Shown: one piece after another, positions 1 to 64,000 of the stretch
Layout: each line of letters begins with the position of its first letter
How positions within the stretch are numbered: position 1 is the first letter of the stretch
Source: Omnitrophica WOR_2 bacterium GWF2_43_52
Lineage (GTDB): Bacteria; Omnitrophota; Gorgyraeia; Gygaellales; UBA12090
Length of the DNA stretch: 64,000 bases
Direction: 5' to 3'
Assembly: GCA_001805445.1 (NCBI GenBank)
Contig: MHGF01000003.1
Span: 120,429-184,428 of the forward strand
Notes under the pieces: model-generated
Databases searched by the model: none
Seen by the model: the letters and a program-made list of their open reading frames with translations, nothing else
What the model was told of the DNA's origin: nothing
Program-made: the position numbers and the translations under genes

Positions 1-569
1 CCGCTGATCTGATCAAACTTTTCAATAGGATAGAGGACGGTTATGATATGGTCGTAGGCGCGCGAAAAGAAGTATATCATCCTTTTCTTATACTAACCCA
101 TCCTGCGAGGTTCATATTCCGCTTTTTATGCGAGTTTGCTTTAGGCCGAAGAATCCCCGATATAAACTCCGGTCTTAGAGTATTTAAAAAAAGCGTTGCC
201 GAAAAATTTAGGACTACCATAGGTCAGGGATACTCCTTTACCACCTCTTTGACGTTAATATTATTTATTGAAGGGTATTTCGTCGATTATCTACCGGTTT
301 CTTATAAAAAGCGCAAAGGAACCTCTAAGGTTAGATTCATCAGAGATTCGTTAAGGGCGGGCCAGATAATAATAGAAACTATTTTGCGCTATAATCCGAT
401 TAAACCATTTATTTTGATCAGCACTTTTACTTTTTTAGTTTCATTTTTGTTTTTGAGTATTTACGCTTTCAGCACTGATAGCGTTATGGGGCAGGCTGGA
501 TTTATGGGGTTCTATACAGGGATTATTTTAATGGCTATCGGATTTATGTCAATTGCTCTTAAAAAGTAA
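1..569 (+). CDS. Family-2 glycosyltransferase, polyprenyl-phosphate sugar transferase type (GtrB/ArnC/Dpm1-like), C-terminal part; 5' end lies outside the window
   Basis: The frame is open from nt 3 (ADLIKLFNRIEDGYDMVVGARKE...). The motif DINSGLRVFKK matches the GT2 D-x-TSGFR region. Two C-terminal TM helices, as in GtrB/ArnC. Confidence 0.7.
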   Translation, partial: ADLIKLFNRIEDGYDMVVGARKEVYHPFLILTHPARFIFRFLCEFALGRRIPDINSGLRVFKKSVAEKFRTTIGQGYSFTTSLTLILFIEGYFVDYLPVSYKKRKGTSKVRFIRDSLRAGQIIIETILRYNPIKPFILISTFTFLVSFLFLSIYAFSTDSVMGQAGFMGFYTGIILMAIGFMSIALKK

Positions 570-583
570 CCTTGTCATACAGT

Positions 584-2032
584 ATGCTTTTTACTAGCAC
601 ACAATTCTGGTTCTTCTTTGTAATAGTATACCTGACGTACCTTATTTTACCCTACAAGTTGCAAAATCGCCTCCTCTTAATAGCCAGTTGCGTGTTTTAC
701 GGGGCATGGGATTGGCGTTTTCTCATCCTCATGGGGATATCAACGCTGACCGATTTTATCTGTAGCTTGCAGATGCAAACAAGCGATAATTCAAGATACC
801 GTAAATATTTCCTATGGCTGAGTATTTCTATACATCTGTTGATTCTATGTTTCTTTAAATATTTTAATTTTTTCGCTTCTGGGATACACTCTCTGTTCAA
901 TGTCTTGGGAATACCTACTTCGCATACTGCTATCCATATCATTCTACCAGTTGGAATCTCTTTCTATACCTTCAAAGGGATAAGTTATACTATAGATTGT
1001 TACCGTAAAGAAATCTCGCCCACGAGAAATCTATGGGATTACGCTCTTTTTGTTTCCTATTTTCCCCAACTTGTCGCAGGGCCAATCGAAAGAGCGGCTC
1101 ATTTGCTGCCTCAGATAGAAAATCCCCGCACTATAACGCGTCAAAAAATATCAGAAGGCATCTATCTCATTGTGAGCGGACTTTTTCAAAAAATATTTAT
1201 TGCTGATAACCTCGCGTTGATAGTAAACACTGTATTTCAATCGCCTTCTCCCTATATTGGAGCAAGGGTACTACTTGCCGTTTACGCCTTTGCTCTCCAA
1301 ATATATTGCGACTTTGCTGGATATTCAAATATCGCGCGCGGATTAGGTAAAATCATGGGATTTGATATTATGCTCAATTTTAATCTTCCATATTTTTCGT
1401 CTAACCCTTCAGAATTCTGGAAAAAATGGCATATAACACTTTCTAGTTGGCTGCGTGATTACCTTTACATTCCCTTGGGAGGAAACAGAAGAGGAGTGCT
1501 TCTGAGTTACCGAAACATTCTCATCACAATGCTCCTGGGAGGACTTTGGCACGGGGCTGGTTGGACATTTCTCCTTTGGGGAGCATATCATGGGATACTC
1601 ATCGTCTTGTATAAAATAATATCCCCGGTAATTATGGAGTTTCCGCATATAAAAAACACATTCTTGCTAAAATGCTGGAAAGGAATAAAAATAGTATTTT
1701 TCTTTCATCTGGTATGTATGGGTTGGCTTATTTTCAGAGCGCGTTCTTTCGGCCAAATAATAGACATGCTCTCCTCGCTTGGCGGAAATTTGCAAATCAT
1801 AAAGTTTACTCAGGGATCTGCTTTCTCACTCGCCTTTTTCTTAAGCCTATTGGTCATAATGATACAGTTTCTCCAATTTAAGTATAACGATCCTCTGTTA
1901 CTCTTGAATCTACGAGTAAGGTCAAAAATACTACTCCTAACTATGATCATTTATTGCAGCGCCTATGCGGTTATCTTTGGTGGAATCTATCAAATTTCAC
2001 ATGACCAAAAGTTTATTTATTTTCAGTTTTAG
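584..2032 (+). CDS. MBOAT-family membrane O-acyltransferase (AlgI/DltB/PatA-like)
   Basis: Multi-TM protein with the MBOAT signature WHITLSSWLRDYLYIPLGGNRRG...LWHGAGW (conserved His). The track start at 572 is TTG; the ATG at residue 5 (584) was chosen. Confidence 0.8.
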   Translation: MLFTSTQFWFFFVIVYLTYLILPYKLQNRLLLIASCVFYGAWDWRFLILMGISTLTDFICSLQMQTSDNSRYRKYFLWLSISIHLLILCFFKYFNFFASGIHSLFNVLGIPTSHTAIHIILPVGISFYTFKGISYTIDCYRKEISPTRNLWDYALFVSYFPQLVAGPIERAAHLLPQIENPRTITRQKISEGIYLIVSGLFQKIFIADNLALIVNTVFQSPSPYIGARVLLAVYAFALQIYCDFAGYSNIARGLGKIMGFDIMLNFNLPYFSSNPSEFWKKWHITLSSWLRDYLYIPLGGNRRGVLLSYRNILITMLLGGLWHGAGWTFLLWGAYHGILIVLYKIISPVIMEFPHIKNTFLLKCWKGIKIVFFFHLVCMGWLIFRARSFGQIIDMLSSLGGNLQIIKFTQGSAFSLAFFLSLLVIMIQFLQFKYNDPLLLLNLRVRSKILLLTMIIYCSAYAVIFGGIYQISHDQKFIYFQF

Positions 2033-2044
2033 GCAGATCATATC

Positions 2045-3139
2045 ATGAAAAAAGTTAACGACCTGAGAACCCATAGCGTAAAAGATATTGTTACATTTAC
2101 AATTATTCTTTTAGCGATAAACCTGTTCTCCTTGATTGGTGCCGAGGTTTATCTCCGTTATCGTTTTTTTGGCATTTCTGGGTTTGATCTCCATAAAGTT
2201 TTTCCCCAATCAAAACTACAAGAAATCTCCTATAGTGATGACGGGCTTGCGAGATTTAAACCAAATCAGACTGGATTTCTCTATGGCAAACCATTTAAAA
2301 CTAATAGCTTCGGATTGTGGGATGAAAAGGATTATGCGTTGAGAAAAGATATGGGGACATTACGCATAGCTTGCTTTGGAGAATCCTTTACCATGGGAGC
2401 TGGAGTCAGCCAAAACGATAATTATCCAAAAATCCTTGAGCGTGAATTGAATACCTATCTACAACACCATTCTGAAAACCAGATACAACAAGTAGAAGTC
2501 ATGAATTGCGCTATGCCCGGTGACGATTTAGATGGTTACCTGCTTAAACGGATACGGCTTATTAATCATTTTTTCGCTCCGGACATTATTATTATCGGAA
2601 TGACTTCAAATTTTTTCCCATCAAAACAGACAAACCCCTTACACTTTCTCTTTGACCAAAGCCAGAAGAAGCCTACACACAACCCTCTACGACAGATTCA
2701 AGCCAATCTTCTGATACATGCCGCCTTCAATAATTACGAAAATTATGTCATGCAGTATATAGCCCGATGGAAACCTACAAAATTTATTTCATTCTTGAGT
2801 AAAGACGCGCGTTTTAGCAGCAAAAAAACCGATACCTATAGCTTTTTAATACATGAAGCTGTAGAAAATAAAACTCCTAAAGTGATTATAGCCTTAATCA
2901 GAAAGTTGTTCTATATAGATGACGTAACCTATCATAGAGATTTGCAGGAAAATTTATCTCTTTCCTGCGCCAAATATAACTTTTCATTCGCAAATACTTA
3001 CGAGCCTTCTTATTGGATAAGAAAAAATACCGGAGACCTCATAATTTATCCAGGTAACGAACACCCTAATAGAGTTGCCCATAAAATCTACGCGGACATC
3101 ATTTTTTTTAATATACTTGACTCGATCCGAGCAAAATGA
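2045..3139 (+). CDS. Membrane-anchored SGNH/GDSL-like protein, probable partner of the MBOAT acyltransferase (AlgJ/DltD/PatB-like role)
   Basis: N-terminal signal-anchor helix, then block-I-like motif CFGESFTMGAG (GDS-type Ser). Sits immediately downstream of the MBOAT gene. Confidence 0.45.
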   Translation: MKKVNDLRTHSVKDIVTFTIILLAINLFSLIGAEVYLRYRFFGISGFDLHKVFPQSKLQEISYSDDGLARFKPNQTGFLYGKPFKTNSFGLWDEKDYALRKDMGTLRIACFGESFTMGAGVSQNDNYPKILERELNTYLQHHSENQIQQVEVMNCAMPGDDLDGYLLKRIRLINHFFAPDIIIIGMTSNFFPSKQTNPLHFLFDQSQKKPTHNPLRQIQANLLIHAAFNNYENYVMQYIARWKPTKFISFLSKDARFSSKKTDTYSFLIHEAVENKTPKVIIALIRKLFYIDDVTYHRDLQENLSLSCAKYNFSFANTYEPSYWIRKNTGDLIIYPGNEHPNRVAHKIYADIIFFNILDSIRAK

Positions 3140-3574
3140 ACGGCTCTTTTTACAAGGCTGAAGAATTGATTGCCTAACTTCTTATTACCGTGAATGTATC
3201 GATAGGGTGCTTACCTTGTCTCGTGGTGTTTCATTAGGAAAAACTGGACAAAATAATCATGAAAGAGTATAATGAGATTCCAATAGTATAAGAATTGCGG
3301 AAAAACGTGTATTGTTATCCAACTTATAATGCTTTATTAAAAAACGCTATTAAAGCATAAACCATAGTTGCGGCAATTTTTTTAGGCTAAAGACTAAGAA
3401 TACCAGAGGCAAGGCACTTATCGCTACAGAAAGTTTTTTGGACTTTCATCAATCGCACCTTGAAGAATTAAATGAGTATTTGAGGATTTTATAGCATTCA
3501 ATAATGCCGCGTATACAAAAAACATTGTCTTTTTAGAGTAGGGAATTATTGACTCTTAACACAGAGGAGCAACA

Positions 3575-4552
3575 ATGAAAGCACTGATAACTGGCGGAGC
3601 TGGGTTTATAGGATCACATTTAGCAGATGAGCTTTTAGCAAAAAGCCATACTGTTGCTATACTGGATGACCTTTCTACAGGGAGAATGAGCAATATTTCT
3701 CATTTAAAAACAAATCCTAATTTTGAATTGATTGTAGGAACCGTTCTTAACGAATATTTAGTAGATAAGTTGGTTGAGCGATGTGATGTTGTTTTTCATT
3801 TAGCGGCCGCGGTGGGAGTAGAGCTTATAGTAAAGAAACCCCTAGAGTCATTGACAACGAATATTAAGGGTAGTGAAACTATTTTAGAGATGGCTTACCG
3901 GTATAACAAGAAAATACTGATTACTTCTACCTCCGAAATTTACGGCAAGAATGTCAATGGGCCTCTAAAAGAGGGCGATGACAGGATCCTAGGCTCTCCC
4001 TTAAAGGTGAGGTGGAGTTATTCTACTGCCAAAGCTGTAGATGAAATGTTGGCGTATGTATATTGGAAGGAGAAAAATGTCCCTACTATCATAGTGCGGT
4101 TATTTAACACGGTTGGGCCGCGGCAGACAGGGTATTATGGAATGGTGGTGCCTAGGTTTGTGGAACAGGCGCTCAATAATAAGCCGATAACTGTTTATGG
4201 GACAGGAAAACAATCACGATGCTTCATTCATGTCAAAGATGTAGTAAGTGCTTTGATTAAATTGACTGAAGAACCTCACTCTGTGGGAGAAGTGTTTAAT
4301 ATCGGCAGCCAGCATGAAATAACTATCGAACAATTGGCAAAGGAAATCACTAAAATAACGAAAAGTAAATCTCAAATAGAGCATATTCCTTATGAAAAGG
4401 CCTATGAGGAAGGTTTTGAAGATATGCAGCGCAGGATTCCGGATACAACAAAGCTCAATAAACTTATTGGATTCAAACCCACCTATACCCTTGCCCAGAT
4501 TATCCAGGATATCGTAAAATACCAGAAAGACACAAATAAACCTCATCGTTAA
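3575..4552 (+). CDS. NAD-dependent epimerase/dehydratase (UDP-glucuronate decarboxylase / UDP-sugar dehydratase-like SDR)
   Basis: N-terminal Rossmann motif TGGAGFIGSHL, STSEIYG and YxxxK (YSTAK). GGAGG RBS upstream. Confidence 0.8.
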   Translation: MKALITGGAGFIGSHLADELLAKSHTVAILDDLSTGRMSNISHLKTNPNFELIVGTVLNEYLVDKLVERCDVVFHLAAAVGVELIVKKPLESLTTNIKGSETILEMAYRYNKKILITSTSEIYGKNVNGPLKEGDDRILGSPLKVRWSYSTAKAVDEMLAYVYWKEKNVPTIIVRLFNTVGPRQTGYYGMVVPRFVEQALNNKPITVYGTGKQSRCFIHVKDVVSALIKLTEEPHSVGEVFNIGSQHEITIEQLAKEITKITKSKSQIEHIPYEKAYEEGFEDMQRRIPDTTKLNKLIGFKPTYTLAQIIQDIVKYQKDTNKPHR

Positions 4553-5709
4553 TGCCCCGGTTGAAAATAGTAAGGATTGTCACGCGCCTAAATATTGGAG
4601 GGCCGGCGATACATACGGTTTTGCTCACTGCAGGGCTGGATAAGAGCAACTTCGAGTCTTTGCTTGTATGCGGAGCGATAAGTTCAACAGAAGGGGATAT
4701 GGCTTATTATGCCAGCCAAAAAGAGGTAAGGCCTTTATATATTCCGCAATTGAAGAGGGAATTAAACCCTTTAAATGACCTCATTGCTTTCATAAAGATT
4801 CTATGGGTAATTAAAAAAGAAAATCCCGATATACTTCATACCCACACAGCAAAAGCTGGATCCTTAGGCAGGCTTGCGGGGATAGCGTATAATTTTTTTT
4901 GCTTGAGGCAAAGAAAAATAAAACTTATCCATACTTTTCACGGCCATATATTTGATGGTTACTTTAATAAATTTTTCACCACTCTATTTATCCTTGCTGA
5001 AAAAGGCTTGGCCTATTTTACCAATAAAATAATCACTGTAAGTGAAGAAATTAAGAGAGAGCTTATTTCTTTAGGAATAGCAAAAGCAGATAAGATCTTA
5101 GTTATTCCCCTGGGCTTTGAATTAGAGAAGTTTTTAGAAATAGTGCCCAGAGACCAGAAAGAAATCGTAAACATAGGTATTGTAGGGAGGCTCGTGCCGG
5201 TTAAAAATCATTGGCTGTTTCTGAAAGCCGCGCAGATGCTAAGGCTTAGCCTCGCAAACGAGGCTAAGCCTTATAAGGTAAAATTTAAAATTGTTGGTGA
5301 CGGGGAATTGAAGCAAAAACTTGAAGAATCCTCCCTGAAGTTAAATATAGCAGATTGTGTTGAATTCGTAGGCTGGCAGAAAGATTTGGTTAAGGTGTAT
5401 TCAGAATTGGACATAGTCTGCCTTACTTCTTTAAATGAAGGAACACCGGTATCTTTAATTGAGGCTATGGCTTCGGCAAAGGCGGTCATTGCTACTGATG
5501 TGGGAGGAGTAAGAGATTTGTTGGGGCAAGACAGAGGAATTGCTGTTGAGTCAAACAATGCTGAAGCATTTTCTGCGGCACTCTTTTCGTTACTCTCAAA
5601 TGTTACTGCAAGAGAAAGATTAGGAAAGAAAGCAAGAGAATTTGTCAGAGAGAAATTTACGAAACAAAGATTGCTCAGAGGCATAGAAGAGCTGTACTTG
5701 AACATTTAG
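4552..5709 (+). CDS. GT4-family glycosyltransferase
   Basis: C-terminal GT-B motif EGTPVSLIEAMASAKAVIATDVGGVRDLL (E-x7-E type). ATGA overlap with the upstream gene. Confidence 0.75.
   Translation: MPRLKIVRIVTRLNIGGPAIHTVLLTAGLDKSNFESLLVCGAISSTEGDMAYYASQKEVRPLYIPQLKRELNPLNDLIAFIKILWVIKKENPDILHTHTAKAGSLGRLAGIAYNFFCLRQRKIKLIHTFHGHIFDGYFNKFFTTLFILAEKGLAYFTNKIITVSEEIKRELISLGIAKADKILVIPLGFELEKFLEIVPRDQKEIVNIGIVGRLVPVKNHWLFLKAAQMLRLSLANEAKPYKVKFKIVGDGELKQKLEESSLKLNIADCVEFVGWQKDLVKVYSELDIVCLTSLNEGTPVSLIEAMASAKAVIATDVGGVRDLLGQDRGIAVESNNAEAFSAALFSLLSNVTARERLGKKAREFVREKFTKQRLLRGIEELYLNI
5260..5294. repeat. Palindromic element, family A: TAAGGCTTAGCCTCG-CAAA-CGAGGCTAAGCCTTA (15-bp perfect stem), embedded in-frame in the GT4 CDS
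   Basis: Read from the sequence. Encodes ...RLSLANEAKPYK... A near-identical hairpin lies intergenic at 14897-14930. Confidence 0.7.
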
Positions 5710-5723
5710 ATTTATGTGTTATA

Positions 5724-7541
5724 ATGCATTCCATGCACTATCTACAGTTATTTATTGTACCTTTTATTTTAAGCCTTGTTTTTACTCCTTTAGTCCGTAT
5801 ACTTGCGCTCAAAAAAGGTTTTGTCTCTTATCCTCGCGTTGACCGCTGGCATAAGCACCCTACGGCATTGCTTGGCGGTATCAGCATATATTTAGCCTCA
5901 ACTATCCCTGCCTTTTTTATTAAAATCCCTGATAAACGGATACTCGGCCTTATTATTGGGGCTACATTCTTGTTTGGTGTCGGCCTGGCTGATGATAAAT
6001 TTCATTTTAAGCCTTATACCAAATTATTTTGCCAAATTATTGCCGGTTGCATTGCCATAGGCCATGGCATTACTTTAGGCATGCCCCAGGAAAGTTTTAT
6101 CGCTATTCCCCTAACGTTGCTCTGGATAGTAGGGGTAACAAATTCTTTTAATCTTTTGGATAATATTGACGGCTTGGCCTCAGGAATTGCCGGGATATCG
6201 GCATTCATGCTATTTCTATCATCGCTCTTTTTTTCTCATAATCCTTCCGGAGTATACGGGCTGATTGTCTGTGGGGCAGTGCTTGGATTCCTACCTTATA
6301 ATTTTAACCCGGCAAAGATTTTTATGGGAGATTCAGGAAGCATGTTTTTGGGATTCACTTTGGCGGTGATTTCTGTCTTAGAAACATCCTTGCATATTTC
6401 CGGGCTTTTTACTACATTATTCGTGCCTGTGTTAATTATGTCGGTACCTATCTTTGATACACTTTTTGTCACAATTTTACGCAAAATTCAGGGCCGAAAG
6501 ATTTTTGAAGGAGGAAAAGACCATACTTCTCATCATATGGTTACCTTAGGGCTTTCCCAGAGAAAAACCGTCTTACTATTATATGCCATAAGCCTAACCT
6601 TTGGATTGATCGCGATTCTGCATTCTAAAATGAACACGCTTATTGTTTTTACAATCGCTATCTTGGGAGTGGGGCTTTTATTATATTTTGGAATATTTTT
6701 ATCTGATTCAGTCGCCTTAATAAGCAAACAGAAAGGGCACAAAAAACACTATGATAGTAACGGCAGAAACACAATCTTAACCGCGGTGTTATTGCATAAA
6801 CGCAGGGTTGCTGAAATTCTTATGGACTCAGCCTTTATTTGTATTGCCTATTCCTTAAGTTATTTCCTGCGTTTTGAAGGGACAATGTTGTTACCTAACT
6901 TGCAGTTAATGAAAGACTCACTGGTGTGGGTTATTGTGATAAAGATGTCTGTATTTTTTGTTTTTGGGCTTTACCGGGGCATATGGCGGTATATAAGTAT
7001 TTCTGATTTACTTACTATATTTAAAGTAGTAGGCATAGCGTCTATCGGTTCAATCATTTTCCTGACCTTTATTTTTCGTTTTAAGGATTATTCCCGGGCA
7101 GTCTTTATAATGGATTGGATAATTCTTTTATTCCTCATTTCAGCAAGCAGGATTTCCTTTCGGGTCTTGGGGGAATTCTTTAGCCAGGTTGGCAAAAAAG
7201 GGAAAAATGTCTTAATCTTTGGAGCGGGGGATACCGGAGAGATGGTGGCTCGTGAGATAAAAAGGAATAAAGCCCTTAATTATAATCCTGTAGGGTTTGT
7301 CGATGATGATCCTAAGAAAAACGGCATTACGATACAGGGAGTACGCGTGTTAGGAACCAGAAGTAAAATTAAAAACTTAATCAAGGAAAACGATATAAAA
7401 GAGATTATAATAACTATCCAATCCATAGACATTGAGGATTTATCCGAGATAGCAAAGATTTGCAGCGACTATAGTATTTCCTACAGGCAGGTAAGAGGTA
7501 TTTTAGACAAGGATGAAATAAGTGAATTCAATAAAAATTAA
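5724..7541 (+). CDS. Fusion: WecA/MraY-family polyprenyl-phosphate HexNAc-1-phosphate transferase (N-terminal) + WbaP/PglF-N-terminal-like 4-TM plus CoA-binding (Rossmann-like) domain (C-terminal)
   Basis: N-terminal half carries the MraY/WecA motifs (DDKFHF..., NLLDNIDGLASG, MGDSGS). C-terminal half carries TM helices followed by NVLIFGAGDTGEMVAREIKRNKALNYNPVGFVDDDPKKNGITIQGVRVLG, typical of WbaP/CapD N-termini. Confidence 0.7.
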   Translation: MHSMHYLQLFIVPFILSLVFTPLVRILALKKGFVSYPRVDRWHKHPTALLGGISIYLASTIPAFFIKIPDKRILGLIIGATFLFGVGLADDKFHFKPYTKLFCQIIAGCIAIGHGITLGMPQESFIAIPLTLLWIVGVTNSFNLLDNIDGLASGIAGISAFMLFLSSLFFSHNPSGVYGLIVCGAVLGFLPYNFNPAKIFMGDSGSMFLGFTLAVISVLETSLHISGLFTTLFVPVLIMSVPIFDTLFVTILRKIQGRKIFEGGKDHTSHHMVTLGLSQRKTVLLLYAISLTFGLIAILHSKMNTLIVFTIAILGVGLLLYFGIFLSDSVALISKQKGHKKHYDSNGRNTILTAVLLHKRRVAEILMDSAFICIAYSLSYFLRFEGTMLLPNLQLMKDSLVWVIVIKMSVFFVFGLYRGIWRYISISDLLTIFKVVGIASIGSIIFLTFIFRFKDYSRAVFIMDWIILLFLISASRISFRVLGEFFSQVGKKGKNVLIFGAGDTGEMVAREIKRNKALNYNPVGFVDDDPKKNGITIQGVRVLGTRSKIKNLIKENDIKEIIITIQSIDIEDLSEIAKICSDYSISYRQVRGILDKDEISEFNKN

Positions 7542-8754
7542 GATAGCTCTCGTTTGCGATACCATTGCTTTTATTTCTCTATGCGCCATAGCTTTTTTTC
7601 TGCCGATTTCTAAGGCTATCATTGAATCCTTTAGCATAGTAGCAATCGTCGCGTACATAACCAGAAAACTTCTCTCGCGCGAAAATGTTCCCGAAACCGC
7701 GCTTAATTATGGAATTTTAGCCTACGCGGTTGTTTGCGTAGTTTCTATATTTTTTAGCAGCAACTCCATACTGAGCGCGAGGACATTTTTTCTAAAAACG
7801 CTGCAGGGTATTCTCCTTTTTTTTACCATAGCAGAAACCTTGCCAAGCGGTAAACGCGTTAAGATTCTTTTATCTATTTTGTTTACCTCATCTTTTGTTC
7901 TCGGCATTGATGGAATATACCAGTATTTTACCCGTGTAGATTTTATCCGGCATCGCCCAAGAATTTTTGAAGATCGTATTTACGCATCCTTTGTGACACC
8001 CAATTCCTTCGGCTGTTATATAGCGATGGTGTTGCCATTCACCCTTACTCACTTTTTTATGAAAATACGCCTTAAGATTTCCAAGATAGTGTATCTGACT
8101 CTCTTTTTATTATTATTTACCTGTCTTCTTTTAACCATGTCCCGAGGAGCATGGTTTGCCTTTTTGCCTTCGGTGATATTTATTGCCATTTGGATACGTC
8201 CGCTCAGCGTGTTTCTTCTTGCTATCGCCATACTTGTAATAGCACTGCAGCCTTTCTATCCGCCATATTTAAGGGAACGGTTGAGAAGTTTCTTTATCTT
8301 CACTGATACCAGCAGTATAGACAGAAAAATCATCTGGCAGGCAGGATGGAAGATGTTTTTATCTAAGCCCTGGCTCGGGGTAGGATTAGGGGCTTTTATG
8401 TTTAACTTCAAAAAATTTGTTGTTGAAAATTATCCTTCTGGGATAGTGTATGCCCATAATTGCTACCTGCAAATGGCCTCAGAAATTGGGATTATTGGGC
8501 TTTTGACTTTTCTGTCTATTTTATTTTCATTCTTTTATCACGGCATCAAAATACTCAATACCCACGATAAAAATTATTTTTGGTACATTCTCTTGGCTTC
8601 TCAAGCGGCAATCGTAGGATATTGCGTGCAGATGGGTGTGGACACAATACTTTATTCATTGGATTTGGGTATGCTTTTCTGGCTTATCATGGGAATTGGT
8701 GTCGCTGCTATGAAATGCCTGGAAGCTAAAGATAAAAAAGCAGTCCCCTGTTAA
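7522..8754 (+). CDS. O-antigen ligase/polymerase family (Wzy_C/WaaL-like) integral membrane protein
   Basis: About 10 TM helices with a central periplasmic loop (MSRGAWFAFL...). GTG start overlapping the upstream stop. Located in a polysaccharide locus. Confidence 0.55.
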   Translation: MNSIKIKIALVCDTIAFISLCAIAFFLPISKAIIESFSIVAIVAYITRKLLSRENVPETALNYGILAYAVVCVVSIFFSSNSILSARTFFLKTLQGILLFFTIAETLPSGKRVKILLSILFTSSFVLGIDGIYQYFTRVDFIRHRPRIFEDRIYASFVTPNSFGCYIAMVLPFTLTHFFMKIRLKISKIVYLTLFLLLFTCLLLTMSRGAWFAFLPSVIFIAIWIRPLSVFLLAIAILVIALQPFYPPYLRERLRSFFIFTDTSSIDRKIIWQAGWKMFLSKPWLGVGLGAFMFNFKKFVVENYPSGIVYAHNCYLQMASEIGIIGLLTFLSILFSFFYHGIKILNTHDKNYFWYILLASQAAIVGYCVQMGVDTILYSLDLGMLFWLIMGIGVAAMKCLEAKDKKAVPC

Positions 8755-8800
8755 CATAACCCCTTATTTTTTAAAACTCCATACGGAAAGTATCTTTAAT

Positions 8801-10651
8801 ATGCCTTACGCGCAAATAGCATTTAATTTACCGCTGTATACAACTTTTGACTATGAAATTCCCAAAGAACTGGCCTCAGAGCAGCTTGAAGGCAAGCGGG
8901 TACTTGTTGGATTCGGGAGCCATCATCGCATCGGTATCATTGTAGGCCTCACAGCAAAGCCTTTTGTTGCCAATGTCAAGCCGATACAAAAAATGCTTGA
9001 TGGCCACCCAATCCTCAGCAAAAAACTTTTAGATTTAACACGTCGTGTTTCAGACTACTACTGCAACCCTTGGGGAGAAGCCATAGCTACAGCATTACCT
9101 ATTAAGATACGTAACGGCGAGCCAGTTGTCATCCATGAACCAACGAAAAAAGACAATGGCACAGAGAGTCAAGCACAAACAGTGTATGTGCAGGCACCTA
9201 CCCTTACCCAACGCCTTGTTTATTACTCACAGGTGATAGAGAAAACCGTCAGAGAAGGAAAATCGGTAATATTTTTATCTCCGGAGATACGTGAGGGAGA
9301 CTCTATTTATAACCTGCTCAAAGGCCGCTATGGGGATAGCGTTACGGTTATGCACCGTAAGCAAAAGGCAAAAGAAGAATTAACGGCCTGGCTGCAAGCA
9401 CGAGAGGGACGAATAAGCATCCTCATCGGAACCCGGCCCGCGGTATTCGCGCCTTTCGTAAATCTGGGGCTTATCATCGTTGATGACGAAGATGGCTACG
9501 GATACAAAGAAGAGCAAATGCCTTACTATCATGCCCGCGATGTCGCGCTTATGCGCTCAACCTTGGAAAAATTCAGCCTTATTCTCGGCGGGAAGCTGCC
9601 TTCGTTAGAATCATTGTACGCTATAAGAAAAAAGAAATACGGCTTCATCGATCTCAATGATAACGCGCGCGTTCCTAAGATTACCATTGCTGATATCAGC
9701 CATCGCCGGATCTCACGAAACAAGGCAGGGCTTATTATTTCAAGCGTGGTAGAAGACAAGCTGCAGAAAGCCCTCCAGGCGCAAAAAAAAATCATTCTTT
9801 TTGTCAATCGTAAAGGGTTTGCCAGTATAGCGCTCTGCCAGAAATGCGGTTTTGTGCTTAGTTGTGAGGCCTGCAGCTCCAGGCTCATATTTCATTTTGA
9901 CGAAAAGAAACTTATCTGCCACTCCTGCGGTAAAAAGAAAGAACCGTACGCGCTTTGCCCGCACTGTAACTCTCATTATATAAGTTACATGGGTTTTGGC
10001 ACAGAAAAAGTGCTCAGCCACTTTAGCCTTATGTTTCCGCAGGCTCGTATCAGGAGCCTGGATAAAAACCACCCAGACTCCTTAGAAAATCCAGATATCC
10101 TTATTGCCACCGAGATGCTTTTTCACCAAGAGCAAAACACACACGCGGATATCGTTGTTGCCCTTGATCTTGACAGCGCCTTACAGATAGTTAATTTTAG
10201 AAGCAATGAGAAATTATATGGGCTCCTGTACCGGCTCAGGGCCATAGCCAAGGATGAGCTTATCTTGCAAACAAGAATGGCTGAATACTACCAACGCAAG
10301 GAACTCCTTACCCTTGACCTAGAAAAACTTTTCACAGCGGAATTAAAGGAAAGAAAACTCCTTAACCTTCCGCCTTATACGCATCTGGCCATCATCACGG
10401 TAAGGGGTAAAGACGCCGAGCGCGCCAAAACCATCGCGCAAAGGATATTTGACATCATGCGGCAACCGGGGAAAAAAATGGAGTTGTTTGAGCCGCGAGA
10501 GGCGACGCCGTTTAAGCTGCGCGGCAATTTTCGTTTTACCATACTTATTAAAATGAAAAATCCCCTGGCTGTAAGCGGCTTCCTGAAAACACGATTAAAA
10601 AAAATAAAATCTTCGGGGGCTTTTGTAAGTGTTGATGTCGACCCCCAATAA
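8801..10651 (+). CDS. priA: Primosomal protein N' (PriA) homolog with degenerate helicase motifs I and II
   Basis: Full PriA architecture with the Cys-rich zinc-binding region (CQKCGFVLSCEACS...CHSCG...CPHCNS). Walker A position reads VQAPTLTQRLVY instead of GxTGSGKT. The DEEH position reads DDED. Confidence 0.75.
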   Translation: MPYAQIAFNLPLYTTFDYEIPKELASEQLEGKRVLVGFGSHHRIGIIVGLTAKPFVANVKPIQKMLDGHPILSKKLLDLTRRVSDYYCNPWGEAIATALPIKIRNGEPVVIHEPTKKDNGTESQAQTVYVQAPTLTQRLVYYSQVIEKTVREGKSVIFLSPEIREGDSIYNLLKGRYGDSVTVMHRKQKAKEELTAWLQAREGRISILIGTRPAVFAPFVNLGLIIVDDEDGYGYKEEQMPYYHARDVALMRSTLEKFSLILGGKLPSLESLYAIRKKKYGFIDLNDNARVPKITIADISHRRISRNKAGLIISSVVEDKLQKALQAQKKIILFVNRKGFASIALCQKCGFVLSCEACSSRLIFHFDEKKLICHSCGKKKEPYALCPHCNSHYISYMGFGTEKVLSHFSLMFPQARIRSLDKNHPDSLENPDILIATEMLFHQEQNTHADIVVALDLDSALQIVNFRSNEKLYGLLYRLRAIAKDELILQTRMAEYYQRKELLTLDLEKLFTAELKERKLLNLPPYTHLAIITVRGKDAERAKTIAQRIFDIMRQPGKKMELFEPREATPFKLRGNFRFTILIKMKNPLAVSGFLKTRLKKIKSSGAFVSVDVDPQ

Positions 10652-10675
10652 CCACCAGAGATAAGACAACAAACC

Positions 10676-11602
10676 ATGAACATAGTTTTTTTTGGCAGCT
10701 CTCAATTCGCGGTACAAAGCCTTGAAGCCTTAGTAAAAGCCGGCCATACCATTAGCCTTGTGGTAACCCGGCCTGACAAGCCCAAAGGAAGGCGCTTATT
10801 CATACACCCTACTGAGGTAGCCTTAAAGGCCAAGGCCTTAGGCTTGGCTATTTTTCAGCCCGACAATCCGAATACTCCTGAGGCACTTGAATGGCTCAAA
10901 AAAACGCCCGCGGATTTATACGTCGTGGCTTCATATGGCCATATCCTTAACCAGGATATCTTAAACCTGCCCAGGCTCATGGCTCTTAATATCCACGCCT
11001 CATTACTGCCAAAATACAGAGGAGCCGCTCCTATTCATTGGGCGATCATTAAGGGAGAAAAAGAAACAGGAATCAGCATTATCAAAATGATTCCCCGCAT
11101 GGATGCCGGAGATATTCTGCTAGAAAAGAAAATCAACATTGAAAATACTGATACCGCGCAAAGCTTAAGCGAAAAATTAGAGGCCTTAGCAAGCGAGGCT
11201 ATTCTAGAAGCAGTGAAGCTTTTAGAAGATAAACAACTCACGTTCATCAAGCAGGATGAAACTCAGGTAACGTATGCTCCTAAATTGCAGAAAGAACACT
11301 GCCTTATCAATTGGAATAACGACGCCACTACTATCGCGCATCAAATACGGGGGCTTTCCCCGTCGCCGGCAGCCTATACCTACCGCAAAGGAAAGATGAT
11401 AAAGATTTTCGCGGCCAAAGCACTTGACTATCTGGAAACCAAACCTGCCATTGTCTTAGCCGTAAGCAAGAAAATAATCCTCATAGGCTGCAAAGAGGGC
11501 GCGGTTGAGCTCTTTGAGCTACAAATGGAAAATGGAAAACGAATGTCGGTAGAGGCATTTTCCTGCGGCTATAAAATCCATCCCGGTGAACAATGGGGAT
11601 AA
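10676..11602 (+). CDS. fmt: Methionyl-tRNA formyltransferase
   Basis: MNIVFFGSSQFAV...; formyltransferase N-terminal and C-terminal domains. Confidence 0.9.
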   Translation: MNIVFFGSSQFAVQSLEALVKAGHTISLVVTRPDKPKGRRLFIHPTEVALKAKALGLAIFQPDNPNTPEALEWLKKTPADLYVVASYGHILNQDILNLPRLMALNIHASLLPKYRGAAPIHWAIIKGEKETGISIIKMIPRMDAGDILLEKKINIENTDTAQSLSEKLEALASEAILEAVKLLEDKQLTFIKQDETQVTYAPKLQKEHCLINWNNDATTIAHQIRGLSPSPAAYTYRKGKMIKIFAAKALDYLETKPAIVLAVSKKIILIGCKEGAVELFELQMENGKRMSVEAFSCGYKIHPGEQWG

Positions 11603-11708
11603 CCGGTCAGTTATCAGGAACCAAAGAAAACGGGTCCTGTCCCCGCCTGCGGCGGGGCCACCCATTTTCCCCATTCACTAACGCATTATCAATGGGGTTA
11701 AAATTTCC

Positions 11709-11736
11709 TTGCAGAAAATCACCGCTATGTTATAAT
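11709..11736 (+). promoter_or_regulatory. Sigma-70-like promoter TTGCAG-16-TATAAT immediately upstream of the GalT-like pair (near-leaderless)
   Basis: CCTTGCAGAAAATCACCGCTATGTTATAATTGAAAAACTATG; the ATG lies 9-10 nt after the -10 box and there is no RBS. Confidence 0.45.
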
Positions 11737-11745
11737 TGAAAAACT

Positions 11746-12765
11746 ATGCCTGAATTAAGAAAAGACCCCATTATCGGTAGATGGGTCATTATAGCAACTG
11801 AACGTTCAAAAAGGCCTGACGAGCTAAGCTCCAAAGCAAATGGCTCGCCTGACGGGGAGTGCCCCTTTTGTGAAACGAAGGAGGCCAAGACCCCGGGTGA
11901 AATATTTGCCATCCGTAAAAATAACCAGCCTAATACCCCGGGATGGCAGGTACGAGCCATTCCGAGTGTCGCCCCTTTTTTACGTATTGAAGGCGATTCC
12001 GACCGCCGCGGCCATGGCCTTTATGATGTCATGAACAGTATCGGCGCGCATGAAGTTATCGTAGAGACACCCCAGCATATAGATAATATCGCTGATCTGG
12101 CGACAGAGCAGATTGCAAGCGTCTTTTACGCTTACCGGGAACGGATGATGGATTTAGAAAAAGACCAGAGGTTTAAATATGTCCTTGTCTTCAAAAATCA
12201 CGGCTGGAGCGCTGGCGGCGGGAAGGAAAAGCATTCGCGCTCACAGCTCATCGCCACACCGATAACCCCGATGCGGGTAAAAGAAGAACTTATCGGCTCG
12301 CGCCAATACTACGACTATCATGAACGCTGTATCTTTTGCGATATTATACGCCAGGAAACACAACAGAAAGAACGCGTAGTCTGTGATATGGATGGTTTTG
12401 TAGCGGTAGCGCCTTTCGCGTCACGTTTTCCTTTTGAAGTCTGGATTTTACCCAAAAAACATTCCAGTGATTTTACCAAATGCGACGATCAACACCGCGT
12501 AGATTTGGCAAGAATTCTTAAGCAGGTATTGCTTAAACTGAAGAAAGCCTTAGACGATCCGCCGTATAACTATATTATCCATACCGCGCCTTTTCGCAGG
12601 GAAAAACGCGGTTACTGGAAAACCGTTAATCAGGATTATCATTGGCATATTGAAATTATGCCGCGCATTACACGGGTTGCGGGGTTTGAATGGGGAAGCG
12701 GTTTTTACATTTGCCCTATCCCCCCGGAAGACGCGGCACGATTTTTAAGGGAAACTGAAATATAA
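11746..12765 (+). CDS. GalT-like HIT-family (branch III) nucleotidyltransferase paralog 1, predicted catalytically inactive
   Basis: CPFC zinc motif, GAHEVI, and the second-half CIFCDI. The HPH nucleophile motif is replaced by KHSRSQ (His->Arg at the nucleophile position). Confidence 0.75.
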   Translation: MPELRKDPIIGRWVIIATERSKRPDELSSKANGSPDGECPFCETKEAKTPGEIFAIRKNNQPNTPGWQVRAIPSVAPFLRIEGDSDRRGHGLYDVMNSIGAHEVIVETPQHIDNIADLATEQIASVFYAYRERMMDLEKDQRFKYVLVFKNHGWSAGGGKEKHSRSQLIATPITPMRVKEELIGSRQYYDYHERCIFCDIIRQETQQKERVVCDMDGFVAVAPFASRFPFEVWILPKKHSSDFTKCDDQHRVDLARILKQVLLKLKKALDDPPYNYIIHTAPFRREKRGYWKTVNQDYHWHIEIMPRITRVAGFEWGSGFYICPIPPEDAARFLRETEI

Positions 12766-13757
12766 TGTCAGAACTAAGACGAGATCCTATCATTGAACGC
12801 TGGGTAATCGTGGATACGGACAACCCCACCAAACCGGAAGACTTTGAAAAAGAAGAAATAGTCTATCGTACAGGAGATTGCCCTTTTTGCTACGGCAACG
12901 AAGCAACCACCCCTCATGAGGTAGAGGTCATCCGCGACCCCGCCACGCACCCTAACAAGCCCGGATGGCAGGTAAGGGTAGTACCCAACAAGTTCCCTGC
13001 CCTGCAAATCGAAGGCGAAATAGAACGCCGAGGTGTCGGCTTATATGATATGTCAAACGGCATCGGCGCTCATGAGATTATCATCCAAACCCCCTACCAT
13101 CATAAGGAAATTCCTGACCTGGAAGACTACGAGGTGGAAAACGTCATCGCTATGTATTGCCGGAGGATGAACGATTTACATAAAGATACCCGTTTTAAAT
13201 ATATCCTTCTCTTTAAAAATTACGGCCCTTCCGCGGGGGCATCGCTTGAGCATCCGCATACCCAGCTTATCGCCCTGCCGATGATACCCAAAAACGTCCA
13301 GGAAGAATTAGACGGCGCTTATAAGTATTTTGAGTACCGCGAACGCTGTATTTTTTGTGATATCATCCGCCAGGAGCTGCAGGAAAAGGAGAGAATCATC
13401 TTTGAAAGTAAATACTTTATCGCCTTTTGCCCTTTTATCTCAAAATTCCCCTTTGAGGTCTGGATTATCCCCAAAAAGCATCAAGAGGCTTACTGCATGA
13501 TGAACCAGGAACAGATCCAGGAATTGGCGAAAATGCTTAAAAATACTTTACAAAGAATAAAAGATGTGCTATATAATCCAGCTTACAACTTTATCGTGCA
13601 TACCTCGCCGATAAATGTGGAGCATCGGGAAGGCTATCACTGGCACATAGAGATAATGCCTAAACTGACCCGGGTCGCCGGCTTTGAATGGGGGACAGGT
13701 TTTTACGTTGTGCCGACGCCTCCGGAAGTAGCGGCGAAGTACCTGAAGCAATCGTAA
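12765..13757 (+). CDS. GalT-like HIT-family nucleotidyltransferase (galactose-1-phosphate uridylyltransferase / ADP-glucose phosphorylase type) paralog 2, active-site intact
   Basis: CPFC, GAHEII, and an intact EHPHTQLIA motif. TAATG overlap with paralog 1. Confidence 0.8.
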   Translation: MSELRRDPIIERWVIVDTDNPTKPEDFEKEEIVYRTGDCPFCYGNEATTPHEVEVIRDPATHPNKPGWQVRVVPNKFPALQIEGEIERRGVGLYDMSNGIGAHEIIIQTPYHHKEIPDLEDYEVENVIAMYCRRMNDLHKDTRFKYILLFKNYGPSAGASLEHPHTQLIALPMIPKNVQEELDGAYKYFEYRERCIFCDIIRQELQEKERIIFESKYFIAFCPFISKFPFEVWIIPKKHQEAYCMMNQEQIQELAKMLKNTLQRIKDVLYNPAYNFIVHTSPINVEHREGYHWHIEIMPKLTRVAGFEWGTGFYVVPTPPEVAAKYLKQS

Positions 13758-13859
13758 ATAAGAAGGAAATGATAATTGTTGCGTGTACCGTTAACCGTGT
13801 ACCGCTCACCGTAACGGTAAACTGTCAGCGGTAAACGGTAAACGAAACAGTAGCTTTAA

Positions 13860-14885
<1,026 letters not shown>

Positions 14886-14896
14886 AAATGCGTTAT

Positions 14897-14930
14897 CAAG
14901 GCTAAGCCTCGTTAACGAGGCTTAGCCTTG
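14897..14930. repeat. Palindromic element, family A: CAAGGCTAAGCCTCG-TTAA-CGAGGCTTAGCCTTG in the gap-pgk spacer
   Basis: Perfect 15-bp stem. No downstream T-run, so it is not a classical terminator. Confidence 0.7.
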
Positions 14931-14942
14931 AACATACTTCAA

Positions 14943-16127
14943 ATGAATAAACTGACAGTAAAAGATGTGCCGCTGTGCGGGAAAAAAGTCTTAGTCCGCT
15001 GTGATTTTAACGTGCCGCAAGACACTAGCTTAGCCATCACCGATGATACCCGTATTCGCGCATCGTTACCGACAATCAATTATATTTTAGAAAAGCAGCC
15101 TGCCCAAATTATACTCATGAGCCATTTAGGCAGGCCTGACGGCCAGCCGGTCGCAAAATACAGCCTTAAACCTGTTCAAGAAAGGCTCGAGCAACTACTC
15201 AAGCAAAAAGTAAAAATGCTCAGCGATTGTATCGGCCAGGGGATTAAGGATGAAATCGCGGCGTCAAACGAAAAGATTGTTTTATTAGAGAATCTGCGCT
15301 TTCACGCTGAAGAAGAAAAAAATGACGCGGCATTTTCAAAGGCATTAGCGAGTGTAGCCGATATTTATGTCAACGACGCCTTCGGTACCGCGCATAGAGC
15401 GCACGCCTCGACAGAGGGAGTGGCTCACTACCTGACCTCGGTATCAGGGCTCCTGCTGGAGAAAGAAATCACCTATCTTGGCGCGGCCTTGGAAAAGCCG
15501 AAGAAACCCTTTATTGTTATTTTAGGAGGGTCTAAGGTTTCCGATAAAATCGGAGTGATTGAAAACCTCCTGCCCAAAGCCGACGCGATTATTATTGGAG
15601 GCGGCATGGCCTATACCTTTTTAAAGGCACAAGGCAAAAAAATAGGAAACTCAAAATTAGAAAAAGAGAAATTAGAGATCGCCAAAGAAATTTTAGTAAA
15701 AGCGCAAAAACAAAATGTCACTCTATCCTTACCCATAGATAATGTCATCACTGACAAGATAGAACCAGGTTCAACCGTACAAATAACAGGTGAAGATATC
15801 CCTGATGGCTTCATTGGGGTTGATATAGGCCCCAAAACAATCCAGGCATATTGCGACAGCCTTAAAAAAGCCCAAACGGTAGTCTGGAACGGCCCGTTAG
15901 GGATTTTTGAAATTGACGCCTTCGCCAACGGAACAAAAGAAATCGCGAAGTGCCTCGCGGGGCTTAAGGCAACAACCATTATCGGCGGTGGAGATACCGC
16001 GGCGGCAGTGGCAAAATTTGGTTTAGAAAATAAAATGACCCATATTTCAACCGGAGGAGGGGCATCGCTAGAATTTCTTGAAGGCAAGACCCTTCCCGGG
16101 ATAGCAGCGTTAACTGATAAAAAATAA
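14943..16127 (+). CDS. pgk: Phosphoglycerate kinase
   Basis: MNKLTVKDV...; PGK hinge/ATP motifs. The track start (TTG at 14928) was replaced by the ATG at residue 6. Confidence 0.95.
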   Translation: MNKLTVKDVPLCGKKVLVRCDFNVPQDTSLAITDDTRIRASLPTINYILEKQPAQIILMSHLGRPDGQPVAKYSLKPVQERLEQLLKQKVKMLSDCIGQGIKDEIAASNEKIVLLENLRFHAEEEKNDAAFSKALASVADIYVNDAFGTAHRAHASTEGVAHYLTSVSGLLLEKEITYLGAALEKPKKPFIVILGGSKVSDKIGVIENLLPKADAIIIGGGMAYTFLKAQGKKIGNSKLEKEKLEIAKEILVKAQKQNVTLSLPIDNVITDKIEPGSTVQITGEDIPDGFIGVDIGPKTIQAYCDSLKKAQTVVWNGPLGIFEIDAFANGTKEIAKCLAGLKATTIIGGGDTAAAVAKFGLENKMTHISTGGGASLEFLEGKTLPGIAALTDKK

Positions 16128-16137
16128 AAGCAGAAAA

Positions 16138-16899
16138 ATGCGCAGGCCCATAATTGCCGGAAATTGGAAGATGTATAAAACCCTTAAGGAGGGCCAAGAT
16201 TTAGTCACTATCCTAAAGAGAGACCTCTATGATATAGAAGCGGTAGACATTGTGGTATGCCCGCCATTTACTTTACTTACCTATATCGCGGATATGCTTG
16301 AAGCAAGCACTATCGGATTGTCTGCCCAGGATCTCTTTTGGGAAGATGAGGGGGCATATACGGGTGAAATCTCAGGAAAAATGCTCAAAGATGCCGGCTG
16401 CAGCTATTGCCTGATAGGCCACTCCGAGCGCCGCCAATTCTTCGGAGAAACTGACGAAACGGTAAGCAAAAAGGTTTTCGCGGCGTTAAAAAACGGTTTA
16501 ACTCCGATAGTCTGTATCGGAGAAAACCTGTTGGATAGAGAGAAAAGCCTTACGTTTGAACGTATCAAGAGTCAACTTGATAAAGGCTTGCAAGGATTAA
16601 CAAAACTCGACGCGGAAAAAATAATTCTTGCCTATGAACCGGTATGGGCAATAGGAACTGGAAAAGTAGCCACTCCCGAACAGGCGCAAGAAGTACACCA
16701 CTACATTAGAAGCTGGTTAACACAGCACTATGGCGATGATACCGCAAGCAGCATACGCATTCAATACGGCGGCTCAGTCAAGCCGGAAAATATAGCCGGA
16801 CTTATGGCTCAAGGCGACATTGATGGAGCACTCGTAGGTGGAGCCAGCCTCAAGGCAGATGTTTTCTCTTGCCTCGTACGCAACACTTTGAAAGGATAA
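16138..16899 (+). CDS. tpiA: Triosephosphate isomerase
   Basis: IAGNWKMYKT, GHSERR and AYEPVWAIGTG motifs. Confidence 0.95.
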   Translation: MRRPIIAGNWKMYKTLKEGQDLVTILKRDLYDIEAVDIVVCPPFTLLTYIADMLEASTIGLSAQDLFWEDEGAYTGEISGKMLKDAGCSYCLIGHSERRQFFGETDETVSKKVFAALKNGLTPIVCIGENLLDREKSLTFERIKSQLDKGLQGLTKLDAEKIILAYEPVWAIGTGKVATPEQAQEVHHYIRSWLTQHYGDDTASSIRIQYGGSVKPENIAGLMAQGDIDGALVGGASLKADVFSCLVRNTLKG

Positions 16900-16902
16900 C
16901 TC

Positions 16903-17307
16903 ATGTTATATAGTATTTTTATTTACCTTCACGTCATTGTATGTATAGGGTTGATCGCCATTGTCTTAGTTCAGGCTGGCAGAGGCGGGGGCTTATCCGA
17001 GACCTTTTCAGGGGCCGAGTCAATTTTCGGTACCAAGACCAATGCCATGCTTACTAAAGCAACAGCACTATTTGCCATTATTTTCTTCATTACCTGCTTA
17101 TCCCTAGCCCTCATCTCTAAGCAGCGTTCACAATCGCTTATTGAGGGAAAGAAAATCCCTGTAAAACCTCAAACAAACACTTCCCAGACACACGATACTG
17201 CGCAAGAAACTAAAAACCCAGAAAACCCTCCATCAAACCAAACTCAGACACAATCACCTCCAGCAAATACAACCCAAAAAGTACCCGAGCAAAAAGAACA
17301 AAAATAA
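16903..17307 (+). CDS. secG: Preprotein translocase subunit SecG with a low-complexity C-terminal tail
   Basis: SecG core (LIAIVLVQAGRGGGL...) followed by a P/T/Q/N-rich tail. Confidence 0.8.
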   Translation: MLYSIFIYLHVIVCIGLIAIVLVQAGRGGGLSETFSGAESIFGTKTNAMLTKATALFAIIFFITCLSLALISKQRSQSLIEGKKIPVKPQTNTSQTHDTAQETKNPENPPSNQTQTQSPPANTTQKVPEQKEQK

Positions 17308-17330
17308 AGTTTTAAGCCATGCCGCGCAAA

Positions 17331-17382
17331 CTAGTACACCGTAAAGTTAGACTTTGTGAGTATGACGGTGTACTCAAGGGGG
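17331..17382 (+). repeat. Hairpin element, family B: CTAGTACACCGT...(about 27 nt)...ACGGTGTACT-CAAGGGGG, in the 5' leader of the substrate-binding-protein gene
   Basis: 10-bp stem AGTACACCGT/ACGGTGTACT. A second copy sits at 36495-36548 with the same arrangement relative to the next gene. The G-run after the stem doubles as the RBS. Confidence 0.65.
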
Positions 17383-18989
17383 TGCGGGGCAAAAGCCTTG
17401 CGCTACTCACCGCTCTCCTGGGGCCGATGTGTATCATAACCTCTTGTTGCTTTGCTCAGGATTATGGCGACGCGCTTGTCGCGGGCTCTATCAGTGATGC
17501 CCGGACATTAATCCCTATTTTGGCTTCGGATTCAGCATCCGCGGATGTCTGCGGCCTGCTCTATAACGGCTTGGTCAAATATGACAAGGATATCAACCTC
17601 ATCGGTGATTTAGCGGAATCCTGGGAAATCAAAAATGAAGGGCTGACGATTATTTTTCACCTGCGTAAAGGCATTCGCTGGCATGACGGCAGTCCTTTTA
17701 CAGCGGCAGATGTCGCGTTTACCTATCAGAAATTAATCGATCCCTTGGTGCGCACCCCCTACTCTGGGGACTTTTTAAAAGTCAAATCTTTGGAAATTAT
17801 CGATGATTACACCGTAGGTGTCAGCTATAGCGAACCATTTGCTCCCGGGCTCGCCAGCTGGGGAATGCCGATTATGCCCCTGCACCTTTTAGAGAAAGAA
17901 GATCTTCAGGCGACTTCCTACGCGCGTCAACCTATCGGTACAGGCCCTTATAAACTCAAAGCCTGGAAATCACAGGAAAGGGTGGAATTGGTAAGCAATA
18001 AAAACTATTTTGAGAAATCCCCCTATCTTAGCCGTTACATCTTCAAAGTGATCCCCGATGAGGCAACCTTATTTTTAGAATTACAGGCGCAGACTATTGA
18101 TTTTAGCGGCCTCAGTTCCCTGCAATACAAAAAACAGACGGACACCAAATTTTTTAAGGACAATTACCAGAAATTCCGATTAGAATCATTTGGCTACACC
18201 TATCTTGGCTACAATCTGTCGCATCCTTTCTTTAAAGATAAGCGAATCCGCCAGGCCCTCAATTACGCGGTAAACAAAAATGAAATTATTCAAGGGGTAT
18301 TACTAGGCTTAGGCCGAATGTGCACAGGCCCTTTTGTCCCTGAATCCTGGGCCTACAATAAGGAGATAACCCCCGCGCCATACTCTCCCGAGAAGGCAAA
18401 AGAAATTTTATCAGCATGCGGCTGGAGAGACCACAACGGCGATGGTATTTTAGATAAGGAAGGGGCTGCCTTTGAATTTACCATTATTACTAACCAGGGA
18501 AACCTTGAGCGCCAGCGCGCCGCGGAAATTATACAGTCCCACCTTAAGAATATCGGAATAAAAGTAAAAATAAAGATAGTCGAGTGGTCGGCATTCCTTT
18601 CGGAGTATATTGACAAGCGGCATTTTGACGCGGCCCTTCTTGGCTGGTCGCTGGGAAGGGAGCCTGACTGCTACGATATTTGGCATTCCTCAAAAACAAA
18701 AGAAGGTGAGTTCAATTTTATCAGCTATAAAAATAGCGAGGTTGACCGATTGCTCGATGAAGGGCGCAAAACCTTTGACCAAAATAAAAGAAAGGAAATT
18801 TACCAGGAAATCCACAGCATACTTTATGATGAACAACCTTACATGTTTCTTTATATACCGGACAGCCTGCCGATTATCTCAAAGCGTTTCCAGGGGATAA
18901 AGCCCGCTCCTGTCGGGATAAGCTACAATCTCATAGACTGGTGGGTGCCCAAGGAAAAACAGCGCTACAGGTCTGTGATAGAGCAATAA
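17382..18989 (+). CDS. ABC transporter substrate-binding protein, family 5 (oligopeptide/nickel, OppA/DppA-like), probable lipoprotein
   Basis: SBP_bac_5-type sequence. Start re-chosen as the GTG at residue 22: it is preceded by an AAGGGGG RBS and gives a signal peptide MRGKSLALLTALLGPMCIITSCC. The upstream 60 nt are a repeat hairpin. Confidence 0.75.
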   Translation: MRGKSLALLTALLGPMCIITSCCFAQDYGDALVAGSISDARTLIPILASDSASADVCGLLYNGLVKYDKDINLIGDLAESWEIKNEGLTIIFHLRKGIRWHDGSPFTAADVAFTYQKLIDPLVRTPYSGDFLKVKSLEIIDDYTVGVSYSEPFAPGLASWGMPIMPLHLLEKEDLQATSYARQPIGTGPYKLKAWKSQERVELVSNKNYFEKSPYLSRYIFKVIPDEATLFLELQAQTIDFSGLSSLQYKKQTDTKFFKDNYQKFRLESFGYTYLGYNLSHPFFKDKRIRQALNYAVNKNEIIQGVLLGLGRMCTGPFVPESWAYNKEITPAPYSPEKAKEILSACGWRDHNGDGILDKEGAAFEFTIITNQGNLERQRAAEIIQSHLKNIGIKVKIKIVEWSAFLSEYIDKRHFDAALLGWSLGREPDCYDIWHSSKTKEGEFNFISYKNSEVDRLLDEGRKTFDQNKRKEIYQEIHSILYDEQPYMFLYIPDSLPIISKRFQGIKPAPVGISYNLIDWWVPKEKQRYRSVIEQ

Positions 18990-19195
18990 ACCTAGTACAG
19001 CGTGACATTAGTTATTAACAATGTTTTATCGTGTCAGGATATAAAGCGCGCGTGCCCTGACAAGGTTATGTTTTCGCATGGACGTTCGGCATGTTCAAAC
19101 ACAATCTTGCCACCCCCGCTGGCAAGGTGAAGCCTTGTAGATAGTAAAAATTTATGTTACAGCGCACTAGTACACTGTAACAAAAGTTTTTAACT

Positions 19196-19230
19196 CTTCC
19201 CCTCCCTTGATGGGAGGGGTTAGGGGAGGG
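19196..19230. repeat. Family F G/C-rich hairpin plus G-quadruplex motif: CCCCTCCC-TTGAT-GGGAGGGG TTA GGGGAGGG. A second copy lies at about 50440-50475.
   Basis: Read from the sequence. Four G-tracts of at least 3 separated by 1-3 nt (GGGAGGGGTTAGGGGAGGG). The copy at 50.4 kb reads GGGGAGAGGGTTAGGGTGAGGGG. Confidence 0.6.
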
Positions 19231-19325
19231 AAATGCCCGACTAATATCACCCCCACCTATCCTCCCCCATTAAGGGGGAGGAAATTCAATAACTTATGTT
19301 ACATTGTACTAGAATTAAATATCTA

Positions 19326-19354
19326 TTGACAATACTGACAAAATAAGTTATACT
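19326..19354 (+). promoter_or_regulatory. Sigma-70-like promoter TTGACA-17-TATACT upstream of the guaB-like/guaA operon
   Basis: ATCTATTGACAATACTGACAAAATAAGTTATACTCATAC; the ATG lies 58 nt downstream. Confidence 0.5.
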
Positions 19355-19411
19355 CATACACCAACAAAAAATACTATAACTTCTTGAAGAATAACAAGAT
19401 AGCGAGGAACA

Positions 19412-20572
19412 ATGGCAGAATGGATCGGAATCGGTAAACGAGCAAGGCGCTGTTACGGGTTTGACGAAGTCGCGCTCGTGCCCAGCATGCAGACCTGCAA
19501 TCCTAATGAGGTAGATGCTGCGTTTAGTGTCGGCACCATGAAATTCAAGGTTCCCATACTTGCGGCGGCAATGGACGGCGTCGTCGATGTTGGATTTGCG
19601 GTTGCGATGAGTAAATTAGGAGGGCTGGCGGTCCTCAATCTCGACGGAATACAAACACGCTACGATAATCCTGATGAAGTCTTGGAAAAAATCGCTAAGG
19701 CTTCTAACGAAAAGGCTACAGAACTGGTACAAAGCGTATACACCAAGCCGATAAAAGAAAGCCTTATTACCAAGCGTATCCATGAGATTAAAAGTAAAAA
19801 AGGCATTGCCTGCGTCAGCTGTATTCCTGCCAATGCCTACAGGTTCGGAAAGATTGCCCAGGATGCAGGATGCGATATCTTTGTTGTCCAGTCAACAGTC
19901 ACCACCATCCGCCATATTTCAAGCGAATACAAGGCCTTAGACCTGCATAAATTCTGCAAGTCCATGAAAATCCCCATAATTATAGGAAACTGTGTTACCT
20001 ACGCGGTCACTATAGAATTGCTCGCAACCGGTGCCAGCGGCTTATTGATCGGTATAGGCCCCGGAGCTGCCTGCACCACACGGGGCGTCTTAGGTATCGG
20101 AGTACCCCAGGTTACCGCGACCGTAGACGCGGCTGCCGCGCGTGACTACTACTTTAAGCGCACGGGGAATTATATACCCATTATTACTGACGGAGGCATG
20201 CGTATCGGCGGTGAAATCTGCAAGGCCTTCGCTGCCGGGGCAGATGCCGTCATGGTTGGTTCATCCTTTGCCCGAAGCATTGAAGCCCCTGGAAGGGGAT
20301 ACCACTGGGGCATGGCTACCTCGCATGTGAATTTGCCCCGCGGCACACGAGTGAAAGTAGGAGTCAGCGGAAGCCTTAAGGAAATACTCTACGGGCCGGC
20401 AAAGGTAGATGACGGCTCGCAGAATCTTATGGGAGCATTGACAACCTGCATGGGCTCACTGGGAGCCACAAACATCAAAGAGATGCATGATGTTGAAATG
20501 ATTATTGCCCCTAGCATCCAAACAGAGGGAAAAATATTTCAGGTTGTCCAAGGGGTAGGTATGGGTAAATAA
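19412..20572 (+). CDS. IMP dehydrogenase/GMP reductase-family protein without a CBS pair (GuaB3-like)
   Basis: TIM-barrel IMPDH motifs including the catalytic-Cys loop GIGPGAACTTRGVLGIGVPQ. Only 386 aa with no CBS insertion. Precedes guaA. Confidence 0.8.
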   Translation: MAEWIGIGKRARRCYGFDEVALVPSMQTCNPNEVDAAFSVGTMKFKVPILAAAMDGVVDVGFAVAMSKLGGLAVLNLDGIQTRYDNPDEVLEKIAKASNEKATELVQSVYTKPIKESLITKRIHEIKSKKGIACVSCIPANAYRFGKIAQDAGCDIFVVQSTVTTIRHISSEYKALDLHKFCKSMKIPIIIGNCVTYAVTIELLATGASGLLIGIGPGAACTTRGVLGIGVPQVTATVDAAAARDYYFKRTGNYIPIITDGGMRIGGEICKAFAAGADAVMVGSSFARSIEAPGRGYHWGMATSHVNLPRGTRVKVGVSGSLKEILYGPAKVDDGSQNLMGALTTCMGSLGATNIKEMHDVEMIIAPSIQTEGKIFQVVQGVGMGK

Positions 20573-20578
20573 AAAACT

Positions 20579-22195
20579 ATGGCAAAATTTCCTTTACTTC
20601 CGAAGAAGCACCGAACAAAAAAATTCATTCCCCTCAAACAGTCGCGCCAGCAAACAAAAAAAGAGACTATCTTAATCCTTGATTTCGGCTCGCAATATAC
20701 CCAGCTCATTGCCAGGCGAGTACGGGAAAATCGTGTCTACAGCCAGATTGTCCCTTTCAACATTTCTTCCGCCAGCATAAAAGAGCTTGCGCCTAAAGGT
20801 TTGATTCTTAGCGGAGGCCCCGCGTCGGTGTACGCGAAACAGAGCCCGCTGCCTGATAAAGATATTTTAAAGTTAGGCATCCCGATTCTAGGAATTTGCT
20901 ATGGCATGCAGGCAATAGCCCAACTTGCCGGCGGAAAGGTGAAATTTACCTCGGAACGCGAATTCGGCAAGGCAGAATTATTTATTGATGACAACACCGA
21001 TTTATTTTACCGCCTTCCCGGAAATATCACCAGCTGGATGAGCCACGCCGACCACATTGTCAAAGCTCCCCGCGGTTTTCAGACTATTTCCCACACCCTT
21101 ACTACGGCGCACGCGGCAATTTCTGATAAGAAAAAAAAGATCTACGGCGTGCAGTTCCACCCCGAAGTAGCGCATACGCCGCGCGGAAACGACATTATCG
21201 CCAATTTTCTCTTTAGAATCAGCGGCTGTTCCGGCCGCTGGAACATCAAATCCTTTATAACCGAAGCAATCAATACCATAAAACAGTCCGCTGGCAAAAG
21301 TAAAGTAGTCTGTGGCTTAAGCGGAGGCGTCGATTCATCAGTAGCCGCGCTCCTCATCCATAAGGCAATAGGCAATAATTTACGCTGCATTTTTATCGAT
21401 AACGGCCTTTTACGTAAAGATGAAGCTCTCCAGGTAAAAAAAGTGTTTAAAGACACTTTCCATTTGAATTTAACCCATATCGAAGCGGAAGGCAGGTTCC
21501 TCAAACGCCTTGCTCATGTCAGCGACCCCGAAGAAAAACGTAAAATTATCGGCGATGAGTTCGTCAAGATATTTGAGGAACAAGCGCATAAAATTAAAGG
21601 CGTAGAATTCCTGGCGCAAGGAACACTCTACCCTGATGTTATTGAGTCAATTCCCGCGTTCGGAGGGCCATCGGCAAAAATAAAAACCCACCATAACGTG
21701 GGCGGGCTTCCCCTGAATATGAAGCTCAAGCTTATAGAACCGCTTCGCGAACTTTTCAAAGACGAGGTAAGAAAAATAGGCAAAGAATTAGGGATTCCAG
21801 AAGCAGTACTCTACCGGCAGCCGTTTCCGGGGCCAGGACTGGCTATTAGAATCATAGGAGAGGTGACCCAAGAACGCCTGGATATATTACGCGAGGTAGA
21901 CAAACGGGTTATTGAGGAAATCAAAAAAACCGAATTTTACGAGCAAGTATGGCAGTCGTTCGCGGTACTTTTACCCGTTAAATCTGTCGGTGTGATGGGA
22001 GATACGAGAACGTATGAAAATGTCGTCGCTATCCGCTGTGTAACCTCAGTTGACGGAATGACAGCGGACTGGGCGAAACTTCCGCACTCGCTTTTAGAAG
22101 CACTCTCAAACCGTATTATCAACGAAGTAAAAGGAGTAAACCGCGTCGTTTACGATATCTCTTCCAAACCACCCGCAACGATAGAGTGGGAATAA
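20579..22195 (+). CDS. guaA: GMP synthase (glutamine-hydrolysing)
   Basis: GATase-1 domain followed by the ATP-PPase SGGVDSSV motif. Confidence 0.95.
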   Translation: MAKFPLLPKKHRTKKFIPLKQSRQQTKKETILILDFGSQYTQLIARRVRENRVYSQIVPFNISSASIKELAPKGLILSGGPASVYAKQSPLPDKDILKLGIPILGICYGMQAIAQLAGGKVKFTSEREFGKAELFIDDNTDLFYRLPGNITSWMSHADHIVKAPRGFQTISHTLTTAHAAISDKKKKIYGVQFHPEVAHTPRGNDIIANFLFRISGCSGRWNIKSFITEAINTIKQSAGKSKVVCGLSGGVDSSVAALLIHKAIGNNLRCIFIDNGLLRKDEALQVKKVFKDTFHLNLTHIEAEGRFLKRLAHVSDPEEKRKIIGDEFVKIFEEQAHKIKGVEFLAQGTLYPDVIESIPAFGGPSAKIKTHHNVGGLPLNMKLKLIEPLRELFKDEVRKIGKELGIPEAVLYRQPFPGPGLAIRIIGEVTQERLDILREVDKRVIEEIKKTEFYEQVWQSFAVLLPVKSVGVMGDTRTYENVVAIRCVTSVDGMTADWAKLPHSLLEALSNRIINEVKGVNRVVYDISSKPPATIEWE

Positions 22196-22295
22196 AGTAA
22201 GTAAAACAGAAGGGTCAATAGCTGATGGTCAATTGTACTTTTTTTCGATAGACTATCGACCATAGACTATTGACCTTTTATAATTTTTCATAGAA

Positions 22296-25200
22296 ATGCC
22301 GCACTCCGATTTTGTCCACCTGCATCTCCACAGCCAATACAGCCTCCTTGACGGCGCCTGCTTACTTAAGAAACTCCTACAATTAGCCAGCCACCATAAA
22401 ATGCCTGCTTTGGCACTTACCGACCACGGCAATATGTTCGGGGCTATTGAGTTCTACCTTGAGGCCCAGCGCTCAGGAGTAAAACCAATCATTGGATGCG
22501 AAACCTATATCGCTCCCAAAAGCCGCTTTGATAAGTCATCGACGGGAATAAAAGAATCTAACCATCATTTCATCCTTCTGTGTAAAGACGAAGAAGGCTA
22601 TCATAACCTCATGAAGCTCGTTTCCATAGGGTATCTGGAAGGATTTTATTACCGTCCCCGTATAGATAAGGAAATCCTGGCAGAACACGCTAAAGGCCTC
22701 ATCGGTTTAACGGCCTGCCTCAAAGGCGAAATCCCTACGCTTTTAAGAAACAATCAGTATACCAGCGCCTTACGATGCGCCGATGATTTTCTGCAGATCT
22801 TTGGCAAAGGTAATTTCTATATAGAAGTGCAGCACAACGGCTTGGAAGAACAAACACTCTGCAATCAAAGCCTCATGAAACTTGCCAGAGAGTTATCATT
22901 GCCGCTGGTTGCTACTAATGATGTGCATTATTTGACCAGGCAAGCCGCTAAGGCGCACGAAGCCTTGTTATGTATACAAACCCAGGCCACGCTTTCTGAT
23001 CCTGGACACATGCGCTTTCATTCCGAGGAATTCTATTTCAAAAACGCGGATGAAATGAAAGCGCTCTTTAAAGAGCTCCCAGAAGCAATTACCAACACTA
23101 TAGCCATTACCGAAAAATGTAATCTTGAATTGAATTTTAAACAGCTGCACTTACCCCTGTACGAAGCTCCTGTGGGAAAGACAAAGGACGAATTCTTACG
23201 CGGCTTATGCGAAAAAGGGCTTACAAAACGTTTCCCTGAAGAAACCAACGATATACGGGAGCGCCTTGAATATGAGCTAGAAACCATCAAAAAAATAGGG
23301 TTTACCAGTTATTTTCTCATTGTCTGGGATTTTATCCACTACGCCAAGAGTAAAGGCATTCCTGTCGGGCCGGGAAGAGGTTCCGCGGCAGGAAGCCTGG
23401 TAAGCTATCTTTTAGAAATCACCGATATTAACCCCCTCAAATATGGCCTGCTTTTCGAGCGTTTCTTAAACCCTGAGCGAATAGGAATGCCTGATATCGA
23501 CATAGACTTTTGTTATGAACGAAGGCAGGAGGTCATTGATTATGTTACTAAAAAATACGGCCAAAAGAACGTTGCCCAGATTATTACCTTTGGAACAATG
23601 CTGGCACGGGCGGTTATCCGCGACGTAGGAAGAGTTATGGGAATGAGTTATGCCGATGTTGATAAAATTGCCAAGCTAATACCGGTAGAATTAAACATTA
23701 CCTTAGATGACGCGCTGCATCAAGAGCCTGAATTAGAACATTTATATAAAAGCGACGCCTCCGTAACACAGCTTATAGACACCGCGAAATCCCTTGAGGG
23801 GCTCACCCGCCATGCCTCAACCCATGCCGCGGGAGTCGTCATTTCTGATAAACCCTTAGACTATTATGTACCGCTGTTTAAAGCAGGGGATGAACAAACT
23901 ATCACCACGGGATATGCGATGGAATCGCTTGAAAAGATAGGCCTTCTTAAAATGGATTTTCTTGGCCTACGCACCTTAACCGTAATCCAAAGGGCCCTGG
24001 AAATCATCAAAGAAAGAAGGCAGTACTCGCTCAATATCGAGACAATCGCCCTTAGCGATAAAAAAACCTTTGACCTTTTAAGCTCAGCGCAAACCTTAGG
24101 GGTGTTTCAGCTTGAATCTAACGGCATGCGTGATCTGCTCAAAAAAGTAAACCCGTCCCAGTTTGAAGATTTAATCGCTATCCTGGCACTCTACCGGCCA
24201 GGGCCAATGGGCTCAGGGATGCTTGATGATTTTATTCAGCGCCGGAACGGGAAAACCGCTATCCGCTATGAATCAAAAAAGCTTGAGCCAATACTCGCTC
24301 CAACCTACGGGATTATGGTCTACCAAGAGCAGGTAATGCAAATTGCCTCGGTATTAGCAGGCTTCTCGCTTGCCCAGGCAGACATCCTGCGCAAGGCTAT
24401 GGCAAAAAAGATTCCCGAAGTCCTTGAAACACAGCGGCAGCATTTTGTAGAAGGAGCAAAGAAAAATGGGCTGCGTGAGCAATCCGCGAACAAGATTTTT
24501 GACCAGATAGAGTATTTCTCAGGTTATGGGTTCAACAAATCGCATTCGGCGGCCTACGCGCTTATTTCCTACCGCACCGCCTACCTTAAGGCTAATTATC
24601 CTGTTGAATTCATGGCAGCCCTGCTTACCTCAGAAAAAGACAACACCGATAAAATCGTGGAATATGTGGGGGAATGCCAGCGCATAGGAATTGAAATTTT
24701 ACCATCTGATGTTAATGAATCCCGGGATATTTTTACCGTGATTGATGATAAGAACATTCGTTTTGGGCTTATCGCGGTAAAAAACGTCGGCCAGGGAGCA
24801 ATTGAGTCGATCCTTAAGATCAGAGATGAAAAAGGGAAATTTAAATCATTATCTGATTTTTGCGAAAATCTCGACCTGCGCCTTGTCAACCGTAAAGTCA
24901 TGGAATCACTGATTAAAGCCGGGGCAATGGATTCCTTCGGCTTATTCAGGGCACAGCTGATGATGGATTTAGAGCACACCCTTGAAACATCATCCAAGTC
25001 TCAGAAAGAAAAAGCAACGGGGCAATTATCATTTTTTGACGCAGGCCAAACAAACGGTTTTAAGAAACAACTGACGCAGACCCCTCAAGTAAGAGAGTGG
25101 TCTGAGCCCCAGCTCTTGGCTTTTGAAAAAGAGATGCTCGGCTTTTATGTCACCGGGCATCCCCTGTCACGTTTTGCCAATCAGCTTAAGCGCTTTTCCT

Positions 25201-25733
25201 GCTGTTCTATAGCTCATCTGGGAACCACTAAAGATAACGACCTCATTAAAATCGCGGGGCTTATCATAAAAATCAAATATACCGTTACCCGTAAATCAGG
25301 TGAGAAAATGGCTATTTTGAAGCTTGAGGACCTTGGCGGCGCCGTTGAAATCCTGGTTTTTCCTGAGTCTTATAAACAAAACAGCCGTTTTATACAGCCA
25401 AACAGCATAGTCTTAATTACCGGCCGTTTAAATCTGAAAGAGGAAGCCCCGAAAATCATAGCGAGTACCATTATTCCTCTCGAAGAAGCGTATAAACAAA
25501 TCCTGAAAATAGACATAAACATTGCCGGTTTAAGGGAAAATCTTTTACTGAGCCTAAAAACCATGCTCACCCAATACTCAGGGAAGACCCCGGTCTACCT
25601 CCATATGGATACTGCCAATCGCGCGCGCTACCATATTCTTGTTTCCGAGGAACTGCACGTCCAGCCCAATCAAGGATTGATCCAGGAAATGGAATCACTT
25701 TTAGGTGAAGAAAGATTTTCCTTGACCCTCTAA
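22296..25733 (+). CDS. dnaE: DNA polymerase III alpha subunit
   Basis: PHP domain (HLHLHSQYSLLDGA), polymerase core, and OB domain. 1145 aa. Confidence 0.95.
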   Translation: MPHSDFVHLHLHSQYSLLDGACLLKKLLQLASHHKMPALALTDHGNMFGAIEFYLEAQRSGVKPIIGCETYIAPKSRFDKSSTGIKESNHHFILLCKDEEGYHNLMKLVSIGYLEGFYYRPRIDKEILAEHAKGLIGLTACLKGEIPTLLRNNQYTSALRCADDFLQIFGKGNFYIEVQHNGLEEQTLCNQSLMKLARELSLPLVATNDVHYLTRQAAKAHEALLCIQTQATLSDPGHMRFHSEEFYFKNADEMKALFKELPEAITNTIAITEKCNLELNFKQLHLPLYEAPVGKTKDEFLRGLCEKGLTKRFPEETNDIRERLEYELETIKKIGFTSYFLIVWDFIHYAKSKGIPVGPGRGSAAGSLVSYLLEITDINPLKYGLLFERFLNPERIGMPDIDIDFCYERRQEVIDYVTKKYGQKNVAQIITFGTMLARAVIRDVGRVMGMSYADVDKIAKLIPVELNITLDDALHQEPELEHLYKSDASVTQLIDTAKSLEGLTRHASTHAAGVVISDKPLDYYVPLFKAGDEQTITTGYAMESLEKIGLLKMDFLGLRTLTVIQRALEIIKERRQYSLNIETIALSDKKTFDLLSSAQTLGVFQLESNGMRDLLKKVNPSQFEDLIAILALYRPGPMGSGMLDDFIQRRNGKTAIRYESKKLEPILAPTYGIMVYQEQVMQIASVLAGFSLAQADILRKAMAKKIPEVLETQRQHFVEGAKKNGLREQSANKIFDQIEYFSGYGFNKSHSAAYALISYRTAYLKANYPVEFMAALLTSEKDNTDKIVEYVGECQRIGIEILPSDVNESRDIFTVIDDKNIRFGLIAVKNVGQGAIESILKIRDEKGKFKSLSDFCENLDLRLVNRKVMESLIKAGAMDSFGLFRAQLMMDLEHTLETSSKSQKEKATGQLSFFDAGQTNGFKKQLTQTPQVREWSEPQLLAFEKEMLGFYVTGHPLSRFANQLKRFSCCSIAHLGTTKDNDLIKIAGLIIKIKYTVTRKSGEKMAILKLEDLGGAVEILVFPESYKQNSRFIQPNSIVLITGRLNLKEEAPKIIASTIIPLEEAYKQILKIDINIAGLRENLLLSLKTMLTQYSGKTPVYLHMDTANRARYHILVSEELHVQPNQGLIQEMESLLGEERFSLTL

Positions 25734-25889
25734 CCTTTTTATGCTACGTTAGTTACGTAAAAATAATAACGGGTCAATAGCGAGTAGCCTATAGTCAATT
25801 GTCGATAGCCAATATCCGCTATACTATTAAGAATCAGGTTGACGGAGGACTATAGGCTCGTAAGCATAGATTACTTACAGGAGGGAGTT

Positions 25890-26162
25890 ATGACTAAAAA
25901 AGATATCGCTTTAAAGGTTACTGATGCGACAGGGATTAAGCAGATTATTGTCAAAAAAGTCCTGCAGGGAATTTTTGACTGTATTATTGAAAGCTTAATC
26001 CGAGATGAAAAGATTGAACTGCGTAATTTCGGCGTCTTTAAACTAAAAACCCGCCGCCCCCGTATCGGAAGAAATCCCCGAACAGGCCAAACAGTACCTG
26101 TACCCGCGCGTAAAGTAGTTATTTTCAAACCCGGCCTAGAGATGAAACAACGCATTAAATAA
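25890..26162 (+). CDS. hup: HU/IHF-family nucleoid-associated DNA-binding protein
   Basis: MTKKDIA...FGVFKLKTRRPRIGRNPRTGQTVPVPARKVVIFKPG (beta-arm). Start moved to Met-18 of the track ORF, which sits behind a GGAGGG RBS. Confidence 0.85.
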   Translation: MTKKDIALKVTDATGIKQIIVKKVLQGIFDCIIESLIRDEKIELRNFGVFKLKTRRPRIGRNPRTGQTVPVPARKVVIFKPGLEMKQRIK

Positions 26163-26217
26163 ATTTCCTCTCACACGCTTCATTTTGGCAGCATGTGCCA
26201 ACACTCCAGCGCATACA

Positions 26218-27486
26218 ATGAAGGAAAATATCGAAACGTTTAAAGCACCTACGGGAACAAAGGATATCTTACCTGCTGAGGCGGCAGTCTGGCTGTCTGT
26301 TGAGGAAAAATGCAGGGATATCTTTGACCTCTATGGATATAAACCCATACGAACCCCAATTTTAGAGCATAGCGGCCTTTTTAACCGCTCCTTGGGTGAA
26401 GAAACCGAAATAGTCAAAAAACAGATGTTTCTCATCCCTCGCCAAACAGAAATCTTCTGCTTGCGTCCTGAGGCTACAGCAGCGGTAGTCAGGGCATATT
26501 TAGAGAATAACCTGGATAAAACCGATGGTTTTATGAAACTCTACTACATGGGGCCCATGTTTCGCGCGGAACGCCCACAAAAGGGGCGGCTTCGCCAGTT
26601 TCATCATATCGGTATTGAGGCCATAGGCTCATCAAACCCATACGTAGATTCAGAAATTATCGCTCTTGCTCGCGGAATTCTGGAAGAACTGAAAATTAGC
26701 GGCTATCAGATAAAAATAAACAGCTTGGGCTGCCCCGAGGATAAGCAAACGCTCAATAGGCTCTTACGCGAAAAACTCAAAGATAAGCTAGAAAAGCTTT
26801 GTGAAGACTGTAATGACCGCTTTAACCGAAATGTCTTTAGGATTTTAGACTGTAAGAACGATGGCTGTAAACAAGTTGTCAGCGAACTTGATTTACAGTA
26901 TAATGAGTATTTATGCCAACCGTGCTTACAACACTTTACCATAGTAAAAAATAACCTTGACGCGCTCAAGGTTGACTATCATTCCAGCACTAGCTTAGTA
27001 AGAGGCCTTGATTATTATACCAAGACAGTTTTTGAAATCTCTCATCCTGGGCTGGGGGCCCAAGACGCTTTAGGAGCAGGAGGCAGATACGATACGCTGA
27101 TTACTAACTTAGGAGGCCCTCATCTGGGGGCAATGGGTTTCGCGTTCGGCCTGGAGCGGCTTCTCTTAGCCGCGCCTCAAGAATCAGGCGTTTTTGCCGA
27201 AAACCTGAGTGTCTTTGTTATTACCTTAGGCGAACAAGCCCAAAAGAAAGGGTTTCTCCTGCTTCAGGAATTACGCCAAGCGCGTATTTCCTGCGATATG
27301 GATTATGAAGATAAATCCTTAAAGGCCCAGATGCGAAAGGCTCATGATTCAAAGGCGCGTTTTGCCGCCATACTCGGAGAAAATGAGCTGGCAAAACAGG
27401 TAATTGCCTTAAAAGATATGCGCGCAGGCAGTCAACACGAAATAGCGTTTACCACTATTGTTAACGAAATCAAAGAAAGGTTATAA
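26218..27486 (+). CDS. hisS: Histidyl-tRNA synthetase
   Basis: Class II motifs plus a HisRS anticodon-binding domain. The track TTG start was replaced by the ATG (MKENIETFKAPTGTKD). Confidence 0.9.
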   Translation: MKENIETFKAPTGTKDILPAEAAVWLSVEEKCRDIFDLYGYKPIRTPILEHSGLFNRSLGEETEIVKKQMFLIPRQTEIFCLRPEATAAVVRAYLENNLDKTDGFMKLYYMGPMFRAERPQKGRLRQFHHIGIEAIGSSNPYVDSEIIALARGILEELKISGYQIKINSLGCPEDKQTLNRLLREKLKDKLEKLCEDCNDRFNRNVFRILDCKNDGCKQVVSELDLQYNEYLCQPCLQHFTIVKNNLDALKVDYHSSTSLVRGLDYYTKTVFEISHPGLGAQDALGAGGRYDTLITNLGGPHLGAMGFAFGLERLLLAAPQESGVFAENLSVFVITLGEQAQKKGFLLLQELRQARISCDMDYEDKSLKAQMRKAHDSKARFAAILGENELAKQVIALKDMRAGSQHEIAFTTIVNEIKERL

Positions 27487-27488
27487 CT

Positions 27489-28889
27489 ATGCTACGCACA
27501 CACACCTGCGGTGAATTGACCATAAGCGACGCGGGAAAAGAAATCATCCTCTGCGGATGGGTTGAAGCACGCCGTGACCACGGAAAATTGATTTTTATTG
27601 ATATTAGAGACCGGCAGGGAATTACCCAGGTGGTCTTTATTCCCAAAGAAGCACCCCTTGCCTATGAAGTCGCGGCCAATTTAAGAAGCGAATTTGTGAT
27701 TGTGCTTAAGGGTACCGTTAATCCCCGCCCGAAAGGGACCATTAACCCTAAAATACCAAGCGGTGAAATAGAAATTCTGGCACGCGAAATCGAAATACTG
27801 AATCCTTCAAATACCCTGCCGTTTGAAATCAATGGCAGCATAGACGTAGGAGAAGAAATACGCCTGAAATACCGTTATCTTGACTTACGCCGGCCGAAAA
27901 TGCTTAACACTATCGTTTTAAGGCACAAGCTCTATCAAAGCATACGGCGTTTTCTCGATAGCCAGGGCTTTCTTGAAGTAGAAACTCCGATTCTTACTAA
28001 ATCAACTCCTGAAGGAGCCCGGGATTTTCTCGTGCCATCGCGCTTAAGCCCTCATGAGTTTTACGCCCTTCCGCAGTCACCCCAATTATTCAAGCAAATC
28101 CTCATGGTATCAGGAATTGAAAAGTATTTCCAAATAGCCAAATGTTTCCGTGACGAAGACTTACGGGCTGACCGCCAGCCGGAATTCACCCAGTTAGATA
28201 TGGAGATGTCTTTTGTCAACGAAGAAGATATTTTCAAGCTCACTGAGAGTCTTTTCTCTACGATCTTAAAAGAGCTCAAAGGCATCGAGTTAACGATTCC
28301 TTTTAAACGCATGGCCTACAAAGAGGCAATGGAACGCTATAACAACGATAAACCTAACCTGCGTACAGAGCAGGAGGAATTCGCCTTTGTCTGGATTATA
28401 GATTTTCCCCTCTTTAAATACAATAACGAGGAAAAGCGCTGGGAATCGGAACATCATCCTTTTACCGCGCCTCATCAAGAGGATAGCGCCGCTCTGGAAA
28501 CACCAGAACTGACCAAAATACGTTCTCGCTCATACGATTTAGTGCTTAATGGCAATGAAATTGCTTCGGGGTCAATAAGAATTCATGATCAAAACCTACA
28601 GGGCAAAATTTTTAAGATTCTTGGCCTCTCGGAAGAAGAAACAAAGGCAAAATTCGGGTTTCTCCTTGAGGCATTTACTTTCGGGGCGCCTCCCCACGGA
28701 GGCATTGCCTTCGGGCTAGATAGGCTCCTGGCAATTCTTACCGGATGCAGTTCCATCCGCGAGGTTATTGCCTTTCCGAAAACCCAGAAGGGCCTTTGCC
28801 CTATGACCCAGGCCCCTAGCCAAGTGACAGAGAAACAACTCAATGAAGTAAACTTAACGCATAAAAAGACAGCAATAAAATCACCGTAA
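27489..28889 (+). CDS. aspS: Aspartyl-tRNA synthetase, compact form lacking the bacterial GAD insertion domain
   Basis: N-terminal OB fold and FQIAKCFRDEDLRADRQPEFTQLD (motif 2). Only 466 aa, with about 70 aa between motif 2 and the FVWIIDFP region. Confidence 0.9.
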   Translation: MLRTHTCGELTISDAGKEIILCGWVEARRDHGKLIFIDIRDRQGITQVVFIPKEAPLAYEVAANLRSEFVIVLKGTVNPRPKGTINPKIPSGEIEILAREIEILNPSNTLPFEINGSIDVGEEIRLKYRYLDLRRPKMLNTIVLRHKLYQSIRRFLDSQGFLEVETPILTKSTPEGARDFLVPSRLSPHEFYALPQSPQLFKQILMVSGIEKYFQIAKCFRDEDLRADRQPEFTQLDMEMSFVNEEDIFKLTESLFSTILKELKGIELTIPFKRMAYKEAMERYNNDKPNLRTEQEEFAFVWIIDFPLFKYNNEEKRWESEHHPFTAPHQEDSAALETPELTKIRSRSYDLVLNGNEIASGSIRIHDQNLQGKIFKILGLSEEETKAKFGFLLEAFTFGAPPHGGIAFGLDRLLAILTGCSSIREVIAFPKTQKGLCPMTQAPSQVTEKQLNEVNLTHKKTAIKSP

Positions 28890-28950
28890 TATACTACCGG
28901 AGAAATACCATTTATAACCGTACTATATGTCTGACACAAGCCAGCCATAA

Positions 28951-29089
28951 CTTAAAAAAGGTAATAGTTCAGCGTTTGGAAGTATTCGTGTCACTGCGAG
29001 GAGCGACAGCGACGAAGCAGTCTTTTTATAAGATTGCTTCTCCGCCTTCGGCGGATCGCAATGATACCGACGGGCACTTCTAAAGGCTG
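28951..29089. mobile_element. MITE-like element copy 1 (about 139 bp) with 13-bp terminal inverted repeats GTAATAGTTCAGC / GCTGAACTGTTAC
   Basis: Read from the sequence. The internal core TTTATAAGATTGCTTCTCCGCCTTCGGCGG is shared with copy 2 in reverse complement. Lies in the aspS-LysM intergenic region. Confidence 0.7.
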
Positions 29090-29115
29090 AACTGTTACAT
29101 AAAAAGGGAGGAAGC

Positions 29116-29655
29116 ATGAGCAGTGTTACTATGCATCGATTAGTGTCCAACGTTTGTTTAGGATTATCCGCGGCACTTTTACTCAGTGGGTGTGTTGTAC
29201 GAACCTACTCAGTCGCTAAAGACAGGGTAGATCAAGAACTCACCGGCAACCAAGGATATCTTTCCGGGAGTGCCCCTCAAGATACGCAACAGGCGAAAAA
29301 ATTCACCCAACGCACGACTAAAGTCGTTGAAATCGAGCTGCGAAGCCCGATTAAATTCGAAAGGTTAAAAAAATCACCTGAATCAATGGACGAACCAACG
29401 TCAGGGGCTCAAAGAAACAAGGATCTTGGCTCAATACAGGTAGAAACCTCGGCGCCTATCCCAGAGGAAGAAATAACGTCAACTCCTGAATTTGAAACCT
29501 ACATAGTTCAAAAGGACGATACGTTACAAAAAATTTCAGAAAAAATATACGGAACCACAAAAAAATGGAAGGAGATATTTGAGGCTAACCAGGATACCTT
29601 AAAATCTCCTGACAAAATCCGCCCGGGAAAAGAGCTAAGGATACCCAAAAATTAA
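29116..29655 (+). CDS. LysM-domain lipoprotein
   Basis: Signal peptide with lipobox LLSGC. C-terminal LysM (YIVQKDDTLQKISEKIYG...). Confidence 0.7.
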   Translation: MSSVTMHRLVSNVCLGLSAALLLSGCVVRTYSVAKDRVDQELTGNQGYLSGSAPQDTQQAKKFTQRTTKVVEIELRSPIKFERLKKSPESMDEPTSGAQRNKDLGSIQVETSAPIPEEEITSTPEFETYIVQKDDTLQKISEKIYGTTKKWKEIFEANQDTLKSPDKIRPGKELRIPKN

Positions 29656-29719
29656 CGGCCTTGACAATAAACCTGCGCGGCTTACCTTCATGCGCCGATA
29701 AGGGACAACCTATCGATAT

Positions 29720-30697
29720 ATGGAAAAAACGCTCATATTAAAAAATTCCTCTGAGGCACACGGCCTCTTAGGGACACGGGACGAACATATTCCTCTGCTT
29801 GAAAATTCTTTCAGGATAAAAATACTCTTGCGGGGAGAAACCCTAAGAGTTACCGGCGGCGCGAAAAACCTCAAAGCGGCGTTTCTGTTAATAGAGCATC
29901 TGCTATCTGACATTCGCTCGGGAAGGCTCATCGCGAAGGAAGAACTCCACAATCTGATTTATTCCTTTAAAAATAAAAAAACTACGATAGATGATAAAGA
30001 TGAAACTAAAAAAATACCCCCCAAAGAACAGGTAGATATAGGATTTTCTTTTAAGGGAAAAAGTATAGGGCCGCGAGGCCCCGCTCAACGCAACTACCTT
30101 CAGGCAATCAAGGACTATGACATAGTCTTCGCGATAGGGCCTGCCGGCACAGGCAAGACATACCTAGCAATGGCAATGGCTGTTGAAGCCTTACGCAAAG
30201 GCTATGTGCGCAGAATCATCCTTACCCGTCCCGCGATTGAAGCCGGCGAATCATTAGGATATCTTCCCGGAACACTGTATGAAAAAATACTGCCGTATCT
30301 CCGGCCGCTCTATGACGCCCTCTACGATATGATGGAGGCAGAACAAATAGAAAAATACATTGAAATGGGGACTATTGAGGTTGCCCCTCTGGCATATATG
30401 CGGGGAAGGACACTCAATGATGCCTTTGTTATACTCGATGAAGCGCAAAACTGCACGGTAGAGCAATTAAAGATGTTTCTTACCCGGCTAGGATTTGATT
30501 CAAAGACCGTGATCACCGGAGATCTTACCCAAAGCGACCTGCCCGGCGGTAAGCCTGTAGGATTATTCCTAGCACTTGATATATTAAAAGCCATTAAAGG
30601 GATACAATGTATCAGCTTTAGCGGTAAGGATGTCGTCAGGCATGAACTTGTCCAGAGGATAATCGCAGCCTATGAAAAATTATCAACAGCACGCTAA
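29720..30697 (+). CDS. phoH: PhoH-like ATPase (PhoH/YbeZ)
   Basis: Walker A GPAGTGKT; conserved phoH-HD-ybeY neighbourhood. Confidence 0.9.
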   Translation: MEKTLILKNSSEAHGLLGTRDEHIPLLENSFRIKILLRGETLRVTGGAKNLKAAFLLIEHLLSDIRSGRLIAKEELHNLIYSFKNKKTTIDDKDETKKIPPKEQVDIGFSFKGKSIGPRGPAQRNYLQAIKDYDIVFAIGPAGTGKTYLAMAMAVEALRKGYVRRIILTRPAIEAGESLGYLPGTLYEKILPYLRPLYDALYDMMEAEQIEKYIEMGTIEVAPLAYMRGRTLNDAFVILDEAQNCTVEQLKMFLTRLGFDSKTVITGDLTQSDLPGGKPVGLFLALDILKAIKGIQCISFSGKDVVRHELVQRIIAAYEKLSTAR

Positions 30698-32093
30698 GAA
30701 TGCCCTGACGCAGCAACTCTTTCCAAAAACCGCACGTAACGTTATTTCTGCGATTTCGCCGCACCTCTCTAAGCTTTACTTTCTAGCCTTTGCTTTGCTA
30801 ATCATTCTTTTAGTGCCGCTCATCGCCTTACCATTGGCAAGCGCCTTTCTTATTATCAGTGTGGTGTTATATGTGGCATCTTCAAAAGACATGCTCCCCG
30901 CAATCAAAAAGCAAGGATATTTACTGCTGGTCCTGCTTTTTATTGTTTTCGTCATTATCAGCAAAAAATTAATTGATTACTATATCAGCACGGCATATAT
31001 CCCCGTTACCGCGCTCATACTCCTCGTCGCCATATTATATAATGACCTAAGGCTGTCTTTTGTATTCTGCGTGCTGGCATCCTGCTTCGCGGGGATTATC
31101 GCCAATAATTCTTTAGACACATGCCTCATATTTCTGATTACCGGAATCACTACCGCGCTCTTAGTCAGAAAGATACGTTCCAGAATCCGCATACTCACTG
31201 CCGGGCTTTGCGCGGGATTAGTGCAGGCTTTGCTTTTTGGGCTCATGTACCATCAAACGCTTCCGGGAATCATTGTGCCTAACTTTTTTAGCGGTATTAT
31301 CTGTGCCATAGCAGTCACGGGCATATTACCTCTGATTGAAAACTGGTTTGGAATACTGACGAATATCAGCCTTTTAGAGCTCTCAGACTTTAACCATCCG
31401 CTTCTTAGGAAAATGGTCCTTGAAACGCCGGGGACACACCTGCACAGCCTGATTGTCGGTAACCTCGCGGAGGCAGCCGCAGAAAGCATCGGCGCGAATT
31501 CTTTGCTTGCGCGTATCGGTGCCTATTACCACGATATCGGAAAACTGAGTAACCCGGAATACTTCGTAGAGAACCAAAAGGCCTCAAGCAAACATTCTCA
31601 TCTAAGCCCTTCTATGAGCAAAATGGTCATTATGAACCACATTAAGGAAGGGATTGAGCTAGCCAAGAAATACAGATTAAAGCCGGCAATTATTGATTTT
31701 ATCAGCCAACACCACGGCACAAGCTTAGTGTATTATTTCTACCGCAAAGCGATTGAGGCAGGTGAAGGGCTGGAAGAAATTCAAGAGGAGGGATTCCGCT
31801 ATCCGGGGCCGCGGCCAACCTCAAAAGAAACGGCAATCGTACTCCTGGCAGATTCCGCGGAGGCTGCCTGCAGGGTGCTTGCCGAGCCACAACCGGCAAA
31901 AATCGAAGAAATGGTCCACAAGGTAATCAATAATAAATTTATTGACGGCCAGCTTAATGACTGCGAGCTAACCTTAAAGGATCTTGAGAGAATCGCGAAA
32001 GTATTTATCCATATTTTAAGCGGATTTTATCATGGCAGGATTGAATACCCTGAACTATCAAAAAAAGAAAATCATCATAAGAAACACGGCTAA
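30672..32093 (+). CDS. 7TM-HD membrane phosphohydrolase (PgpH/YqfF-like)
   Basis: N-terminal 7-TM region followed by an HD domain (YYHDIGK). Confidence 0.8.
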   Translation: MKNYQQHAKNALTQQLFPKTARNVISAISPHLSKLYFLAFALLIILLVPLIALPLASAFLIISVVLYVASSKDMLPAIKKQGYLLLVLLFIVFVIISKKLIDYYISTAYIPVTALILLVAILYNDLRLSFVFCVLASCFAGIIANNSLDTCLIFLITGITTALLVRKIRSRIRILTAGLCAGLVQALLFGLMYHQTLPGIIVPNFFSGIICAIAVTGILPLIENWFGILTNISLLELSDFNHPLLRKMVLETPGTHLHSLIVGNLAEAAAESIGANSLLARIGAYYHDIGKLSNPEYFVENQKASSKHSHLSPSMSKMVIMNHIKEGIELAKKYRLKPAIIDFISQHHGTSLVYYFYRKAIEAGEGLEEIQEEGFRYPGPRPTSKETAIVLLADSAEAACRVLAEPQPAKIEEMVHKVINNKFIDGQLNDCELTLKDLERIAKVFIHILSGFYHGRIEYPELSKKENHHKKHG

Positions 32094-32487
32094 CCAGCGC
32101 TTACCGCTAAGCCGCGACACGATAGAAAACATCGCCGCTAAGCTTAAAATCAGCCTGCGCGGGGCTAGAAGTTTAACCTTAGGGATAAGCTTTTTAAGCG
32201 ATAAACAGATACGGCAGCTTAATAAAAAATACCTTATGCGCAACAGGCCAACAGATGTCTTGTCATTTGACTATACCGGCCAGGAAGCCGCGGATATCGC
32301 AATCTCCTTAGACACGGCAAAAAGGAATGCCAAAATTTACAGGACATCATATAAGGACGAACTCATCCTATACCTTATCCATGGATTCCTGCATCTGGCC
32401 GGCTATGACGATACCTCCCCATGGGCAAAAAGACGCATGTTCTCAAAACAAGAAACACTTTTTTATGAAATGACACGAACTCAGTAA
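32032..32487 (+). CDS. ybeY: Endoribonuclease YbeY (rRNA maturation factor)
   Basis: HGFLHLAGYDD zinc motif. The start is uncertain (ATG 32032 or TTG 32041); either overlaps the upstream gene. Confidence 0.85.
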   Translation: MAGLNTLNYQKKKIIIRNTANQRLPLSRDTIENIAAKLKISLRGARSLTLGISFLSDKQIRQLNKKYLMRNRPTDVLSFDYTGQEAADIAISLDTAKRNAKIYRTSYKDELILYLIHGFLHLAGYDDTSPWAKRRMFSKQETLFYEMTRTQ

Positions 32488-32586
32488 CAGTTCAGCTCTT
32501 GGAAGTGTCCGTCGGTGTCATTGCGGGCCGCCGAAGGCGGAGAAGCAATCTTATAAAGAGAATGCTTCCGAGGGATGAACTGTTAC
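32484..32586. mobile_element. MITE-like element copy 2 (about 103 bp, opposite orientation) with TIRs GTAACAGTTCAGC / GATGAACTGTTAC; its left TIR overlaps the ybeY stop codon
   Basis: The reverse complement aligns with copy 1 over about 90 nt, apart from an about 35-bp indel. Confidence 0.7.
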
Positions 32587-32610
32587 CGAACTCACTAATC
32601 GCTACCCATC

Positions 32611-33357
32611 ATGGCTATTCTTAAAACAGAGGCACTTATCTTAAAAACTTTCGATTTCAGGGAAACAAGCATGATTGCCCATTTCTTTTCTAAGGACTAC
32701 GGCAGGATTGACGGGATACTCAAAGGTATCCGTAAAGATCCCAAAAAATTCGCCTCGCGCCTTGAGCCTTTCTCAACGAATGAAATCGTCTTTTATCAAG
32801 CGCGTTCATCCGGGCTCCACCTGATTTCCCAATGCGACCTCATAGAAAATTTTAACCATATCCGCGCGGAATTAAAATCCATAGCTTTTTCCTCTTATCT
32901 TATTGACCTTCTCGGCCACCTTATGCCGCACGAAGAGAAGAATGAGCAGGTATACACCTTGGCAAATGCCGCCTTAAGGCACATGAATTCCGGAGCTGAC
33001 ACAGAAAAGGTAGTCCGCGTATTTATCATCAAATTTTTAAAAATAATCGGCTTCCGCCCGCGCCTTGACAGCTGCAGTATCTGCGATAAGAATATAGCAG
33101 CTATGGCGTTTTTTAATATCAAGCGAGGAGGCCTGGTATGCCCGCTCTGTGCCAGAGTTGACAATCACTCTGCCGGTGTCTTTAAAGGAACTATCGCCTC
33201 AATTCTCCATATGGAACAAAGCGGCTGGCAGGATGCCTTACGTTTGGGGCTGACAGGAAAAATCAAGGAAGAGCTCAATTACATACTCCACAATTTTATC
33301 GAATTTCACCTGCAGATTAAACCTAAATCGAGAGAGTTTATGGAGTTACTGTCCTAA
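32611..33357 (+). CDS. recO: DNA repair protein RecO
   Basis: OB-fold N-terminus plus a zinc motif CSICDK...CPLC. Confidence 0.85.
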   Translation: MAILKTEALILKTFDFRETSMIAHFFSKDYGRIDGILKGIRKDPKKFASRLEPFSTNEIVFYQARSSGLHLISQCDLIENFNHIRAELKSIAFSSYLIDLLGHLMPHEEKNEQVYTLANAALRHMNSGADTEKVVRVFIIKFLKIIGFRPRLDSCSICDKNIAAMAFFNIKRGGLVCPLCARVDNHSAGVFKGTIASILHMEQSGWQDALRLGLTGKIKEELNYILHNFIEFHLQIKPKSREFMELLS

Positions 33358-33368
33358 AGAGGTGTACT

Positions 33369-34307
33369 ATGAAAATCGCGTTCATTGGCCCAGGGGCAAT
33401 AGGCTGCCTTTTGGCAGGTTTTTTATCTAAAAGCAAAGAAGAAATCTGGCTTCTGGATAAACATCAGGCGCGGGCAAAGAAAATCAGGGAGCAAGGAATA
33501 AAAATCGAAGGGATTTCAGGCGCCTGGCAGGCAAAGGTTAACATCACTTCCGAAGCAAAGGAAATCGGCCCCTGCAACCTCATCATTATCACGGTAAAAT
33601 CCTACGACACCAAAGACGCCCTGCTTACTATAAAACCTTTATTGAGTGATACTACCTTAATTCTCACCCTGCAAAACGGCTTAGGAAACGTAGAAATTAT
33701 TTCCGAGGTAGTCGGCCAGGAAAGGGTGTTAGGAGGCATTACTAATCAAGGGGCAACAGCATTAGGCCCCGGATGGGTAAAGCACGCCGGCAAAGGAGAA
33801 ACTATTATCGGGCGCTTAGATGGAAGAATCCCCGTAGAGCTGCGCGCCCTCAGGGAGCTTTGCAACAAAGCCGGTATTGAAACCAGGATTTCAAAAGATA
33901 TAAAATCATTTTTATGGTCTAAATTAATTATCAATGTCGGTATCAATGCCCTTAGCGCTATTACCCATCTAAAAAATGGCAGGCTCATTGAGTTTGAGCC
34001 AACACGCAAGATTCTTGAAGACGCCGTAAACGAAGCAATCAGGGTAGTAAAGAGAAAACGAATAAAACTCATCTATGACGACCCTCTCTCAAAAGTAGTA
34101 GCGGTTTGCGTTGCCACCAGCAATAACATCTCCAGCATGCTGCAGGACGTCTTAAAGCAAAAACGCACCGAAATAGATTTCATTAACGGTGTGATCATCA
34201 GGCAGGCGCAGGGCTTAGGATTAGCGGTACCGGTGAATACTATCTTGACCAACCTGGTCAAAACAATAGAGTCAAGTTACGCGCTACAGATACGAACTAA
34301 CGGCTAA
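33369..34307 (+). CDS. panE: 2-dehydropantoate 2-reductase family (ApbA/PanE)
   Basis: MKIAFIGPGAIGCLLAGFL Rossmann motif; ApbA N-terminal and C-terminal domains. Confidence 0.7.
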   Translation: MKIAFIGPGAIGCLLAGFLSKSKEEIWLLDKHQARAKKIREQGIKIEGISGAWQAKVNITSEAKEIGPCNLIIITVKSYDTKDALLTIKPLLSDTTLILTLQNGLGNVEIISEVVGQERVLGGITNQGATALGPGWVKHAGKGETIIGRLDGRIPVELRALRELCNKAGIETRISKDIKSFLWSKLIINVGINALSAITHLKNGRLIEFEPTRKILEDAVNEAIRVVKRKRIKLIYDDPLSKVVAVCVATSNNISSMLQDVLKQKRTEIDFINGVIIRQAQGLGLAVPVNTILTNLVKTIESSYALQIRTNG

Positions 34308-34318
34308 TTTTTGAAACC

Positions 34319-34759
34319 ATGAAACCCCACTACCATTTCATAGCGACACTAGCCATAAGCGGCATTCTCTATGGTTACTACCGTTGCCTATCCTGCGGCG
34401 TAATATCATTTATTGCCGGATTCCTTATCGATATAGACCATGTGATTGACTATTATCTGCACCAAGGAATTAACCTAAACCTTAGGCGTTTTTTGCGTTT
34501 TTGCTACGAACACCAATTTGAATATTTAAGCGTTATCTTTCACTCATTTGAATTACTCATCTTGCTCTGGGGAGCGATTGCCGTTTTGAAGCTGGGGCCA
34601 TTTTGGATTTCTCTTGCAATCGGCATGAGCCAACATATGCTTTTTGACCTGGTTCTTAATGCTAAAGAATTAAAAACACATTATTTCTATTTCTTTTCAA
34701 TACGGGCATTAAAAGGATTTCGCGTAAAGGAATTTCTGGCTAGAGCTAAGCTAAAATAA
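34319..34759 (+). CDS. Hypothetical inner-membrane protein (possible YdjM/DUF457-like metal-dependent hydrolase)
   Basis: 4-5 TM helices with DIDHVIDYYLH. The family assignment is tentative. Confidence 0.4.
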   Translation: MKPHYHFIATLAISGILYGYYRCLSCGVISFIAGFLIDIDHVIDYYLHQGINLNLRRFLRFCYEHQFEYLSVIFHSFELLILLWGAIAVLKLGPFWISLAIGMSQHMLFDLVLNAKELKTHYFYFFSIRALKGFRVKEFLARAKLK

Positions 34760-34761
34760 CT

Positions 34762-36483
34762 ATGATTACAAGCCTTATCGCGGGAATCTTCCGTGAGATT
34801 GCTAAAATTCTGGAGCTCAAAGGAGAAAATGTCTTCAGAATCCGCGCCTATGAACGGGCAGCGCAGAATATTGAGTCTCTAAGTGAAGATATCCAAGATA
34901 TCATTAATGAAAACAGGCTCACCGAAATACCAGGGATAGGCAAGGATTTAGCGGAGAAAATCGTGGAAATCGCCACAACAGGAAAACTATCATTTTTAGA
35001 AGATATGCGGCGTTCCCTACCACCAGGAATGGTAGGCTTATTGGCCATACCCTCTGTCGGCCCTAAACACGCGAAATTGTTTTATGAAAAGCTCGGCATA
35101 AAAAATAGTGCTGAACTGGAAAAGGCCTGCCGGGAGAAAAAACTTTTGGAATTAAGCGGAATTAAAGAGAAAACCATCGAAAACATATTACAAGGCATCG
35201 CATTGGTTAAAAAAGGCAGGGAGCGCATGGATCTTGGCACGGCACTTACCGTCGCCAACGAATTTATCGCTGCTTTAAAAAATGCCACAAGAATTACTCA
35301 GCTTGCGGTCTGCGGGTCTTTACGCAGGATGAAAGAGACAATCCGCGATATTGATATCCTGGTAAGCTCCCCAAACCCTCAAAAGATAATGGAGGCGCTC
35401 GCGAAATTACCTCAGATAAAAGATAGTACCGCTCAAGGCGAAACGAAAGCGTCGGTAATTACGCAAGAAGGAACTCAGGTGGATATAAGGGTTGTCAAAG
35501 AAAAAAGCTACGGCGCGGCACTTGTTTATTTCACGGGTTCAAAGAATTTCAATATCAAGATACGCCAGCGTGCCATGAAATATGGCCTTAAGGTAAATGA
35601 ATATGGGGTATTTAGAATCAAAAACGGAAAAGAGAAATACATAAGCGGCAAAACAGAAGAGGCGGTCTTTAAAAGCTTGGGGCTCTCATATATCGAGCCC
35701 GAACTGCGTGAGGATGCGGGAGAAATCGAATTAGCAGCCACACATAGGCTTCCTCAGTTACTTACCCTCGCTGATATCAAAGGAGACTTTCATGCCCACT
35801 CACGCTATTCTGACGGCCACAACAGCATTGCCGAAATGGCGCAGTGTGCTAAAGGCTTAGGCTACGAATACATTACTATCAGCGACCACTCGCAAGGGCT
35901 TACAATAGCCAAAGGGCTAACGCTTGCGGACCTAAAAAAGAAAAAAATGGAAATAGAAAACCTGAATAAAACACTCAAGGTTTGCAAGGTGCTTTTTGGC
36001 TCAGAAGTTGATATAGATTCACAGGGAAGGCTAGATTATCCTGATACTGTTTTAGCGGATTTTGATATCGTGGTCGCGGCAATTCACACAGGGTTTAAAC
36101 AATCAAAAAAACAGATTACCAAACGGCTGCTTGCTGCCTGCAAAAATGAGTATGTTGATATTATCGCCCATCCCACAGGAAGGCTTTGGGGCACACGTGA
36201 TGCTTATGAAGCGGACTTTGACGATATTTTTAGGGCAGCCTCAGATTACGGCACAGCGCTGGAAATTAATGCCTATCCGTTACGCCTTGACTTAAATGAC
36301 ACCTATTGCCGGCAGGCCAAAAAAGCAGGCGCCAGATTAGCCATCTCTACCGATGCCCATGCGGTATCTCAGTTACAGGCGATGCATTTAGGCGTGGCAA
36401 CGGCGCGGCGCGGCTGGTTAACAAAAAACGATGTTTTAAACAGCCTCTCTTATGGTGAACTAATAAAAACCCTAAAGCATTAA
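34762..36483 (+). CDS. polX: DNA polymerase X family with C-terminal PHP phosphoesterase domain (PolX)
   Basis: HhH N-terminus, a pol-beta-like nucleotidyltransferase domain (GSLRRMKETIRDIDILV), and a PHP domain (GDFHAHSRYSDGH). Confidence 0.85.
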   Translation: MITSLIAGIFREIAKILELKGENVFRIRAYERAAQNIESLSEDIQDIINENRLTEIPGIGKDLAEKIVEIATTGKLSFLEDMRRSLPPGMVGLLAIPSVGPKHAKLFYEKLGIKNSAELEKACREKKLLELSGIKEKTIENILQGIALVKKGRERMDLGTALTVANEFIAALKNATRITQLAVCGSLRRMKETIRDIDILVSSPNPQKIMEALAKLPQIKDSTAQGETKASVITQEGTQVDIRVVKEKSYGAALVYFTGSKNFNIKIRQRAMKYGLKVNEYGVFRIKNGKEKYISGKTEEAVFKSLGLSYIEPELREDAGEIELAATHRLPQLLTLADIKGDFHAHSRYSDGHNSIAEMAQCAKGLGYEYITISDHSQGLTIAKGLTLADLKKKKMEIENLNKTLKVCKVLFGSEVDIDSQGRLDYPDTVLADFDIVVAAIHTGFKQSKKQITKRLLAACKNEYVDIIAHPTGRLWGTRDAYEADFDDIFRAASDYGTALEINAYPLRLDLNDTYCRQAKKAGARLAISTDAHAVSQLQAMHLGVATARRGWLTKNDVLNSLSYGELIKTLKH

Positions 36484-36494
36484 TACTATCAAAA

Positions 36495-36548
36495 CTAGTA
36501 CACCGTTAAATTAGTTTTTATTAGTGTGACGGTGTACTAAAAGGGGTA
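36495..36548 (+). repeat. Hairpin element, family B, copy 2, upstream of the NfnA-like gene
   Basis: CTAGTACACCGTTAAATTAGTTTTTATTAGTGTGACGGTGTACTAAAAGGGG. Confidence 0.65.
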
Positions 36549-36565
36549 TACGGAGCACTAACACA

Positions 36566-37411
36566 ATGTTTCGCATTATTAAAAAAGAAACTATGGCTCA
36601 AGGAATTACCGCGCTTACCATTACTGCCCCGGAAATAGCTGCCAAAGCAAAAGCAGGGCACTTTGTCGTTGTGGTAGCAAAAGAAAATTCAGAGCGCATC
36701 CCTTTAACCATAGCCAATACCGATAAAACAGCTGGCGACATTACCCTAATCTTTCAGGAAGTTGGTTTTTCAACCAAAGAATTAGGCTTGCTGAATGTTG
36801 GGGAGCACCTAGAACATCTCTTAGGCCCCTTAGGAACCGCGACCCATATTGAAAATTACGGAACGGTAATTTGTATCGGCGGCGGCGTGGGCATTGCCGA
36901 GGTTTGGCCAGTGGCAAAGGCTATGAAAGAAGCAGGGAACAGGGTTATCGGCATACTCGGGGCGCGTTCACGAGATTACATAATTTTGGAAGATCAATTA
37001 TCTCTGATATGCGGCGAATTATTTATTACTACCGATGACGCCTCTTACGGCAGAAAGGGGCTGGTTACCGATAGCCTCAGAGGCCTTTTACAAGCAGTAG
37101 AAAAATCAACGCATACCCAGTATCCTGAGCTCGTCTATGCCGTAGGCCCTGTGGTTATGATGAAGGCAGTCTCTGAGCTGACGAAAGAATATCATATAAA
37201 AACCATGGTAAGCCTCAATCCCATAATGCTTGATGGTACAGGGATGTGCGGTTCCTGCAGAGTAAGCGTGGCAGGCAAAGTGATGTTCGCTTGTGTTGAC
37301 GGCCCTGAGTTTGACGGCCACCTGGTAGATTTCCTTGAGCTTCAGAAACGCCTCAACTCGTTCAAAGAAAAAGAGGCTTGCTTAAATATTGCCTGTCCTA
37401 GAAAAACCTAA
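36566..37411 (+). CDS. FAD/[2Fe-2S] electron-transfer subunit of the PyrK/NfnA/SudB family
   Basis: FNR-like fold with a C-terminal Cys cluster MCGSCRVSVAGKVMFACVDGPEFDGH. Paired with the downstream GltD/NfnB-like gene. Confidence 0.7.
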   Translation: MFRIIKKETMAQGITALTITAPEIAAKAKAGHFVVVVAKENSERIPLTIANTDKTAGDITLIFQEVGFSTKELGLLNVGEHLEHLLGPLGTATHIENYGTVICIGGGVGIAEVWPVAKAMKEAGNRVIGILGARSRDYIILEDQLSLICGELFITTDDASYGRKGLVTDSLRGLLQAVEKSTHTQYPELVYAVGPVVMMKAVSELTKEYHIKTMVSLNPIMLDGTGMCGSCRVSVAGKVMFACVDGPEFDGHLVDFLELQKRLNSFKEKEACLNIACPRKT

Positions 37412-37428
37412 GATGCGATAAGTTATTC

Positions 37429-37467
37429 TCAACCCCCGAGGTGTGGTACACACCTCGGGGGTTGAGA
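37429..37467 (+). other. Perfect 18-bp-stem hairpin CTCAACCCCCGAGGTGTG-GTAC-CACACCTCGGGGGTTGAG between the NfnA-like and NfnB-PanB genes
   Basis: Read from the sequence. No trailing U-run. Confidence 0.7.
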
Positions 37468-37489
37468 TAGGTTGGAGTTGGATTTTACT

Positions 37490-39700
37490 ATGCCTATGCG
37501 CCAGCAAAACCCACAGGAACGGATCAGAAACTTTTTTGAAGTAGCTCTTGGCTATTCCAAGGAAGACGCCCAAAAAGAAGCAGAGCGCTGCCTGCTCTGC
37601 AAAGAGCCCCTCTGCGTCCAAGGCTGCCCCGTTGAAATTGATATTCCGGCATTTATAAAGCTTTTACGTGAAGATAAGCCTCAAGAAGCACTCTCAAAAA
37701 TCAAGGAAAAAAATAACCTCCCCGCGGTCTGCGGCAGAGTCTGCCCACAGGAGGACCAATGCGAGGGAAGGTGCATTTTAAATAAGAAAAAAGTACCCAT
37801 CAATATCGGCGCCCTGGAACGCTACGCGGCGGATTATGGAAAAGTCCACAGTCAAAAAGGGCTATCGGCTAGTGACCATAGACTATCGATAAAAATCGCT
37901 GTCGTCGGCTCAGGGCCTGCGGGCTTGACAGCAGCCGCGGATCTTGCTAAAATGCGATATTCTGTTACGCTCTTTGAATCACTTCATGTTCCCGGCGGAG
38001 TCCTTAGCTATGGAATCCCGGAATTCCGCCTGCCCAAAGAAATTGTCCATGAGGAAATCGCCGCTATTAAGAATTTAGGCGTAGAATTAAAAACCGATAT
38101 TTTAATCGGAAAAACCTTTAGCCTTGTTGATCTTTTTGAGGCAGGATACAAAGCAATTTTTTTAGGGCTTGGGGCGGGGCTTCCTCAATTCATGGGAATC
38201 CCCGGTGAAAACTTAGACAGGGTTTATTCCGCCAATGAATTCCTCACCAGGGTAAACTTGATGCGGGCGTATAAGTTTCCCGAATTTAAAACACCTGTAT
38301 CCATAGGCAAAAAAATAGCGGTCATTGGTGGAGGGAACGTTGCCTTTGACAGTGCGCGCTGTGGCGCGCGTTTAGGAAGCCAGGTCAGCATTATCTATCG
38401 CCGCGGCGAAGCCGAAATGCCCGCGAGGCATGAGGAAATACAAAATGCGAAAGAAGAAGGAATAACCTTTCAATTGCTTACCCAGCCCGTAAAAATCATC
38501 GGGCTTGATACAGGCTTTGTAAGCGGTGTGGAATGCGTCAAAATGCAGCTTGGAGATCCTGACAGCTCAGGAAGGAGAAGGCCTGTCGCTATAGCAGGGT
38601 CCAATTTTGTTTTAGACGCGGATACGGTGATTATCGCGATCGGACAAACTCCCAATCCGCTTTTAGCAAAAGTTACTCCGGAATTAAAAACAACGCCGCG
38701 GGGAACCGTTATCATAGATAAAAACTATATGACATCAATACACGGGGTATTCGCCGGCGGGGATATTACTACCGGCGCCGACACCGTCATCGCCGCAATG
38801 GGCGCGGGGAAAAGGGCTGCCCGCGCGATAGACCACTATATAAAGAAAGTAGAGAGTAGAATGGCTGAGATAAAAAAAACGACGATACAGGATATACTTT
38901 CATTAAAGAACAAACGTAAAATCACCATGCTTACTGCCTATGATTATCCTCTTGCCTTATTGGTGGACAGGGCAGGCATAGATATGATACTCGTGGGAGA
39001 TTCCCTTGCCAATGTAGTCCTGGGATTAGACTCAACCACCAAAGTGGGAATGAACGAAATGCTGCATCATGCCAAGGCGGTAAGCCGCGCGGTAACACAC
39101 AGTTTAGTTATTGGCGATATGCCGTATGAATCATATCAGCTCAACCCCGGCAAAACAGTAGAAAATGCCAAGCGCTTTATTGAAGAAGCGCGCTGTGACT
39201 GCGTAAAATTGGAATGGTTTGATCAATGCCTTGAGGTAACAGAGAAAACCATTTCTTCAGGCGTTTCAGTCATGGGGCACATTGGCTTAACTCCGCAAAC
39301 AGCGGATAAACTCGGAGGTTTTAAAGTCCAGGGAAAAGACGCCCAAGCAGCCCAAAAACTTATTGACCAAGCGCGGGCATTAGAAAACGCGGGATGCTTT
39401 GCCATTGTCTTAGAATGTGTCCCTGACAAAATAGCCGAAATCATTACCCAAAAACTCACCATCCCTACGATAGGTATCGGAGCAGGCATGAGCTGTGACG
39501 GCCAGGTCCTTGTTACCCATGATATGCTCGGCCTCTTTGAAAGATTCACCCCTAAATTCGTTAAAAAATACCTTGATCTTGGCCCCTTGATACTCAAAGC
39601 CATTGAAGAATATAAGAACGACGTCCTGCAGAAAAGGTTTCCGGGCCAGGAACATAGTTTCAGCATAAAAAACGAAGAACTTATAAAACTAAAAACATGA
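37490..39700 (+). CDS. In-frame fusion: GltD/NfnB/SudA-like NAD(P)H-dependent FAD/FeS oxidoreductase (residues 1 to about 460) plus 3-methyl-2-oxobutanoate hydroxymethyltransferase PanB (about 465 to the end)
   Basis: N-terminus: 2x Cys clusters (CKEPLCVQGCP / CGRVCPQEDQCEGRC) and two GxGxxG motifs (VVGSGPAGL / IGGGNVAFD). C-terminus: PanB motifs KITMLTAYDYP, LVGDSLANVVLG and HIGLTPQ. There is no stop between them (linker ...KKVESRMAEIKK...). Confidence 0.7.
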   Translation: MPMRQQNPQERIRNFFEVALGYSKEDAQKEAERCLLCKEPLCVQGCPVEIDIPAFIKLLREDKPQEALSKIKEKNNLPAVCGRVCPQEDQCEGRCILNKKKVPINIGALERYAADYGKVHSQKGLSASDHRLSIKIAVVGSGPAGLTAAADLAKMRYSVTLFESLHVPGGVLSYGIPEFRLPKEIVHEEIAAIKNLGVELKTDILIGKTFSLVDLFEAGYKAIFLGLGAGLPQFMGIPGENLDRVYSANEFLTRVNLMRAYKFPEFKTPVSIGKKIAVIGGGNVAFDSARCGARLGSQVSIIYRRGEAEMPARHEEIQNAKEEGITFQLLTQPVKIIGLDTGFVSGVECVKMQLGDPDSSGRRRPVAIAGSNFVLDADTVIIAIGQTPNPLLAKVTPELKTTPRGTVIIDKNYMTSIHGVFAGGDITTGADTVIAAMGAGKRAARAIDHYIKKVESRMAEIKKTTIQDILSLKNKRKITMLTAYDYPLALLVDRAGIDMILVGDSLANVVLGLDSTTKVGMNEMLHHAKAVSRAVTHSLVIGDMPYESYQLNPGKTVENAKRFIEEARCDCVKLEWFDQCLEVTEKTISSGVSVMGHIGLTPQTADKLGGFKVQGKDAQAAQKLIDQARALENAGCFAIVLECVPDKIAEIITQKLTIPTIGIGAGMSCDGQVLVTHDMLGLFERFTPKFVKKYLDLGPLILKAIEEYKNDVLQKRFPGQEHSFSIKNEELIKLKT

Positions 39701-39743
39701 TAGCAACACCTTCTCGATTCCGCGCAATTCCTAAAAAGGAGGA

Positions 39744-41138
39744 ATGATGTTTACCTCAAGCGTAAGTGACAGGCGCAAGGATTATCGGATATACAACCCG
39801 GTGCCGGTAGCCTGTGAAATCGTTAACACTCAAGGCACTCCGATAAGAAAGCTAACTGTCATGGCAAAAGACATTAGTTCCAGCGGCATCTATTTTGAGT
39901 TTGGGGTAGCGTTAGCCTTGAATACGGAAATGAAAGTGGAATTCTCCCTGCCCAGAACAAACCATAACATAATTGCGACAGTAAAAATTAAACGGATAGA
40001 ATCAACCGAATTAGAAAATACTTTCGGCATTGGAGCCGCGTTTACCGAAATTCAGGATAACGACAGACATGAGATTGTCAAATTTATCGAATTCCTTAAT
40101 ATCGAAAAACTCCTTGAAATCACCGTACGAAAAGGGGCTTCAGACCTGCATCTCTTGGCCGAACAGCAGCCGGCGTTGCGCATCCATGGAGAAATTGAAC
40201 CTATAGACTTGCCTAAACTCTCTTCTGACGAAATAAGCAAAATACTTTTTAGCACCCTTTCCAGGCAGCAGATAAAACAATTTGAGCATGAGAAAGAATT
40301 AGACTACGGCTTGCAGTTTGACTCGGAAAATCGTTTCAGGGTAAATCTTCACCAGCAGCGCGGCTTCACCGAAGCAACCCTCAGGCTTATCAACACCAGG
40401 ATTCCGTCATTTGAAGAACTCCAGCTGCCGGATGCGGTGAAAGACTTGGCAAGGCTTAAGGACGGCCTCATTCTTGTTGCCGGCCCCACAGGTTCAGGAA
40501 AAACTACTACGATAGCGGCAATGGTTGATTTAATCAATAAAGAGAAAAAAGGCGTAGTCATAACCTTGGAAAGGCCGATTGAGTTCGTACATCTCAATAT
40601 AAAAAGCATCATCAAGCAACGCGAGGTAGGCATAGATACTAACTCATTTTCTACCGCCCTTAAAAGCAGCCTCAGGCAAGACCCTAACGTTATCGTCATC
40701 GGAGAAATCGAGGATATTGAAACGGTAAAAACCGCGATCATTGCCGCGGAAACCGGCCACCTTGTCATCGCCTCTTTTCACGCTACTGACTCAATGCAGG
40801 CCATTGACCGCCTAGCAGGGTTTTTCCCAACAGAAAACAGAAAACAAATACTCTCTCAATTATCACATTGCCTCCATGGGATATTAACCCAGGTACTCCT
40901 GCCCCGCAAGGATAAATTAGGCAGGGTTTTAGCCTGCGAAATTGTTTTCGCTAATGACGCGGTAAAAAGGATTATCCGCAGAGATGAACTAATCCAACTG
41001 GCTACCGCTATCCAAACAGGCGCGAACTTTAAAATGAAATCCTTAAACGATGCCGTGAAAAAATACTTAGATGAAGGCGTCATTGACGAAGAAGCTGCGC
41101 GAGCATATTTGGATGAGGCAAATAAATCTTACCGGTAA
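39744..41138 (+). CDS. pilT: PilZ-domain::PilT fusion (c-di-GMP-binding domain fused to a type IV pilus retraction ATPase)
   Basis: N-terminal RRKDYR (RxxxR) and DISSSG (DxSxxG) PilZ motifs. PilT core follows with Walker A GPTGSGKTTT and the PilT signature (AxxEhxGhNVIxGEIEDIETV). Confidence 0.8.
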   Translation: MMFTSSVSDRRKDYRIYNPVPVACEIVNTQGTPIRKLTVMAKDISSSGIYFEFGVALALNTEMKVEFSLPRTNHNIIATVKIKRIESTELENTFGIGAAFTEIQDNDRHEIVKFIEFLNIEKLLEITVRKGASDLHLLAEQQPALRIHGEIEPIDLPKLSSDEISKILFSTLSRQQIKQFEHEKELDYGLQFDSENRFRVNLHQQRGFTEATLRLINTRIPSFEELQLPDAVKDLARLKDGLILVAGPTGSGKTTTIAAMVDLINKEKKGVVITLERPIEFVHLNIKSIIKQREVGIDTNSFSTALKSSLRQDPNVIVIGEIEDIETVKTAIIAAETGHLVIASFHATDSMQAIDRLAGFFPTENRKQILSQLSHCLHGILTQVLLPRKDKLGRVLACEIVFANDAVKRIIRRDELIQLATAIQTGANFKMKSLNDAVKKYLDEGVIDEEAARAYLDEANKSYR

Positions 41139-41186
41139 GAGAATTCACCTTACCCTGAGGATTTTTACAAAAAAATATAATGAACA

Positions 41187-42758
41187 ATGAAAGTAGCGGC
41201 CAATCAAGAAGTAATGGAAAAAATAGTATCTCTTTGTAAACGAAGAGGCTTCATATTTCAAGGCTCTGAAATTTACGGAGGGCTTGCCAACACCTGGGAT
41301 TACGGGCCCTTAGGCGCGGAATTAAAACGTAATATAAAAGAGGCCTGGTGGCGCGCGAATGTGCGCGAGCGCTCGGACATGGTAGGGCTCGACGCGGCAA
41401 TCCTCATGCATCCAAAAGTCTGGGAGGCATCGGGGCATTTAAAAAGTTTTGCCGATCCCTTTGTGAAATGCCCTGCCTGCGGAAATTTCTTTAGGTCTGA
41501 CAGGATTTGGGATGAAATCTTAAATAGCCCTTGGTGCAGTTCTCTAAAAGAAGGAATGAAAGGTGAAAAAGGCGCTTCTTGTTATCTCCATTGGGCAAAA
41601 AACGAGGGTAAGAAATTAGCTCAGAATTTAAGCCTGGTAAAAGAGCCAGAGATAACCCTTTCCTTTCTTGGCGATAGAGTTGAAAAGTTTGGAGAGACAG
41701 GGATTGATTTTAAAACTTTTTTAGCCAGAATCTCTTGTACGCCTGATGGAATAGCCAAAACACCGTGTCCAAATTGCGGAAATCCCTTACCGGAAGAATC
41801 TATGGCCGCGAATCTTATGCTTGAGACTTACTTTGGCCCTGTAAAGGAAACCGCGCAAAAGGTCTATCTCCGCCCTGAGACCGCACAGGGGATATTTGTG
41901 AATTTCGCCAATATCGTGGATGTTTCACGAAAAAAACTCCCCTTTGGCATTGCCCAAATCGGAAAATCGTTTCGCAATGAAATAACCCCCGGGAATATCA
42001 CCTTTAGGACCCGGGAATTTGAACAAATGGAAATAGAGTATTTTGTAAGGCCTGAGGAAGCGGAAAAAGCCTATGAATATTGGGTGCAGGAACGCTACAA
42101 TTGGTATCTTGGCTTGGGAATGCAAAAAGAGAACATACGCCTGAGGCCTCATGATAAAAAGGAATTAGCTCATTACGCCAAAGCCTGTTCTGATATAGAA
42201 TATCAGTTCCCTTTTGGCTGGTCGGAATTAGAAGGGATTGCCAATAGAAGTGACTTTGATTTAGCGCAGCATTCCAAACACTCGGGTAAAGAACTTGCCT
42301 ATTTTGATTCGCTGACCAAAGAAAAAATAGTGCCTTACATTATCGAGCCTTCAGGAGGTGTTGACAGGGCAGCCCTGGCCTTTTTGGTTGACGCCTACAG
42401 CGAAGAAAAAGTTAAGGACGAAACCAGGGTAGTTTTAAAACTTGACAAGAAACTCGCGCCCTTTGCCATTGCTGTTTTGCCTCTTTTAAAGAACAGGCCG
42501 GAAATCGTTGCCCTGGCAAAAAAGCTTTATCAGGATGTACGCTGCCGTTGGGCGAGTGTCTATGACGATACCGCGGCAATCGGAAAACTTTATCGTCGGC
42601 AGGATGAAGTAGGAACGCTTTTTTGCTTGACAGTTGATGTACAATCATTAGAAGATAAACAAGTAACGGTACGTGACAGAGACACCATGAAGCAGGACCG
42701 GATTAGCATGGATAGGCTAAAGGAATATTTCGCGGATAGGTTAAACAATAGGGGGTAG
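41187..42758 (+). CDS. glyS: Glycyl-tRNA synthetase, dimeric alpha2 type
   Basis: Class II GlyRS (GSEIYGGLANTWDYGPLG) with a Cys-containing insertion. Confidence 0.9.
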   Translation: MKVAANQEVMEKIVSLCKRRGFIFQGSEIYGGLANTWDYGPLGAELKRNIKEAWWRANVRERSDMVGLDAAILMHPKVWEASGHLKSFADPFVKCPACGNFFRSDRIWDEILNSPWCSSLKEGMKGEKGASCYLHWAKNEGKKLAQNLSLVKEPEITLSFLGDRVEKFGETGIDFKTFLARISCTPDGIAKTPCPNCGNPLPEESMAANLMLETYFGPVKETAQKVYLRPETAQGIFVNFANIVDVSRKKLPFGIAQIGKSFRNEITPGNITFRTREFEQMEIEYFVRPEEAEKAYEYWVQERYNWYLGLGMQKENIRLRPHDKKELAHYAKACSDIEYQFPFGWSELEGIANRSDFDLAQHSKHSGKELAYFDSLTKEKIVPYIIEPSGGVDRAALAFLVDAYSEEKVKDETRVVLKLDKKLAPFAIAVLPLLKNRPEIVALAKKLYQDVRCRWASVYDDTAAIGKLYRRQDEVGTLFCLTVDVQSLEDKQVTVRDRDTMKQDRISMDRLKEYFADRLNNRG

Positions 42759-42902
42759 GAATCACCTGAATAAATAATAACGGGCAGACACAAAGGTCTG
42801 CCCCTACGATGGCAGAATTACCAATGGTTTAAAACATAAATGATAAATTATTAATGTAGGGGCGAACCCCTGTGTTCGCCCGGAAGGAGGGTTTTAAAGA
42901 GA

Positions 42903-45695
42903 ATGGCAAAGAAAAAAGTAACCACCAAAGCTAAGAATACAACTAAAACCGTAAAAGCCCAGAAGTGGGTTTATTGCTTTGGCGGCGGAAAAGCAGACGG
43001 CAATGAAAGCATGAAGAACCTCTTAGGAGGGAAAGGAGCAAACCTTGCCGAAATGGCAGGCCACAGGGATTTACGATTACCGGTTCCTCCCGGATTTACC
43101 CTTACCACGGAAGTCTGTGTTCATTATTACGCCCATAGGCGCTCCTATCCAGAAGGGCTCAAGTATCAGGTTGAAACCGCGTTAAAGAAGGTAGAAGATT
43201 TAATGGAGAGAAAATTCGGCGATCCCGTCAACCCTCTCTTGGTTTCAGTTCGTTCCGGAGCAAGAAAATCAATGCCGGGGATGATGGAAACGGTCTTAAA
43301 TATCGGCTTAAACGAAAAAACTATTCCCGGGCTTATTACCCAAAGCGGCGGCAACAGCCGTTTTGTCTACGATGCCTATCGCAGGCTGATTATGATGTAT
43401 TCGGATGTGGTTATGGAAAAGGCCGCGGGCATTGAACCTGAGCACGATGAAGCAGGCATCAGAAAACAGCTTGAGAAAATAATGTCCGAGATAAAAAAAC
43501 AGAAAGGAATTTCTAACGATACTGATTTAGATGTCAACGATTTAAAGAAACTCTGCGGCTTATTTAAGATAAAAATCAAAGAAGTGCTAAAAAAAGACTT
43601 TCCTGATGACCCCTATGAACAGCTCTGGGGCGGCATTGGCGCTGTATTCTCTTCCTGGAACGGAAAAAGGGCAATCAGCTACCGCAGGATTGAAAATATT
43701 CCTGACGAATGGGGCACCGCAGTCACTGTGCAGACGATGGTCTTCGGCAATATGGGTAATGATTCGGCAACCGGTGTTGCCTTTACCCGAAACCCGGGCA
43801 ACGGTGAAAACCACTTTTTCGGAGAGTACCTCATTAACGCCCAGGGTGAGGACGTGGTGGCGGGAATCCGAACACCCGCGCCTATTAGCGAATATTCCAA
43901 GAGTGAACATAATAAAGACCTGGTGAGCCTCGAAAAAGCTATGCCAAGGCTTTACCAGGAGCTTTTTGCTATACAAAACCGCCTGGAAAAACACTACCGC
44001 GACATGCAGGATATCGAGTTTACCATTGAAAAGGGAAAGCTCTTTATGCTCCAATGCCGCATAGGCAAGCGTAATGGCCCGGCTGCCGTAAGAATGGCAA
44101 CCGATATGGTAAAGGAAAAGCTTATTACCAAAGAAACGGCTGTATTACGAGTCAGCCCTTCGCAGCTTGACGAACTATTGCATCCGATTATTGATCCCAA
44201 GGCTCAGATGGAGCATAAGCCGATTGCTAAAGGCCTGCCCGCGGGCCCGGGAGGCGCGGTCGGAATGGCGGTATTTTCATCTGCTGACGCTGTCAAATGG
44301 GCAAAAGACGGTAAGAAAGTAATTCTCGTAAGAGAAGAAACTAATCCTGAAGACGTCGAAGGCATGCGCGCGGCCCAAGCTATCCTTACCGCGCGAGGAG
44401 GAATGACTTCCCATGCGGCGCTGGTTGCCAGAGGCTGGGGCAAGTGCTGTGTTGTCGGCTGCGGCGCGCTTCATATTGATACCCAGGCCAAAACCCTCCA
44501 TGTCAACGGCCTGATTGTCAAGGAAGGCGAGTGGATTACCTTAAACGGCACCAAAGGCAGCGTCTATCTAGGACAGTTAAAGATGATGGATGCGTCAGAG
44601 GAAAACAAGCTCCTTTTTGATTTCCTGAAGATGTGCGATTCCTTCCGCCGGCTTAAGGTCCGTACCAATGCCGATACTCCGGATGATGCCAAAAAAGCGC
44701 GCGCCTTTGGCGCGGAAGGAATCGGATTGTTTAGAACCGAGCATATGTTCTATGGCAGGGGTTCTGAAGAACCACTGTTTAAATTGCGTAAAATGATTAT
44801 CTCTAAAACCGAGGCTGAAAGAAGAAAGGCCTTAGACGAATTATTCGTCCACGTAAAAGCAGATATAAAAGGTACATTAGAGGCGATGAAAGGGCTTCCG
44901 GTAACGATACGCCTTCTTGATCCGCCTTTACACGAATTCATCCCTCGCGAAGAAAAACAGCAGGCAGAACTTGCCCAAAGCTTAGCCATTACCATCGAAG
45001 AATTCCATAAACGCTCAGATGCCCTCCACGAAAATAACCCCATGATGGGCCATCGCGGAGTGAGGCTTGGCATTACCTATCCTGAGGTAACGGAAATGCA
45101 GGTACGGGCAATCTTAGAGGCCGCGGCAGAGCTTTTAAAAGAGGGTGTCAGGGTAGAGCCAGAAATCATGATTCCCGTAGTCTGTTCGGTTAAAGAATTA
45201 ACTAACCAGGCCGCGATAGTCAAGAAGGTATATGATGAAGTGTTAAAGAAATATGGCATTAAGAAACTATCCTATATGTTTGGAACAATGATCGAAATCC
45301 CCAGGGCATGCCTTATTGCCGATAAGCTCGCGGAGACGGCAGAATTCTTCTCATTTGGTACTAACGACCTAACCCAAATGGGATTTGGATTTTCCCGGGA
45401 TGACATTGGCGGTTTCCTCCCCGATTATCTGGATAAAGGCATCCTCAAGGATGATCCTTTCCAAACCATTGATCAGGAAGGCATTGGGCAATTAATCGAA
45501 ATTGGTATCCAGCGAGGCAGAAAAACCAAAAAAGATTTAAAAATAGGTATCTGCGGCGAGCACGGAGGAGAAGCAAAATCCGTGGAATTCTGCCATAAAG
45601 CGGGAATGAACTATGTCTCGTGTTCACCGTTTAGAGTGCCTATCGCCCGTTTAGCAGCCGCGCAGGTGGTGTTAAAGGAGAAAAAAACAAAATAG
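42903..45695 (+). CDS. ppdK: Pyruvate, phosphate dikinase
   Basis: PPDK ATP-grasp domain, phospho-His domain (GGMTSHAALVARGWG) and PEP-utilising TIM barrel. 930 aa. Confidence 0.95.
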   Translation: MAKKKVTTKAKNTTKTVKAQKWVYCFGGGKADGNESMKNLLGGKGANLAEMAGHRDLRLPVPPGFTLTTEVCVHYYAHRRSYPEGLKYQVETALKKVEDLMERKFGDPVNPLLVSVRSGARKSMPGMMETVLNIGLNEKTIPGLITQSGGNSRFVYDAYRRLIMMYSDVVMEKAAGIEPEHDEAGIRKQLEKIMSEIKKQKGISNDTDLDVNDLKKLCGLFKIKIKEVLKKDFPDDPYEQLWGGIGAVFSSWNGKRAISYRRIENIPDEWGTAVTVQTMVFGNMGNDSATGVAFTRNPGNGENHFFGEYLINAQGEDVVAGIRTPAPISEYSKSEHNKDLVSLEKAMPRLYQELFAIQNRLEKHYRDMQDIEFTIEKGKLFMLQCRIGKRNGPAAVRMATDMVKEKLITKETAVLRVSPSQLDELLHPIIDPKAQMEHKPIAKGLPAGPGGAVGMAVFSSADAVKWAKDGKKVILVREETNPEDVEGMRAAQAILTARGGMTSHAALVARGWGKCCVVGCGALHIDTQAKTLHVNGLIVKEGEWITLNGTKGSVYLGQLKMMDASEENKLLFDFLKMCDSFRRLKVRTNADTPDDAKKARAFGAEGIGLFRTEHMFYGRGSEEPLFKLRKMIISKTEAERRKALDELFVHVKADIKGTLEAMKGLPVTIRLLDPPLHEFIPREEKQQAELAQSLAITIEEFHKRSDALHENNPMMGHRGVRLGITYPEVTEMQVRAILEAAAELLKEGVRVEPEIMIPVVCSVKELTNQAAIVKKVYDEVLKKYGIKKLSYMFGTMIEIPRACLIADKLAETAEFFSFGTNDLTQMGFGFSRDDIGGFLPDYLDKGILKDDPFQTIDQEGIGQLIEIGIQRGRKTKKDLKIGICGEHGGEAKSVEFCHKAGMNYVSCSPFRVPIARLAAAQVVLKEKKTK

Positions 45696-45798
45696 AGTTA
45701 CCATATCACCAGTCACAAAGTCACCATGTCACCAGATATAAAAATAAATTATTTTACTGGCGTCGGGTGTCTTTGTGGCGTGGTGACCCTAAAAAACT

Positions 45799-46617
45799 AT
45801 GGAATCCATAAAAACGTACCTTAAAGATATCCGCCACATACCTCTTTTAAAGCCTGAAGAAGAAATAGACTTGGCACAAAAGATAAAAAAAGGCAGCAAA
45901 GAGGCAAGAAAAAAAATGATTCGCTCAAACCTGCGCATGGTCGTCAATATTGCCAAACGCTATACGTATTTCGGCATGCCCCTTATGGATTTGATTGAAG
46001 AAGGCAATATCGGGCTGATGAAAGCAGTGGATAAATTTAATCCTAATCGGGGTTTTCGCTTTTCCACCTACGCGGCATGGTGGATACGCCAGGCTATTGG
46101 CAGGGCTATTTCTGAACAAAGCCGGATTATCCGCCTTCCGGTCTATATCGGCGAAATGACCGCGAAATGGAAGAAATCAAGAGAATCCTTGACCCAAAAA
46201 TTGGGCCGTGCCCCGACACCGACGGAATTATCCAAGGCGTTAAATGTGTCAGGAAAACGCCTGCAACAAATCAGTTCCTGGTCAACAAATACTTCATCCC
46301 TGGATGCCCCTATCGGCGAAGAAGGAGAAGAACAAATCAAGGATTTAATTGAGGATACCAACACCGCGTCCCCTGAAGATACTATGGCGAAGACATTAAC
46401 CCGGGAACGGGTCATGGCGCTCCTTGATCATATCAGCATACGCGAGCGAAAAGTCTTAGACCTGCGTTTTGGCCTCCATGACGAAAAATCACATACCCTA
46501 GCAGAGGTATCAAAAAAAATGAAGGTCTCCCGCGAAAGAATCAGGCAAATTGAAGTAGTCGCGTTAAAAAAACTGCGTAAATTGGCCGCTACCCAGGAAA
46601 AAAACGAGCAGGAATAA
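45799..46617 (+). CDS. RNA polymerase sigma-70 family factor (group 1/2, RpoD/RpoS-like)
   Basis: Regions 2-4 present (e.g. DLIEEGNIGLMKAVDKFNPNRGFRFSTYAAWWIRQAI). Confidence 0.85.
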   Translation: MESIKTYLKDIRHIPLLKPEEEIDLAQKIKKGSKEARKKMIRSNLRMVVNIAKRYTYFGMPLMDLIEEGNIGLMKAVDKFNPNRGFRFSTYAAWWIRQAIGRAISEQSRIIRLPVYIGEMTAKWKKSRESLTQKLGRAPTPTELSKALNVSGKRLQQISSWSTNTSSLDAPIGEEGEEQIKDLIEDTNTASPEDTMAKTLTRERVMALLDHISIRERKVLDLRFGLHDEKSHTLAEVSKKMKVSRERIRQIEVVALKKLRKLAATQEKNEQE

Positions 46618-46634
46618 ACTACATAAAATATACG

Positions 46635-47330
46635 ATGAAAATACTTGACGCTCAAGGAAGGCTCTTTGGAAAAATAAACGTTATTGATTTTCTGGCACTG
46701 ATGTTTCTGGTATCCCTTACGCCAATGTTTTATTTTGGTTATAAAATAGTTAACAAAAAACCCCAGGCCCCGCAAGCGCAAGAATTCCCAGTTGTCCCCA
46801 AAGCCATCATTGAAACCGAATTTGATTTCACTTTTACTAAATTAGATTCACACACCGCGAAGCTTATAGCCATCGGCGATAAGGAAATAGATAAAAGCGG
46901 CCAGATAATCGGAGAAATCATCTCTGTTGGCAGGCTAAAACCATTAACCTATGAAATTGACCTCGGCAGCGGCTTAAAATCAACGAAGGAAAACCCCGAG
47001 CTCAAACAAATTCCGGTAACTCTGAAAATTAAGGCTGAAGTCAAAGACAACAGCCTGTATTACAAAGACAAGCCATTAAAGGCTGCTACTCTTATAGATT
47101 TTCACTCTAACAAATATACCGCGCAGGCTATTTTCATGCCGGTGGGTATTTCTACGATTGAAAAAACTATTCCTAGTCTCACCTCAGATGCGATAAAAGC
47201 CATGATTGAGCAAAAAACAACTGTTCTGAATCAAGAAATTAACCTTTTGAGGAATAAGATCGATCTCTTAGAAACATTTTTAAAACAAGAAAAAACTACA
47301 GAAAAAAGAGAACCAAAGGTAAAGAAATGA
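46635..47330 (+). CDS. Hypothetical signal-anchored protein with C-terminal coiled coil
   Basis: One N-terminal TM helix and a C-terminal heptad-like region. No recognisable family. Confidence 0.4.
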   Translation: MKILDAQGRLFGKINVIDFLALMFLVSLTPMFYFGYKIVNKKPQAPQAQEFPVVPKAIIETEFDFTFTKLDSHTAKLIAIGDKEIDKSGQIIGEIISVGRLKPLTYEIDLGSGLKSTKENPELKQIPVTLKIKAEVKDNSLYYKDKPLKAATLIDFHSNKYTAQAIFMPVGISTIEKTIPSLTSDAIKAMIEQKTTVLNQEINLLRNKIDLLETFLKQEKTTEKREPKVKK

Positions 47331-47899
47331 TCCTCAAGCGTATCGCAGGCAGCAGCGCGCTACTCTCATACCTTAGAAAGATTCAACATACGTACCTGCG
47401 GCTTGAAGATACCTGCGGGAAATTCTACCAAAACAGCCGCGTACATAAAGTATGCGCGCGTTTATGGCAGGGAACAAGAAAAAATCTTAAACATAGTTTC
47501 CTGGGAAAAATAACCGAACCAGGTAACTGCATCAGCCCCTCTGCATTTGAAGAGAGCAGAAGCGTCAAATGGATAGTTGGTAAATATAGATTCTGGACGC
47601 GGAAAATACAAAGCTATTTTTCCTCAAGCGCGCTCAAAGGCGCGATAGAAAACCTTAAACAAGATTTTTATGCTGCTCCTGTCATGACAGGAAGCATCGT
47701 TATTTTGATAGCTCTACTTACCAATATCTTCCTATCAATCCTATTCCATAGAGATATTAATTTCTGGGGATGGCTCATAAGAATAGTCTTTTTAGTGGTA
47801 AGCTTTGGCGGTTTATTTTGTAAAGCGGACTGGAAAAAAATCGAAAAAGGCAGTTTTATACTGCAGCGCATCAACAAAAAAACAGAGCAGGAGAGATAA
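47327..47899 (+). CDS. Hypothetical membrane protein
   Basis: ORF with 2 predicted TM helices near the C-terminus. ATGA overlap with the upstream gene. Confidence 0.3.
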   Translation: MILKRIAGSSALLSYLRKIQHTYLRLEDTCGKFYQNSRVHKVCARLWQGTRKNLKHSFLGKITEPGNCISPSAFEESRSVKWIVGKYRFWTRKIQSYFSSSALKGAIENLKQDFYAAPVMTGSIVILIALLTNIFLSILFHRDINFWGWLIRIVFLVVSFGGLFCKADWKKIEKGSFILQRINKKTEQER

Positions 47900-47902
47900 A
47901 CT

Positions 47903-48760
47903 ATGGTAACAAAAGCAAAAGCCTACGCGCTTATTGTCCCGCGCTTTGAAGATGTATTACATTCATTTTACGCCTCGGAAATTATCAAAGGAGTAAGCCT
48001 GGCAGCCAGCCATCTAAAGGCTGATGTGCTTATCCATATTACCGAACGCGCCCGCCATGAAGACTGGCTGAACTGGCCGGTGTTAAACTCATCGTATCTA
48101 GACGGTGTTTTATTCGCGGATATAGACAGCGATACAGCCACACTCAAGAAATTTATCGCCAAAGGTATCCCCTATCTAGTATTAAACAATGCCTTTGATG
48201 AGCCTATTAACAGTATCTCTATTGACAACGAAAAAGCCGCGGTTGAGGCAATGCAGTATCTGGTGAAATTAGGCCATAAGAAAATCGCGACCATTGCCGG
48301 GGACCTGCATACACAATCAGGGAAAGCAAGGCTTAAAGGATATAAAGAAGCATTAGCAAAGCATAAGCTACCGCTTAAAGATGAATATATCGGTGTAGGA
48401 GGCTTTTTGCGCACCCCGGCACGCGCTGCCGCGGAAAAGCTTCTCCACCTTCATCAGCGTCCGACGGCGATATTTGCCGCCTCTGACGTCATGGCATTAG
48501 AGTTAATTGATTTGGCAAGAAAAGAGGGACTATCTATCCCCCACGATATCTCTATCATCGGTTTTGACGATAATCCAATAGCACTCTATTCATCAATAGG
48601 GCTTACCACGGTACGCCAACCAATCGTGGAAATGGGACAGCTCGGCCTTGAAACCTTAGACCAGATTGCCCAAAGAAAAGTTAAACTGCCCGTAAAAAGC
48701 ACACTGCCGGCGAAATTGGTTTTACGTGAATCTTGTACTAAGCCTAAGAAGGAGAAATAA
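47903..48760 (+). CDS. LacI/PBP1-type sugar-binding domain protein lacking the N-terminal HTH
   Basis: Matches the LacI-family ligand-binding domain (...IGFDDNPIALYSSIGLTTVRQP...). The ORF begins directly at the core with a good RBS (GCAGGAGAGATAAACTATG) and no HTH. Confidence 0.6.
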   Translation: MVTKAKAYALIVPRFEDVLHSFYASEIIKGVSLAASHLKADVLIHITERARHEDWLNWPVLNSSYLDGVLFADIDSDTATLKKFIAKGIPYLVLNNAFDEPINSISIDNEKAAVEAMQYLVKLGHKKIATIAGDLHTQSGKARLKGYKEALAKHKLPLKDEYIGVGGFLRTPARAAAEKLLHLHQRPTAIFAASDVMALELIDLARKEGLSIPHDISIIGFDDNPIALYSSIGLTTVRQPIVEMGQLGLETLDQIAQRKVKLPVKSTLPAKLVLRESCTKPKKEK

Positions 48761-48765
48761 TTGAT

Positions 48766-48927
48766 GGGTCGATAGTCGATGGTCAATGGTCAATAGTGAA
48801 ATGAAAACTATAGGCTATCGGCCATAGACTATTGACCCGTACTATAAGGAGATTCAACCAGAATCCTGCGAGGCGAAGCCTCGTAAAGCTATAGACTATA
48901 GACTATAGACCATCGACTATTGACCCG
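48766..48927. repeat. Cluster of family C repeats (GGTCAATAG / ATAGACTATCGACC / CTATTGACCC units). Other copies lie at about 22212-22276, 25771-25830, 63096-63130 and 63491-63520.
   Basis: Read from the sequence. Units end in CTATTGACCCGCTATAAGG. The copies at 22.2 and 25.8 kb bracket dnaE; the copies at 63.1 and 63.5 kb bracket the four-helix-bundle gene in inverted orientation. Confidence 0.7.
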
Positions 48928-48946
48928 CTATAAGGAGCTTTTCCCT

Positions 48947-49480
48947 ATGACAACAAAGATTGGCCTTGCCAAATCTATCCGCAGCATTCCTGATTTTCCC
49001 AAACCCGGTATTTTATTCAGGGATATTACTACATTGATAAAGGATAAGAAGGCGTTTCATGCTTCAGTTGAGCTTATCGCTAAGAAATTCGCTAAAGAAA
49101 AGATTGATTATGTGGTAGGAGTAGAAGCAAGAGGCTTTATTTTCGGGGGAGCGCTGGCAACCCGCTTAAAGTGCGGTTTTATTCCAGTGCGTAAAAAGGG
49201 TAAACTCCCTTGGAAGACAAAGGGCATTACCTATAACCTGGAATACGGCACCGATACGCTCGAAATCCACGAAGATGCCCTCAAGCCAAAAGATAAGGTT
49301 TTGATTATTGATGACCTCCTTGCAACCGGCGGCACGGTAAGGGCAGTTGTGGATTTGGTAGAAACGCAAGGTGCAAAAATTATCGGGATTGCCTTTGTCA
49401 TTGAGCTCGTAGACTTAAAAGGAAGAGAAAAACTTAAAAAATACCCCATTATCTCTCTTGTGCAGTTTGAGGGGGAATAA
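48947..49480 (+). CDS. apt: Adenine phosphoribosyltransferase
   Basis: IPDFPKPGILFRDIT and the PRPP-binding motif VLIIDDLLATGGT. Start moved to Met-10 of the track ORF. Confidence 0.9.
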   Translation: MTTKIGLAKSIRSIPDFPKPGILFRDITTLIKDKKAFHASVELIAKKFAKEKIDYVVGVEARGFIFGGALATRLKCGFIPVRKKGKLPWKTKGITYNLEYGTDTLEIHEDALKPKDKVLIIDDLLATGGTVRAVVDLVETQGAKIIGIAFVIELVDLKGREKLKKYPIISLVQFEGE

Positions 49481-49612
49481 GAAACGAGGGACGATTTAGG
49501 CTTCTTTTGTCTGTCGTCAATCGTTTGCCTGCCCCGAGCAGCTTGTAGTGAACGAAGTCGAACCAAGCCGAGGGATCGTCCATCATAATCAGAATTTTAA
49601 TCGTAGAAATCG

Positions 49613-49685
49613 CCCCTGTAGCTCATAAGGATAGAGCAGTGGTTTCCTAAACCGCGTGGGCAAGTTCGATTCTTGCCAGGGGCAT
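49613..49685 (+). tRNA. tRNA-Arg (anticodon CCT)
   Basis: Manual cloverleaf fold: acceptor GCCCCTG/CAGGGGC, D-arm GCTC/GAGC, anticodon stem GTGGT/ACCGC with loop TTCCTAA (U33, CCT, A37), T-arm GCAAG-TTCGATT-CTTGC, discriminator A. CCA is not encoded. Coordinates +/-1. Confidence 0.8.
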
Positions 49686-49774
49686 TTTCACGATAGACGA
49701 AAGAAGAGGGACGAAGGACACATTTTTCGTCCCGCGTCCATCCTCCCTCGTCCATCGTAACCTGTTACTACACT

Positions 49775-50422
49775 ATGTATGACCTCCACATCCACTCCTT
49801 ACTAAGCGATGGGGCATTGTTAGCCTCGGAAATCGCCCGGCGCTATGAAGAAAAAGGCTATACGATAATCGCTATTACCGACCACTGCGACTACAGTAAT
49901 ATAAAAGCTGTAACTCAAGCTATCGTAGAATTCTGCGGCCAGTGGCCAAAGAAATCAGCGCTTACCGTCCTGCCCGGAGTAGAACTTACTCACCTGCCGC
50001 TTGAACAATTCCAGCCATTAGCAAGCTTTGCCCGTAAACAAGGAATAAAAATAATAGTTGGGCACGGAGAATCTCCGGTTGAACCGGTCATTAAAGGAAC
50101 AAACAAAGCCGCGCTGATGGCAGATATCAATATCCTGGCACATCCCGGAGCGATTACCAAGGAAGACGCCTTAGTAGCCAAAGAAAAAGGGATTTTCCTT
50201 GAATTAACCGCCCGGCGTGGCCACTCCCAAGGCAATACCCACGTAGCAGAAATAGCGCGAGCAACAGGCGCGAAGCTAGTAATCAATAACGACGCCCATA
50301 CGCCTGAAAACATAATTAGTGCCGCCGAATTAAGGAATGTGGGTGTACAGGCCGGTTTAAGCGAATCAGAAATCAATAGGCTTTACACGGCAGAAAAAGA
50401 GTTTTTGGAAAACATATTGTAA
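49775..50422 (+). CDS. PHP-domain metal-dependent phosphoesterase
   Basis: MYDLHIHSLLSDG...ITDHCDY PHP motifs. Confidence 0.7.
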   Translation: MYDLHIHSLLSDGALLASEIARRYEEKGYTIIAITDHCDYSNIKAVTQAIVEFCGQWPKKSALTVLPGVELTHLPLEQFQPLASFARKQGIKIIVGHGESPVEPVIKGTNKAALMADINILAHPGAITKEDALVAKEKGIFLELTARRGHSQGNTHVAEIARATGAKLVINNDAHTPENIISAAELRNVGVQAGLSESEINRLYTAEKEFLENIL

Positions 50423-50489
50423 CTTCACTCTTTAAAATTCCCACTCCCTGACGGGGAGAGGGTTAGGGTGAGGGGAAAAGGAGCCCTCT

Positions 50490-50972
50490 ATGCGCAAAAA
50501 CCACACTATCTTTTCTCATCTTTTCGTCCTTCGTCTTTCATCCTTCGTCCTTCTTTCTCTGATAACCGGCTGCACTACAACCTACTCCAGGAAATCAGAC
50601 CCTACGCAAATGCCGGCACTGGAGCCGGCGGCGTTATTAAAATTCCAGGATATTCCTATACCCTCAGGCTTTGCCTTCAGCCCTGATGAGTCCTACGCCT
50701 TTCAGAGCACCAATTTCCGTGCCGGGATTATTACCTATAAAGGAAGGGCAACAGGAGATCAGGTAGTGGCTTTCTTTAAAGAACAGATGCCAATGTATAA
50801 TTGGCATCTGCTCAATATTGTTGAGCACAGCCTGCGTATGCTCAGCTTTGAGAAAGAACAGGAAACCTGCGTAATCACGGTTGATGAAAAAGGAAATAAA
50901 TCCAAAATAACCCTTTCCATTGCCCCAAAATCACAAGGACTAAACCGCAAGATAGACAAGCCCTTTAAGTAA
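50490..50972 (+). CDS. Hypothetical lipoprotein
   Basis: Signal peptide with lipobox LITGC. No recognisable family. Confidence 0.5.
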   Translation: MRKNHTIFSHLFVLRLSSFVLLSLITGCTTTYSRKSDPTQMPALEPAALLKFQDIPIPSGFAFSPDESYAFQSTNFRAGIITYKGRATGDQVVAFFKEQMPMYNWHLLNIVEHSLRMLSFEKEQETCVITVDEKGNKSKITLSIAPKSQGLNRKIDKPFK

Positions 50973-50984
50973 GTGATTCCTCCT

Positions 50985-51340
50985 AAATAGGGCTCCAGCC
51001 TCTACAGCATGGCTTAGCAGAAAGTAATAAGGCTCAGCCTTGGAAAGTTATTTTTACATTCTTAAGGCTGAGCCTTGACATGAAGGACTACTTCCTTAAT
51101 AAGGCTCCAACCTCTGTAGCATGGCTTAGTAGAGAGTAATAAAGGCTCAGCCTTGGAAAGTTATTTTTACATTCTTAAGGCTGAGCCTTGACAGTATGGC
51201 CTTGATAGAATTACCTCCTTAATAAAGCTCCAGCCTCTGTAGCATGGCTTAGTAGAGAGTAATAAAGGCGCAGCCTTGGAAGGTTATTTTTACATTCTTA
51301 AGGCTGGGCCTTGACAGTATGCCCTTGATAGATTAGTTAC
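50985..51340. repeat. Three tandem copies of an about 120-bp repeat. Each unit contains a perfect 13-bp inverted repeat, AAGGCTCAGCCTT ...22 nt... AAGGCTGAGCCTT.
   Basis: Read directly from the sequence. Unit consensus: TCCTTAATAAGGCTCCAGCCTCTGTAGCATGGCTTAGTAGAGAGTAATAAAGGCTCAGCCTTGGAAAGTTATTTTTACATTCTTAAGGCTGAGCCTTGACAGTATGGCCTTGATAGA. Confidence 0.85.
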
Positions 51341-51648
51341 GAAGGACGCCGGTATTAAATTACAACTTGCAATTTTACAAAATTACAAATTTGTAAAATT
51401 TTCACTTGACAAATGTTCCGGCCTATGATAAAAAGATAACAACTATAGTATTAGGGATAGCTACAATCTGAAGCTGAGAGGAGGATGATACTAAAAGCGC
51501 TTGATAACTATCTGAAGTCTAATGTTATAGAGGAAAAGGCAGTTTAGAAATTCCCCGCTAAGGCAAAAAATAAGCCTTACGTGCAAATACACAAAAACAA
51601 GAACACATGAGTCCTAATACAATAAACCTAACTAAAGGAGGTAAACAA

Positions 51649-53208
51649 ATGGCTAGACGTTTAAGCGCATTGTTATGCTTAGTCGCCGCAATTAGCTTTG
51701 TGGTAACCCCGGCATTTGCCGCGGTACAGAATGTGAAAGTAAGTGGTGATATCGGTGTAAGCGCAGTTTCACGTAATAACTTAGATCTGGATAAGACAAG
51801 ATCCCTTCATGTGGTAGATGATACAGATTCCAGGAATGACAAACAGGATGATTTTCTATCTATTACCAGGGTAAAGGTAGATGCAGACCTTACTGATAAT
51901 GTTTCAACAAGCGTAAGATTAATTAATGAGAGAAATTGGAACAGAAATGCTGTAAGCGCTGCTGCTGCTGATATAGGAGCCAATAGGAATATTGGTTTAA
52001 ATACTACAGACGAAGCAGAGAATGATAATGATATTGATATAGATTTAGCATCTGTTACCTTAAGAGAATTTTTATACTCACCTCTCACACTGACTGTAGG
52101 ACGTCAGGAGTTACGTTTTGGTAATGGCTGGATTATAGGAGATCCTGATACCAATGGATTAGCCTTAGAATCAGATTTATCAGAGGGCGATTTGAGTATG
52201 CGCAAAGCATTTGATGCCATCCGCGCCAAATTAGATTATAATCCCTTAGTTCTGGATTTAATCTATGCTAAAGTTGTAGAAAATAATACCTCATTAAATG
52301 ATGATACCACTTTGTATGGTATCAATGCGGCATACGAATTAAACCCTGAAACTACTATAGAGGGTTTTTATTTTGCTAAGAAAAGGTCAATCACAGACTC
52401 AGCAGCAGGAACCAGCACCGGCGCAACAAATGTGGACAATGGCTTACCCACTAACTTTGATGCCATAACTGCCGTTGGAGCTACTGGAGTTAAACAAAAA
52501 GATGACGTGGTCAACACAGTAGGTGTCCGCGCTGTAAATAAAAGCGTAAAGAATCTTACCTTGGATGGACAGGTTGCCTATCAGTTTGGAACCTACAATC
52601 CAAAGCTCGACCCCAATGCAAGATTCATCAGCGCGACAAATAAAGCCCTTACAACTCAGAGAAGCGCATGGGGCGCGGAAGTTGTAGCAGTTTACGATTT
52701 AAAAGATGTAATTGCTACATGGGAACCAAGCCTCACCGGAGCCTATGTATTTTTATCCGGCGCTAATAGAGATAGAACAGGTGAACAAACCTACAAAGGA
52801 TGGGATTCCATGTTTGAAGACCAGACTTTTGGCCATCTCATTAATGCCGTATTAGGTTTTTCCAATACGCATTTACTCGGAGTTTCCCTGAAAGCCAAAC
52901 CAGCAACTGACGTAACCGCGAAATTAGATTACGTTACCGGCTGGTTTGTCAAGAAATTCGTGGAAGGAAGACAAGCAAACCTTTCAGGAGTAAGCGGCGC
53001 ACAACAGTTCACAATGAGCAATAAGGCGAACTACGCTCATGAACTTGATGCAACTGTTCTGTATGACTATACAGAAGATGTCCAATTCTCTCTGTTAGGT
53101 GGAATATTGTTTGGAACAGATGCAATAAATGGTAATGAAAGCGTTTATCCCTACAGACAGCAAGCCAACGCTGTAGAGTTAATTGGTTCTATGAAGGTAG
53201 TATTCTAA
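51649..53208 (+). CDS. Outer-membrane beta-barrel (porin-like) protein
   Basis: Signal peptide MARRLSALLCLVAAISFVVTPAFA and alternating amphipathic strands. C-terminal ...MKVVF (terminal Phe, as in OMPs). Start moved to Met-15 behind an AAAGGAGG RBS. Confidence 0.6.
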   Translation: MARRLSALLCLVAAISFVVTPAFAAVQNVKVSGDIGVSAVSRNNLDLDKTRSLHVVDDTDSRNDKQDDFLSITRVKVDADLTDNVSTSVRLINERNWNRNAVSAAAADIGANRNIGLNTTDEAENDNDIDIDLASVTLREFLYSPLTLTVGRQELRFGNGWIIGDPDTNGLALESDLSEGDLSMRKAFDAIRAKLDYNPLVLDLIYAKVVENNTSLNDDTTLYGINAAYELNPETTIEGFYFAKKRSITDSAAGTSTGATNVDNGLPTNFDAITAVGATGVKQKDDVVNTVGVRAVNKSVKNLTLDGQVAYQFGTYNPKLDPNARFISATNKALTTQRSAWGAEVVAVYDLKDVIATWEPSLTGAYVFLSGANRDRTGEQTYKGWDSMFEDQTFGHLINAVLGFSNTHLLGVSLKAKPATDVTAKLDYVTGWFVKKFVEGRQANLSGVSGAQQFTMSNKANYAHELDATVLYDYTEDVQFSLLGGILFGTDAINGNESVYPYRQQANAVELIGSMKVVF

Positions 53209-53228
53209 TAGCTTCAAATCTACCATAA

Positions 53229-53266
53229 AAAACCCTCAGGGGAGCAATCCCTTGAGGGTTTTTTAG
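53229..53266 (+). terminator. Rho-independent terminator after the OMP gene
   Basis: AACCCTCAGGGG-AGCAATC-CCCTTGAGGGTT followed by TTTTTT. Confidence 0.75.
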
Positions 53267-53274
53267 TATCCTCC

Positions 53275-53332
53275 TTTCCGGAGGCTCCGCCTCCGGTTAT
53301 TGGAGACGATCGGAGGCGGAGCCTCCGGAAAA
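53275..53332. repeat. Pair of REP-like hairpin elements in inverted orientation (TTTCCGGAGGCTCCGCCTCCGG / CGGAGGCGGAGCCTCCGGAAA) just upstream of the RAYT gene. Two more copies lie inside the gene at about 53505-53522 and 54017-54035.
   Basis: Perfect 21-nt inverted repeat read from the sequence. Each copy is itself a 7-bp-stem hairpin (CCGGAGG-CGGAG-CCTCCGG). Confidence 0.8.
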
Positions 53333-53335
53333 GAA

Positions 53336-54049
53336 ATGAGAAAAACAACCTTCGCAACAGACTGTTATTATCATATATATAACCGCGGAGTTGAAAAAAG
53401 AGTAATATTCCAAGGAAATAAGGATTATAAGCGTTTCCTTTTAGGATTAGAAGAATTTAACACCTCGCTCCCGACAGAAATTAGAAGTATCCAACTCCCC
53501 AAAACGGAGGCGGAGCCTCCGGAAAAATTAGTTGAAATTGTATGTTTTTGCTTAATGCCTAATCACTATCACTTAATAATAAAACAAACTGTCAGTAACG
53601 GTATTACTCAGTTTATGCATAAATTGGGCACGGGCTACGCAATGTATTTTAATAAAAAGTGGAAAAGAAGCGGAATATTATTTGAGGGCAATTTCAAAGC
53701 TAAGCTTATAGAAACTGACGAATATCTTCTGCATTTATCAAGATATATCCATCTTAACCCTGTAGATATGATAAATTCCCACTGGAAAGAAGATGGAATC
53801 AAAGATACTAATAGAGTTAAAAAATTTCTTTTAGGCTACTACTGGTCAAGTTATCCGATATACATTAAAAAACTTACTTCTCACCTTATTTCCACTGAAC
53901 AAATAGAGAAAATAATTACAAACGTACCTAATTACGAACACTTTACCTTAAGTTACACCTCGAAGGATATAGCTACCTTAATGCCTTTAACATTAGAAAC
54001 TCCTGTTCCCGTCCACCCGGAGGCGGAGCCTCCGGAGGATGACCTATGA
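53336..54049 (+). mobile_element. REP-associated tyrosine transposase (RAYT / IS200-like Y1 HUH transposase, COG1943 type)
   Basis: YHIYNRG motif, HUH motif MPNHYHLII, and catalytic-Tyr region LSRYIHLNPV. Flanked by and containing cognate REP-like hairpins. ATGA overlap with the downstream GH57 gene. Confidence 0.7.
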
Positions 54050-55596
54050 TCTATCTTGCTTTTGTCTGGCATATGCACCAGCCGTATTACCGTGACCTTA
54101 TCACGGGGCAATTGCACCTGCCTTGGGTGCGCCTGCACGGTATCAAGGATTACCTAGATATGGTCAAAATCCTTGAGCATTACCCGAAAATCCGCCAAAC
54201 CTTTAACCTCGTGCCTTCACTAATCGAACAAATCCAAGCCTATTGTGACGGCGCGCAGGATACCTATCAGATACTGAGCTACAAAAAAGCTTCCGACTTA
54301 ACTCACGATGAAAAACATTTTATCAAAGACCACTTTTTCTCAGCGCACCCGGATAATATTATCGCCGTAAGCCCACGGTATCATCACTTATACCTCCAGA
54401 AAGCATCTCATAAAGACTTTAGCCAGCAGGATTACCTCGATCTCCAGACCTGGTTTAACTTAGCCTGGTTTGACCCCTACTGCAAGAAAAACAACCCGGA
54501 ATTAAGAAAAATAATCGCAAAGGCAAGGCATTTTAGCGAAGAAGACAAGCTCATCGTCTTACACGAACAGATAGAAACGTTAAAAGAAATTATCCCTACC
54601 TATAAAGAATTTCAGGAAAAGGGGCAGATTGAGGTTACGACAACTCCGTATTATCATCCCATAACTCCGCTTTTGTATAATACAAATATTGCCAAAGAAG
54701 CTAACCGCTCAACAAGCCTGCCTGGAGTAAACTTCAGCTACCCTGAAGACGCGCGCGCTCAGATACAGCAGGCTGTCGCACTCTATACCAAGGCTTTTGG
54801 AAGGCCGCCGGAGGGGATGTGGCCGTCTGAGGAGGCAGTGAGCGAGCACATCATCCCATTCTTTATAGAATCGGGAATCAAATGGATCGTAGCGGATGAA
54901 GAAATACTTTTTAGATCGCTTAAGAAAAAGCGCTCTGCCGAGCTTCTCTATAAAGCGCATACTTTAAAGCGTAAAGACGGAAACCTGGCTGGCTTATTCC
55001 GTGACCGCAATCTTTCCGATTTAATCGGTTTCATGTATCATAAAATGACAGAGCATGCCGCGGTTGCTGACTTTATCGGACATCTCCATACTATCGCGAA
55101 AGCCTTTAAGGAAAAGGACTGCTTAATAACTATTGCCATGGACGGGGAAAATGCCTGGGAATACTACCGCAATGACGGATGGGATTTCCTCTCACATCTC
55201 TATAAATGCTTAAGCGAGGATAAACTTATTCAAACCGTAACAGTGAGCGAGTACCTGACAAAGTTTCCTCCAGATTCAAATATAGCGCGTATCAGCGCGG
55301 GCTCATGGATTTACGGTAATTTCAATAAGTGGATGGGCCAGGAGCAAAAGAATAAAGCCTGGGAATACCTGGCTTTAGCCCGCAAGGAATTGGAGCCCTC
55401 AGCTTTTGACTCTCAGCTTTCCGCGGAAAATTTGGAAATGGCATGGAAACAAATCTACATCTGCGAAGGCAGCGACTGGTTTTGGTGGTACGGCGACAAT
55501 AACGATGATTTCGACCGCCTCTATCGAAAACACCTCTCAAATTTTTATACCTTCCTAGGAAAAAAAATTCCAGAATATTTGACAAAACCTATATAG
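54046..55596 (+). CDS. Glycoside hydrolase family 57 protein (alpha-glucan branching/processing enzyme type)
   Basis: N-terminus MIYLAFVWHMHQPYYRD is the GH57 signature. About 516 aa, a typical length for GH57 branching enzymes. Confidence 0.8.
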   Translation: MIYLAFVWHMHQPYYRDLITGQLHLPWVRLHGIKDYLDMVKILEHYPKIRQTFNLVPSLIEQIQAYCDGAQDTYQILSYKKASDLTHDEKHFIKDHFFSAHPDNIIAVSPRYHHLYLQKASHKDFSQQDYLDLQTWFNLAWFDPYCKKNNPELRKIIAKARHFSEEDKLIVLHEQIETLKEIIPTYKEFQEKGQIEVTTTPYYHPITPLLYNTNIAKEANRSTSLPGVNFSYPEDARAQIQQAVALYTKAFGRPPEGMWPSEEAVSEHIIPFFIESGIKWIVADEEILFRSLKKKRSAELLYKAHTLKRKDGNLAGLFRDRNLSDLIGFMYHKMTEHAAVADFIGHLHTIAKAFKEKDCLITIAMDGENAWEYYRNDGWDFLSHLYKCLSEDKLIQTVTVSEYLTKFPPDSNIARISAGSWIYGNFNKWMGQEQKNKAWEYLALARKELEPSAFDSQLSAENLEMAWKQIYICEGSDWFWWYGDNNDDFDRLYRKHLSNFYTFLGKKIPEYLTKPI

Positions 55597-55678
55597 TGTG
55601 TATAATATAAAAATATACACAATATTTTGCGTCTGAACACAAGAAAAACATTGACAAAAGAAAGTTTTCTGCTATAAA

Positions 55679-56263
55679 ATGGAAAAGAAGGAAGTATACG
55701 ATTATTTAGCAAAAATATATTTGGATAAGCAGCCTGCCGCGAAGATAGTAAGGAAGGCGCCTGAACCAAGTAAAAAATATATAACGTTCATTCTCATAGC
55801 GCTCGGTATCGCGATCGTCAGCGCGGGAGCCTTTCTAAAATACCAGATACGCTTTTTTAAGCCTAAGGCATTTGGCCTTTATGTGGCAACCGGCAGCGAG
55901 CTCATCAAACTCAAGTACAACTTTAACAACTCAAGCACTAAAAAAGAAGGCTATAGTGTTACCTTATCGGACATCAACGCGCAGGATTACCAACACCTAC
56001 AATTTCAGGCACGTTCGCTTACCGACGACCCGGGAATAAAGATACGAGTAGAGGTTGAGAATAATCTAAAAGAGAATGCCTTTAGCTACATTGATGGAGT
56101 AAGCGGCGCGTGGAAGGAATTCACCCTGAAGTTAAGCGATTTTAAGGGATTAACGCGCTGGGATAACGTAAACAAAATATCGTTTATCATTGAGGAATGG
56201 AACGTTGTGGGAAAGGAAAATAGTGTTTTCATAGACGAGATAAGGCTAATCAAAAAAAAGTAG
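55679..56263 (+). CDS. Hypothetical type-II membrane protein with an extracytoplasmic beta-sandwich (CBM-like) domain
   Basis: Cytoplasmic N-terminus, one TM helix (ITFILIALGIAIVSAGAFL), then a domain ending ...WNVVGKENSVFIDEIRLIKKK (CBM-like pattern). The family assignment is tentative. Confidence 0.4.
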   Translation: MEKKEVYDYLAKIYLDKQPAAKIVRKAPEPSKKYITFILIALGIAIVSAGAFLKYQIRFFKPKAFGLYVATGSELIKLKYNFNNSSTKKEGYSVTLSDINAQDYQHLQFQARSLTDDPGIKIRVEVENNLKENAFSYIDGVSGAWKEFTLKLSDFKGLTRWDNVNKISFIIEEWNVVGKENSVFIDEIRLIKKK

Positions 56264-56276
56264 GAGGGAAAACTAT

Positions 56277-57365
56277 ATGAGAATAATCTCAATAGCCAAT
56301 CAAAAAGGAGGCTGCGGGAAAACTACCACAGCCGTAAACTTAGGCGCGGCATTAGCCAGTAACAACCGTAAAGTGCTTTTGATTGACTTTGACCCTCAAG
56401 CCCATGCAACCGTCGGGCTCAACGTCCAGGCAAAGATAAGCATCTACAATTGCCTTTCTAAACTCTCCCCGGAAAAAGCAACGTTACAGGATATCATCGT
56501 CAATATTGATAATAACTTTGATTTAGCCCCCTCAAACATTATCCTCACCACTCTGGAGCAGGAACTGGCCAATGAAATAGGCAGGGAAAACCACCTCCAG
56601 GATACGCTTTCCGCCTTTAAAAACGACTACGACTATATTCTTATAGATTGCCCGCCCAATTTAGGCATCCTAACGGTAAATGCCATATGCGCGTCGAATG
56701 AAGTTATCATCCCTGTTGAGCCAAGCCGCTTCTCAGTAGAGGGCCTAAGCCGGCTAATAGATATCATTGACCTTATCCAGAACCGCCTTAACCATACCGT
56801 AAGCCACAATGTCCTGGTAACCATGTTTGATTCCCGATTGAAATACGCCTTTAGAATATTAGCAGAGCTCAGAAGCAAATTCAGGGAATGTATGTTTTCT
56901 ACCATAATCCACGTCAATGTCAAACTCAAAGAATCACAGAGTTCAGGTTCTTCGGTCATGGGTTTTGACAAATATAGCAGAGGCGCTAAAGATTACTTCA
57001 GCTTAGCAAAAGAGATGCTGAGCATGGGAAAACAAGTGGAAAAGGGGACAGAGTTTGTGGTTTCCAAAAAAATGCGAGAGCTCGTTAGTGCCCATCTGCC
57101 GAAATTAAATAAAGTCACACTAAAACTTGACTTTCCTGGTGCCAAAGAGGTTTATATCGCCGGAGATTTCAACAACTGGTCAAAAGACCCGAGTTCCGCG
57201 ATGATTGGCACTAATGGCAGCTGGAACAAACGCCTTAGCCTTAAACCCGGCCAATACCACTACCGTTTCGTTGTTGACGGGAATTGGATAACTGATCCCG
57301 GGAATCCCTTGCAAGAGAAAAACCCTTACGGGGAATATGACTCTCTTTTAAAAATAGGTGCCTAA
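56277..57365 (+). CDS. ParA/Soj-family deviant Walker-A ATPase fused to a C-terminal CBM48 / AMPK-beta-type glycogen-binding domain
   Basis: N-terminus IANQKGGCGKTTTAVNL (KGGxxGKT) plus a full ParA core (about 250 aa). C-terminal roughly 100 aa read VTLKLDFPGAKEVYIAGDFNNWSKD...YHYRFVVDGNWITDPGNP, closely matching the AMPK-beta1 GBD including both carbohydrate-contact Trp positions. Strong RBS AGGAGGG. Confidence 0.8.
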   Translation: MRIISIANQKGGCGKTTTAVNLGAALASNNRKVLLIDFDPQAHATVGLNVQAKISIYNCLSKLSPEKATLQDIIVNIDNNFDLAPSNIILTTLEQELANEIGRENHLQDTLSAFKNDYDYILIDCPPNLGILTVNAICASNEVIIPVEPSRFSVEGLSRLIDIIDLIQNRLNHTVSHNVLVTMFDSRLKYAFRILAELRSKFRECMFSTIIHVNVKLKESQSSGSSVMGFDKYSRGAKDYFSLAKEMLSMGKQVEKGTEFVVSKKMRELVSAHLPKLNKVTLKLDFPGAKEVYIAGDFNNWSKDPSSAMIGTNGSWNKRLSLKPGQYHYRFVVDGNWITDPGNPLQEKNPYGEYDSLLKIGA

Positions 57366-57393
57366 GCTCTTCGCGCAATGAGCTTTCCTAACC

Positions 57394-58065
57394 ATGCACA
57401 CCTTTGAGGCCATTAAGAACAGGCGTTCAATAAGAGAATTCACCCGTCAAGAAATAACCAAAGAAAACTTAGAGAAACTCATTGAAGCCGCGCGCCTGGC
57501 GCCTACTGCTCGTAATGAACAGCCATGGGAATTTGTCGTTATTACCAATCAGGCAGTAAAACAAAAGATATCCCAGATAACTGACCCTAATGGCCTCTTT
57601 ATCAGCAGCGCCGCGGCAGCTATCGTGGTTTTCTGCCTTAACAGCAAATATTATCTTGAGGATGGCTCTGCCGCGACCGAAAACATCCTTATCCAAGCCT
57701 CTGACTTAGGAATAGGCTCCTGCTGGGTAGCTGGTGATAAAAAACCTTACTGTGACAAGGTAAAACAGCTGCTTAAGGTTACTGATAAATACAAGCTCAT
57801 CAGCATCATTGCCTTAGGATACCCCCAGCAAAGCCCTGGCCCTATTGAAAAACGCGCGATAAAAGACGTAGTGCATTGGGAAGCATTTTTAACAAAAACG
57901 TTGTATCAGAAAGAGTTTAAGGGAAACAATGGCAAATCTAAAAAAAGCAAGCCTAAAGAAAAAAATAGTAAAAAAACCGGTGAAAGCTGTCAGAAAACCA
58001 AAAACGCCAGCCCCAAAACTATTAAAAAACAAAAAAGCAGCAAAGGCTTCTTCACCCAAGGCTAA
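57394..58065 (+). CDS. Nitroreductase-family flavoprotein; 3' boundary uncertain because the ORF reads through into an A-rich, Lys-coding region
   Basis: MHTFEAIKNRRSIREF...LAPTARNEQPWEFVVI motifs. The nitroreductase fold appears complete by about residue 165; the remaining roughly 55 aa are K/S-rich and overlap the next gene in another frame. Confidence 0.65.
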   Translation: MHTFEAIKNRRSIREFTRQEITKENLEKLIEAARLAPTARNEQPWEFVVITNQAVKQKISQITDPNGLFISSAAAAIVVFCLNSKYYLEDGSAATENILIQASDLGIGSCWVAGDKKPYCDKVKQLLKVTDKYKLISIIALGYPQQSPGPIEKRAIKDVVHWEAFLTKTLYQKEFKGNNGKSKKSKPKEKNSKKTGESCQKTKNASPKTIKKQKSSKGFFTQG

Positions 58066-58318
58066 AAAAGAAACCAGTATTATTATCGGGAAGATTGTCC
58101 ATTATTTTCCCCATGTCAAAGCAGGCGTCGTCAAGCTTAAACATCCCATAACCGTAGGCGATACAGTCAGAATCAAAGGGCACACTACTGATTTCACCTA
58201 TGCCATAAGTTCCATACAAATAGACCGCGCCCCACTACAAAAAGCAAAAAAAGGCCAAGAAATAGGCCTCTTAGTCACATCCAGAGTAAGAAGAGGCGAC
58301 AAAATCTACAAACTCTAA
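57929..58318 (+). CDS. Small basic protein: histone-H1-like Lys/Ala/Pro-rich N-terminus plus an EF-Tu-domain-2-like beta-barrel C-terminus
   Basis: AAGGGA RBS 5 nt upstream of the ATG. N-terminal KKPVKAVRKPKTPAPKLLKNKKAAKASSPKAKK. C-terminal IIGKIVHYFPHVKAGVVKLKHPITVGDTVRIKGHTT... resembles EF-Tu domain 2 (GTVVTGRVERG...VGDEVEIVG). Confidence 0.45.
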   Translation: MANLKKASLKKKIVKKPVKAVRKPKTPAPKLLKNKKAAKASSPKAKKETSIIIGKIVHYFPHVKAGVVKLKHPITVGDTVRIKGHTTDFTYAISSIQIDRAPLQKAKKGQEIGLLVTSRVRRGDKIYKL

Positions 58319-58328
58319 CCCCTCACCA

Positions 58329-58351
58329 ATTCAACCTCGTAGGTTGAATTT
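58329..58351 (+). repeat. Family E hairpin AATTCAACCT-CGT-AGGTTGAATT. Related copies at 58618-58644 (followed by T7, terminator-like) and 58662-58686.
   Basis: Read from the sequence. They flank the small Cys-rich ORF. The region from 58571 to 58700 also contains a longer-range inverted repeat (AAACACCCTAAAATCAAC / GTTGATTTTAGGG..GGTGTTT). Confidence 0.55.
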
Positions 58352-58374
58352 CGGGGAAGGAAAGGGATATAAGT

Positions 58375-58560
58375 ATGCAATGGGAAGATATCGCAAAAAA
58401 GGCAATAAACTTAAATATTACGCATCCTGAACGATACTCTAAGACAGACCTCATTAAAACAATCCAAAAGAAAGAAGGTAATTATGATTGCTATAACTCT
58501 AATAATTACCAATGCCCCCAATTAGCCTGCTGTTGGCGAACTGATTGCCTCAAGCAATAA
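58375..58560 (+). CDS. Small protein (61 aa) with a Rho_N/SAP-like N-terminus and a 5-Cys C-terminal tail
   Basis: WEDIAKKAINLNITHPERYSKTDLIKTIQKK resembles Rho N-terminal-domain helices. C-terminal CYNSNNYQCPQLACCWRTDC. Flanked by hairpin repeats. Could be spurious. Confidence 0.35.
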   Translation: MQWEDIAKKAINLNITHPERYSKTDLIKTIQKKEGNYDCYNSNNYQCPQLACCWRTDCLKQ

Positions 58561-58920
58561 AGAATTCCTCTAAACACCCTAAAATCAACTAATTCCCCTT
58601 AAATCACCCCACATCCTAAAACAACCTCGTAGGTTGATTTTTTTACCGTCGATGTTTTTCCGCAACCTCCGCGGTTGATTTTAGGGGGAGGGGTGTTTAT
58701 GTTTTGCAACGTAGAGCTAACTTGTTGTTTTTTAGTAGGTTAGAGTAATATGAATATTTAGCACGCTAGACTATAAAATTTAGGATGTTTATATTCATCA
58801 ACAAGTCCCTTTCAGGGAGGCTGTATAGGAGCTTTCATCGTAAAAAAATATATTATTTAATCTGTTTATTATCAACTAGTTACGGATTGAAATGTACTAT
58901 TTTGTAATATTTTTTACTTT

Positions 58921-58936
58921 TGGCACAGAAAATGCT
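58921..58936 (+). promoter_or_regulatory. Sigma-54-type (-24/-12) promoter: TGGCAC-N5-ATGCT
   Basis: TTTTGGCACAGAAAATGCTG has GG and GC separated by 10 nt, fitting TGGCAC-N5-TTGCW. It lies about 110 nt upstream of the MerR-like/Wza operon. Confidence 0.5.
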
Positions 58937-59044
58937 GTATACTATGTATACGGTAACAAACGGACATACCCAGACATACTATGACATATAGGGACATTAC
59001 TGAAGGTTACCATACAATTTTTGATATTAACAAGGAGGTTTACG

Positions 59045-59263
59045 TTGGCAGGAAACGGTAGGATGACAATTACAGACGTAGCTGAGCGGTTAGGCGTTAC
59101 CCAAAAGACAATTGTCCGCTGGGAAAAAGCAGGTAAGGTAGGCCTGGCAAAGCGTGACTGGCGCGGCTGGCGAGTCTATGATAAAAATGATTTCAAAAAA
59201 CTAAAAACTTTTAAGGAAATGATCGTGTATTACGGGGAGGACAAAAATGATACAAAAACTTAA
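59045..59263 (+). CDS. MerR/excisionase-family HTH DNA-binding protein
   Basis: HTH MTITDVAERLGVTQKTIVRWEKAGKV. TTG start chosen 6 nt after an AAGGAGG RBS (the alternative is the ATG at 59063). 3' end overlaps the wza start. Confidence 0.6.
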   Translation: MAGNGRMTITDVAERLGVTQKTIVRWEKAGKVGLAKRDWRGWRVYDKNDFKKLKTFKEMIVYYGEDKNDTKT

Positions 59264-60083
59264 GTATATAGGTATACTGCTGGTTTTCGCGGCTACTTCG
59301 GCCCAGGCGTTTGCCGCAGCTGAGCCTTCTGAGGAGCTCAAGATTATTGAAACGCCGAATACAATAGAAATCCACACTTCGCAAATAGCAGCTCCTCTCG
59401 ATAAGAGCCAGGACACTACCGCTTCAGAAGCTACCACCAAAACCATCGTGTCAGAGAGCTATAAATTTGACCCCCTCAAGTATACCCTCGGCCCTGATGA
59501 TGTCATTGAGATCGCGGTCCTGCGCCATCCGGAGTTTAGCGGCGTCTACCCCATAGACCAGGAGGGAAAGATTCAATATAAATTTGTCGGAGATATAGTG
59601 GTAACCGGCTTAACAAAGTCACAATTAGAACAAAGAATAACGGATATTATTTCCAGCTTTGTTATCACTCCTGAGGTAAACGTCACTATTAACGAATACC
59701 GGAGTAAAGTTATTTACATCCTGGGGGAAGTCGGAACCCCGGGGAAATACTACATACGTTCTGAGGCGATTCCCGTGCGCGAGGCGGTATTCCAGGCAGG
59801 GCTTCCTACTGGATCAGCGGCTATGCGCAAATGCCAGATTATTACACCCTCAAAAGACGGAAATGTCAAGATACGAAAGGTTGACATCTATTCATTGCTC
59901 TACGGCGGTAATTTAAAGAAAAACATCGAAATGAAACCCGGAGATGTGCTCTATGTCCCATCTACCGTAATGGCAAAACTCATTAGAGTCATTAACCCCG
60001 TTGCCTCTACCGTGGGCGTCGCTTCAAGCGGCCCAAGCAGCGCATCAGGCGGCAAGGCCGCGCTTGAAACTTTAGCCAAATAA
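59247..60083 (+). CDS. Polysaccharide export outer-membrane protein (Wza/EpsE/GumB family, Poly_export plus SLBB)
   Basis: Signal peptide; motif YTLGPDDVIEIAVLRHPEFSGVYPIDQEGKIQYKFVGDIVVTGLT. Confidence 0.8.
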   Translation: MIQKLKYIGILLVFAATSAQAFAAAEPSEELKIIETPNTIEIHTSQIAAPLDKSQDTTASEATTKTIVSESYKFDPLKYTLGPDDVIEIAVLRHPEFSGVYPIDQEGKIQYKFVGDIVVTGLTKSQLEQRITDIISSFVITPEVNVTINEYRSKVIYILGEVGTPGKYYIRSEAIPVREAVFQAGLPTGSAAMRKCQIITPSKDGNVKIRKVDIYSLLYGGNLKKNIEMKPGDVLYVPSTVMAKLIRVINPVASTVGVASSGPSSASGGKAALETLAK

Positions 60084-60100
60084 TACGAGGAGACTAAATA

Positions 60101-61414
60101 ATGGAAGACCAGGAATTCAGCAAATACCGTAACCCCATAGAATACCTTAAAGTATTTTTTCGCCGCAAATGGCTTTTTATCGCGCCCGCCTTTATCGGCA
60201 CAACCATAGGAGCGGCAGCGTGTTTCCTGCTTCCGCCCACATGGGAATCTTCAACGATAATCCTTGTTGAGGAAGAAAAAATAATTAATCCGCTCTTTCA
60301 AAACCTGGCGGTATCAACCAGCGCCGCGCAGAGAATGCAAAGTATCAGAGAAAGCATCCTCAGCTGGAACAGCTTGGTTGAGCTGGCTAAAAAGTTAGAC
60401 TTGGCAAAAAACGCGCAGTCGCAAGCAGAATATGAGCGGCTGATTATGAACCTCAAGAAAGACATCTCCGTCCAGATGCGCCAGCACAATATTATCAGGC
60501 TTGCCTACGAAGGGAAAACTCCCAAGGAAACCCAGTTAGTGGCAAAGACGCTTACCGATATCCTGGTCGAAAAAAACATGCGGGCGCAAACCAAGGAAAC
60601 TGATGTGGCAATAGCCTTTATCACAGAACAGCTTGCCATCTACAAAAGAAAGATAAAAGAATCGGAAATCGCTAACCTGCAGGACCAATTAAAAAACCTC
60701 CTGGAAGATTCTACCGAACAGCATCCTATAGTCAAAGAAATAAGGCAGAAAATAGATACGGAACTAAAAGAGTTAGACTCCGGGGAATATAAAATTACCG
60801 GAACAGAGCAAGCCATTTCCAGCCCCGCGAGAGAAGCCTTAAAAAAGGAGCTGGATAAACTCGTCCAAGACAAGACATCCCAGTCACTCTCAGGCGGCGT
60901 GCGGCCGACAGCCGCGGAAAGCGAGAACGACGCTAATAAATCCATCTATAAGCTCCTCTTAATGGACAGGGTAGATACATCATTAGCGAGGGATATCAAC
61001 GTTAACGTCAGTATCTACAATATGCTTCTTGAGAAATTAGAGACCGCGAAAATCACCCAGCGCCTGGAAACCTCTAAAGAAGGAACGCGCTATACTATCC
61101 TTGACCCGCCCCGTCTTCCTTTAAAACCGATAAAGCCTAAAAAGGTATTGGTCGTCCTGCTGGGGTTTTTCTTCGGTGCCGCCTCCGGTACAGGGCTTGT
61201 CTTTGGCAAGGAATTTATGGACCAATCGTTCCTGGACATCGAAGATACACGGCATACACTGTCATTACCAGTATTAGGCGCGATTTCGCGCATCACGACG
61301 CAAGAAGCAATTGATAAAGAGAAAAACAGGAGGAAAGTCGCTATTGCCGCAAGCATAGTTTTAGCTTCGGCCTCAGTAATCGGCGCTGCCCTGTTTTCAC
61401 TCTTAAAAAAATAA
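60101..61414 (+). CDS. Polysaccharide chain-length determinant / co-polymerase (Wzz/PCP family, GumC/EpsF-like)
   Basis: N-terminal TM plus the Wzz motif, a long periplasmic coiled-coil, and a C-terminal TM helix. Confidence 0.75.
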   Translation: MEDQEFSKYRNPIEYLKVFFRRKWLFIAPAFIGTTIGAAACFLLPPTWESSTIILVEEEKIINPLFQNLAVSTSAAQRMQSIRESILSWNSLVELAKKLDLAKNAQSQAEYERLIMNLKKDISVQMRQHNIIRLAYEGKTPKETQLVAKTLTDILVEKNMRAQTKETDVAIAFITEQLAIYKRKIKESEIANLQDQLKNLLEDSTEQHPIVKEIRQKIDTELKELDSGEYKITGTEQAISSPAREALKKELDKLVQDKTSQSLSGGVRPTAAESENDANKSIYKLLLMDRVDTSLARDINVNVSIYNMLLEKLETAKITQRLETSKEGTRYTILDPPRLPLKPIKPKKVLVVLLGFFFGAASGTGLVFGKEFMDQSFLDIEDTRHTLSLPVLGAISRITTQEAIDKEKNRRKVAIAASIVLASASVIGAALFSLLKK

Positions 61415-61418
61415 GACT

Positions 61419-62288
61419 ATGTACGAAAATTTCTTCGGATTTAGCGAAAAACCGTTCAACACCACCCCTGACTCAAGATTCTTTTTCCCAAGCACCAAGC
61501 ATTTGGAGGCGCTTAACAGCTTAGTCTATGCCATTGACCAGAGGAAAGGCTTTGTCGTCATTACCGGTGAAATCGGGGCAGGCAAGACCACCGTCTGCAG
61601 AACACTCTTAAATAAGCTTAACGGCAGCACCAAAGTAGCCCTCATCACCAATACCCACATCAGCGCGAAAGAACTCCTTTCGGAGATTCTTGACGAATTC
61701 GAGATTGAACATAAGGGAGGAACCAAACAAAGGCTCCTCTCGCATCTGAACAAATTCCTGATTCAGGAGTTAGCCACAGACACCAATGTCGTTTTGATTA
61801 TTGATGAAGCGCAAAACCTTACCCCTACGGTTTTAGAGGAGGTACGGATGCTTTCTAACCTTGAGACCGAAAAAGAAAAGCTCATCCAGATTATCCTTCT
61901 CGGACAGCCCCAGCTCAAAGCAAAGCTGGAACATTCAAGATTGGAACAATTCAAACAAAGGATTGCCGTTTACTATCACTTAGCTACCCTCAACCATGAA
62001 GAAACGAAAGAATACATCCATCACAGGCTAAAAATCGCCAGCGTCAACGCGCATGTCAAAATTTTTAGCCCTGAGGCAATAGACTTAATTTACGCCTATT
62101 CAAAAGGCGTGCCCCGAATTATCAATTTAACCTGCGACAGCGCGCTTTTAAGCGGCTATATTATGGATACGAAGTGCATTGAAGAAACAACAATCAAGGA
62201 AGTAATCAAAGAGAGGCAATTAGAAAGCTCCGTTACCGATCTTGCGTGTACTGAAAATCAAGACGCCTCTTATTGTGTTAAGCATTAA
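61419..62288 (+). CDS. ExeA/GspA-like AAA ATPase of EPS loci (PEP-CTERM-locus 'secretion ATPase' type)
   Basis: FGFSEKPFNTTPDSRFFFPSTKHLEAL...VVITGEIGAGKTTVCR (Walker A), then DEAQNL. Confidence 0.75.
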   Translation: MYENFFGFSEKPFNTTPDSRFFFPSTKHLEALNSLVYAIDQRKGFVVITGEIGAGKTTVCRTLLNKLNGSTKVALITNTHISAKELLSEILDEFEIEHKGGTKQRLLSHLNKFLIQELATDTNVVLIIDEAQNLTPTVLEEVRMLSNLETEKEKLIQIILLGQPQLKAKLEHSRLEQFKQRIAVYYHLATLNHEETKEYIHHRLKIASVNAHVKIFSPEAIDLIYAYSKGVPRIINLTCDSALLSGYIMDTKCIEETTIKEVIKERQLESSVTDLACTENQDASYCVKH

Positions 62289-62303
62289 TCAAAAAGGAGC
62301 ACT

Positions 62304-63092
62304 ATGGGTAAATTAACCGATGCCTTAAAAAAAGCAGCTGAAGAACGCATTTCAAGAATAGAAAAGCTTGATAGCCAAGACGAAGTCAAATACCAGTTCA
62401 TTGCCAAAAAAACGGTAGAGTCAAAGATTGACCCCCGCATTGTCTCATTCTACGACTCCCACGCTCCGGTATCCGAACAATACCGCAGCCTACGCACCAA
62501 TCTTCAAGCCTTAAATACCTCAAAACCGGCGAAAGTCATCGCGATCACCAGTTCTATTAACGGCGAAGGGAAAACCATCTCCGCGATCAACCTGGCTATC
62601 ACAATGGCAAAGGACCTTAATCAAAAAAGTATCCTCCTTATTGACGCTGACCTGCGCCGTTCGCGTATCACCAAATACCTTGGCATAACCCCTGAATTAG
62701 GGCTTTCAGATATCATCACCAATGGCTCAAACATTGACGACGCGCTCCTGAATATAGGCATCGAGAATCTCACGGTGCTTTCCGCGGGAAAGCACCCCAC
62801 TAATCCCGCGGAACTTTTAGGCTCACAGAAATTCAAGAACCTCATGAACCAGGTAAAGGCCAAATACGACTACATCATCCTTGACACCCCGCCGATTATC
62901 CCGGTAACCGATGCCGGATTAATAGGCGCGCAAGCTGACGGCGTGATAATGGTTGTCCAGGCATCCCGCACGCAACGGGGAGTTGTCAAACACAGTGAAG
63001 GGCTCCTAAAACAAGCCCAAGCCAAAATTCTCGGCTACATACTCACGAATGTCCAGTACCATATACCAGGGTATATTTATAGATACTTATAA
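62304..63092 (+). CDS. Bacterial tyrosine (BY) kinase / chain-length-determinant ATPase (CpsD/EpsG type)
   Basis: Walker A' ITSSINGEGKTISAINLA, Walker A...DADLRRS, Walker B YDYIILDTPP. C-terminal Tyr-rich tail YHIPGYIYRYL. Confidence 0.8.
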   Translation: MGKLTDALKKAAEERISRIEKLDSQDEVKYQFIAKKTVESKIDPRIVSFYDSHAPVSEQYRSLRTNLQALNTSKPAKVIAITSSINGEGKTISAINLAITMAKDLNQKSILLIDADLRRSRITKYLGITPELGLSDIITNGSNIDDALLNIGIENLTVLSAGKHPTNPAELLGSQKFKNLMNQVKAKYDYIILDTPPIIPVTDAGLIGAQADGVIMVVQASRTQRGVVKHSEGLLKQAQAKILGYILTNVQYHIPGYIYRYL

Positions 63093-63136
63093 AAGTCTAT
63101 GGACTATAGTCTATAGCCGATAGTAGAGAAAAGAAT

Positions 63137-63490
63137 ATGTTTAAGTTTGAAAATTTAAAAATCTGGAAAGAATCAGTTGCGTTTGCGGGTGAAATTTACA
63201 CCTTATCTAAAAAATTCCCCAGGGAAGAGCTGTTTGGGCTAACGAGTCAATTAACAAGGGCAGCTGTATCTATCAGCTTAAACATCGCCGAAGGCGAAGG
63301 CAGAAACTCTGACGCCGAATTATCGCGATTTACGCAAATAGCAATAGGTTCTTTAAATGAGGTCGTAACAGTTTTATTCATAAGTTTAGAGCAAAAATAT
63401 ATTGCTCAAAAAGATTTTGATTTATCCTACAAGAGATGCGAACAAATCTCTAAAATGTTACACGCTTTTAGAAATTATTTAAAACATTAA
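63137..63490 (+). CDS. Four-helix-bundle protein (TIGR02436 type; 23S rRNA intervening-sequence protein family)
   Basis: MFKFENLKIWKESVAF...SQLTRAAVSISLNIAEGEGR signature. Flanked on both sides by inverted copies of the ATAGACTATCGACC repeat. Confidence 0.75.
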   Translation: MFKFENLKIWKESVAFAGEIYTLSKKFPREELFGLTSQLTRAAVSISLNIAEGEGRNSDAELSRFTQIAIGSLNEVVTVLFISLEQKYIAQKDFDLSYKRCEQISKMLHAFRNYLKH

Positions 63491-63539
63491 CTATAGACTA
63501 TCGACCATAGACTATCGACCAAAAAAAGGAGGCAATTCC

Positions 63540-64000
63540 ATGAAGTTCTTAGTAACCGGCGGGGCGGGGTTTATCGGTTCACATATAACTGAGAGGCTGC
63601 TCAAAGAAGGCCATTTTGTAAGAATACTGGATAACTTCTGTTCAGGAAAAGATGAAAACCTCGCCTTTACCAAAGGGCTCGGTAAAGACAAATTCGAGCT
63701 CATCAGAGGAGATATCAGGGATAAGGCAGCCTGCGAGAAGGCCTGCGACGGCATTGATTACGTGCTTCATCAAGCAGCCCTGCGCAGCGTGCCAAAATCC
63801 ATGAAAGAGCCGGAAAGCTACAACGACGTCAACATTAACGGCACCTTGTTCCTGCTTCAGGCAGCCTCCGGGCACAAGGTAAAGCGCCTTGTGATGGCTT
63901 CCTCAAGCTCTGTCTACGGCGATACCGATACATTCCCGGAACAGGAAAGCGCCTACCCATTATTGATTTCTCCTTATGCCTTAAGCAAATTAGCCGGAGA
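63540..64000 (+). CDS. UDP-sugar 4-epimerase (WbpP/CapI-like NAD-dependent epimerase); 3' end outside the window
   Basis: MKFLVTGGAGFIGSH...LDNFCSGKDENL...YALSK. AAAGGAGG RBS. The frame is open to the window end. This ORF is not in the track because it is unterminated. Confidence 0.8.
   Translation, partial: MKFLVTGGAGFIGSHITERLLKEGHFVRILDNFCSGKDENLAFTKGLGKDKFELIRGDIRDKAACEKACDGIDYVLHQAALRSVPKSMKEPESYNDVNINGTLFLLQAASGHKVKRLVMASSSSVYGDTDTFPEQESAYPLLISPYALSKLAG

Follow-up and report, generated by a model that had tools for sequence, protein, structure and literature searches.

As a second messenger, c-di-GMP is known to act on type IV pili (T4P) by way of the extension ATPase, through MshEN domains, PilZ proteins or FimX, a view taken, FimX apart, in an earlier note on the DNA described here and in agreement with two reviews of 2024 and 2025, neither of which names a receptor on PilT. 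In the literature searched, the control of pilus retraction is far less understood than the control that c-di-GMP exerts through the extension ATPase or accessory proteins. Of the closest described systems, the MshE/PilB-type ATPases (MshE of V. cholerae, HxrA of P. aeruginosa and PilF of T. thermophilus) are hexameric motors of the PilT-like family that carry a c-di-GMP receptor within the same polypeptide, on the N-terminal side of N2D, and in these the messenger acts directly on the pilus or secretion motor. In Xanthomonas (PilZ-FimX-PilB) and P. aeruginosa (PilZ-PilB), a PilZ-fold module is attached to the T4P motor ATPase in a c-di-GMP-coupled manner.

Here we describe a gene of the Omnitrophota, contained in a contiguous stretch of 64 kb that was analysed as a whole (the window), whose product resembles both arrangements in that an N-terminal PilZ domain is joined to an ATPase of the PilT/PilU family (PilZ::PilT). 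Most Omnitrophota encode type IVa pili, and Tad systems are also present in the phylum, the members of which are mostly ultra-small cells with pili that have been proposed to attach them to hosts or prey (PMC10066038). Of several possible explanations, we favour one in which PilZ::PilT would be a hexameric motor ATPase of the PilT family, a distinct paralogue with its activity or docking gated by a built-in c-di-GMP receptor, and we assign this reading a probability of about 0.6. The fusion unites two very common modules, both of which automated pipelines already tag, and what is said below of its function we infer throughout. No paper on a PilZ-PilT (PF07238+PF00437) fusion was found, an absence that is no proof, as most subscription journals lay outside the search; the fusion is unmentioned in PilZ survey preprints, the Omnitrophota paper, a review of PilB regulation, the 2025 effector review, a Myxococcus PilZ paper and a Leptospira survey.

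The fused gene, its relatives and their surroundings

The open reading frame encodes 464 aa, ends with a TAA stop and begins with two adjacent candidate start codons (Table 1). The Shine-Dalgarno sequence lies 1 nt from the first ATG and 4 nt from the second; because of this spacing, and as the alignment of homologues begins at the second Met and the database entry P0001 is 463 aa long, translation probably begins at position 39747, with the second ATG, giving a protein of 463 aa. An exact-sequence look-up of the window protein returned no record. The whole protein has three cysteines, with no CxxC pair among them.

Table 1. Sequence features of the PilZ::PilT gene, with positions in the window and residues of the encoded protein
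Feature	Position	Strand	Basis
Shine-Dalgarno sequence AAGGAGG, ahead of candidate ATGs 39744 and 39747	39736..39742	+	direct sequence reading
PilZ::PilT coding sequence, 464 aa from first ATG	39744..41138 (stop included)	+	ORF reading, >100 full-length homologues
Canonical PilZ domain, residues 9-116: predicted six-stranded beta-barrel (strands 16-103) and C-terminal helix (105-117)	39768..40091	+	Pfam PF07238, AF2, Foldseek
First c-di-GMP-binding motif RRKDYR (R10, then R11-x-x-x-R15), residues 10-15	39771..39788	+	motif, conservation
Second PilZ motif DISSSG = [D/N]hSxxG (D43-I-S-S-S-G48)	39870..39887	+	motif, conservation
Linker-free junction: PilZ helix (105-117), 2-residue break, first helix of PilT N-terminal domain (120-129)	40056..40130	+	AF2 secondary structure
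PilT N-terminal (N2D-like) domain, residues 120-222; invariant R197, R199, R214 (RFRVN..QRG)	40101..40409	+	TIGR01420, T2SSE, alignment to PilT4 6ojx, family alignment
PilT C-terminal RecA-like ATPase domain, residues 223-457	40410..41114	+	TIGR01420, phmmer, Foldseek
Walker A GPTGSGKTTT (K253), residues 247-256	40482..40511	+	K253 in 115/115
Atypical Asp box TLERPIEF: E276, E280 kept, canonical Asp replaced by R277	40563..40586	+	alignment
Atypical Walker B and catalytic glutamate (E321), DPNVIVIGEIED	40680..40715	+	D313, G320, E321 each 115/115
His box ETGHLVIASFH (H339, H346)	40749..40781	+	alignment
AIRNLIRE-like C-terminal motif AVKRIIRR	40959..40982	+	aligned with Geobacter and Aquifex PilT AIRNLIRE

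The same architecture was found in more than 100 full-length homologues from uncultured Omnitrophota and related bacteria, at least 60 fused loci occurring in the 80 species genomes that ranked best, and the gene order panB-[PilZ-PilT]-glyS-ppdK-sigma is conserved across the Omnitrophota. For these reasons we regard the fusion as real and vertically inherited, judging from the sequences compared. We take the clade of fused paralogues to be ancient and close to core in the phylum. An artefact of assembly or a frameshift can be excluded, given the number of independent homologues and a junction of invariant length, and the fusion pointed out in the earlier note is a natural one; its description of the flanks as housekeeping genes stands as well. 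A second fused clade, 39–48% identical, exists beside that of the window; the conservation counts given below refer to alignments of 115 sequences for the window's clade and 26 for the second. When 1.84 billion representatives were searched by phmmer with the PilZ part, only 78 matches resulted, about 13 of them fused and full-length, a result poorly suited to counting because clustering at 50% collapses the family. Both fused and unfused forms occur in the Omnitrophota, which hold ordinary unfused pilT genes and tandem pilT-pilT pairs as well.

Within the window the gene is solitary, as had been stated: neither a T4P gene nor one for a GGDEF, EAL or HD-GYP protein was found across the 64 kb in a scan with Pfam/NCBIfam models and regular expressions that took in nearly all reading frames of at least 120 aa, a few of them named only via syntenic relatives. 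As pilT usually lies apart from the operons for pili, this position carries little weight. Among the relatives, some 4 kb separate a fused gene of L047 from a pilB(MshEN)-pilT-pilC operon, so that a fused and an unfused gene are found together in at least this one genome. In L058, a sequence with a basal position relative to the window's clade, the fused gene is convergent with a gene for an MshEN-PilB. Of about 60 fused loci, only 2 have pilB or pilC within 10 kb. The neighbourhoods of unfused pilT genes and of the second clade consist of housekeeping genes, with no recurrent pilus genes in pooled Pfam scans. Related loci contain 13 HD-GYP genes, including 8 of the GAF-HD-GYP type located 2.5–4 kb downstream of second-clade fused genes. 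No intact GGDEF cyclase was detected across 1.18 Mb of related loci; a degenerate REC-GGDDF protein in L007 was the sole GGDEF-type match.

The ATPase and its place in the PilT/PilU family

The part of the protein that follows the PilZ domain had been described as a complete PilT, which holds for its extent and its Walker A motif, while the Asp box proved to be atypical (ERPIE, not EDPIE). The model of the PilT/PilU family, TIGR01420, scores 391.7 bits (cut-off 319.1), with residues 120–457 covering model positions 2–339 of 343. In a phmmer search against the PDB the best scores were 285 bits for PilT4, 268 for the PilT of P. aeruginosa and 243 for PilU, with PilB/GspE reaching at most 87, and the closest structure is Geobacter PilT4 (Foldseek TM-score normalised to target 0.87–0.88 against 6ojz/6ok2). 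An identity as PilB, GspE, ComGA, DotB, TraJ or VirB11 was rejected, all of these models scoring far below their curated cut-offs; for an extension or secretion ATPase the values were 117.7 vs 675.65 (TIGR02538, the PilB model) and 112.6 vs 630.25 (TIGR02533). The window protein also has no MshEN match (Pfam), no N1D and no tetracysteine motif.

K253, E276, E280, E321 and the arginines R197, R199 and R214 are invariant in the window's clade (115/115), and the catalytic residues listed as universally conserved in PMC5424180, where one Asp-box Glu is a Mg2+ ligand, are all kept in it. The second His of the His box, which touches the gamma-phosphate in PilB (PMC5424180), is present as H346 in 114 of the 115 sequences. 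At position 339, where the window protein has H, 85 of the 115 have Y, and the Asp-box R277 is found in 112. In the second fused clade, as in unfused PilTs, the residue equivalent to R277 is D, and both have a canonical Asp box and His box. The C-terminal motif is identical to AIRNLIRE at 3 of 8 positions (A and the I-R pair), with three more conservative (V, K, I), and its A406 and R412 are conserved in 113/115 and 115/115, respectively. The window's clade branches apart from the canonical PilT references and from the unfused PilTs of the Omnitrophota, and the ATPase is, as far as can be judged from these comparisons, a separate and diverged clade of the PilT/PilU family rather than "the" PilT. 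Because of the Arg in the Asp box and the usual Tyr in place of the first His, the kinetics or even the role of the window's clade may differ from those of canonical PilT.

This divergence bears on the strongest of the alternatives, namely that PilZ::PilT is a c-di-GMP-controlled motor or switch with a role other than retraction, in a Tad, T2SS-like or competence machine or as a purely regulatory ATPase, the PilT label reflecting family resemblance only. We consider this unlikely. The separate branching and the clade-specific changes in the active site (D to R in the Asp box, His to Y) would fit such a role, as would the block of housekeeping genes that surrounds the gene in almost every genome and the presence of Tad systems in the phylum, and PilT paralogues of no clear retraction role have been described in Geobacter and Myxococcus (PMC5065972; PMC13584747). 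On the other hand, TIGR01420 is above its trusted cut-off over the full model when the TraJ, DotB, ComGA, PilB, GspE and VirB11 models fall far short of theirs, and the best matches in both structure and sequence are bona fide PilTs. Two related fused genes adjoin pilB, one of them also pilC, and the housekeeping context says little against retraction when pilT is normally unlinked and the unfused pilT genes of the Omnitrophota are found in similar contexts. A motor of the retraction type is the reading that we retain. Where a genome encodes an unfused PilT as well, PilZ::PilT probably serves retraction as an auxiliary motor or under certain conditions, and not as the sole motor.

The PilZ domain, its attachment and a possible mechanism

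The identification of an N-terminal PilZ domain, originally based on the strings RRKDYR and DISSSG, has been borne out, as both strings are present and the domain scores as PilZ by profile and by fold. PF07238 matches residues 9–116 with 43.6 bits in the whole protein (E 4e-11, gathering score 22.5), covering model positions 1–101 of 102, and scores 47.2 bits (E 3e-12) against the N-terminal 120 aa alone. When the domain was compared with the PDB by Foldseek, the top 42 matches were all PilZ proteins and nearly all of them solved c-di-GMP receptors, among which are MotI/DgrA (the best match, E 3.6e-7, TMq 0.78), Alg44, YcgR, MrkH, MapZ and BcsA. Chance matches to the motifs can be excluded on the basis of the profile E-values and the fold. 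Two AF2 models (pLDDT 87.4 and 80.5) both have six strands and a helix, with strands predicted at residues 16/20–27, 33–44, 48–53, 62–68, 75–87 and 94–103 and the helix at 105–117/118, while residues 1–10 have a pLDDT <50 and the RxxxR loop is predicted to be disordered in the ligand-free model.

Both ligand motifs are well conserved. In the window's clade R11 is found in 105/115 and R15 in 109/115 aligned sequences; in the second motif, defined as [D/N]hSxxG with h hydrophobic (bioRxiv 10.1101/814665), D or N at position 43 is present in all 115, the hydrophobic residue (I/L/V) in 112 and G48 in 106, and the Ser is S in 82 and N in 28. The second clade keeps RxxxR and [D/N]xSxxG almost without exception (R and R each 26/26, D/N 26/26, S 25/26, G 24/26). 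A few members of the window's clade have degenerate motifs, L007 and L008 combining KxxxR with NISSED/NISSDS, which suggests that ligand control is dispensable in some lineages. A precomputed PF07238 match exists for most homologues, several database entries being without one.

The attachment of the two domains is similarly constrained. A stretch of 34 residues runs from F100 to S133 in 110/115 members of the window's clade and in 26/26 of the second, and in the alignment the unfused PilTs start precisely at the end of the PilZ helix. Because the junction is of invariant length and unfused PilTs start at the very point of fusion, we regard the PilZ domain as rigidly attached to the ATPase. Taken across two clades that are only 39–48% identical, the conservation of both ligand motifs and of the junction length points to strong purifying selection.

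These observations weigh against the idea that the PilZ domain has ceased to sense c-di-GMP and acts instead through protein contacts, as an adaptor or in localisation, like the PilZ of Pseudomonas or Xanthomonas for PilB, an idea that we consider distinctly improbable. Near-invariance of the motif residues over the two clades is hard to explain without ligand binding, and the window protein possesses both motifs together with a predicted fold that is canonical throughout, from the N-terminal loop over six strands to the helix at the C-terminal end, features that differ from those of the known non-binding PilZ proteins, which are without the motifs and without the N-terminal loop (bioRxiv 10.1101/814665). 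HD-GYP phosphodiesterases also occur in the phylum. An adaptor role would nevertheless be consistent with the broken motifs of L007 and L008, with the entries that have no PF07238 match and with the absence of an intact diguanylate cyclase from the sampled loci, and non-binding PilZ domains that regulate pili by protein contacts are well documented (bioRxiv 10.1101/814665; PMC8389850). Least probable of all is a role of the fused protein as a sensor subunit of low catalytic activity, co-assembling with or acting via unfused PilT/PilU and so relaying c-di-GMP control to a separate motor, for although unfused pilT genes and tandem pilT-pilT pairs exist in the Omnitrophota (in L047 alongside the fused gene), the Asp-box and His-box substitutions of the window's clade could reduce activity, and PilT-dependent PilU motors are established (PMC6762196, PMC6821130), the universally conserved catalytic residues are all invariant and the motifs of the second fused clade are fully canonical.

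For a PilT-family motor gated by its own receptor, which is the reading that we prefer, a simple mechanism can be envisaged. Judging from homology and motif conservation, the PilZ domain would bind c-di-GMP, probably in the form of an intercalated dimer, given the R or K that precedes RxxxR, and the ligand would order the floppy N-terminal loop of the domain. This could alter the packing of the rigidly joined barrel on the N-terminal domain of the same subunit or of an adjacent one, and the change in packing might shift the open and closed subunit interfaces needed for PilT hydrolysis, or else docking under the PilC/PilM platform. PilZ would occupy the same topological position as the MshEN domain of the extension ATPases, N-terminal to N2D, and therefore extension and retraction-type motors would read the same messenger. 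As to the direction of regulation, which is a guess by analogy with YcgR/MotI, we lean weakly, by about three to two, towards a brake, whereby the motor would be kept inactive at high c-di-GMP, leaving the pili extended and adhesive, and retraction would be set free once c-di-GMP is hydrolysed; the GAF-HD-GYP enzymes whose genes lie close to some members of the family are one candidate for this hydrolysis. We propose more tentatively still that PilZ::PilT may be the first case of a c-di-GMP receptor placed directly on a pilus motor of the retraction type, MshEN-PilB and PilZ-PilT both reading c-di-GMP in the Omnitrophota and in some neighbouring uncultured phyla.

Comparison with described motors and c-di-GMP effectors

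A conserved covalent PilZ-PilT motor would show the messenger to be wired straight to the retraction side of the pilus, and PilZ::PilT, a simple soluble protein, is suited to testing such wiring. If the proposal is correct, a single messenger would set the balance between extension and retraction of pili that grip and pull against partners, in ultra-small and probably host-attached cells, and the linker-free junction would offer a clean model for allostery of a PilZ barrel on a hexameric ASCE ATPase. As a near-core protein of the Omnitrophota, PilZ::PilT may point to a switch that is central to the behaviour of these bacteria, for which culture is not yet possible.

Canonical PilT (3jvv of P. 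aeruginosa, PilT4 6ojx of G. metallireducens and 2ewv of A. aeolicus) and PilU (9n32) have the two-domain fold in common with PilZ::PilT (TM-scores normalised to target of up to 0.88–0.92, about 40% identity) and share with it the Walker A motif, the catalytic Glu, the arginines of the N-domain and the second His. They have neither an N-terminal extension nor a known direct c-di-GMP site, whereas the window's clade adds a PilZ domain of about 118 residues and departs from canonical PilT in having R for D in the Asp box, usually Y for the first His and an AIRNLIRE motif that is only partly kept.

YcgR and MotI (DgrA), which serve the flagellum as brake and clutch and on which the analogy of a brake is based, belong to the PilZ proteins that bind c-di-GMP, and they have a direct effect on a motor of motility. 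They do so, however, as independent proteins docking on the stator or rotor of the flagellum, whereas the single PilZ of PilZ::PilT is a covalent part of the motor; they also possess two PilZ-type domains, with the RxxxR loop forming the hinge between them, while the corresponding loop of PilZ::PilT is located at a free N-terminus. Alg44 and BcsA likewise carry, inside the effector polypeptide that it switches on, a canonical PilZ domain, which in Alg44 is also N-terminal, but their outputs are membrane polysaccharide synthases or co-polymerases, in contrast to a soluble, putatively hexameric ATPase.

The PilZ of Xanthomonas and P. aeruginosa differs in being a separate, degenerate and non-binding adaptor on the extension ATPase, c-di-GMP being read by the EAL domain of FimX, whereas that of PilZ::PilT is canonical, intact in its motifs and fused to an ATPase of the retraction type. 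The MshE/PilB-type ATPases resemble the arrangement that we propose, in which the messenger would similarly act directly on the motor. Both components are nevertheless different, as the sensor of the MshE/PilB type has the helical MshEN fold and that of PilZ::PilT is a PilZ beta-barrel, and as a motor of the PilB/GspE type is replaced by one of the PilT/PilU (retraction) type, to which the PilZ domain is joined rigidly and without a linker.

Domain composition and predicted structure

The fused gene, PilZ::PilT, is an ORF of 464 codons, closed by a TAA stop. A strong Shine-Dalgarno sequence (AAGGAGG) precedes the first ATG by 1 nt and the second by 4 nt. Given this spacing, the alignment of homologues, which begins at the second Met, and the 463-aa length of the identical database entry, translation probably starts at 39747. 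The motifs cited in the earlier note, which had read the gene as a PilZ c-di-GMP receptor fused to the PilT retraction ATPase, are all present: RRKDYR at residues 10–15, DISSSG at 43–48 and GPTGSGKTTT at 247–256. The Pfam scan it called for assigned residues 9–116 to PilZ (PF07238), well above the gathering score of 22.5, with 43.6 bits (E 4e-11, model positions 1–101 of 102), rising to 47.2 bits in a scan restricted to residues 1–120. The remainder is indeed a PilT-type ATPase, as residues 120–457 match essentially the entire TIGR01420 model (NCBIfam PilT/PilU family) with 391.7 bits (cut-off 319.1). Identity as PilB, GspE, ComGA, DotB, TraJ or VirB11 can be dismissed, each model scoring far under its own cut-off. 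By sequence, the best PDB matches are all PilTs, headed by Geobacter metallireducens PilT4 (285 bits) and including G. sulfurreducens PilT4, Aquifex PilT, Thermus PilT2 and P. aeruginosa PilT (268 bits); P. aeruginosa PilU comes next (243 bits), while PilB and GspE reach at most 87 bits.

A full-length AlphaFold2 model, built from a 107-sequence family alignment (mean pLDDT 87.4, pTM 0.78), has a disordered N-terminal tail (residues 1–10), six beta-strands (16–103), a helix (105–117) and, separated from it by two residues, the opening helix of the ATPase N-domain (120–129). A Foldseek search of the PDB matched the ATPase part to PilT4 (target-normalised TM-score 0.87–0.88, 41% identity) and found no solved chain with both domains. 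When residues 1–122 were modelled separately (pLDDT 80.5) and searched alone, the top 42 matches were all PilZ proteins, nearly all of them solved c-di-GMP receptors, with MotI/DgrA the best (E 3.6e-7, TMq 0.78) and Alg44, YcgR, MrkH, MapZ, BcsA, PP4397, VCA0042 and PlzA among the others. Judged by its predicted fold, the N-terminal domain is not of the degenerate PilZ kind from which the domain takes its name.

Conservation of the fusion and of the ATPase

More than 110 proteins, some 460 aa long and sharing 54–80% identity with the query, came up in a protein search, almost all with precomputed PF07238 and PF00437; their named sources are mostly Candidatus Omnitrophota/Omnitrophica MAGs. Each GTDB species was represented by one genome in a further scan, which gave 573 relatives; the best 80 include 34 loci of clade A (the clade of the window protein), 26 of group B (a second fused clade, 39–48% identical to the query) and 18 with unfused Omnitrophota PilTs of about 350 aa. 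Zixibacteria, Ignavibacteria, Pseudomonadota and Verrucomicrobiota appear as labels on some group B members, MAG labels being unreliable. A search with a Zixibacteria/Ignavibacteria-type member returned metagenomic proteins only, the few named ones all with MAG labels, and this metagenome-only occurrence probably explains why the architecture went unremarked.

In an alignment of 115 clade A sequences, R11 is conserved in 105, R15 in 109, D/N43 in all, I/L/V at position 44 in 112, S45 in 82 (N in another 28) and G48 in 106. Group B has both Arg and the D/N in 26/26, the S in 25/26 and the G in 24/26. The residue preceding the RxxxR motif is R or K in 106/115 of clade A; in the work on PP4397/VCA0042, R/K at this place reportedly goes with binding of an intercalated c-di-GMP dimer, and the L135R structure from that work is among the structural matches to the N-terminal domain.

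The segment from F100 (last PilZ strand) to S133 (ATPase) comprises 34 residues in 110/115 clade A and 26/26 group B sequences, and the starts of unfused PilTs coincide exactly with the end of the PilZ helix in the fused proteins. These two observations therefore indicate a linker-free join whose geometry was kept over deep divergence, and such a geometry suggests that the two domains are coupled mechanically or allosterically, and speaks against a sensor on a loose tether. On these alignments we regard the fusion as real and old, with its ligand motifs and junction under purifying selection.

Walker A K253, Asp-box E276 and E280, H346, the atypical Walker B with its catalytic glutamate (D313, G320, E321) and N-domain R197, R199 and R214 show little or no variation across the family. 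The same residue classes are universally conserved in PilT-like ATPases, and a His-box histidine, which contacts the gamma-phosphate in PilB, is highly conserved (McCallum et al., PMC5424180). The Asp box of clade A reads LERPIE: in 112/115 sequences Arg stands in place of the Asp found in canonical PilT, in group B and in the unfused PilTs of Omnitrophota. In 85/115 clade A sequences Tyr replaces the first histidine of the His box, which the window protein retains; in the latter the AIRNLIRE motif is kept just in part, as AVKRIIRR. A rough neighbour-joining tree of ATPase domains groups clade A with most of group B, apart from Geobacter/Aquifex PilTs and unfused Omnitrophota PilTs. By alignment and tree, the ATPase is a derived PilT-family paralogue that is very probably catalytic; a role as the cell's principal retraction motor should not be assumed.

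Among metagenomic PilT relatives, tandem PilT-PilT fusions of ~712–773 aa, each with two complete T2SSE ATPase units, are very common (P0088, P0099, P0104, P0107, P0113, P0210–P0317), their named sources including Myxococcales, Lentisphaerae, Kiritimatiellaeota and Akkermansiaceae MAGs. In the single context inspected, the surroundings were housekeeping genes.

Genomic context

All genes of this 64-kb Omnitrophota chromosome segment lie on the + strand.

Features of the window, in order, and of related loci in other genomes
Feature	Position	Strand	Remarks
Polysaccharide biosynthesis genes (cluster 1)	572-8754	+	MBOAT, epimerase, GT1, GT4/WbaP-like, O-antigen-ligase-like
priA, fmt		+	
Two galT-like genes	11746-13757	+	adjoining paralogues, galactose-1-phosphate uridylyltransferase-like (HIT superfamily)
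gap-pgk-tpi, secG, guaB, guaA		+	
dnaE	22296-25733	+	
Small HU/IHF-like ORF	25891-26162	+	
hisS	26185-27486	+	
aspS, LysM gene, phoH, 7TM-HD gene		+	
ybeY		+	named solely from syntenic relatives
recO, panE, PolX		+	
Sulfide/dihydroorotate-dehydrogenase-like subunit		+	
GltA-like::PanB ORF	37472-39700	+	742 aa
Shine-Dalgarno sequence	39736-39742	+	
PilZ::PilT	39744-41138	+	
glyS	41187-42758	+	523 aa
ppdK, sigma-70 gene		+	
Further housekeeping genes, EPS export cluster		+	
IS200-like Y1 transposase (PF01797)	53300-54049	+	between alginate-export-like outer-membrane protein gene and GH57 gene
Polysaccharide cluster 2	59247-63092	+	Poly_export, Wzz/GNVR, AAA_22 (ExeA-like), ParA/tyrosine-kinase-like ATPase
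MshEN-PilB/unfused PilT/PilC operon	L047:1468-5610	-	
MshEN-PilB gene	L058:11601-13418	-	followed by a 1513-aa ORF
GAF-HD-GYP gene	L037:14217-15746		
PilZ-PilT (clade A)	L007:8858-10240		
REC-GGDDF gene	L007:10365-11591	+	
Tandem PilT-PilT (P0104)	L003:10001-12226		

The gene had been described as solitary, with housekeeping flanks and no pilB, pilC or pilM-Q nearby, and this holds for the window: pilin (by regex), PilB/C/M/N/O/Q, GGDEF, EAL and HD-GYP genes were not found within the 64 kb. Such a placement says little, because unfused pilT genes of the phylum also lie amid housekeeping genes, except for frequent pilT-pilT pairs. No terminator-like site was found on the + strand between panB, the fused gene and glyS. 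About 25 of the 34 clade A loci, and every long contig inspected, show the order panB-[PilZ-PilT]-glyS-ppdK-sigma, which therefore indicates vertical inheritance within a conserved housekeeping block. Ten group B genes occupy another conserved slot, guaA-dnaE-[PilZ-PilT]-HIT-HU-hisS, which in the window holds just the HU/IHF-like ORF between dnaE and hisS. Either the window lineage lost a group B copy, or both fused clades represent a single gene in different positions.

The neighbouring 742-aa ORF joins a GltA/GltD-like part of the NADPH-dependent glutamate synthase type (residues 7–459) to PanB (467–730) with no intervening stop; these are two adjacent genes in relatives (420 and 279 aa), and the ORF could be a genuine fusion or reflect a lost or misread stop. 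The glycyl-tRNA synthetase exceeds the 432–456 aa of several syntenic relatives by a Cys-rich segment (CPACG...CPNCG) resembling an inserted zinc-ribbon, and the long form also occurs in L018, L024 and L025. The Y1 transposase insertion is absent from syntenic relatives.

Type IVa pili are very common in Omnitrophota (135/141 Velamenicoccia genomes and most genomes of other classes), for which a host-attached or predatory lifestyle has been proposed (PMC10066038). At locus L047 the MshEN-PilB/unfused PilT/PilC operon is ~4 kb away from a fused gene of group B, so both kinds of PilT are present together in this genome. At L058 an MshEN-PilB gene converges with a fused gene that is basal to clade A. 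Of about 60 fused loci, no others have pilB or pilC within 10 kb. The 1.18 Mb of related loci contain 13 HD-GYP genes, of which 8, all encoding GAF-HD-GYP proteins, lie downstream of fused genes of group B at a distance of 2.5–4 kb. Such proteins (GAF plus PF13487, ~500 aa) are encoded directly after hisS in L035, L037–L040, L043, L045 and L052. They are putative c-di-GMP phosphodiesterases, and may be functional partners of group B PilZ-PilT or reflect mere conserved synteny among close relatives. No intact GGDEF cyclase was found in the same 1.18 Mb; as this sample is limited in size and covers the same syntenic regions repeatedly, the result marks a gap and does not argue for absence. The only GGDEF-type match is the REC-GGDDF protein of L007, whose gene immediately follows that of a clade A PilZ-PilT with degenerate PilZ motifs (KxxxR, NISSED); the GGDEF motif of the REC-GGDDF protein is degenerate too, and the C-terminal segment of this protein resembles an MshEN-type repeat.

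Proposed function and known systems

Sequence and model together portray a PilT-type ATPase that has kept its catalytic residues and bears at its N-terminus a rigidly attached, canonical PilZ domain with both motifs intact; all that we say of its function is what we infer. Binding of c-di-GMP to PilZ would order the free N-terminal loop, and the liganded barrel would repack against the N-domain of its own or a neighbouring subunit. PilT acts through alternating open and closed N-domain/C-domain interfaces round the hexamer, and a PilZ domain bolted to the first N-domain helix would be well placed to bias these states. Alternatively, PilZ might block or permit docking under PilC/PilM. As high c-di-GMP generally favours piliation and attachment, and by analogy with YcgR and MotI, we slightly favour a model in which high c-di-GMP inhibits retraction.

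Reviews of pilus motor regulation and c-di-GMP effectors describe control via MshEN, FimX or PilZ on the extension ATPase, in agreement with the background of the earlier note, and name no PilT receptor. The PilZ-PilT architecture was not mentioned in the literature searched, with coverage omitting most subscription journals, and both Pfam domains had already been recorded on the fused proteins by automated annotation. PilZ::PilT is a real, widespread, uncharacterised fusion; the idea is attractive and easily tested in vitro, yet the fusion joins two very common modules. It extends a known logic, a c-di-GMP sensor in cis on a pilus motor, to a retraction-type ATPase. Topologically, PilZ sits here where extension ATPases have their MshEN domain, so that two opposing motors could read one signal.

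Follow-up and report, generated by a model that had tools for sequence, protein, structure and literature searches.

A RAYT-like Y1 nuclease gene with matching hairpins upstream of, inside and at the end of its reading frame

The window, by which we mean the whole 64-kb stretch of DNA analyzed here, comes from an uncultured Omnitrophica WOR_2 bacterium. It contains a gene for a RAYT-like Y1 HUH enzyme, with copies of one short hairpin at three stations: upstream of the gene, at its stop codon and, within the gene, in the loop that precedes the HUH strand. We propose that this tripartite layout, a Y1 gene with a cognate hairpin at three stations, is probably an ancestral feature of a large clade of Omnitrophota and Patescibacteria and not the product of a recent REP insertion. 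The layout recurs across this clade with a matching hairpin for each gene, which argues for an inherited design and against a recent accident.

Results and Discussion

The Y1 Nuclease and the Hairpins of the Window

The locus is composed of the following elements (coordinates in the window, strand where assigned, description):

51607-53208, upstream Alginate_exp-family gene, 5' of the Y1 gene
53233..53264 (+), terminator-like stem-loop read by eye: 10-bp stem with one G-T pair, loop AGCAAT, T6 run
53278..53296 (-), hairpin U1: CCGGAGGC-TCC-GCCTCCGG, 8-bp stem, 3-nt loop
53311..53327 (+), hairpin U2: CGGAGGC-GGA-GCCTCCG, 7-bp stem, 3-nt loop
53336..54049 (+), predicted Y1 HUH single-strand DNA endonuclease gene: ORF of 237 aa, ATG start
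53505..53521 (+), internal hairpin I: CGGAGGC-GGA-GCCTCCG, 7-bp stem, 3-nt loop, in frame
53561-53572, HUH motif N76-H77-Y78-H79 of the Y1 gene
53744-53746, putative catalytic Tyr137 (RYIHLNP) of the Y1 gene
54017..54035 (+), downstream hairpin D: CCGGAGGC-GGA-GCCTCCGG, 8-bp stem, 3-nt loop, in frame
54046..55596 (+), downstream GH57 glycoside hydrolase gene (PF03065, E = 4e-68)

The Y1 protein carries the motifs YHIYNRG, NHYH, RYIHLNP (residues 136-142), LFEG and WSSY, with most homologues having LFQG in place of LFEG. It matches Pfam Y1_Tnp (PF01797) with E = 3.7e-9 and 37.2 bits against a cut-off of 23, and no further Pfam domain was found at E <= 0.001, nor any HTH or DnaA_C-like match at the C-terminus. 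H77, H79 and Y137 are invariant across 67 homologues, as is N141. Since PDB searches by sequence only returned marginal matches (ISDra2 TnpA, E = 0.05), a fold search was needed. The structure model (pLDDT 89.5) finds as its top Foldseek match 4ER8, a complex of the REP-associated tyrosine transposase of E. coli with a REP hairpin, followed by the TnpA proteins of IS608 and ISDra2; 4ER8, 2VJV and 2XO6 all have probability 1.0, at a sequence identity in the fold alignments of ~12-16%. By its motifs and its modeled fold, the predicted product of 53336-54049 is a RAYT-like Y1 HUH enzyme, as the initial annotation had proposed.

A pattern search on both strands gave four exact copies of the 17-mer CGGAGGCGGAGCCTCCG in the 64 kb, all within 53279-54034, at 53279-53295 (-), 53311-53327 (+), 53505-53521 (+) and 54018-54034 (+). 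The expectation by chance is ~0.01 matches, four copies were reached in 0 of 100 shuffles, and no further copy was found in the 64-kb window with up to two mismatches permitted. Hairpins U2, I and D have the same orientation and U1 the opposite one, its TCC loop being the inverse of the GGA loop in the other three. The 3' end of U2 lies 8 nt before the ATG of the Y1 gene, while D ends 3-4 codons ahead of its stop. Both intragenic copies share one reading frame and each encodes EAEPPE (residues 58-63 and 229-234), I as T57-EAEPP-E63 and D as P228-EAEPP-E234 in the C-terminal tail. Hairpins both flanking and within the gene, with EAEPPE twice in frame, had been reported before, and their positions agree with ours to within 1 nt.

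The only low-pLDDT blocks of the model are residues 51-60 (mean pLDDT 60, without regular secondary structure) and the tail at residues 221-237 (pLDDT 59-64, coil); the C-terminal region at residues 150-218 is modeled as helical. The internal copy I falls into the loop that connects helix 28-40 to the strand leading into the HUH motif. Both intragenic copies are thus predicted to encode low-confidence, coil-like segments.

Computed as single-stranded DNA, the single hairpins fold with -8.2 and -11.9 kcal/mol, and the inverted doublet U1+U2 (53278-53327) can pair into a single long hairpin, with -29.4 and -30 kcal/mol and a z of about -8.2. The U1+U2 pair is a REPIN/BIME-like inverted doublet. 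An Rfam search yielded no family above threshold, only sub-threshold look-alikes of miRNA precursors and leaders on the long upstream hairpin.

A Layout Shared by Related Loci

Related loci from Omnitrophota and Patescibacteria were compared, comprising the best 80 among the matches listed by similarity and a few metagenome contigs (83 loci in total), with 142 ORFs from the same loci as controls. Formal covariation statistics on the stems would be circular because the hairpins were chosen for perfect pairing; the comparison with control ORFs and the comparison of copies within and between loci were therefore used in their place. At least two same-apex, locus-specific perfect hairpins are present at the gene in 63 of the 83 loci, vs. 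4 of the 142 control ORFs, all sampled loci being MAG or metagenome assemblies, in which palindromes can be mis-assembled. Under these strict criteria, 20 of the 83 loci are without matching hairpins.

The copies occupy the same three stations as in the window, namely upstream (U), internal in the loop before the HUH strand (I) and downstream at the stop codon (D), in the combinations U+I+D (31 loci), U+D (20), U+I (7) and I+D (3). Of 45 internal copies, 41 fall into the pre-HUH loop, 13-22 residues before the Asn of the HuH motif; a copy placed between HuH and Y occurs in locus L200 only. The downstream copy of homologues is found at or just past the stop codon, and the upstream copy is mostly inverted relative to it across the family. 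An apex of the form RARGY-N3-RCYTY is common to the family, where position -4 is A in 56, position -2 is G in 57 and the loop has 3 nt in 55 of the 63 loci. Beyond the palindrome there is no common flank in any locus, and neither a GT[AG]G foot nor a guide or cleavage motif adjoins the hairpins. The clade is large: the search candidates include more than 7,000 homologues, of which many belong to the tiny genomes of Patescibacteria. The more distant relatives L204 and L205 lie in other gene neighborhoods.

The EAEPPE peptide was considered as a selected feature and rejected: the internal hairpins of the family use all three reading frames (16/13/12) and encode unrelated peptides. Intragenic copies would persist because the segments that hold them tolerate any sequence, as suggested by the use of all three frames and by the modeled disorder.

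Matched Change of the Hairpin Copies

The stations are constant while the hairpin sequence varies by locus. Two copies have the same loop in 153 of 170 pairs from one locus, vs. 8.8% of pairs from different loci, and the stem that they share is 7.8 bp within and 1.1 bp between loci. At an orthologous chromosomal site all copies change together, the unpaired loop included. This is well seen in the Alginate_exp/Y1/GH57 orthologues, where all stations carry CGGAGGC-gga (window, L121), ACGAGGC-tcg (L122, L206) or ACGAGGC-tac (L203). Flips of the loop in the whole set of copies distinguish L158 and L176 from L184, and L180 from L187. Locus L167 has a mismatched set, with CGGAAGT at I and GTGAAGT at U and D.

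That loops change and flip in concert suggests that very short palindromes are actively copied. Such a process, rather than independent mutation, would keep the copies matched; it could consist of template switching or gene conversion among the palindromes, or of the nick-and-rejoin chemistry of the enzyme itself. The last option may be extended to a self-maintaining module, in which the Y1 nuclease would rewrite all of its recognition hairpins, including the two intragenic ones, by nicking them and then transferring strands or repairing them with a hairpin as template. Under this view the intragenic copy would serve the gene as an internal site of autoregulation or self-limitation, and this function would be the reason for its conservation across Omnitrophota and Patescibacteria. 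This extension would explain the perfect stems, the concerted changes of the unpaired loop and the coordinated flips, and finds an analogy in the terminal hairpins of parvoviruses, whose flip and flop forms are made by an HUH Rep protein; we advance it only tentatively and consider it rather doubtful.

Possible Roles of the Hairpins

By analogy to relatives at ~12-16% identity, we infer that the Y1 enzyme may bind or cut the hairpin. The hairpin would be the element that the enzyme recognizes on single-stranded DNA, a role that the REP has for E. coli TnpAREP and the subterminal hairpins have for IS608 TnpA. For the intragenic copies we infer as the most likely role an action in cis on the gene of the Y1 enzyme itself. 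The upstream doublet near the start, together with strong stems in the ORF and at the stop, would limit expression, and the hairpins would also supply binding sites for the enzyme at its own locus.

Alternatively, the hairpins could be RNA structures solely, masking the ribosome-binding site, pausing translation, stabilizing the 3' end or serving as an RNase site, with no relation to DNA recognition. Their placement suits such functions, with U2 ending 8 nt before the ATG, D at the stop codon, and I and D within the mRNA. REP-type stems at stop codons may affect mRNA decay and translation, and IS200 probably limits its transposase via mRNA structure. Yet, the hairpins are specific to Y1 genes, as seen from the comparison with neighboring ORFs, and they are perfect DNA palindromes, in which an in-place loop flip alters the RNA loop and leaves the DNA palindrome unchanged. 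In addition, the upstream copy usually has the opposite orientation, extra intergenic copies occur away from the gene, and Rfam gave no match above threshold. An exclusive RNA function is therefore unlikely; an RNA role is compatible with the cognate-hairpin explanation as an added, not a sole, function.

Age of the Intragenic Copies

The initial annotation regarded the upstream pair as a REP doublet and the intragenic copies as unusual insertions, suggestive of recent activity or of self-targeting of the transposase. The inverted doublet is indeed present, but its status as REP is not supported: the rest of the window is free of further copies, with none of the 17-mer in the 63 kb of flanking genome outside the Y1 locus, no GT[AG]G next to the window hairpins (the GTAG foot), and a score of 36.3 bits in the NCBIfam RAYT equivalog model NF047646, under its cut-off of 80. 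Metagenome matches to the 17-mer (at least 119 stretches) were discarded as chance, since a relative of the Y1 protein is encoded by none of those listed and their GC content is high with few exceptions (0.5-0.76); they carry no weight for or against REP status. Related genomes hold 21 extra hairpin copies in 457 kb, i.e., ~1 per 22 kb, of which 13 are intergenic. Locus L147 has five extra intergenic copies within 8 kb. Small indels and partial arm duplications adjoin the internal copy in close relatives.

Read as a classical RAYT, the gene would have received genome-wide REPs by recent transposition, and the intragenic copies would be young accidental in-frame insertions. This reading can draw on hairpin copies that are identical to one another, as young insertions would be, on the indels and arm duplications of the close relatives, on the extra intergenic copies of some related genomes such as L147, and on documented in-frame REP insertions into tnpAREP and other genes (PMC6006769; PMC3733652). 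It fails to account, however, for the use of the same loop by 41 of the 45 internal copies, in loci whose proteins are only 40-50% identical to that of the window and that each carry a different hairpin, or for orthologues at the same chromosomal site having different hairpins at the same codons. Such a station, conserved across the clade with locus-specific hairpins, implies that the intragenic copies are not recent insertions. The pre-HUH loop also has the same length with or without an internal hairpin (63.1 vs. 61.9 residues), and degenerate remnants are present in that loop in 13 of 23 loci, vs. ~2.7 expected. A simple insertion model for the internal copy was rejected on these grounds. 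Every strain variant at 96-100% identity retains both EAEPPE segments, ten independent assemblies of the locus are 0-1 SNP apart, and no presence/absence polymorphism of the intragenic copies was found among either. Recent activity or self-targeting is not supported, the positions being clade-wide and invariant among strains, and we judge the reading as a classical RAYT with recently inserted intragenic copies to be very unlikely.

Stability of the Locus

The gene order Alginate_exp-Y1-GH57 is kept in orthologous loci, and the position of the Y1 gene remains syntenic in loci at 65-77% protein identity. The Y1 stop overlaps the GH57 start by 4 nt (ATGA, 54046-54049). On the other side, the terminator-like element at 53233-53264 ends the Alginate_exp-family gene and parts it from the hairpin module. 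It is found at the equal place in the orthologous loci L121, L122, L203 and L206; a scan for consensus promoters and terminators left it unflagged and gave no credible promoter for the Y1 gene. The window has one Y1 gene, and the exact Y1 protein is accompanied by identical neighbors in 24 of 24 contigs read, from many samples. Contigs L120 and L217 depart from the window around the start of the Y1 gene, in or near the upstream hairpins, with junctions inside U2 (L120) and at codon 12 (L217) that may be either real rearrangements or assembly chimeras. The Y1 gene is a single-copy, vertically inherited, stable resident and no active mobile element.

This bears on the possibility of an autonomous IS200-like insertion sequence, in which the upstream and downstream hairpins would be the left- and right-end subterminal structures of a ~760 bp unit (53278-54035) moved by single-strand peel-and-paste. 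The length of the unit and its hairpin-gene-hairpin layout, the common orientation of U2, I and D, as of IS ends, the fold shared with IS608 and ISDra2 TnpA, the differing neighborhoods of L204 and L205, and the breaks of contigs L120 and L217 would all be in line with it. Against it stand the constant neighbors in all 24 contigs, the synteny down to 65% protein identity, the one copy in the window and the overlap of the Y1 gene with the start codon of a host gene. The protein, moreover, has Y---NP and not Y---Q as its tyrosine motif, and 237 instead of ~150 aa (PMC6006769). Across the family, the upstream and downstream copies usually have opposite orientations, an arrangement that is of no use to the canonical mechanism. 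We therefore consider an autonomous element very unlikely. Chance, low-complexity sequence or an assembly artefact is a negligible explanation: palindromes can cause assembly errors and two public contigs diverge in or near the upstream hairpins, but four exact copies stand against an expectation of 0.01, are identical in ten independent assemblies, and the layout is seen in dozens of unrelated assemblies.

The cognate-hairpin layout at three stations, as the preferred reading, makes this clade informative for two questions on class-2 Y1 nucleases (RAYTs, TIRYTs), namely their function for the host and the matching of their palindromes. The clade offers natural pairs of protein and hairpin by the hundreds, in which the apex is shared and stems and loops vary. 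These pairs lend themselves well to working out how HUH enzymes recognize their substrates, and this would aid the design of sequence-specific HUH tags, and the clade is at the same time a test case for how hairpin copies stay matched.

Comparison With Known Systems

The Y1 protein shares its catalytic fold with IS200/IS605 TnpA (IS608, ISDra2; subclass 1.1), has hairpins on both sides of its gene as these elements do, and presumably recognizes the hairpin on single-stranded DNA as well. It differs in its YIHLNP motif, its 237 vs. ~150 aa, its one window copy in a single context in 24 contigs, the usually inverted arrangement of the two ends in its family and the lack of evidence for mobility. 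Y---NP is the tyrosine motif of class 2, while Y---Q is that of IS200 (PMC6006769, Table 1).

As a class-2 Y---NP Y1 HUH nuclease, it is closer to the REPtron (RAYT/TnpAREP; E. coli yafM; TnpAY1 subclasses 2.2, 2.4, 2.5, 2.7, and 2.8), from which its closest solved fold, 4ER8, comes. Both have a single-copy, vertically inherited gene, flanked by cognate palindromes in inverted orientation (here U1 (-) vs. D (+)) and provided with a REPIN-like doublet, and in both each paralogue or orthologue has its own hairpin co-evolving with the gene. Unlike REPs, the hairpins described here are short perfect palindromes with a 3-nt loop and without GT[AG]G foot, extra copies number 0 in 63 kb for the window locus and ~1 per 22 kb in relatives, the protein scores under the NCBIfam RAYT cut-off, and a conserved intragenic station is added.

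Direct precedent for this station comes from subclass 2.4, in which in-frame REPs lie inside tnpAREP genes, between HuH and Y (Quentin et al., 2018; PMC6006769), so that calling the intragenic copies unusual, as had been done for this locus, overlooks an arrangement already described at another site and in another clade. In both cases a cognate palindrome is carried inside the gene of the enzyme, in a peripheral variable region and with the frame unbroken. Subclass 2.4 proteins have NH[IFV]H, WQ and YIxNNP, ~194 aa and occur mainly in Cyanobacteria and Bacteroidetes, their REPs being long with a GTAG foot or double foot (PMC6006769). The protein described here has NHYH, FE/FQ and YIHLNP, 237 aa and belongs to Omnitrophota and Patescibacteria, with one copy before the HuH strand (41 of 45 cases) and another at the C-terminus.

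The motifs instead fit subclass 2.1, listed with NH[YF]H, FQ (or W[EQ]), Y[IV]HLNP, an SS motif in the proximal tail and a median of 238 aa (PMC6006769); the Y1 protein has NHYH, LFEG/LFQG, YIHLNP, WSSY and 237 aa, an assignment at the level of motifs only that would make it RAYT/TIRYT-like. The TIRYT/TIRtron has flanking terminal inverted repeats with the consensus GGGGWSAS (Di Nocera et al., 2013; PMC3733652), and subclass 2.1/TIRYT proteins, equal to Bertels Group 1, have a C-terminal HTH-like domain (Bac_DnaA_C, HTH_23 or HTH_28). Inverted repeats that flank the gene, are non-canonical as REPs and low in abundance are common to both. The hairpins of the Y1 locus differ in being perfect and in having an extra intragenic copy, and GGGGWSAS is absent from both strands of 53100-54300. 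In the protein, Pfam detects no HTH at E <= 0.001, the C-terminal region being modeled as helical. In-gene REPs have been reported as unique to subclass 2.4, and subclass 2.1 as having no REP-like secondary structures near the gene (PMC6006769). The loci described here extend in-gene cognate hairpins from subclass 2.4 to a clade with the motifs of subclass 2.1, reported so far as hairpin-less.

Hairpin copies at the Y1 gene

As the initial annotation had claimed, the Y1 gene (ORF 53336-54049, plus strand) carries four copies of a short hairpin, two upstream and two within the ORF that are translated in frame as EAEPPE; this was confirmed by reading of the region and by a pattern search. CGGAGGCGGAGCCTCCG has four matches in the 64-kb window, against a chance expectation of about 0.01, and still four when up to two mismatches are allowed. 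All four are perfect palindromes with a 3-nt loop, located at an upstream (U1, U2), an internal (I) and a downstream (D) station:

53279-53295, minus strand: hairpin copy 1 (U1), 8-bp stem, loop inverted (TCC rather than GGA)
53311-53327, plus strand: hairpin copy 2 (U2), 7-bp stem
53505-53521, plus strand: hairpin copy 3 (I), 7-bp stem
54018-54034, plus strand: hairpin copy 4 (D), 8-bp stem

Both intragenic copies encode EAEPPE in the same frame. Folded as single-stranded DNA, single copies reach -8 to -12 kcal/mol; for the upstream inverted pair, which forms a single long hairpin, the value is about -29 to -30 kcal/mol.

Other palindromes occur in the window. The one at 37427-37467, perfect and with a stem of 19 bp (TCTCAACCCCCGAGGTGTG-gta-CACACCTCGGGGGTTGAGA), lies in the intergenic space that separates ORFs 36566-37411 and 37472-39700; it is not followed by a T-run and has an apex unrelated to the Y1 hairpins. 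Two perfect hairpins with 10-bp stems and 3-nt loops, at 58328-58350 (AATTCAACCT-cgt-AGGTTGAATT) and 62774-62796 (GGTGCTTTCC-gcg-GGAAAGCACC), show no relation to the Y1 hairpin either; both are possible terminators. The GC content is 0.37-0.40 in window 1-8000 and 0.43-0.48 in most of the remainder.

The Y1 protein

The Y1 gene product of this Omnitrophica WOR_2 bacterium has a Y1 HUH fold with intact catalytic residues. It matches Pfam Y1_Tnp (E = 3.7e-9, aligned from residue 65 onward only) and scores 36 bits with the curated RAYT model of NCBIfam, well under the cut-off of 80. The top solved-structure match of its AlphaFold model (67 homologues; pLDDT 89.5, pTM 0.85) is 4ER8, the E. coli REP-associated tyrosine transposase with a REP hairpin, followed by IS608 TnpA and ISDra2 TnpA. 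H77, H79, Y137 and N141 are invariant in the aligned homologues. The Y1_Tnp match and this best fold uphold the earlier designation of the protein as RAYT-like. Assigned by motif only, it fits TnpAY1 subclass 2.1 (NHYH, LFEG/LFQG, YIHLNP, WSSY and 237 aa, against Table 1 of Quentin et al., 2018, PMC6006769), a subclass that matches TIRYT (Di Nocera et al., 2013, PMC3733652) and Bertels' Group 1. Low confidence is confined in the model to two blocks, residues 51-60 and the tail 221-237, and it is precisely these segments that the hairpins encode. The intragenic copies thus sit in segments modelled as disordered, where any translation would be tolerated.

Conserved hairpin stations in related loci

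The search candidates include more than 7,000 homologues, most of them from Omnitrophota and Patescibacteria. In a first protein alignment several of them repeat a short peptide of their own at the same two places (EARPR in P0004, EATPR in P0005), and the underlying DNA is a different hairpin at the same stations. We compared 83 loci, namely the window, metagenome contigs L121 and L122 and the best 80 GTDB-genome loci among the matches listed, all comparison loci being metagenome-assembled. Hairpins were counted from -150 to +120 of the gene by a detector that demanded perfect stems, so the frequencies are lower bounds. At least two perfect hairpins with the same apex are present at the gene in 63 of the 83 loci (U, I and D in 31, U and D in 20, U and I in 7, I and D in 3). 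Size-matched control ORFs of the same loci have them in 4 of 142 cases, none of these four with an internal copy.

The three stations are conserved, and so is a family-wide apex, 5'-RARGY-N3-RCYTY-3' (A at -4 in 56, G at -2 in 57 and a 3-nt loop in 55 of the 63 loci), with free variation of the lower stem among loci. U is usually inverted relative to D, and I usually has the same orientation as D. Of 45 internal copies, 41 fall within the loop that joins the first helix to the HUH-bearing strand, 13-22 residues N-terminal of the HUH asparagine. Usage is nearly even over the three reading frames (16/13/12), which rules out a conserved peptide and indicates that a DNA or RNA element is conserved. 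That the hairpins are purely RNA-level structures is a reading that we consider unlikely. Very long perfect stems occur within coding sequence in some internal copies, 21 bp in L128:5148-5192 and 19 bp in L175; they reach past the core common to the internal and flanking copies, which gives the impression that the arms are actively held complementary.

Concerted change and loop flips

The copies of one locus change in concert. Their unpaired loop is common, in either orientation, to 153 of 170 pairs, compared with 8.8% between loci, and the stem shared from the apex averages 7.8 bp within a locus versus 1.1 bp between loci. The clearest case is provided by orthologues with the gene order Alginate_exp, Y1, GH57:

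Hairpins of Y1 orthologues with the same gene order (locus; protein identity to the window; hairpin)
Window; 100%; CGGAGGC-gga at all stations
L121; 77%; CGGAGGC-gga, D station outside comparison
L122, L206; 67%; ACGAGGC-tcg at all stations
L203; 65%; ACGAGGC-tac at all stations

In L121 the contig stops at the 3' end of the gene, and a different hairpin extends across the stop codon there. It is very unlikely that three or four copies gained the same stem and loop changes independently, hence some copying process must hold them matched.

Loop flips are coordinated as well. The upstream loop of L122 is inverted in place relative to that of L206; the arrangement is U-tcg, I-cga, D-cga in L158 and L176 but U-cga, I-tcg, D-tcg in L184 (75-76% protein identity), and the whole set is also flipped between L180 and L187, the relative arrangement being kept in flipped sets. 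Since a flip alters all three loop bases together, it reflects an inversion rather than successive point mutations. In L206 a DUF6290/ParE toxin-antitoxin pair (796-1309) is located between the Alginate_exp and Y1 genes, just 5' of the hairpin.

Age of the internal copy and stability of the locus

The reading of the embedded copies as in-frame inserts was not borne out in aligned relatives. The stretch from YHIYNRG to NHxH measures 63.1 residues with an internal hairpin and 61.9 without a detectable one. Of the 23 loci in which no perfect internal copy is present, 13 have their closest imperfect counterpart of the locus's hairpin in that loop, where position alone predicts about 2.7, and clear remnants are seen in L144 (1 mismatch) and L130 (2 mismatches). 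Equal loop lengths and remnants in the same loop argue against a string of fresh insertions; the internal station looks old and decayed in some lineages. A recent REP insertion into the gene is, in our view, quite unlikely. Directly beside the internal hairpin, close relatives have an indel hot spot with small indels and partial arm duplications: the right arm is partly duplicated in L121:700-745 (GAGCCTCCGGAAAAA twice), P0124 and P0128 have an extra ETP before EAEPPE, and P0133 an extra ETK.

The gene is stably inherited in single copy. The window holds one Y1 gene, and in all 24 contigs with the exact protein, which come from many samples, its neighbours are the same. In ten of those loci the module has 0-1 SNP relative to the window and none of the four hairpins is lost; both EAEPPE segments are kept in all variants at 96-100% identity. 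These observations do not support the recent activity proposed initially: no sign of recent transposition was found on the 24 contigs, in these variants or in the window. An autonomous IS200-like element is accordingly highly improbable, and the likelihood of an artefact is negligible. The ATGA at window 54046-54049 combines the stop codon of Y1 with the start codon of the GH57 glycoside hydrolase gene; such an overlap suggests that a transposase-like gene is co-transcribed with, or translationally coupled to, a host metabolic gene.

Two public contigs part from the window at the 5' end. L120 (JGI contig Ga0103681_1000871, same organism) is 100% identical to window 53324-64000 and breaks within the right arm of U2 (GCC|TCCGG); L120:1-283 has no match in the window and contains a minus-strand ORF for a hydrophobic, membrane-protein-like product. 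Either the hairpin was the site of a genuine rearrangement, or the contig end is chimeric. In L217 (GCA_003516535.1, DPCB01000191.1) identity with the window starts at codon 12 (YHIYNRG, window 53369) and continues from there. The 5' end of L217 (2640-3045) differs: besides 11 other codons it has a LysM/M23 peptidase gene, two tRNA-like stretches and three AAAGGC-CWG-GCCTTT palindromes, which fit the family apex. L217 resembles a chimeric assembly, or else a hybrid with another Y1 paralogue that has a hairpin of its own.

REP status

The proposed REP nature of the hairpin could not be shown. The 63 kb of genome flanking the locus contain no additional copy, and a related palindrome is absent among the 12 strong hairpins of the window. 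A GTAG-like foot was found neither in the compared loci nor in the window; likeness between copies stops at the palindrome edge. The flanks of relatives hold 21 extra copies in 457 kb, 13 of them intergenic, a density that is sparse beside classical REPs. Only L147, a Candidatus Nomurabacteria MAG, has a REP-like local density among the genomes sampled, with five extra copies of its own hairpin CGGAAGT-CSG-ACTTCCG within 8 kb of flanking DNA (at 944, 1018, 2171, 2436 and 6309; four intergenic). A metagenome-wide motif scan gave chance matches only, among the matches listed. Going by the window alone, the hairpin is unlikely to be denser than roughly one copy per 20 kb; there may be a few dozen copies per genome.

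Proposed working and comparison with known systems

The solved complexes of E. coli TnpAREP and of IS608/ISDra2 TnpA suggest that the enzyme would recognise the hairpin on single-stranded DNA, its conserved core reading the conserved apex, with loop and lower stem drifting along with the protein. Copies might be homogenised by short-tract conversion or template switching between palindromes or, alternatively, by the enzyme's own nick-and-rejoin chemistry. The stations may act in cis on their own gene: the doublet by the start codon, like the stems within the ORF and at its end, could damp expression, and the stations could also supply putative binding sites at the locus.

For subclass 2.1, REP-like structures were reported as not found (PMC6006769), whereas the present clade combines 2.1-like motifs with hairpins. 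The sparse extra copies in relatives fit the low flanking-repeat abundance reported for Bertels' Group 1. Subclass 2.4 of TnpAY1 is known to have REPs in frame within its tnpAREP genes, between HuH and Y (PMC6006769). Compared to it, the clade differs in its (2.1-like) motifs, in the site of the copies, which lie before the HuH and at the C-terminus, and in its short, perfect hairpins without GTAG foot. We found no description of such an architecture in Patescibacteria or Omnitrophota in the open-access literature. We rate the layout as a variation on known in-gene cognate hairpins, distinguished by clade motifs, site and hairpin form.

Follow-up and report, generated by a model that had tools for sequence, protein, structure and literature searches.

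A chromosomal parA gene normally has parB directly after it, and the N-terminal peptides of ParB, McdB, MinE and PomX recruit or stimulate their ATPases; a conserved cytoplasmic terminal peptide is a hallmark of ParA/MinD partner proteins. In McdA/McdB, PpfA/TlpT, ParC/ParP and PomXYZ a ParA-type ATPase is likewise accompanied by an adjacent, fast-evolving partner with a conserved terminal peptide; the cargo of McdA/McdB-type systems is bound by the adaptor, and their ATPase contacts the nucleoid only. Polymer granules have location factors of other kinds: PhaM/PhaF link the PHB granule to the nucleoid, plant PTST2 (a CBM48 protein) and the membrane-associated MFP1 set the sites of starch granule initiation, and mammalian Stbd1 is a membrane-anchored CBM20 glycogen tether. 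In AMPK, the CBM domain of the beta subunit couples the enzyme to glycogen, and this CBM makes protein contacts too.

Here we describe a locus, within a 64-kb stretch of DNA (the window), where a Soj-type ParA ATPase carries a predicted glycogen-binding domain at its C-terminus. We found no earlier description of a ParA::CBM48 system in the literature, and, judged from sequence, a ParA motor with a built-in glycogen domain suggests an as yet undescribed system that would use ATP to place or pass on glycogen. The features of the locus are:

54046-55596, + strand: predicted GH57 alpha-glucan hydrolase, amylopullulanase-like (Pfam match, similarity to AaApu)
55579-55606, + strand: promoter-like site, TTGACA, 16 nt, TATAAT, 12/12 (consensus match only)
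55679-56263, + strand: partner gene, predicted 194-aa bitopic inner-membrane protein, N-in C-out (conserved adjacency, hydrophobicity, charge)
55679-55729, + strand: predicted cytoplasmic N-terminal amphipathic helix of the partner, MEKKEVYDYLAKIYLDK (conservation, AF2 helix)
55772-55855, + strand: predicted transmembrane helix of the partner, aa 32-59 (AF2 helix, hydropathy)
55874-56251, + strand: predicted periplasmic CBM11-like beta-sandwich of the partner, aa 66-191 (AF2 and Foldseek)
56277-57026, + strand: Soj-type ParA ATPase domain, aa 1-250 (AAA_31, ParA/Soj structure matches)
57027-57110, + strand: flexible, partly helical linker, aa 251-278 (low pLDDT in the AF model)
57111-57365, + strand: predicted CBM48 / AMPK-beta-type glycogen-binding domain, aa 279-362, and stop codon (AMPK1_CBM)
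57929-58318, + strand: candidate third component, a 129-aa protein (recurrent downstream position)

An earlier note on this DNA had outlined three ORFs here, and their coordinates are borne out, all on the + strand; the fusion ORF (56277-57365) encodes 362 aa. The same note had read its first half as a complete ParA core with an intact deviant Walker A, and this agrees with the profile searches, where residues 1-175 match Pfam AAA_31 at 1.2e-57 and CbiA at 3.2e-18, and with alignment A1 (30 homologues), where the ATPase motifs, namely Walker A (KGGCGKT, 56304-56324), D39 and Walker B D124, as well as R187, are invariant. By our residue count, R187 corresponds to R189 of B. subtilis Soj, the nsDNA-binding arginine. 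In phmmer searches of the PDB, the ATPase half matches ParA 8RAY at 184 bits (~47% identity, by eye from the alignment), Thermus Soj 1WCV at 144 and H. pylori Soj at 135; the Thermus, Helicobacter and Mycobacterium Soj proteins score 131-144 bits, whereas McdA (60 bits) and MinD (about 50 bits) are much farther away. The domain thus shares with chromosomal ParA/Soj (type Ib; 1WCV, 6IUB, 8RAY) the fold, all catalytic motifs, the signature Lys of the deviant Walker A, the nsDNA-binding arginine and about 40-47% identity over 250 aa. It is in fact as Soj-like as Soj proteins of different phyla are among themselves.

Such similarity would be expected if the protein were the plain chromosomal ParA (Soj) of Omnitrophota with an accessory domain, acting in segregation or DnaA control with an unlinked ParB/parS; the CBM48 would then at most modulate, for example if glycogen sequestered Soj so that segregation or replication followed carbon status. 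The invariant R187, the sources' annotation as 'chromosome partitioning protein', and a location among housekeeping genes in a chromosomal region of strong synteny agree with this, as does the wide occurrence of the fusion: a survey of genomes, as the earlier note had proposed, gives at least 589 species-representative genomes that carry it, almost all of them from the uncultured phylum Omnitrophota. We nonetheless consider this explanation quite improbable. In place of the Walker A Val of Soj there is a Cys, invariant throughout the family, that marks a separate lineage, and the protein misses the NCBIfam ParA_partition cutoff (114.8 vs 180). A ParB box II regex, run over the window and up to 10 kb from the gene in 84 loci (1.26 Mb in all), matched nowhere, so that the linkage to partition genes that the earlier note had set against a glycogen role was not seen there; neither was a second Soj within 10 kb of the loci. 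Unlike soj, the gene has no adjacent parB, and its invariable neighbor is another gene, that of a dedicated partner with a conserved terminal peptide; this partner is a membrane protein, whereas ParB is a CTPase/HTH protein. Finally, in Thermodesulfobacteriota MAGs the gene lies on 1.3-3 Mb contigs in variable, mobile-element- or defence-rich contexts, as would be the case for an accessory gene.

The C-terminal extension, which Soj lacks, consists of a low-confidence linker (pLDDT 44-69, predicted helices at 240-255 and 258-273) and a domain modelled at a pLDDT of about 90. The linker varies in length, with a 40-aa insertion in one homologue, and M266, E268 and P275 are conserved in it. The proposed relation of the domain to CBM48/AMPK-beta passes the AMPK1_CBM profile (aa 288-358, 4.1e-14, 53.0 bits vs a gathering cutoff of 26.8), with Pfam CBM_48 itself sub-threshold (18.4 vs 22.4). 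On their own, the C-terminal 109 aa match AMPK beta1/beta2 glycogen-binding domains in the PDB at 2e-11 to 6e-10 (phmmer), the AMPK beta1 CBM 1Z0N being closest (2.3e-11); the AMPK beta / Snf1 Gal83-Sip2 domain (1Z0M, 1Z0N, 2F15) is thus the best C-terminal match. Conservation was assessed in 79 unique fusion proteins with 42-71% identity to the window protein. Both carbohydrate-contacting Trp residues that had been recognized in the sequence, W301 and W337, are present, and the positions of AMPK beta W100 and W133 are each Trp in 79/79; N150 corresponds to Asp or Asn in all 79, and L146 to an aromatic residue, Phe or Tyr, in 78/79. The match to AMPK beta is looser at K126 (Arg or Lys in 56/79, Gln in the other 23/79) and at T148, which is variable. 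In contrast to AMPK beta, the domain is bacterial, and a P-loop ATPase takes the place of the kinase scaffold. In other architectures, AMPK1_CBM-like domains abound among bacteria (9,406 cluster representatives), and they occur also in proteins without a glycogen role, for example one with a weak T9SS plug model match; the fold and the conserved Trp residues are thus no proof that glycogen is the ligand.

The truly conserved companion of the fusion gene is the 194-aa membrane protein, not the GH57 enzyme. Its gene lies directly 5' of the fusion gene in 49/49 loci with a ParA identity of at least 54% and in 18/18 at 47-54%, that is in all 67 loci at or above 47%; below this identity, adjacency drops to 5/10. 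This runs counter to the idea, put forward in the earlier note, that cargo binding built into the ATPase makes an adaptor unnecessary. The partner has no Pfam, NCBIfam or PADLOC match. All 74 homologues have one hydrophobic segment (best 19-mer, mean Kyte-Doolittle 2.33), and as K+R residues are more numerous in the N-flank than in the C-flank (6.1 vs 2.5), the N-terminal peptide is predicted to lie on the cytoplasmic side. This end is the most conserved part of the protein, with a mean commonest-residue frequency of 0.77, where the beta-sandwich reaches 0.52 and the transmembrane segment 0.29; alignment A2 shows no variation at E2, K3, Y7, L10, A11, Y14, L15 and D16, the AF2 model has a helix at aa 3-16, and a Lys-rich stretch follows the helix. 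We see in it a candidate ParA-docking or ATPase-activating peptide. The CBM-like beta-sandwich that had been suspected in this protein is supported by the AF2 model (pLDDT 80.5 overall, about 90 in the sandwich), with CBM11 6R3M as top Foldseek match in the PDB (5.9e-8, TM 0.49/0.53), followed by CBM30, CBM4-2 and CIA30; the CBM11, CBM30 and CBM4 matches range from 6e-8 to 1e-4.

The two genes are probably a transcription unit of their own. Only 13 nt separate the partner stop codon from parA, whose ATG has a strong Shine-Dalgarno, GGAGG, 8 nt ahead. The promoter-like site listed above ends 72 nt before the partner gene and overlaps the 3' end of the GH57 gene; a second one (55651-55678) touches the partner ATG and is unable to serve that start codon. 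By consensus match only, 43% of 72 loci have a site of at least 11/12 in the 150 bp before the partner gene, compared to 1.6% of random 150-bp windows.

Taken with a confidence a little short of even, our preferred reading is a two-gene module in which an ATP-dependent ParA dimer binds alpha-glucan and the partner's N-peptide recruits or regulates it, so organizing glycogen. ATP binding would dimerize the ParA core, as the intact deviant Walker A, Walker A' and Walker B suggest; the dimer would present two CBM48 domains and, going by the conserved sugar-contact residues, bind alpha-glucan or glycogen bivalently in an ATP-dependent manner, and probably also nucleoid DNA non-specifically through R187. 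By analogy to other ParA/MinD partners, the N-peptide might dock on the ATPase and bring it with bound glycogen to the membrane, or alternatively stimulate ATP hydrolysis and release. All this would let very small cells place, tether or pass on their glycogen under ATP control. As in McdA/McdB and other orphan ParA systems the cargo is presumably not DNA; unlike there, the partner is membrane-anchored and the putative cargo domain sits on the ATPase. A diffusion ratchet, where the activator is on the cargo, does not directly apply to such a built-in cargo domain, and the 'positioning' may really be static tethering.

A membrane protein with a periplasmic carbohydrate-binding-like fold as the invariant partner also fits another explanation, in which the pair positions or assembles an envelope machine, as BcsQ, TadZ/CpaE, FlhG and VirC1 do. 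The real cargo would then be the partner and whatever its CBM11-like domain contacts, and the CBM48-like domain would be a protein-interaction module, for which the non-glycogen contexts of such domains and the protein contacts of the AMPK CBM give room, or its ligand would be some glycan intermediate of the cytoplasm and not storage glycogen. Upstream, 41/45 loci with ParA identity of at least 47% have a gene for an Alginate_exp-type outer-membrane porin; 2 kb downstream, the window has an EPS export cluster (Poly_export, Wzz/GNVR, BY-kinase-like), which occurs in several other loci too; and in one locus, L081, the flanking genes are those of a pilin (upstream) and of a degenerate MinD-like protein (downstream). 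In its nearby polysaccharide export genes and, by analogy, in the control of a P-loop protein of the ParA/MinD superfamily by a membrane adaptor through a short cytoplasmic peptide, the arrangement resembles split BY-kinase pairs (CapA/CapB, Wzd/Wze) and BcsQ; however, the NCBIfam scores are far under the cutoffs (43 vs 108 for BY-kinase, 72 vs 158 for BcsQ), the ATPase is Soj-type, and the C-terminal Tyr cluster of BY-kinases is missing. Furthermore, the porin and EPS genes follow the general regional synteny and are lost in the deepest clade, where the partner stays. An independent Thermodesulfobacteriota clade retains the fusion and one small neighbor in otherwise unrelated contexts, without membrane partner, porin or EPS genes, and the exact alpha-glucan contacts of AMPK beta kept in 79 fusion proteins would be needless for pure protein binding. 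We therefore hold an envelope role to be unlikely.

The GH57 ORF, for which Pfam Glyco_hydro_57 scores 4e-68, had been called a branching-type enzyme. It is instead closest to the Aquifex amylopullulanase AaApu (8ZYI, 9JLQ), with 292 bits over nearly the full length compared to only about 26 bits to branching enzymes, so a degradative and not a branching role is predicted. AaApu hydrolyzes glycogen, pullulan and starch (PMC12106739); its nucleophile Glu and acid/base Asp are kept, with E262 and D366 aligned to AaApu E256 and D352 (PMC12106739), and the window protein is about 40 aa longer and without a signal peptide. The co-directional block reported for the window holds in the closer clade, where GH57 is within 3 kb upstream in 30/37 loci, but not in deeper clades (2/17 and 1/9), with GH57 missing from at least two thirds of the deeper loci. 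GH57 is thus a clade-specific accessory neighbor, not a core component, although its adjacency in one clade fits the alpha-glucan theme.

A predicted active, cytoplasmic GH57 next to the pair, also found within 2 kb but differently arranged at the distant locus L076, could speak for a metabolic scaffold, in which the glycogen-bound ATPase recruits or gates enzymes such as GH57 by its ATP/ADP state, with no role in placement or inheritance; the ATP/ADP switch would report energy state, and AMPK beta offers the analogy of the same domain coupling an enzyme to glycogen. We consider this very unlikely, given the absence of GH57 from most deeper loci, the enrichment of promoter-like sites between GH57 and the partner gene, and an invariant membrane partner left without a role; to our knowledge, no ParA/MinD protein acts as a metabolic gate.

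Glycogen enzymes are not consistently linked to the fusion gene. The 64-kb window has no glgA, glgC or glgP, and neither do the Thermodesulfobacteriota loci; in favor of a glycogen role, one study (PMC8542988) reports GlgC and GlgA for the majority of its Omnitrophota MAGs. Since the wider region (PPDK, sigma70, APRT, PHP, porin) is also syntenic, part of the neighbor linkage is inherited gene order.

The glycogen-organizing module we favor would resemble PhaM/PhaF, PTST2-MFP1 and Stbd1 by analogy, in that a polymer-binding module and a nucleoid or membrane element control granule location or inheritance; PTST2 shares the use of CBM48. A ParA ATPase sets the present system apart, and the homology does not extend beyond the CBM. 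The 129-aa gene downstream lies within 2.5 kb of the fusion gene in 38/40, 15/17 and 1/11 loci by clade, a linkage no tighter than general regional synteny. Its product combines an EF-Tu-domain-2-like beta-barrel (Pfam GTP_EFTU_D2, sub-threshold only) with a histone-H1-like, Lys/Ala-rich N-terminal tail; this Lys-rich protein is a candidate for involvement.

The earlier note had proposed a module for positioning glycogen granules, built from three co-directional open reading frames, and these exist as it described them:

54046-55596 (+): GH57 enzyme
55679-56263 (+): membrane protein of 194 residues, here called the partner
56277-57365 (+): ParA::CBM48, a fusion protein of 362 residues

Its profile scores and motifs identify the ATPase half of the fusion as a bona fide member of the ParA/Soj superfamily. 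The profile searches suggested in the note as a check returned AAA_31 at 1.2e-57 (Pfam; 195 bits against a GA of 27) and CbiA at 66 bits (GA 25.4), and the complete ParA core with an intact deviant Walker A, as first read from the sequence, recurs throughout 30 aligned homologues. In these, K10, G11, G12, G14, K15, T16 and T17 of the Walker A motif (NQKGGCGKTT, residues 8-17, with the N-terminal signature lysine) are invariant, its centre is always KGGCGKT, and the cysteine is family-specific; equally invariant are D37 and D39 (DFDPQ), for the Walker A' or switch Asp equivalent to D40 of B. subtilis Soj, and the Walker B residue D124 (IDCPP). In alignment these match the D-to-A trap position of 2BEK and 8RAY. 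Among PDB sequences, the N-terminal 250 residues are nearest to chromosomal ParA/Soj proteins (8RAY, 184 bits; Thermus Soj, 144; Helicobacter Soj, 135), the scores of the ATPase half against McdA (60 bits) and MinD (~50 bits) lying far below. R187, part of an FDSRL motif that is itself invariant, aligns with R189 of B. subtilis Soj, which we take, by a numbering anchored on D40, to be the arginine required for non-specific DNA binding; K216 aligns with what is presumably K230 of H. pylori Soj.

The C-terminal domain is, by its profile match, a bona fide AMPK1_CBM/CBM48 member, in agreement with the note: it scores 53.0 bits against AMPK1_CBM (PF16561), twice the GA of 26.8, and falls just under the threshold of CBM_48 (PF02922; 18.4 against 22.4 bits). 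PF16561 is present in all of the homologues listed, 120 in the Omnitrophota-type set and 120 in the Thermodesulfobacteriota set. The last 109 residues alone match the glycogen-binding domains of AMPK beta1 and beta2 among PDB sequences (2e-11 to 6e-10), with weaker matches to pullulanase CBM48s, Sip2, SEX4 and LSF1; in the AF2 model (30 homologues), residues 279-360 form a confident beta-sandwich (pLDDT ~90), and the linker between ATPase and CBM48 is of low confidence and partly helical. Six residues of AMPK beta1 (W100, K126, W133, L146, T148 and N150) were reportedly described as sugar contacts by Polekhina and colleagues in 2005. Across 79 unique fusion proteins, translated from the fusion loci, the positions of W100 and W133 are each Trp in 79/79, so that both of the carbohydrate-contacting tryptophans noted earlier are indeed there; the N150 position is D or N in 79/79, the L146 position F or Y in 78/79, and the K126 position R or K in 56 and Q in 23, with T148 variable. 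On these alignments, the carbohydrate-binding face of the CBM48 domain is under purifying selection. Given the Pfam, PDB and AF2 evidence for both ParA and CBM48, the observation of the fusion is confirmed far beyond chance.

The window comes from an Omnitrophota. All of the best 120 database relatives (59-91% identity) combine ParA with AMPK1_CBM, and they go, where they are named at all, under 'AAA family ATPase', 'ParA family protein' or 'chromosome partitioning protein'. The survey for this architecture that the note had called for found a relative in at least 589 species-representative genomes (one genome per species), almost all of them Omnitrophota MAGs, some mislabelled Planctomycetales; a minor group, labelled Thermodesulfobacteriota or 'delta proteobacterium', is 42-43% identical to the window protein. 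For Omnitrophota, 176 complete genomes have been reported (bioRxiv 10.64898/2026.06.07.730766). Bacteria carry AMPK1_CBM-like domains very widely in other architectures (9,406 cluster representatives), and some of these sit in proteins of no known glycogen role. A search of the representative set with CBM48 only is uninformative on the exclusivity of the ParA fusion because the summed scores of multi-repeat proteins outrank single-domain matches; its top 150 are all multi-repeat CBM48-like proteins. Tandem AMPK1_CBM-like repeats, in 3-18 copies, occur in many bacterial proteins (representatives P0142-P0291), and a large group of ~480-residue proteins carries four such repeats at 36-47% identity to the window CBM48; the subtype is thus widely deployed outside ParA fusions.

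Pre-computed Pfam neighbourhoods of three homologues at ~60% identity give the gene order PPDK, sigma70, APRT, PHP, AF_1845-like, Alginate_exp porin, GH57, ~190-residue protein, ParA::CBM48. The wider flanks are syntenic as well, so linkage was quantified across 84 homologous fusion loci; part of the gene-order conservation is plain synteny.

Genes upstream of ParA::CBM48 in homologous loci, binned by ParA identity to the window protein
ParA identity 54% or more: membrane protein directly upstream, 49/49; GH57 at most 3 kb upstream, 30/37
ParA identity 47-54%: membrane protein directly upstream, 18/18; GH57 at most 3 kb upstream, 2/17
ParA identity below 47%: membrane protein directly upstream, 5/10; GH57 at most 3 kb upstream, 1/9

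The partner adjoins ParA::CBM48 in 67/67 loci at 47% identity or more, with an intergenic gap mostly under 50 bp, and no ORF is inserted between the two genes in any partner-bearing locus. In the lowest bin, tblastn found the partner once only, at L059 (46% ParA identity); at L070, L073, L074 and L083 it was recognised solely by inspecting the upstream ORFs of 236-246 residues, which have a partner-like architecture and a related N-terminal motif. Most of the deeper loci have the porin gene and then the membrane-protein gene directly. In the window, a perfect sigma-70 consensus (a promoter-like sequence match) lies between GH57 and the membrane-protein gene; of 72 loci, 43% have a promoter-like site of at least 11/12 ahead of the partner gene, whereas 1.6% of control windows contain one; and parA, 13 nt past the partner stop codon, is preceded by a strong GGAGG. 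From the linkage table, the uninterrupted junction, the promoter-like sites and the Shine-Dalgarno sequence of parA, we thus regard the two-gene pair as the conserved unit. The three-gene block, which the earlier note had treated as the unit, breaks up by clade on the GH57 side, and an obligatory operon of GH57, membrane protein and ParA is ruled out by this clade specificity and by the promoter-like sites before the partner gene.

Two minor features of these intergenic regions were seen. An element of TTGACA, 17 nt and TATAAA recurs upstream of the partner in ~30 loci (e.g. L001, L002, L007, L009, L014 and L023) and ends 7-13 nt ahead of the partner ATG, with no Shine-Dalgarno sequence visible there, which suggests that partner transcripts are leaderless or near-leaderless in that clade; for the window no leaderless transcript is claimed, as the counterpart of the element (55651-55678) directly adjoins the ATG, a start codon it cannot serve, and a second perfect site lies 72 nt upstream. 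Between porin and GH57 the window has a Y1 transposase-like ORF (53300-54049, +; IS200-like, REP-associated tyrosine transposase-like), and in L002 a 23S_rRNA_IVP four-helix-bundle gene fills the same slot, which seems to tolerate insertions, unlike the junction of partner and parA.

The GH57 enzyme (PF03065, 230 bits in Pfam) turned out not to be of the branching type to which the note had assigned it. Its nearest solved relative is the amylopullulanase AaApu of Aquifex aeolicus (292 bits), against ~26 bits for the PDB branching enzymes 1UFA, 5WU7 and 3N8T, and the cutoffs of the NCBIfam equivalogs are missed widely (branch_enz_Thcocales, 39.7 against 1000; branchenz_Thermus, 24.4 against 920), which rules out a branching enzyme. 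Its E262 (nucleophile) and D366 (acid/base) align with E256 and D352 of AaApu, an enzyme that hydrolyses glycogen, pullulan and starch (PMC12106739). No signal peptide was found in GH57, which is probably an active cytoplasmic alpha-glucan hydrolase; its presence suits an alpha-glucan theme, yet as a neighbour it is accessory and clade-specific. At the distant locus L076, GH57 lies 1.7 kb upstream of the fusion gene in another arrangement, which lends weak independent support to a functional association with the fusion. Such an association would suit a metabolic scaffold for GH57 or Glg enzymes; with GH57 itself confined largely to one clade, we consider a scaffold very unlikely. Elsewhere in the 64-kb window lie housekeeping and envelope-glycan genes, and no parB, glgA or glgC was found among them. 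That the ATPase organises an envelope complex, its CBM48 put to another use, is a reading to be weighed between this setting and the conserved sugar-contact positions, and we think it unlikely.

For the partner, no match to Pfam, NCBIfam (E up to 0.1) or PADLOC was found. Its AF2 model (pLDDT 80.5) has an N-terminal helix (residues 3-16), a disordered Lys-rich stretch, a long TM helix (residues 32-59) and a beta-sandwich (residues 66-191, pLDDT ~90). The CBM-like beta-sandwich that the note had seen in the membrane protein was recovered as a CBM11-like fold, the Foldseek comparison of the model with the PDB giving the CBM11 structure 6R3M at 5.9e-8 (TM 0.49/0.53, 17% identity) and further matches to CBM30, CBM4 and CIA30; as to sequence family, no Pfam or NCBIfam match at E up to 0.1 places this domain in CBM11. 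A single hydrophobic segment is present in all 74 partner homologues examined, and positive charges at its flanks average 6.1 on the N side against 2.5 on the C side (N > C in 68/74); the N-terminus is therefore predicted to be cytoplasmic and the CBM11-like domain periplasmic.

Overall identity of the partner to the window protein is just 25-35% in most loci, yet the first 16 residues are the best conserved, with typical forms MDKKDIYEHLAKIYLD, MEKxEVYDYLAKIYLD and MTRDEIYDHLAQVYLG. On average the commonest residue at a position has a frequency of 0.77 in these 16 residues, 0.52 in the sandwich and 0.29 in the TM helix; K3, Y7, L10, A11, Y14, L15 and D16 are invariant among closer homologues, and the helix is amphipathic. 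Partners of ParA/MinD ATPases such as ParB, McdB, MinE and PomX are characterised by just this combination: a short, conserved, Lys-containing terminal peptide on a protein that otherwise evolves fast and whose gene adjoins that of the ATPase. We infer that the N-terminal peptide of the partner binds the ParA::CBM48 ATPase.

Consistent linkage to parB, which the earlier note had named as one finding that would speak against its proposal, was not seen: a regex for ParB box II ([GAS]ERR[x]RA, run without a known-ParB positive control) had no match in any frame of the window and the 84 loci (1.26 Mb), no ParBc was found in the Pfam scans of fusion-gene neighbours, and there was no second Soj-like gene within 10 kb of the fusion. 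Against NCBIfam NF041546 (ParA_partition) the fusion scores 114.8 bits, below the equivalog cutoff of 180. On these tests the locus fails as a ParABS partition locus, being under the equivalog cutoff and having no parB. The fusion might nonetheless be the phylum's chromosomal Soj carrying an accessory domain, as its high similarity to Soj and its housekeeping location would suggest, and the literature searched gave nothing on a separate Soj or ParB in Omnitrophota; the accessory, possibly transferred context in Thermodesulfobacteriota stands against it, and we consider it quite unlikely. Were it true, the protein would be a glycogen-sensing regulator of segregation or replication, at least equally interesting. 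A BY-kinase, its adaptor or BcsQ is ruled out, since all curated cutoffs are missed (TIGR01007 eps_fam, 43.4 against 108; TIGR03018, 44.2 against 231; TIGR03371 BcsQ, 72.4 against 158). An anti-phage defence system was considered because the context of L087, a Thermodesulfobacteriota locus, holds Abi, HEPN and toxin-antitoxin genes; it is rejected as well, since PADLOC gave P-loop-level matches of 18-20 bits only, and neither the partner nor the Thermodesulfobacteriota neighbour nor the Lys-rich protein described below had any.

In the Thermodesulfobacteriota clade, all 120 database matches listed (80-100% identity) are fused, and the contexts are unrelated to one another: Mla/MCP genes, Abi/HEPN/toxin-antitoxin genes, or transposases. 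No parB, membrane partner or glycogen genes were found near the fusion at the loci examined. A cytoplasmic protein of 145 residues is always encoded directly downstream (L072, L075, L077, L085, L086 and L087; e.g. L075 11285-11722); it has no Pfam, NCBIfam or PADLOC match. The fusion and this neighbour look like a two-gene accessory module that may have been transferred, and this speaks against a purely chromosome-partitioning function in the clade. By eye the 145-residue protein has an FN3-like look, and its C-terminal tail, EEVRDAYLGGS, bears a faint likeness to the N-terminal motif DEIYDHLAQVYLGK of the Omnitrophota partner; the protein may be an alternative, soluble partner with its docking peptide at the opposite end, and we treat the likeness as a lead only, because the clade (79-91% identity) is too narrow to judge conservation. 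At the divergent Omnitrophota locus L081 (9335-12045), a type IV pilin-like gene (N_methyl) precedes the fusion in place of the membrane partner, and a 305-residue protein with the look of a degenerate MinD/FlhG-type P-loop, lacking a canonical Walker A, follows it.

We suggest that ATP-driven dimerisation would turn ParA::CBM48 into a bivalent glycogen binder that probably binds DNA too, and that the partner peptide would either bring the ATPase to the membrane or trigger hydrolysis and release; ATP would in this way regulate how glycogen is tethered, positioned or inherited in the cell. GlgC and GlgA are encoded in most Omnitrophota MAGs of one study (PMC8542988), so a cytoplasmic ligand should be available; some genera are reported to lack glycogen synthesis (PMC8542988). 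Omnitrophota cells are reported to be ultra-small (PMC10066038). The classical diffusion-ratchet does not map directly onto this arrangement, because the ATPase itself carries the cargo receptor and the presumed activator is membrane-bound; tethering, static or cyclic, and active transport are equally likely. For ATP-regulated glycogen tethering, positioning or inheritance by ParA::CBM48 and its partner, taken as a family of explanations, we put the chances slightly below even. Cautions here are that AMPK1_CBM-like domains are so widespread in other architectures, that no glycogen-synthesis gene was found linked to the fusion, and that part of the conserved gene order is synteny. A more specific reading is possible if somewhat unlikely: that Omnitrophota and one Thermodesulfobacteriota lineage have the first dedicated ATP-driven polysaccharide-storage-granule system, in which ParA binds glycogen through its own CBM48, the nucleoid through the Soj arginine and the membrane through the partner N-peptide. 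ParA logic would here be reversed, with the cargo receptor on the motor and the activator on a fixed landmark; the periplasmic CBM-like domain of the partner could tie granule placement to an envelope or extracellular glycan cue, and Thermodesulfobacteriota would probably have gained the fusion by transfer.

The closest working likeness of the pair is to orphan ParA systems of the McdAB type, which likewise have an adjacent, co-inherited partner gene. In McdAB-like systems cargo binding is on the partner, whereas here it is the ATPase that carries the candidate cargo-binding CBM48, the globular domain of the partner being predicted to be periplasmic. PhaM/PhaF, plant PTST2 with MFP1, and Stbd1 are functional analogues that share no homology. 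Full-text search found no paper that combines ParA with AMPK1_CBM/CBM48 or with glycogen positioning, and the Omnitrophota genomics papers searched do not discuss partition or segregation, the major ones being also silent on ParA and ParB; since the sequences are already public under generic names, what is new is the recognition of the module and of its conserved partner.

Glycogen is the most widespread bacterial carbon store, and positioning or tethering factors have been described for carboxysomes, PHB granules, polyphosphate granules and chemoreceptor arrays; to our knowledge, the placement and inheritance of bacterial glycogen are essentially unknown. A ParA that carries its own glycogen-binding domain and is paired with a dedicated membrane protein is a concrete candidate here, testable even though Omnitrophota are uncultured, as the proteins are small, soluble or peptide-sized. 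The hypothesis gives a role to a gene pair of at least 589 species-representative genomes, nearly all from one poorly understood phylum of ultra-small, possibly host-dependent bacteria, and, if true, would widen the design space of ParA/MinD systems to cargo recognition on the ATPase itself.

Several other genes were seen in the window and the compared loci. A Lys-rich protein (57929-58318, +; homologues e.g. at L001 10365-10790, L006, L033, L050, L059 and L062) has a histone-H1-like N-terminal tail, Lys/Arg/Pro-rich, highly variable and 50-170 residues long, and a conserved C-terminal beta-barrel of ~80 residues (GxITHYFxK...GDxIxIKG...MQIE...KGQLVGLKV...GDxVYK) with a sub-threshold match to EF-Tu domain 2. 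By clade, 38/40, 15/17 and 1/11 loci have its gene downstream of ParA::CBM48, a linkage no tighter than general synteny. The H1-like tails of PhaF and PhaM tether PHB granules to DNA, and by analogy this protein could be a candidate nucleoid-binding third component. A MamF/MmsF-like small membrane protein (105-108 residues) is encoded ~9 bp downstream of ParA::CBM48 in 38/70 loci (L001 11098-11424, L002 11085-11402); the window has a nitroreductase gene in its place (57394-58065, +). This ORF has 223 residues, against 164 in L002, and its C-terminal 55 residues, which are Lys-rich, run in a different frame into the beginning of the next gene (57929). The extra length probably arises from ORF calling across a stretch rich in A and in Lys codons and is not a real extension.

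Two tandem GalT-like genes (GalP_UDP_transf and DUF4921/DUF4931; 11746-13757, +) lie just upstream of GAPDH, PGK and TIM; the family includes ADP-glucose phosphorylases, and the genes may therefore bear on alpha-glucan or nucleotide-sugar metabolism here. A polysaccharide-export cluster (59247-63490, +), 2 kb downstream of the fusion gene and kept in order in L002 (13636-17971), runs from Poly_export/SLBB through Wzz/GNVR, an ExeA-like AAA_22 ATPase and a 262-residue BY-kinase-like protein of ParA/MinD fold, distinct from the Soj-type ParA::CBM48, to a small protein resembling 23S_rRNA_IVP/Avd-like four-helix bundles, Pfam-annotated in L002 only. In the housekeeping stretch upstream, a PilZ domain is fused to a T2SS/T4P-type secretion ATPase (T2SSE; 39744-41138, +), a probable c-di-GMP-controlled pilus or secretion ATPase.
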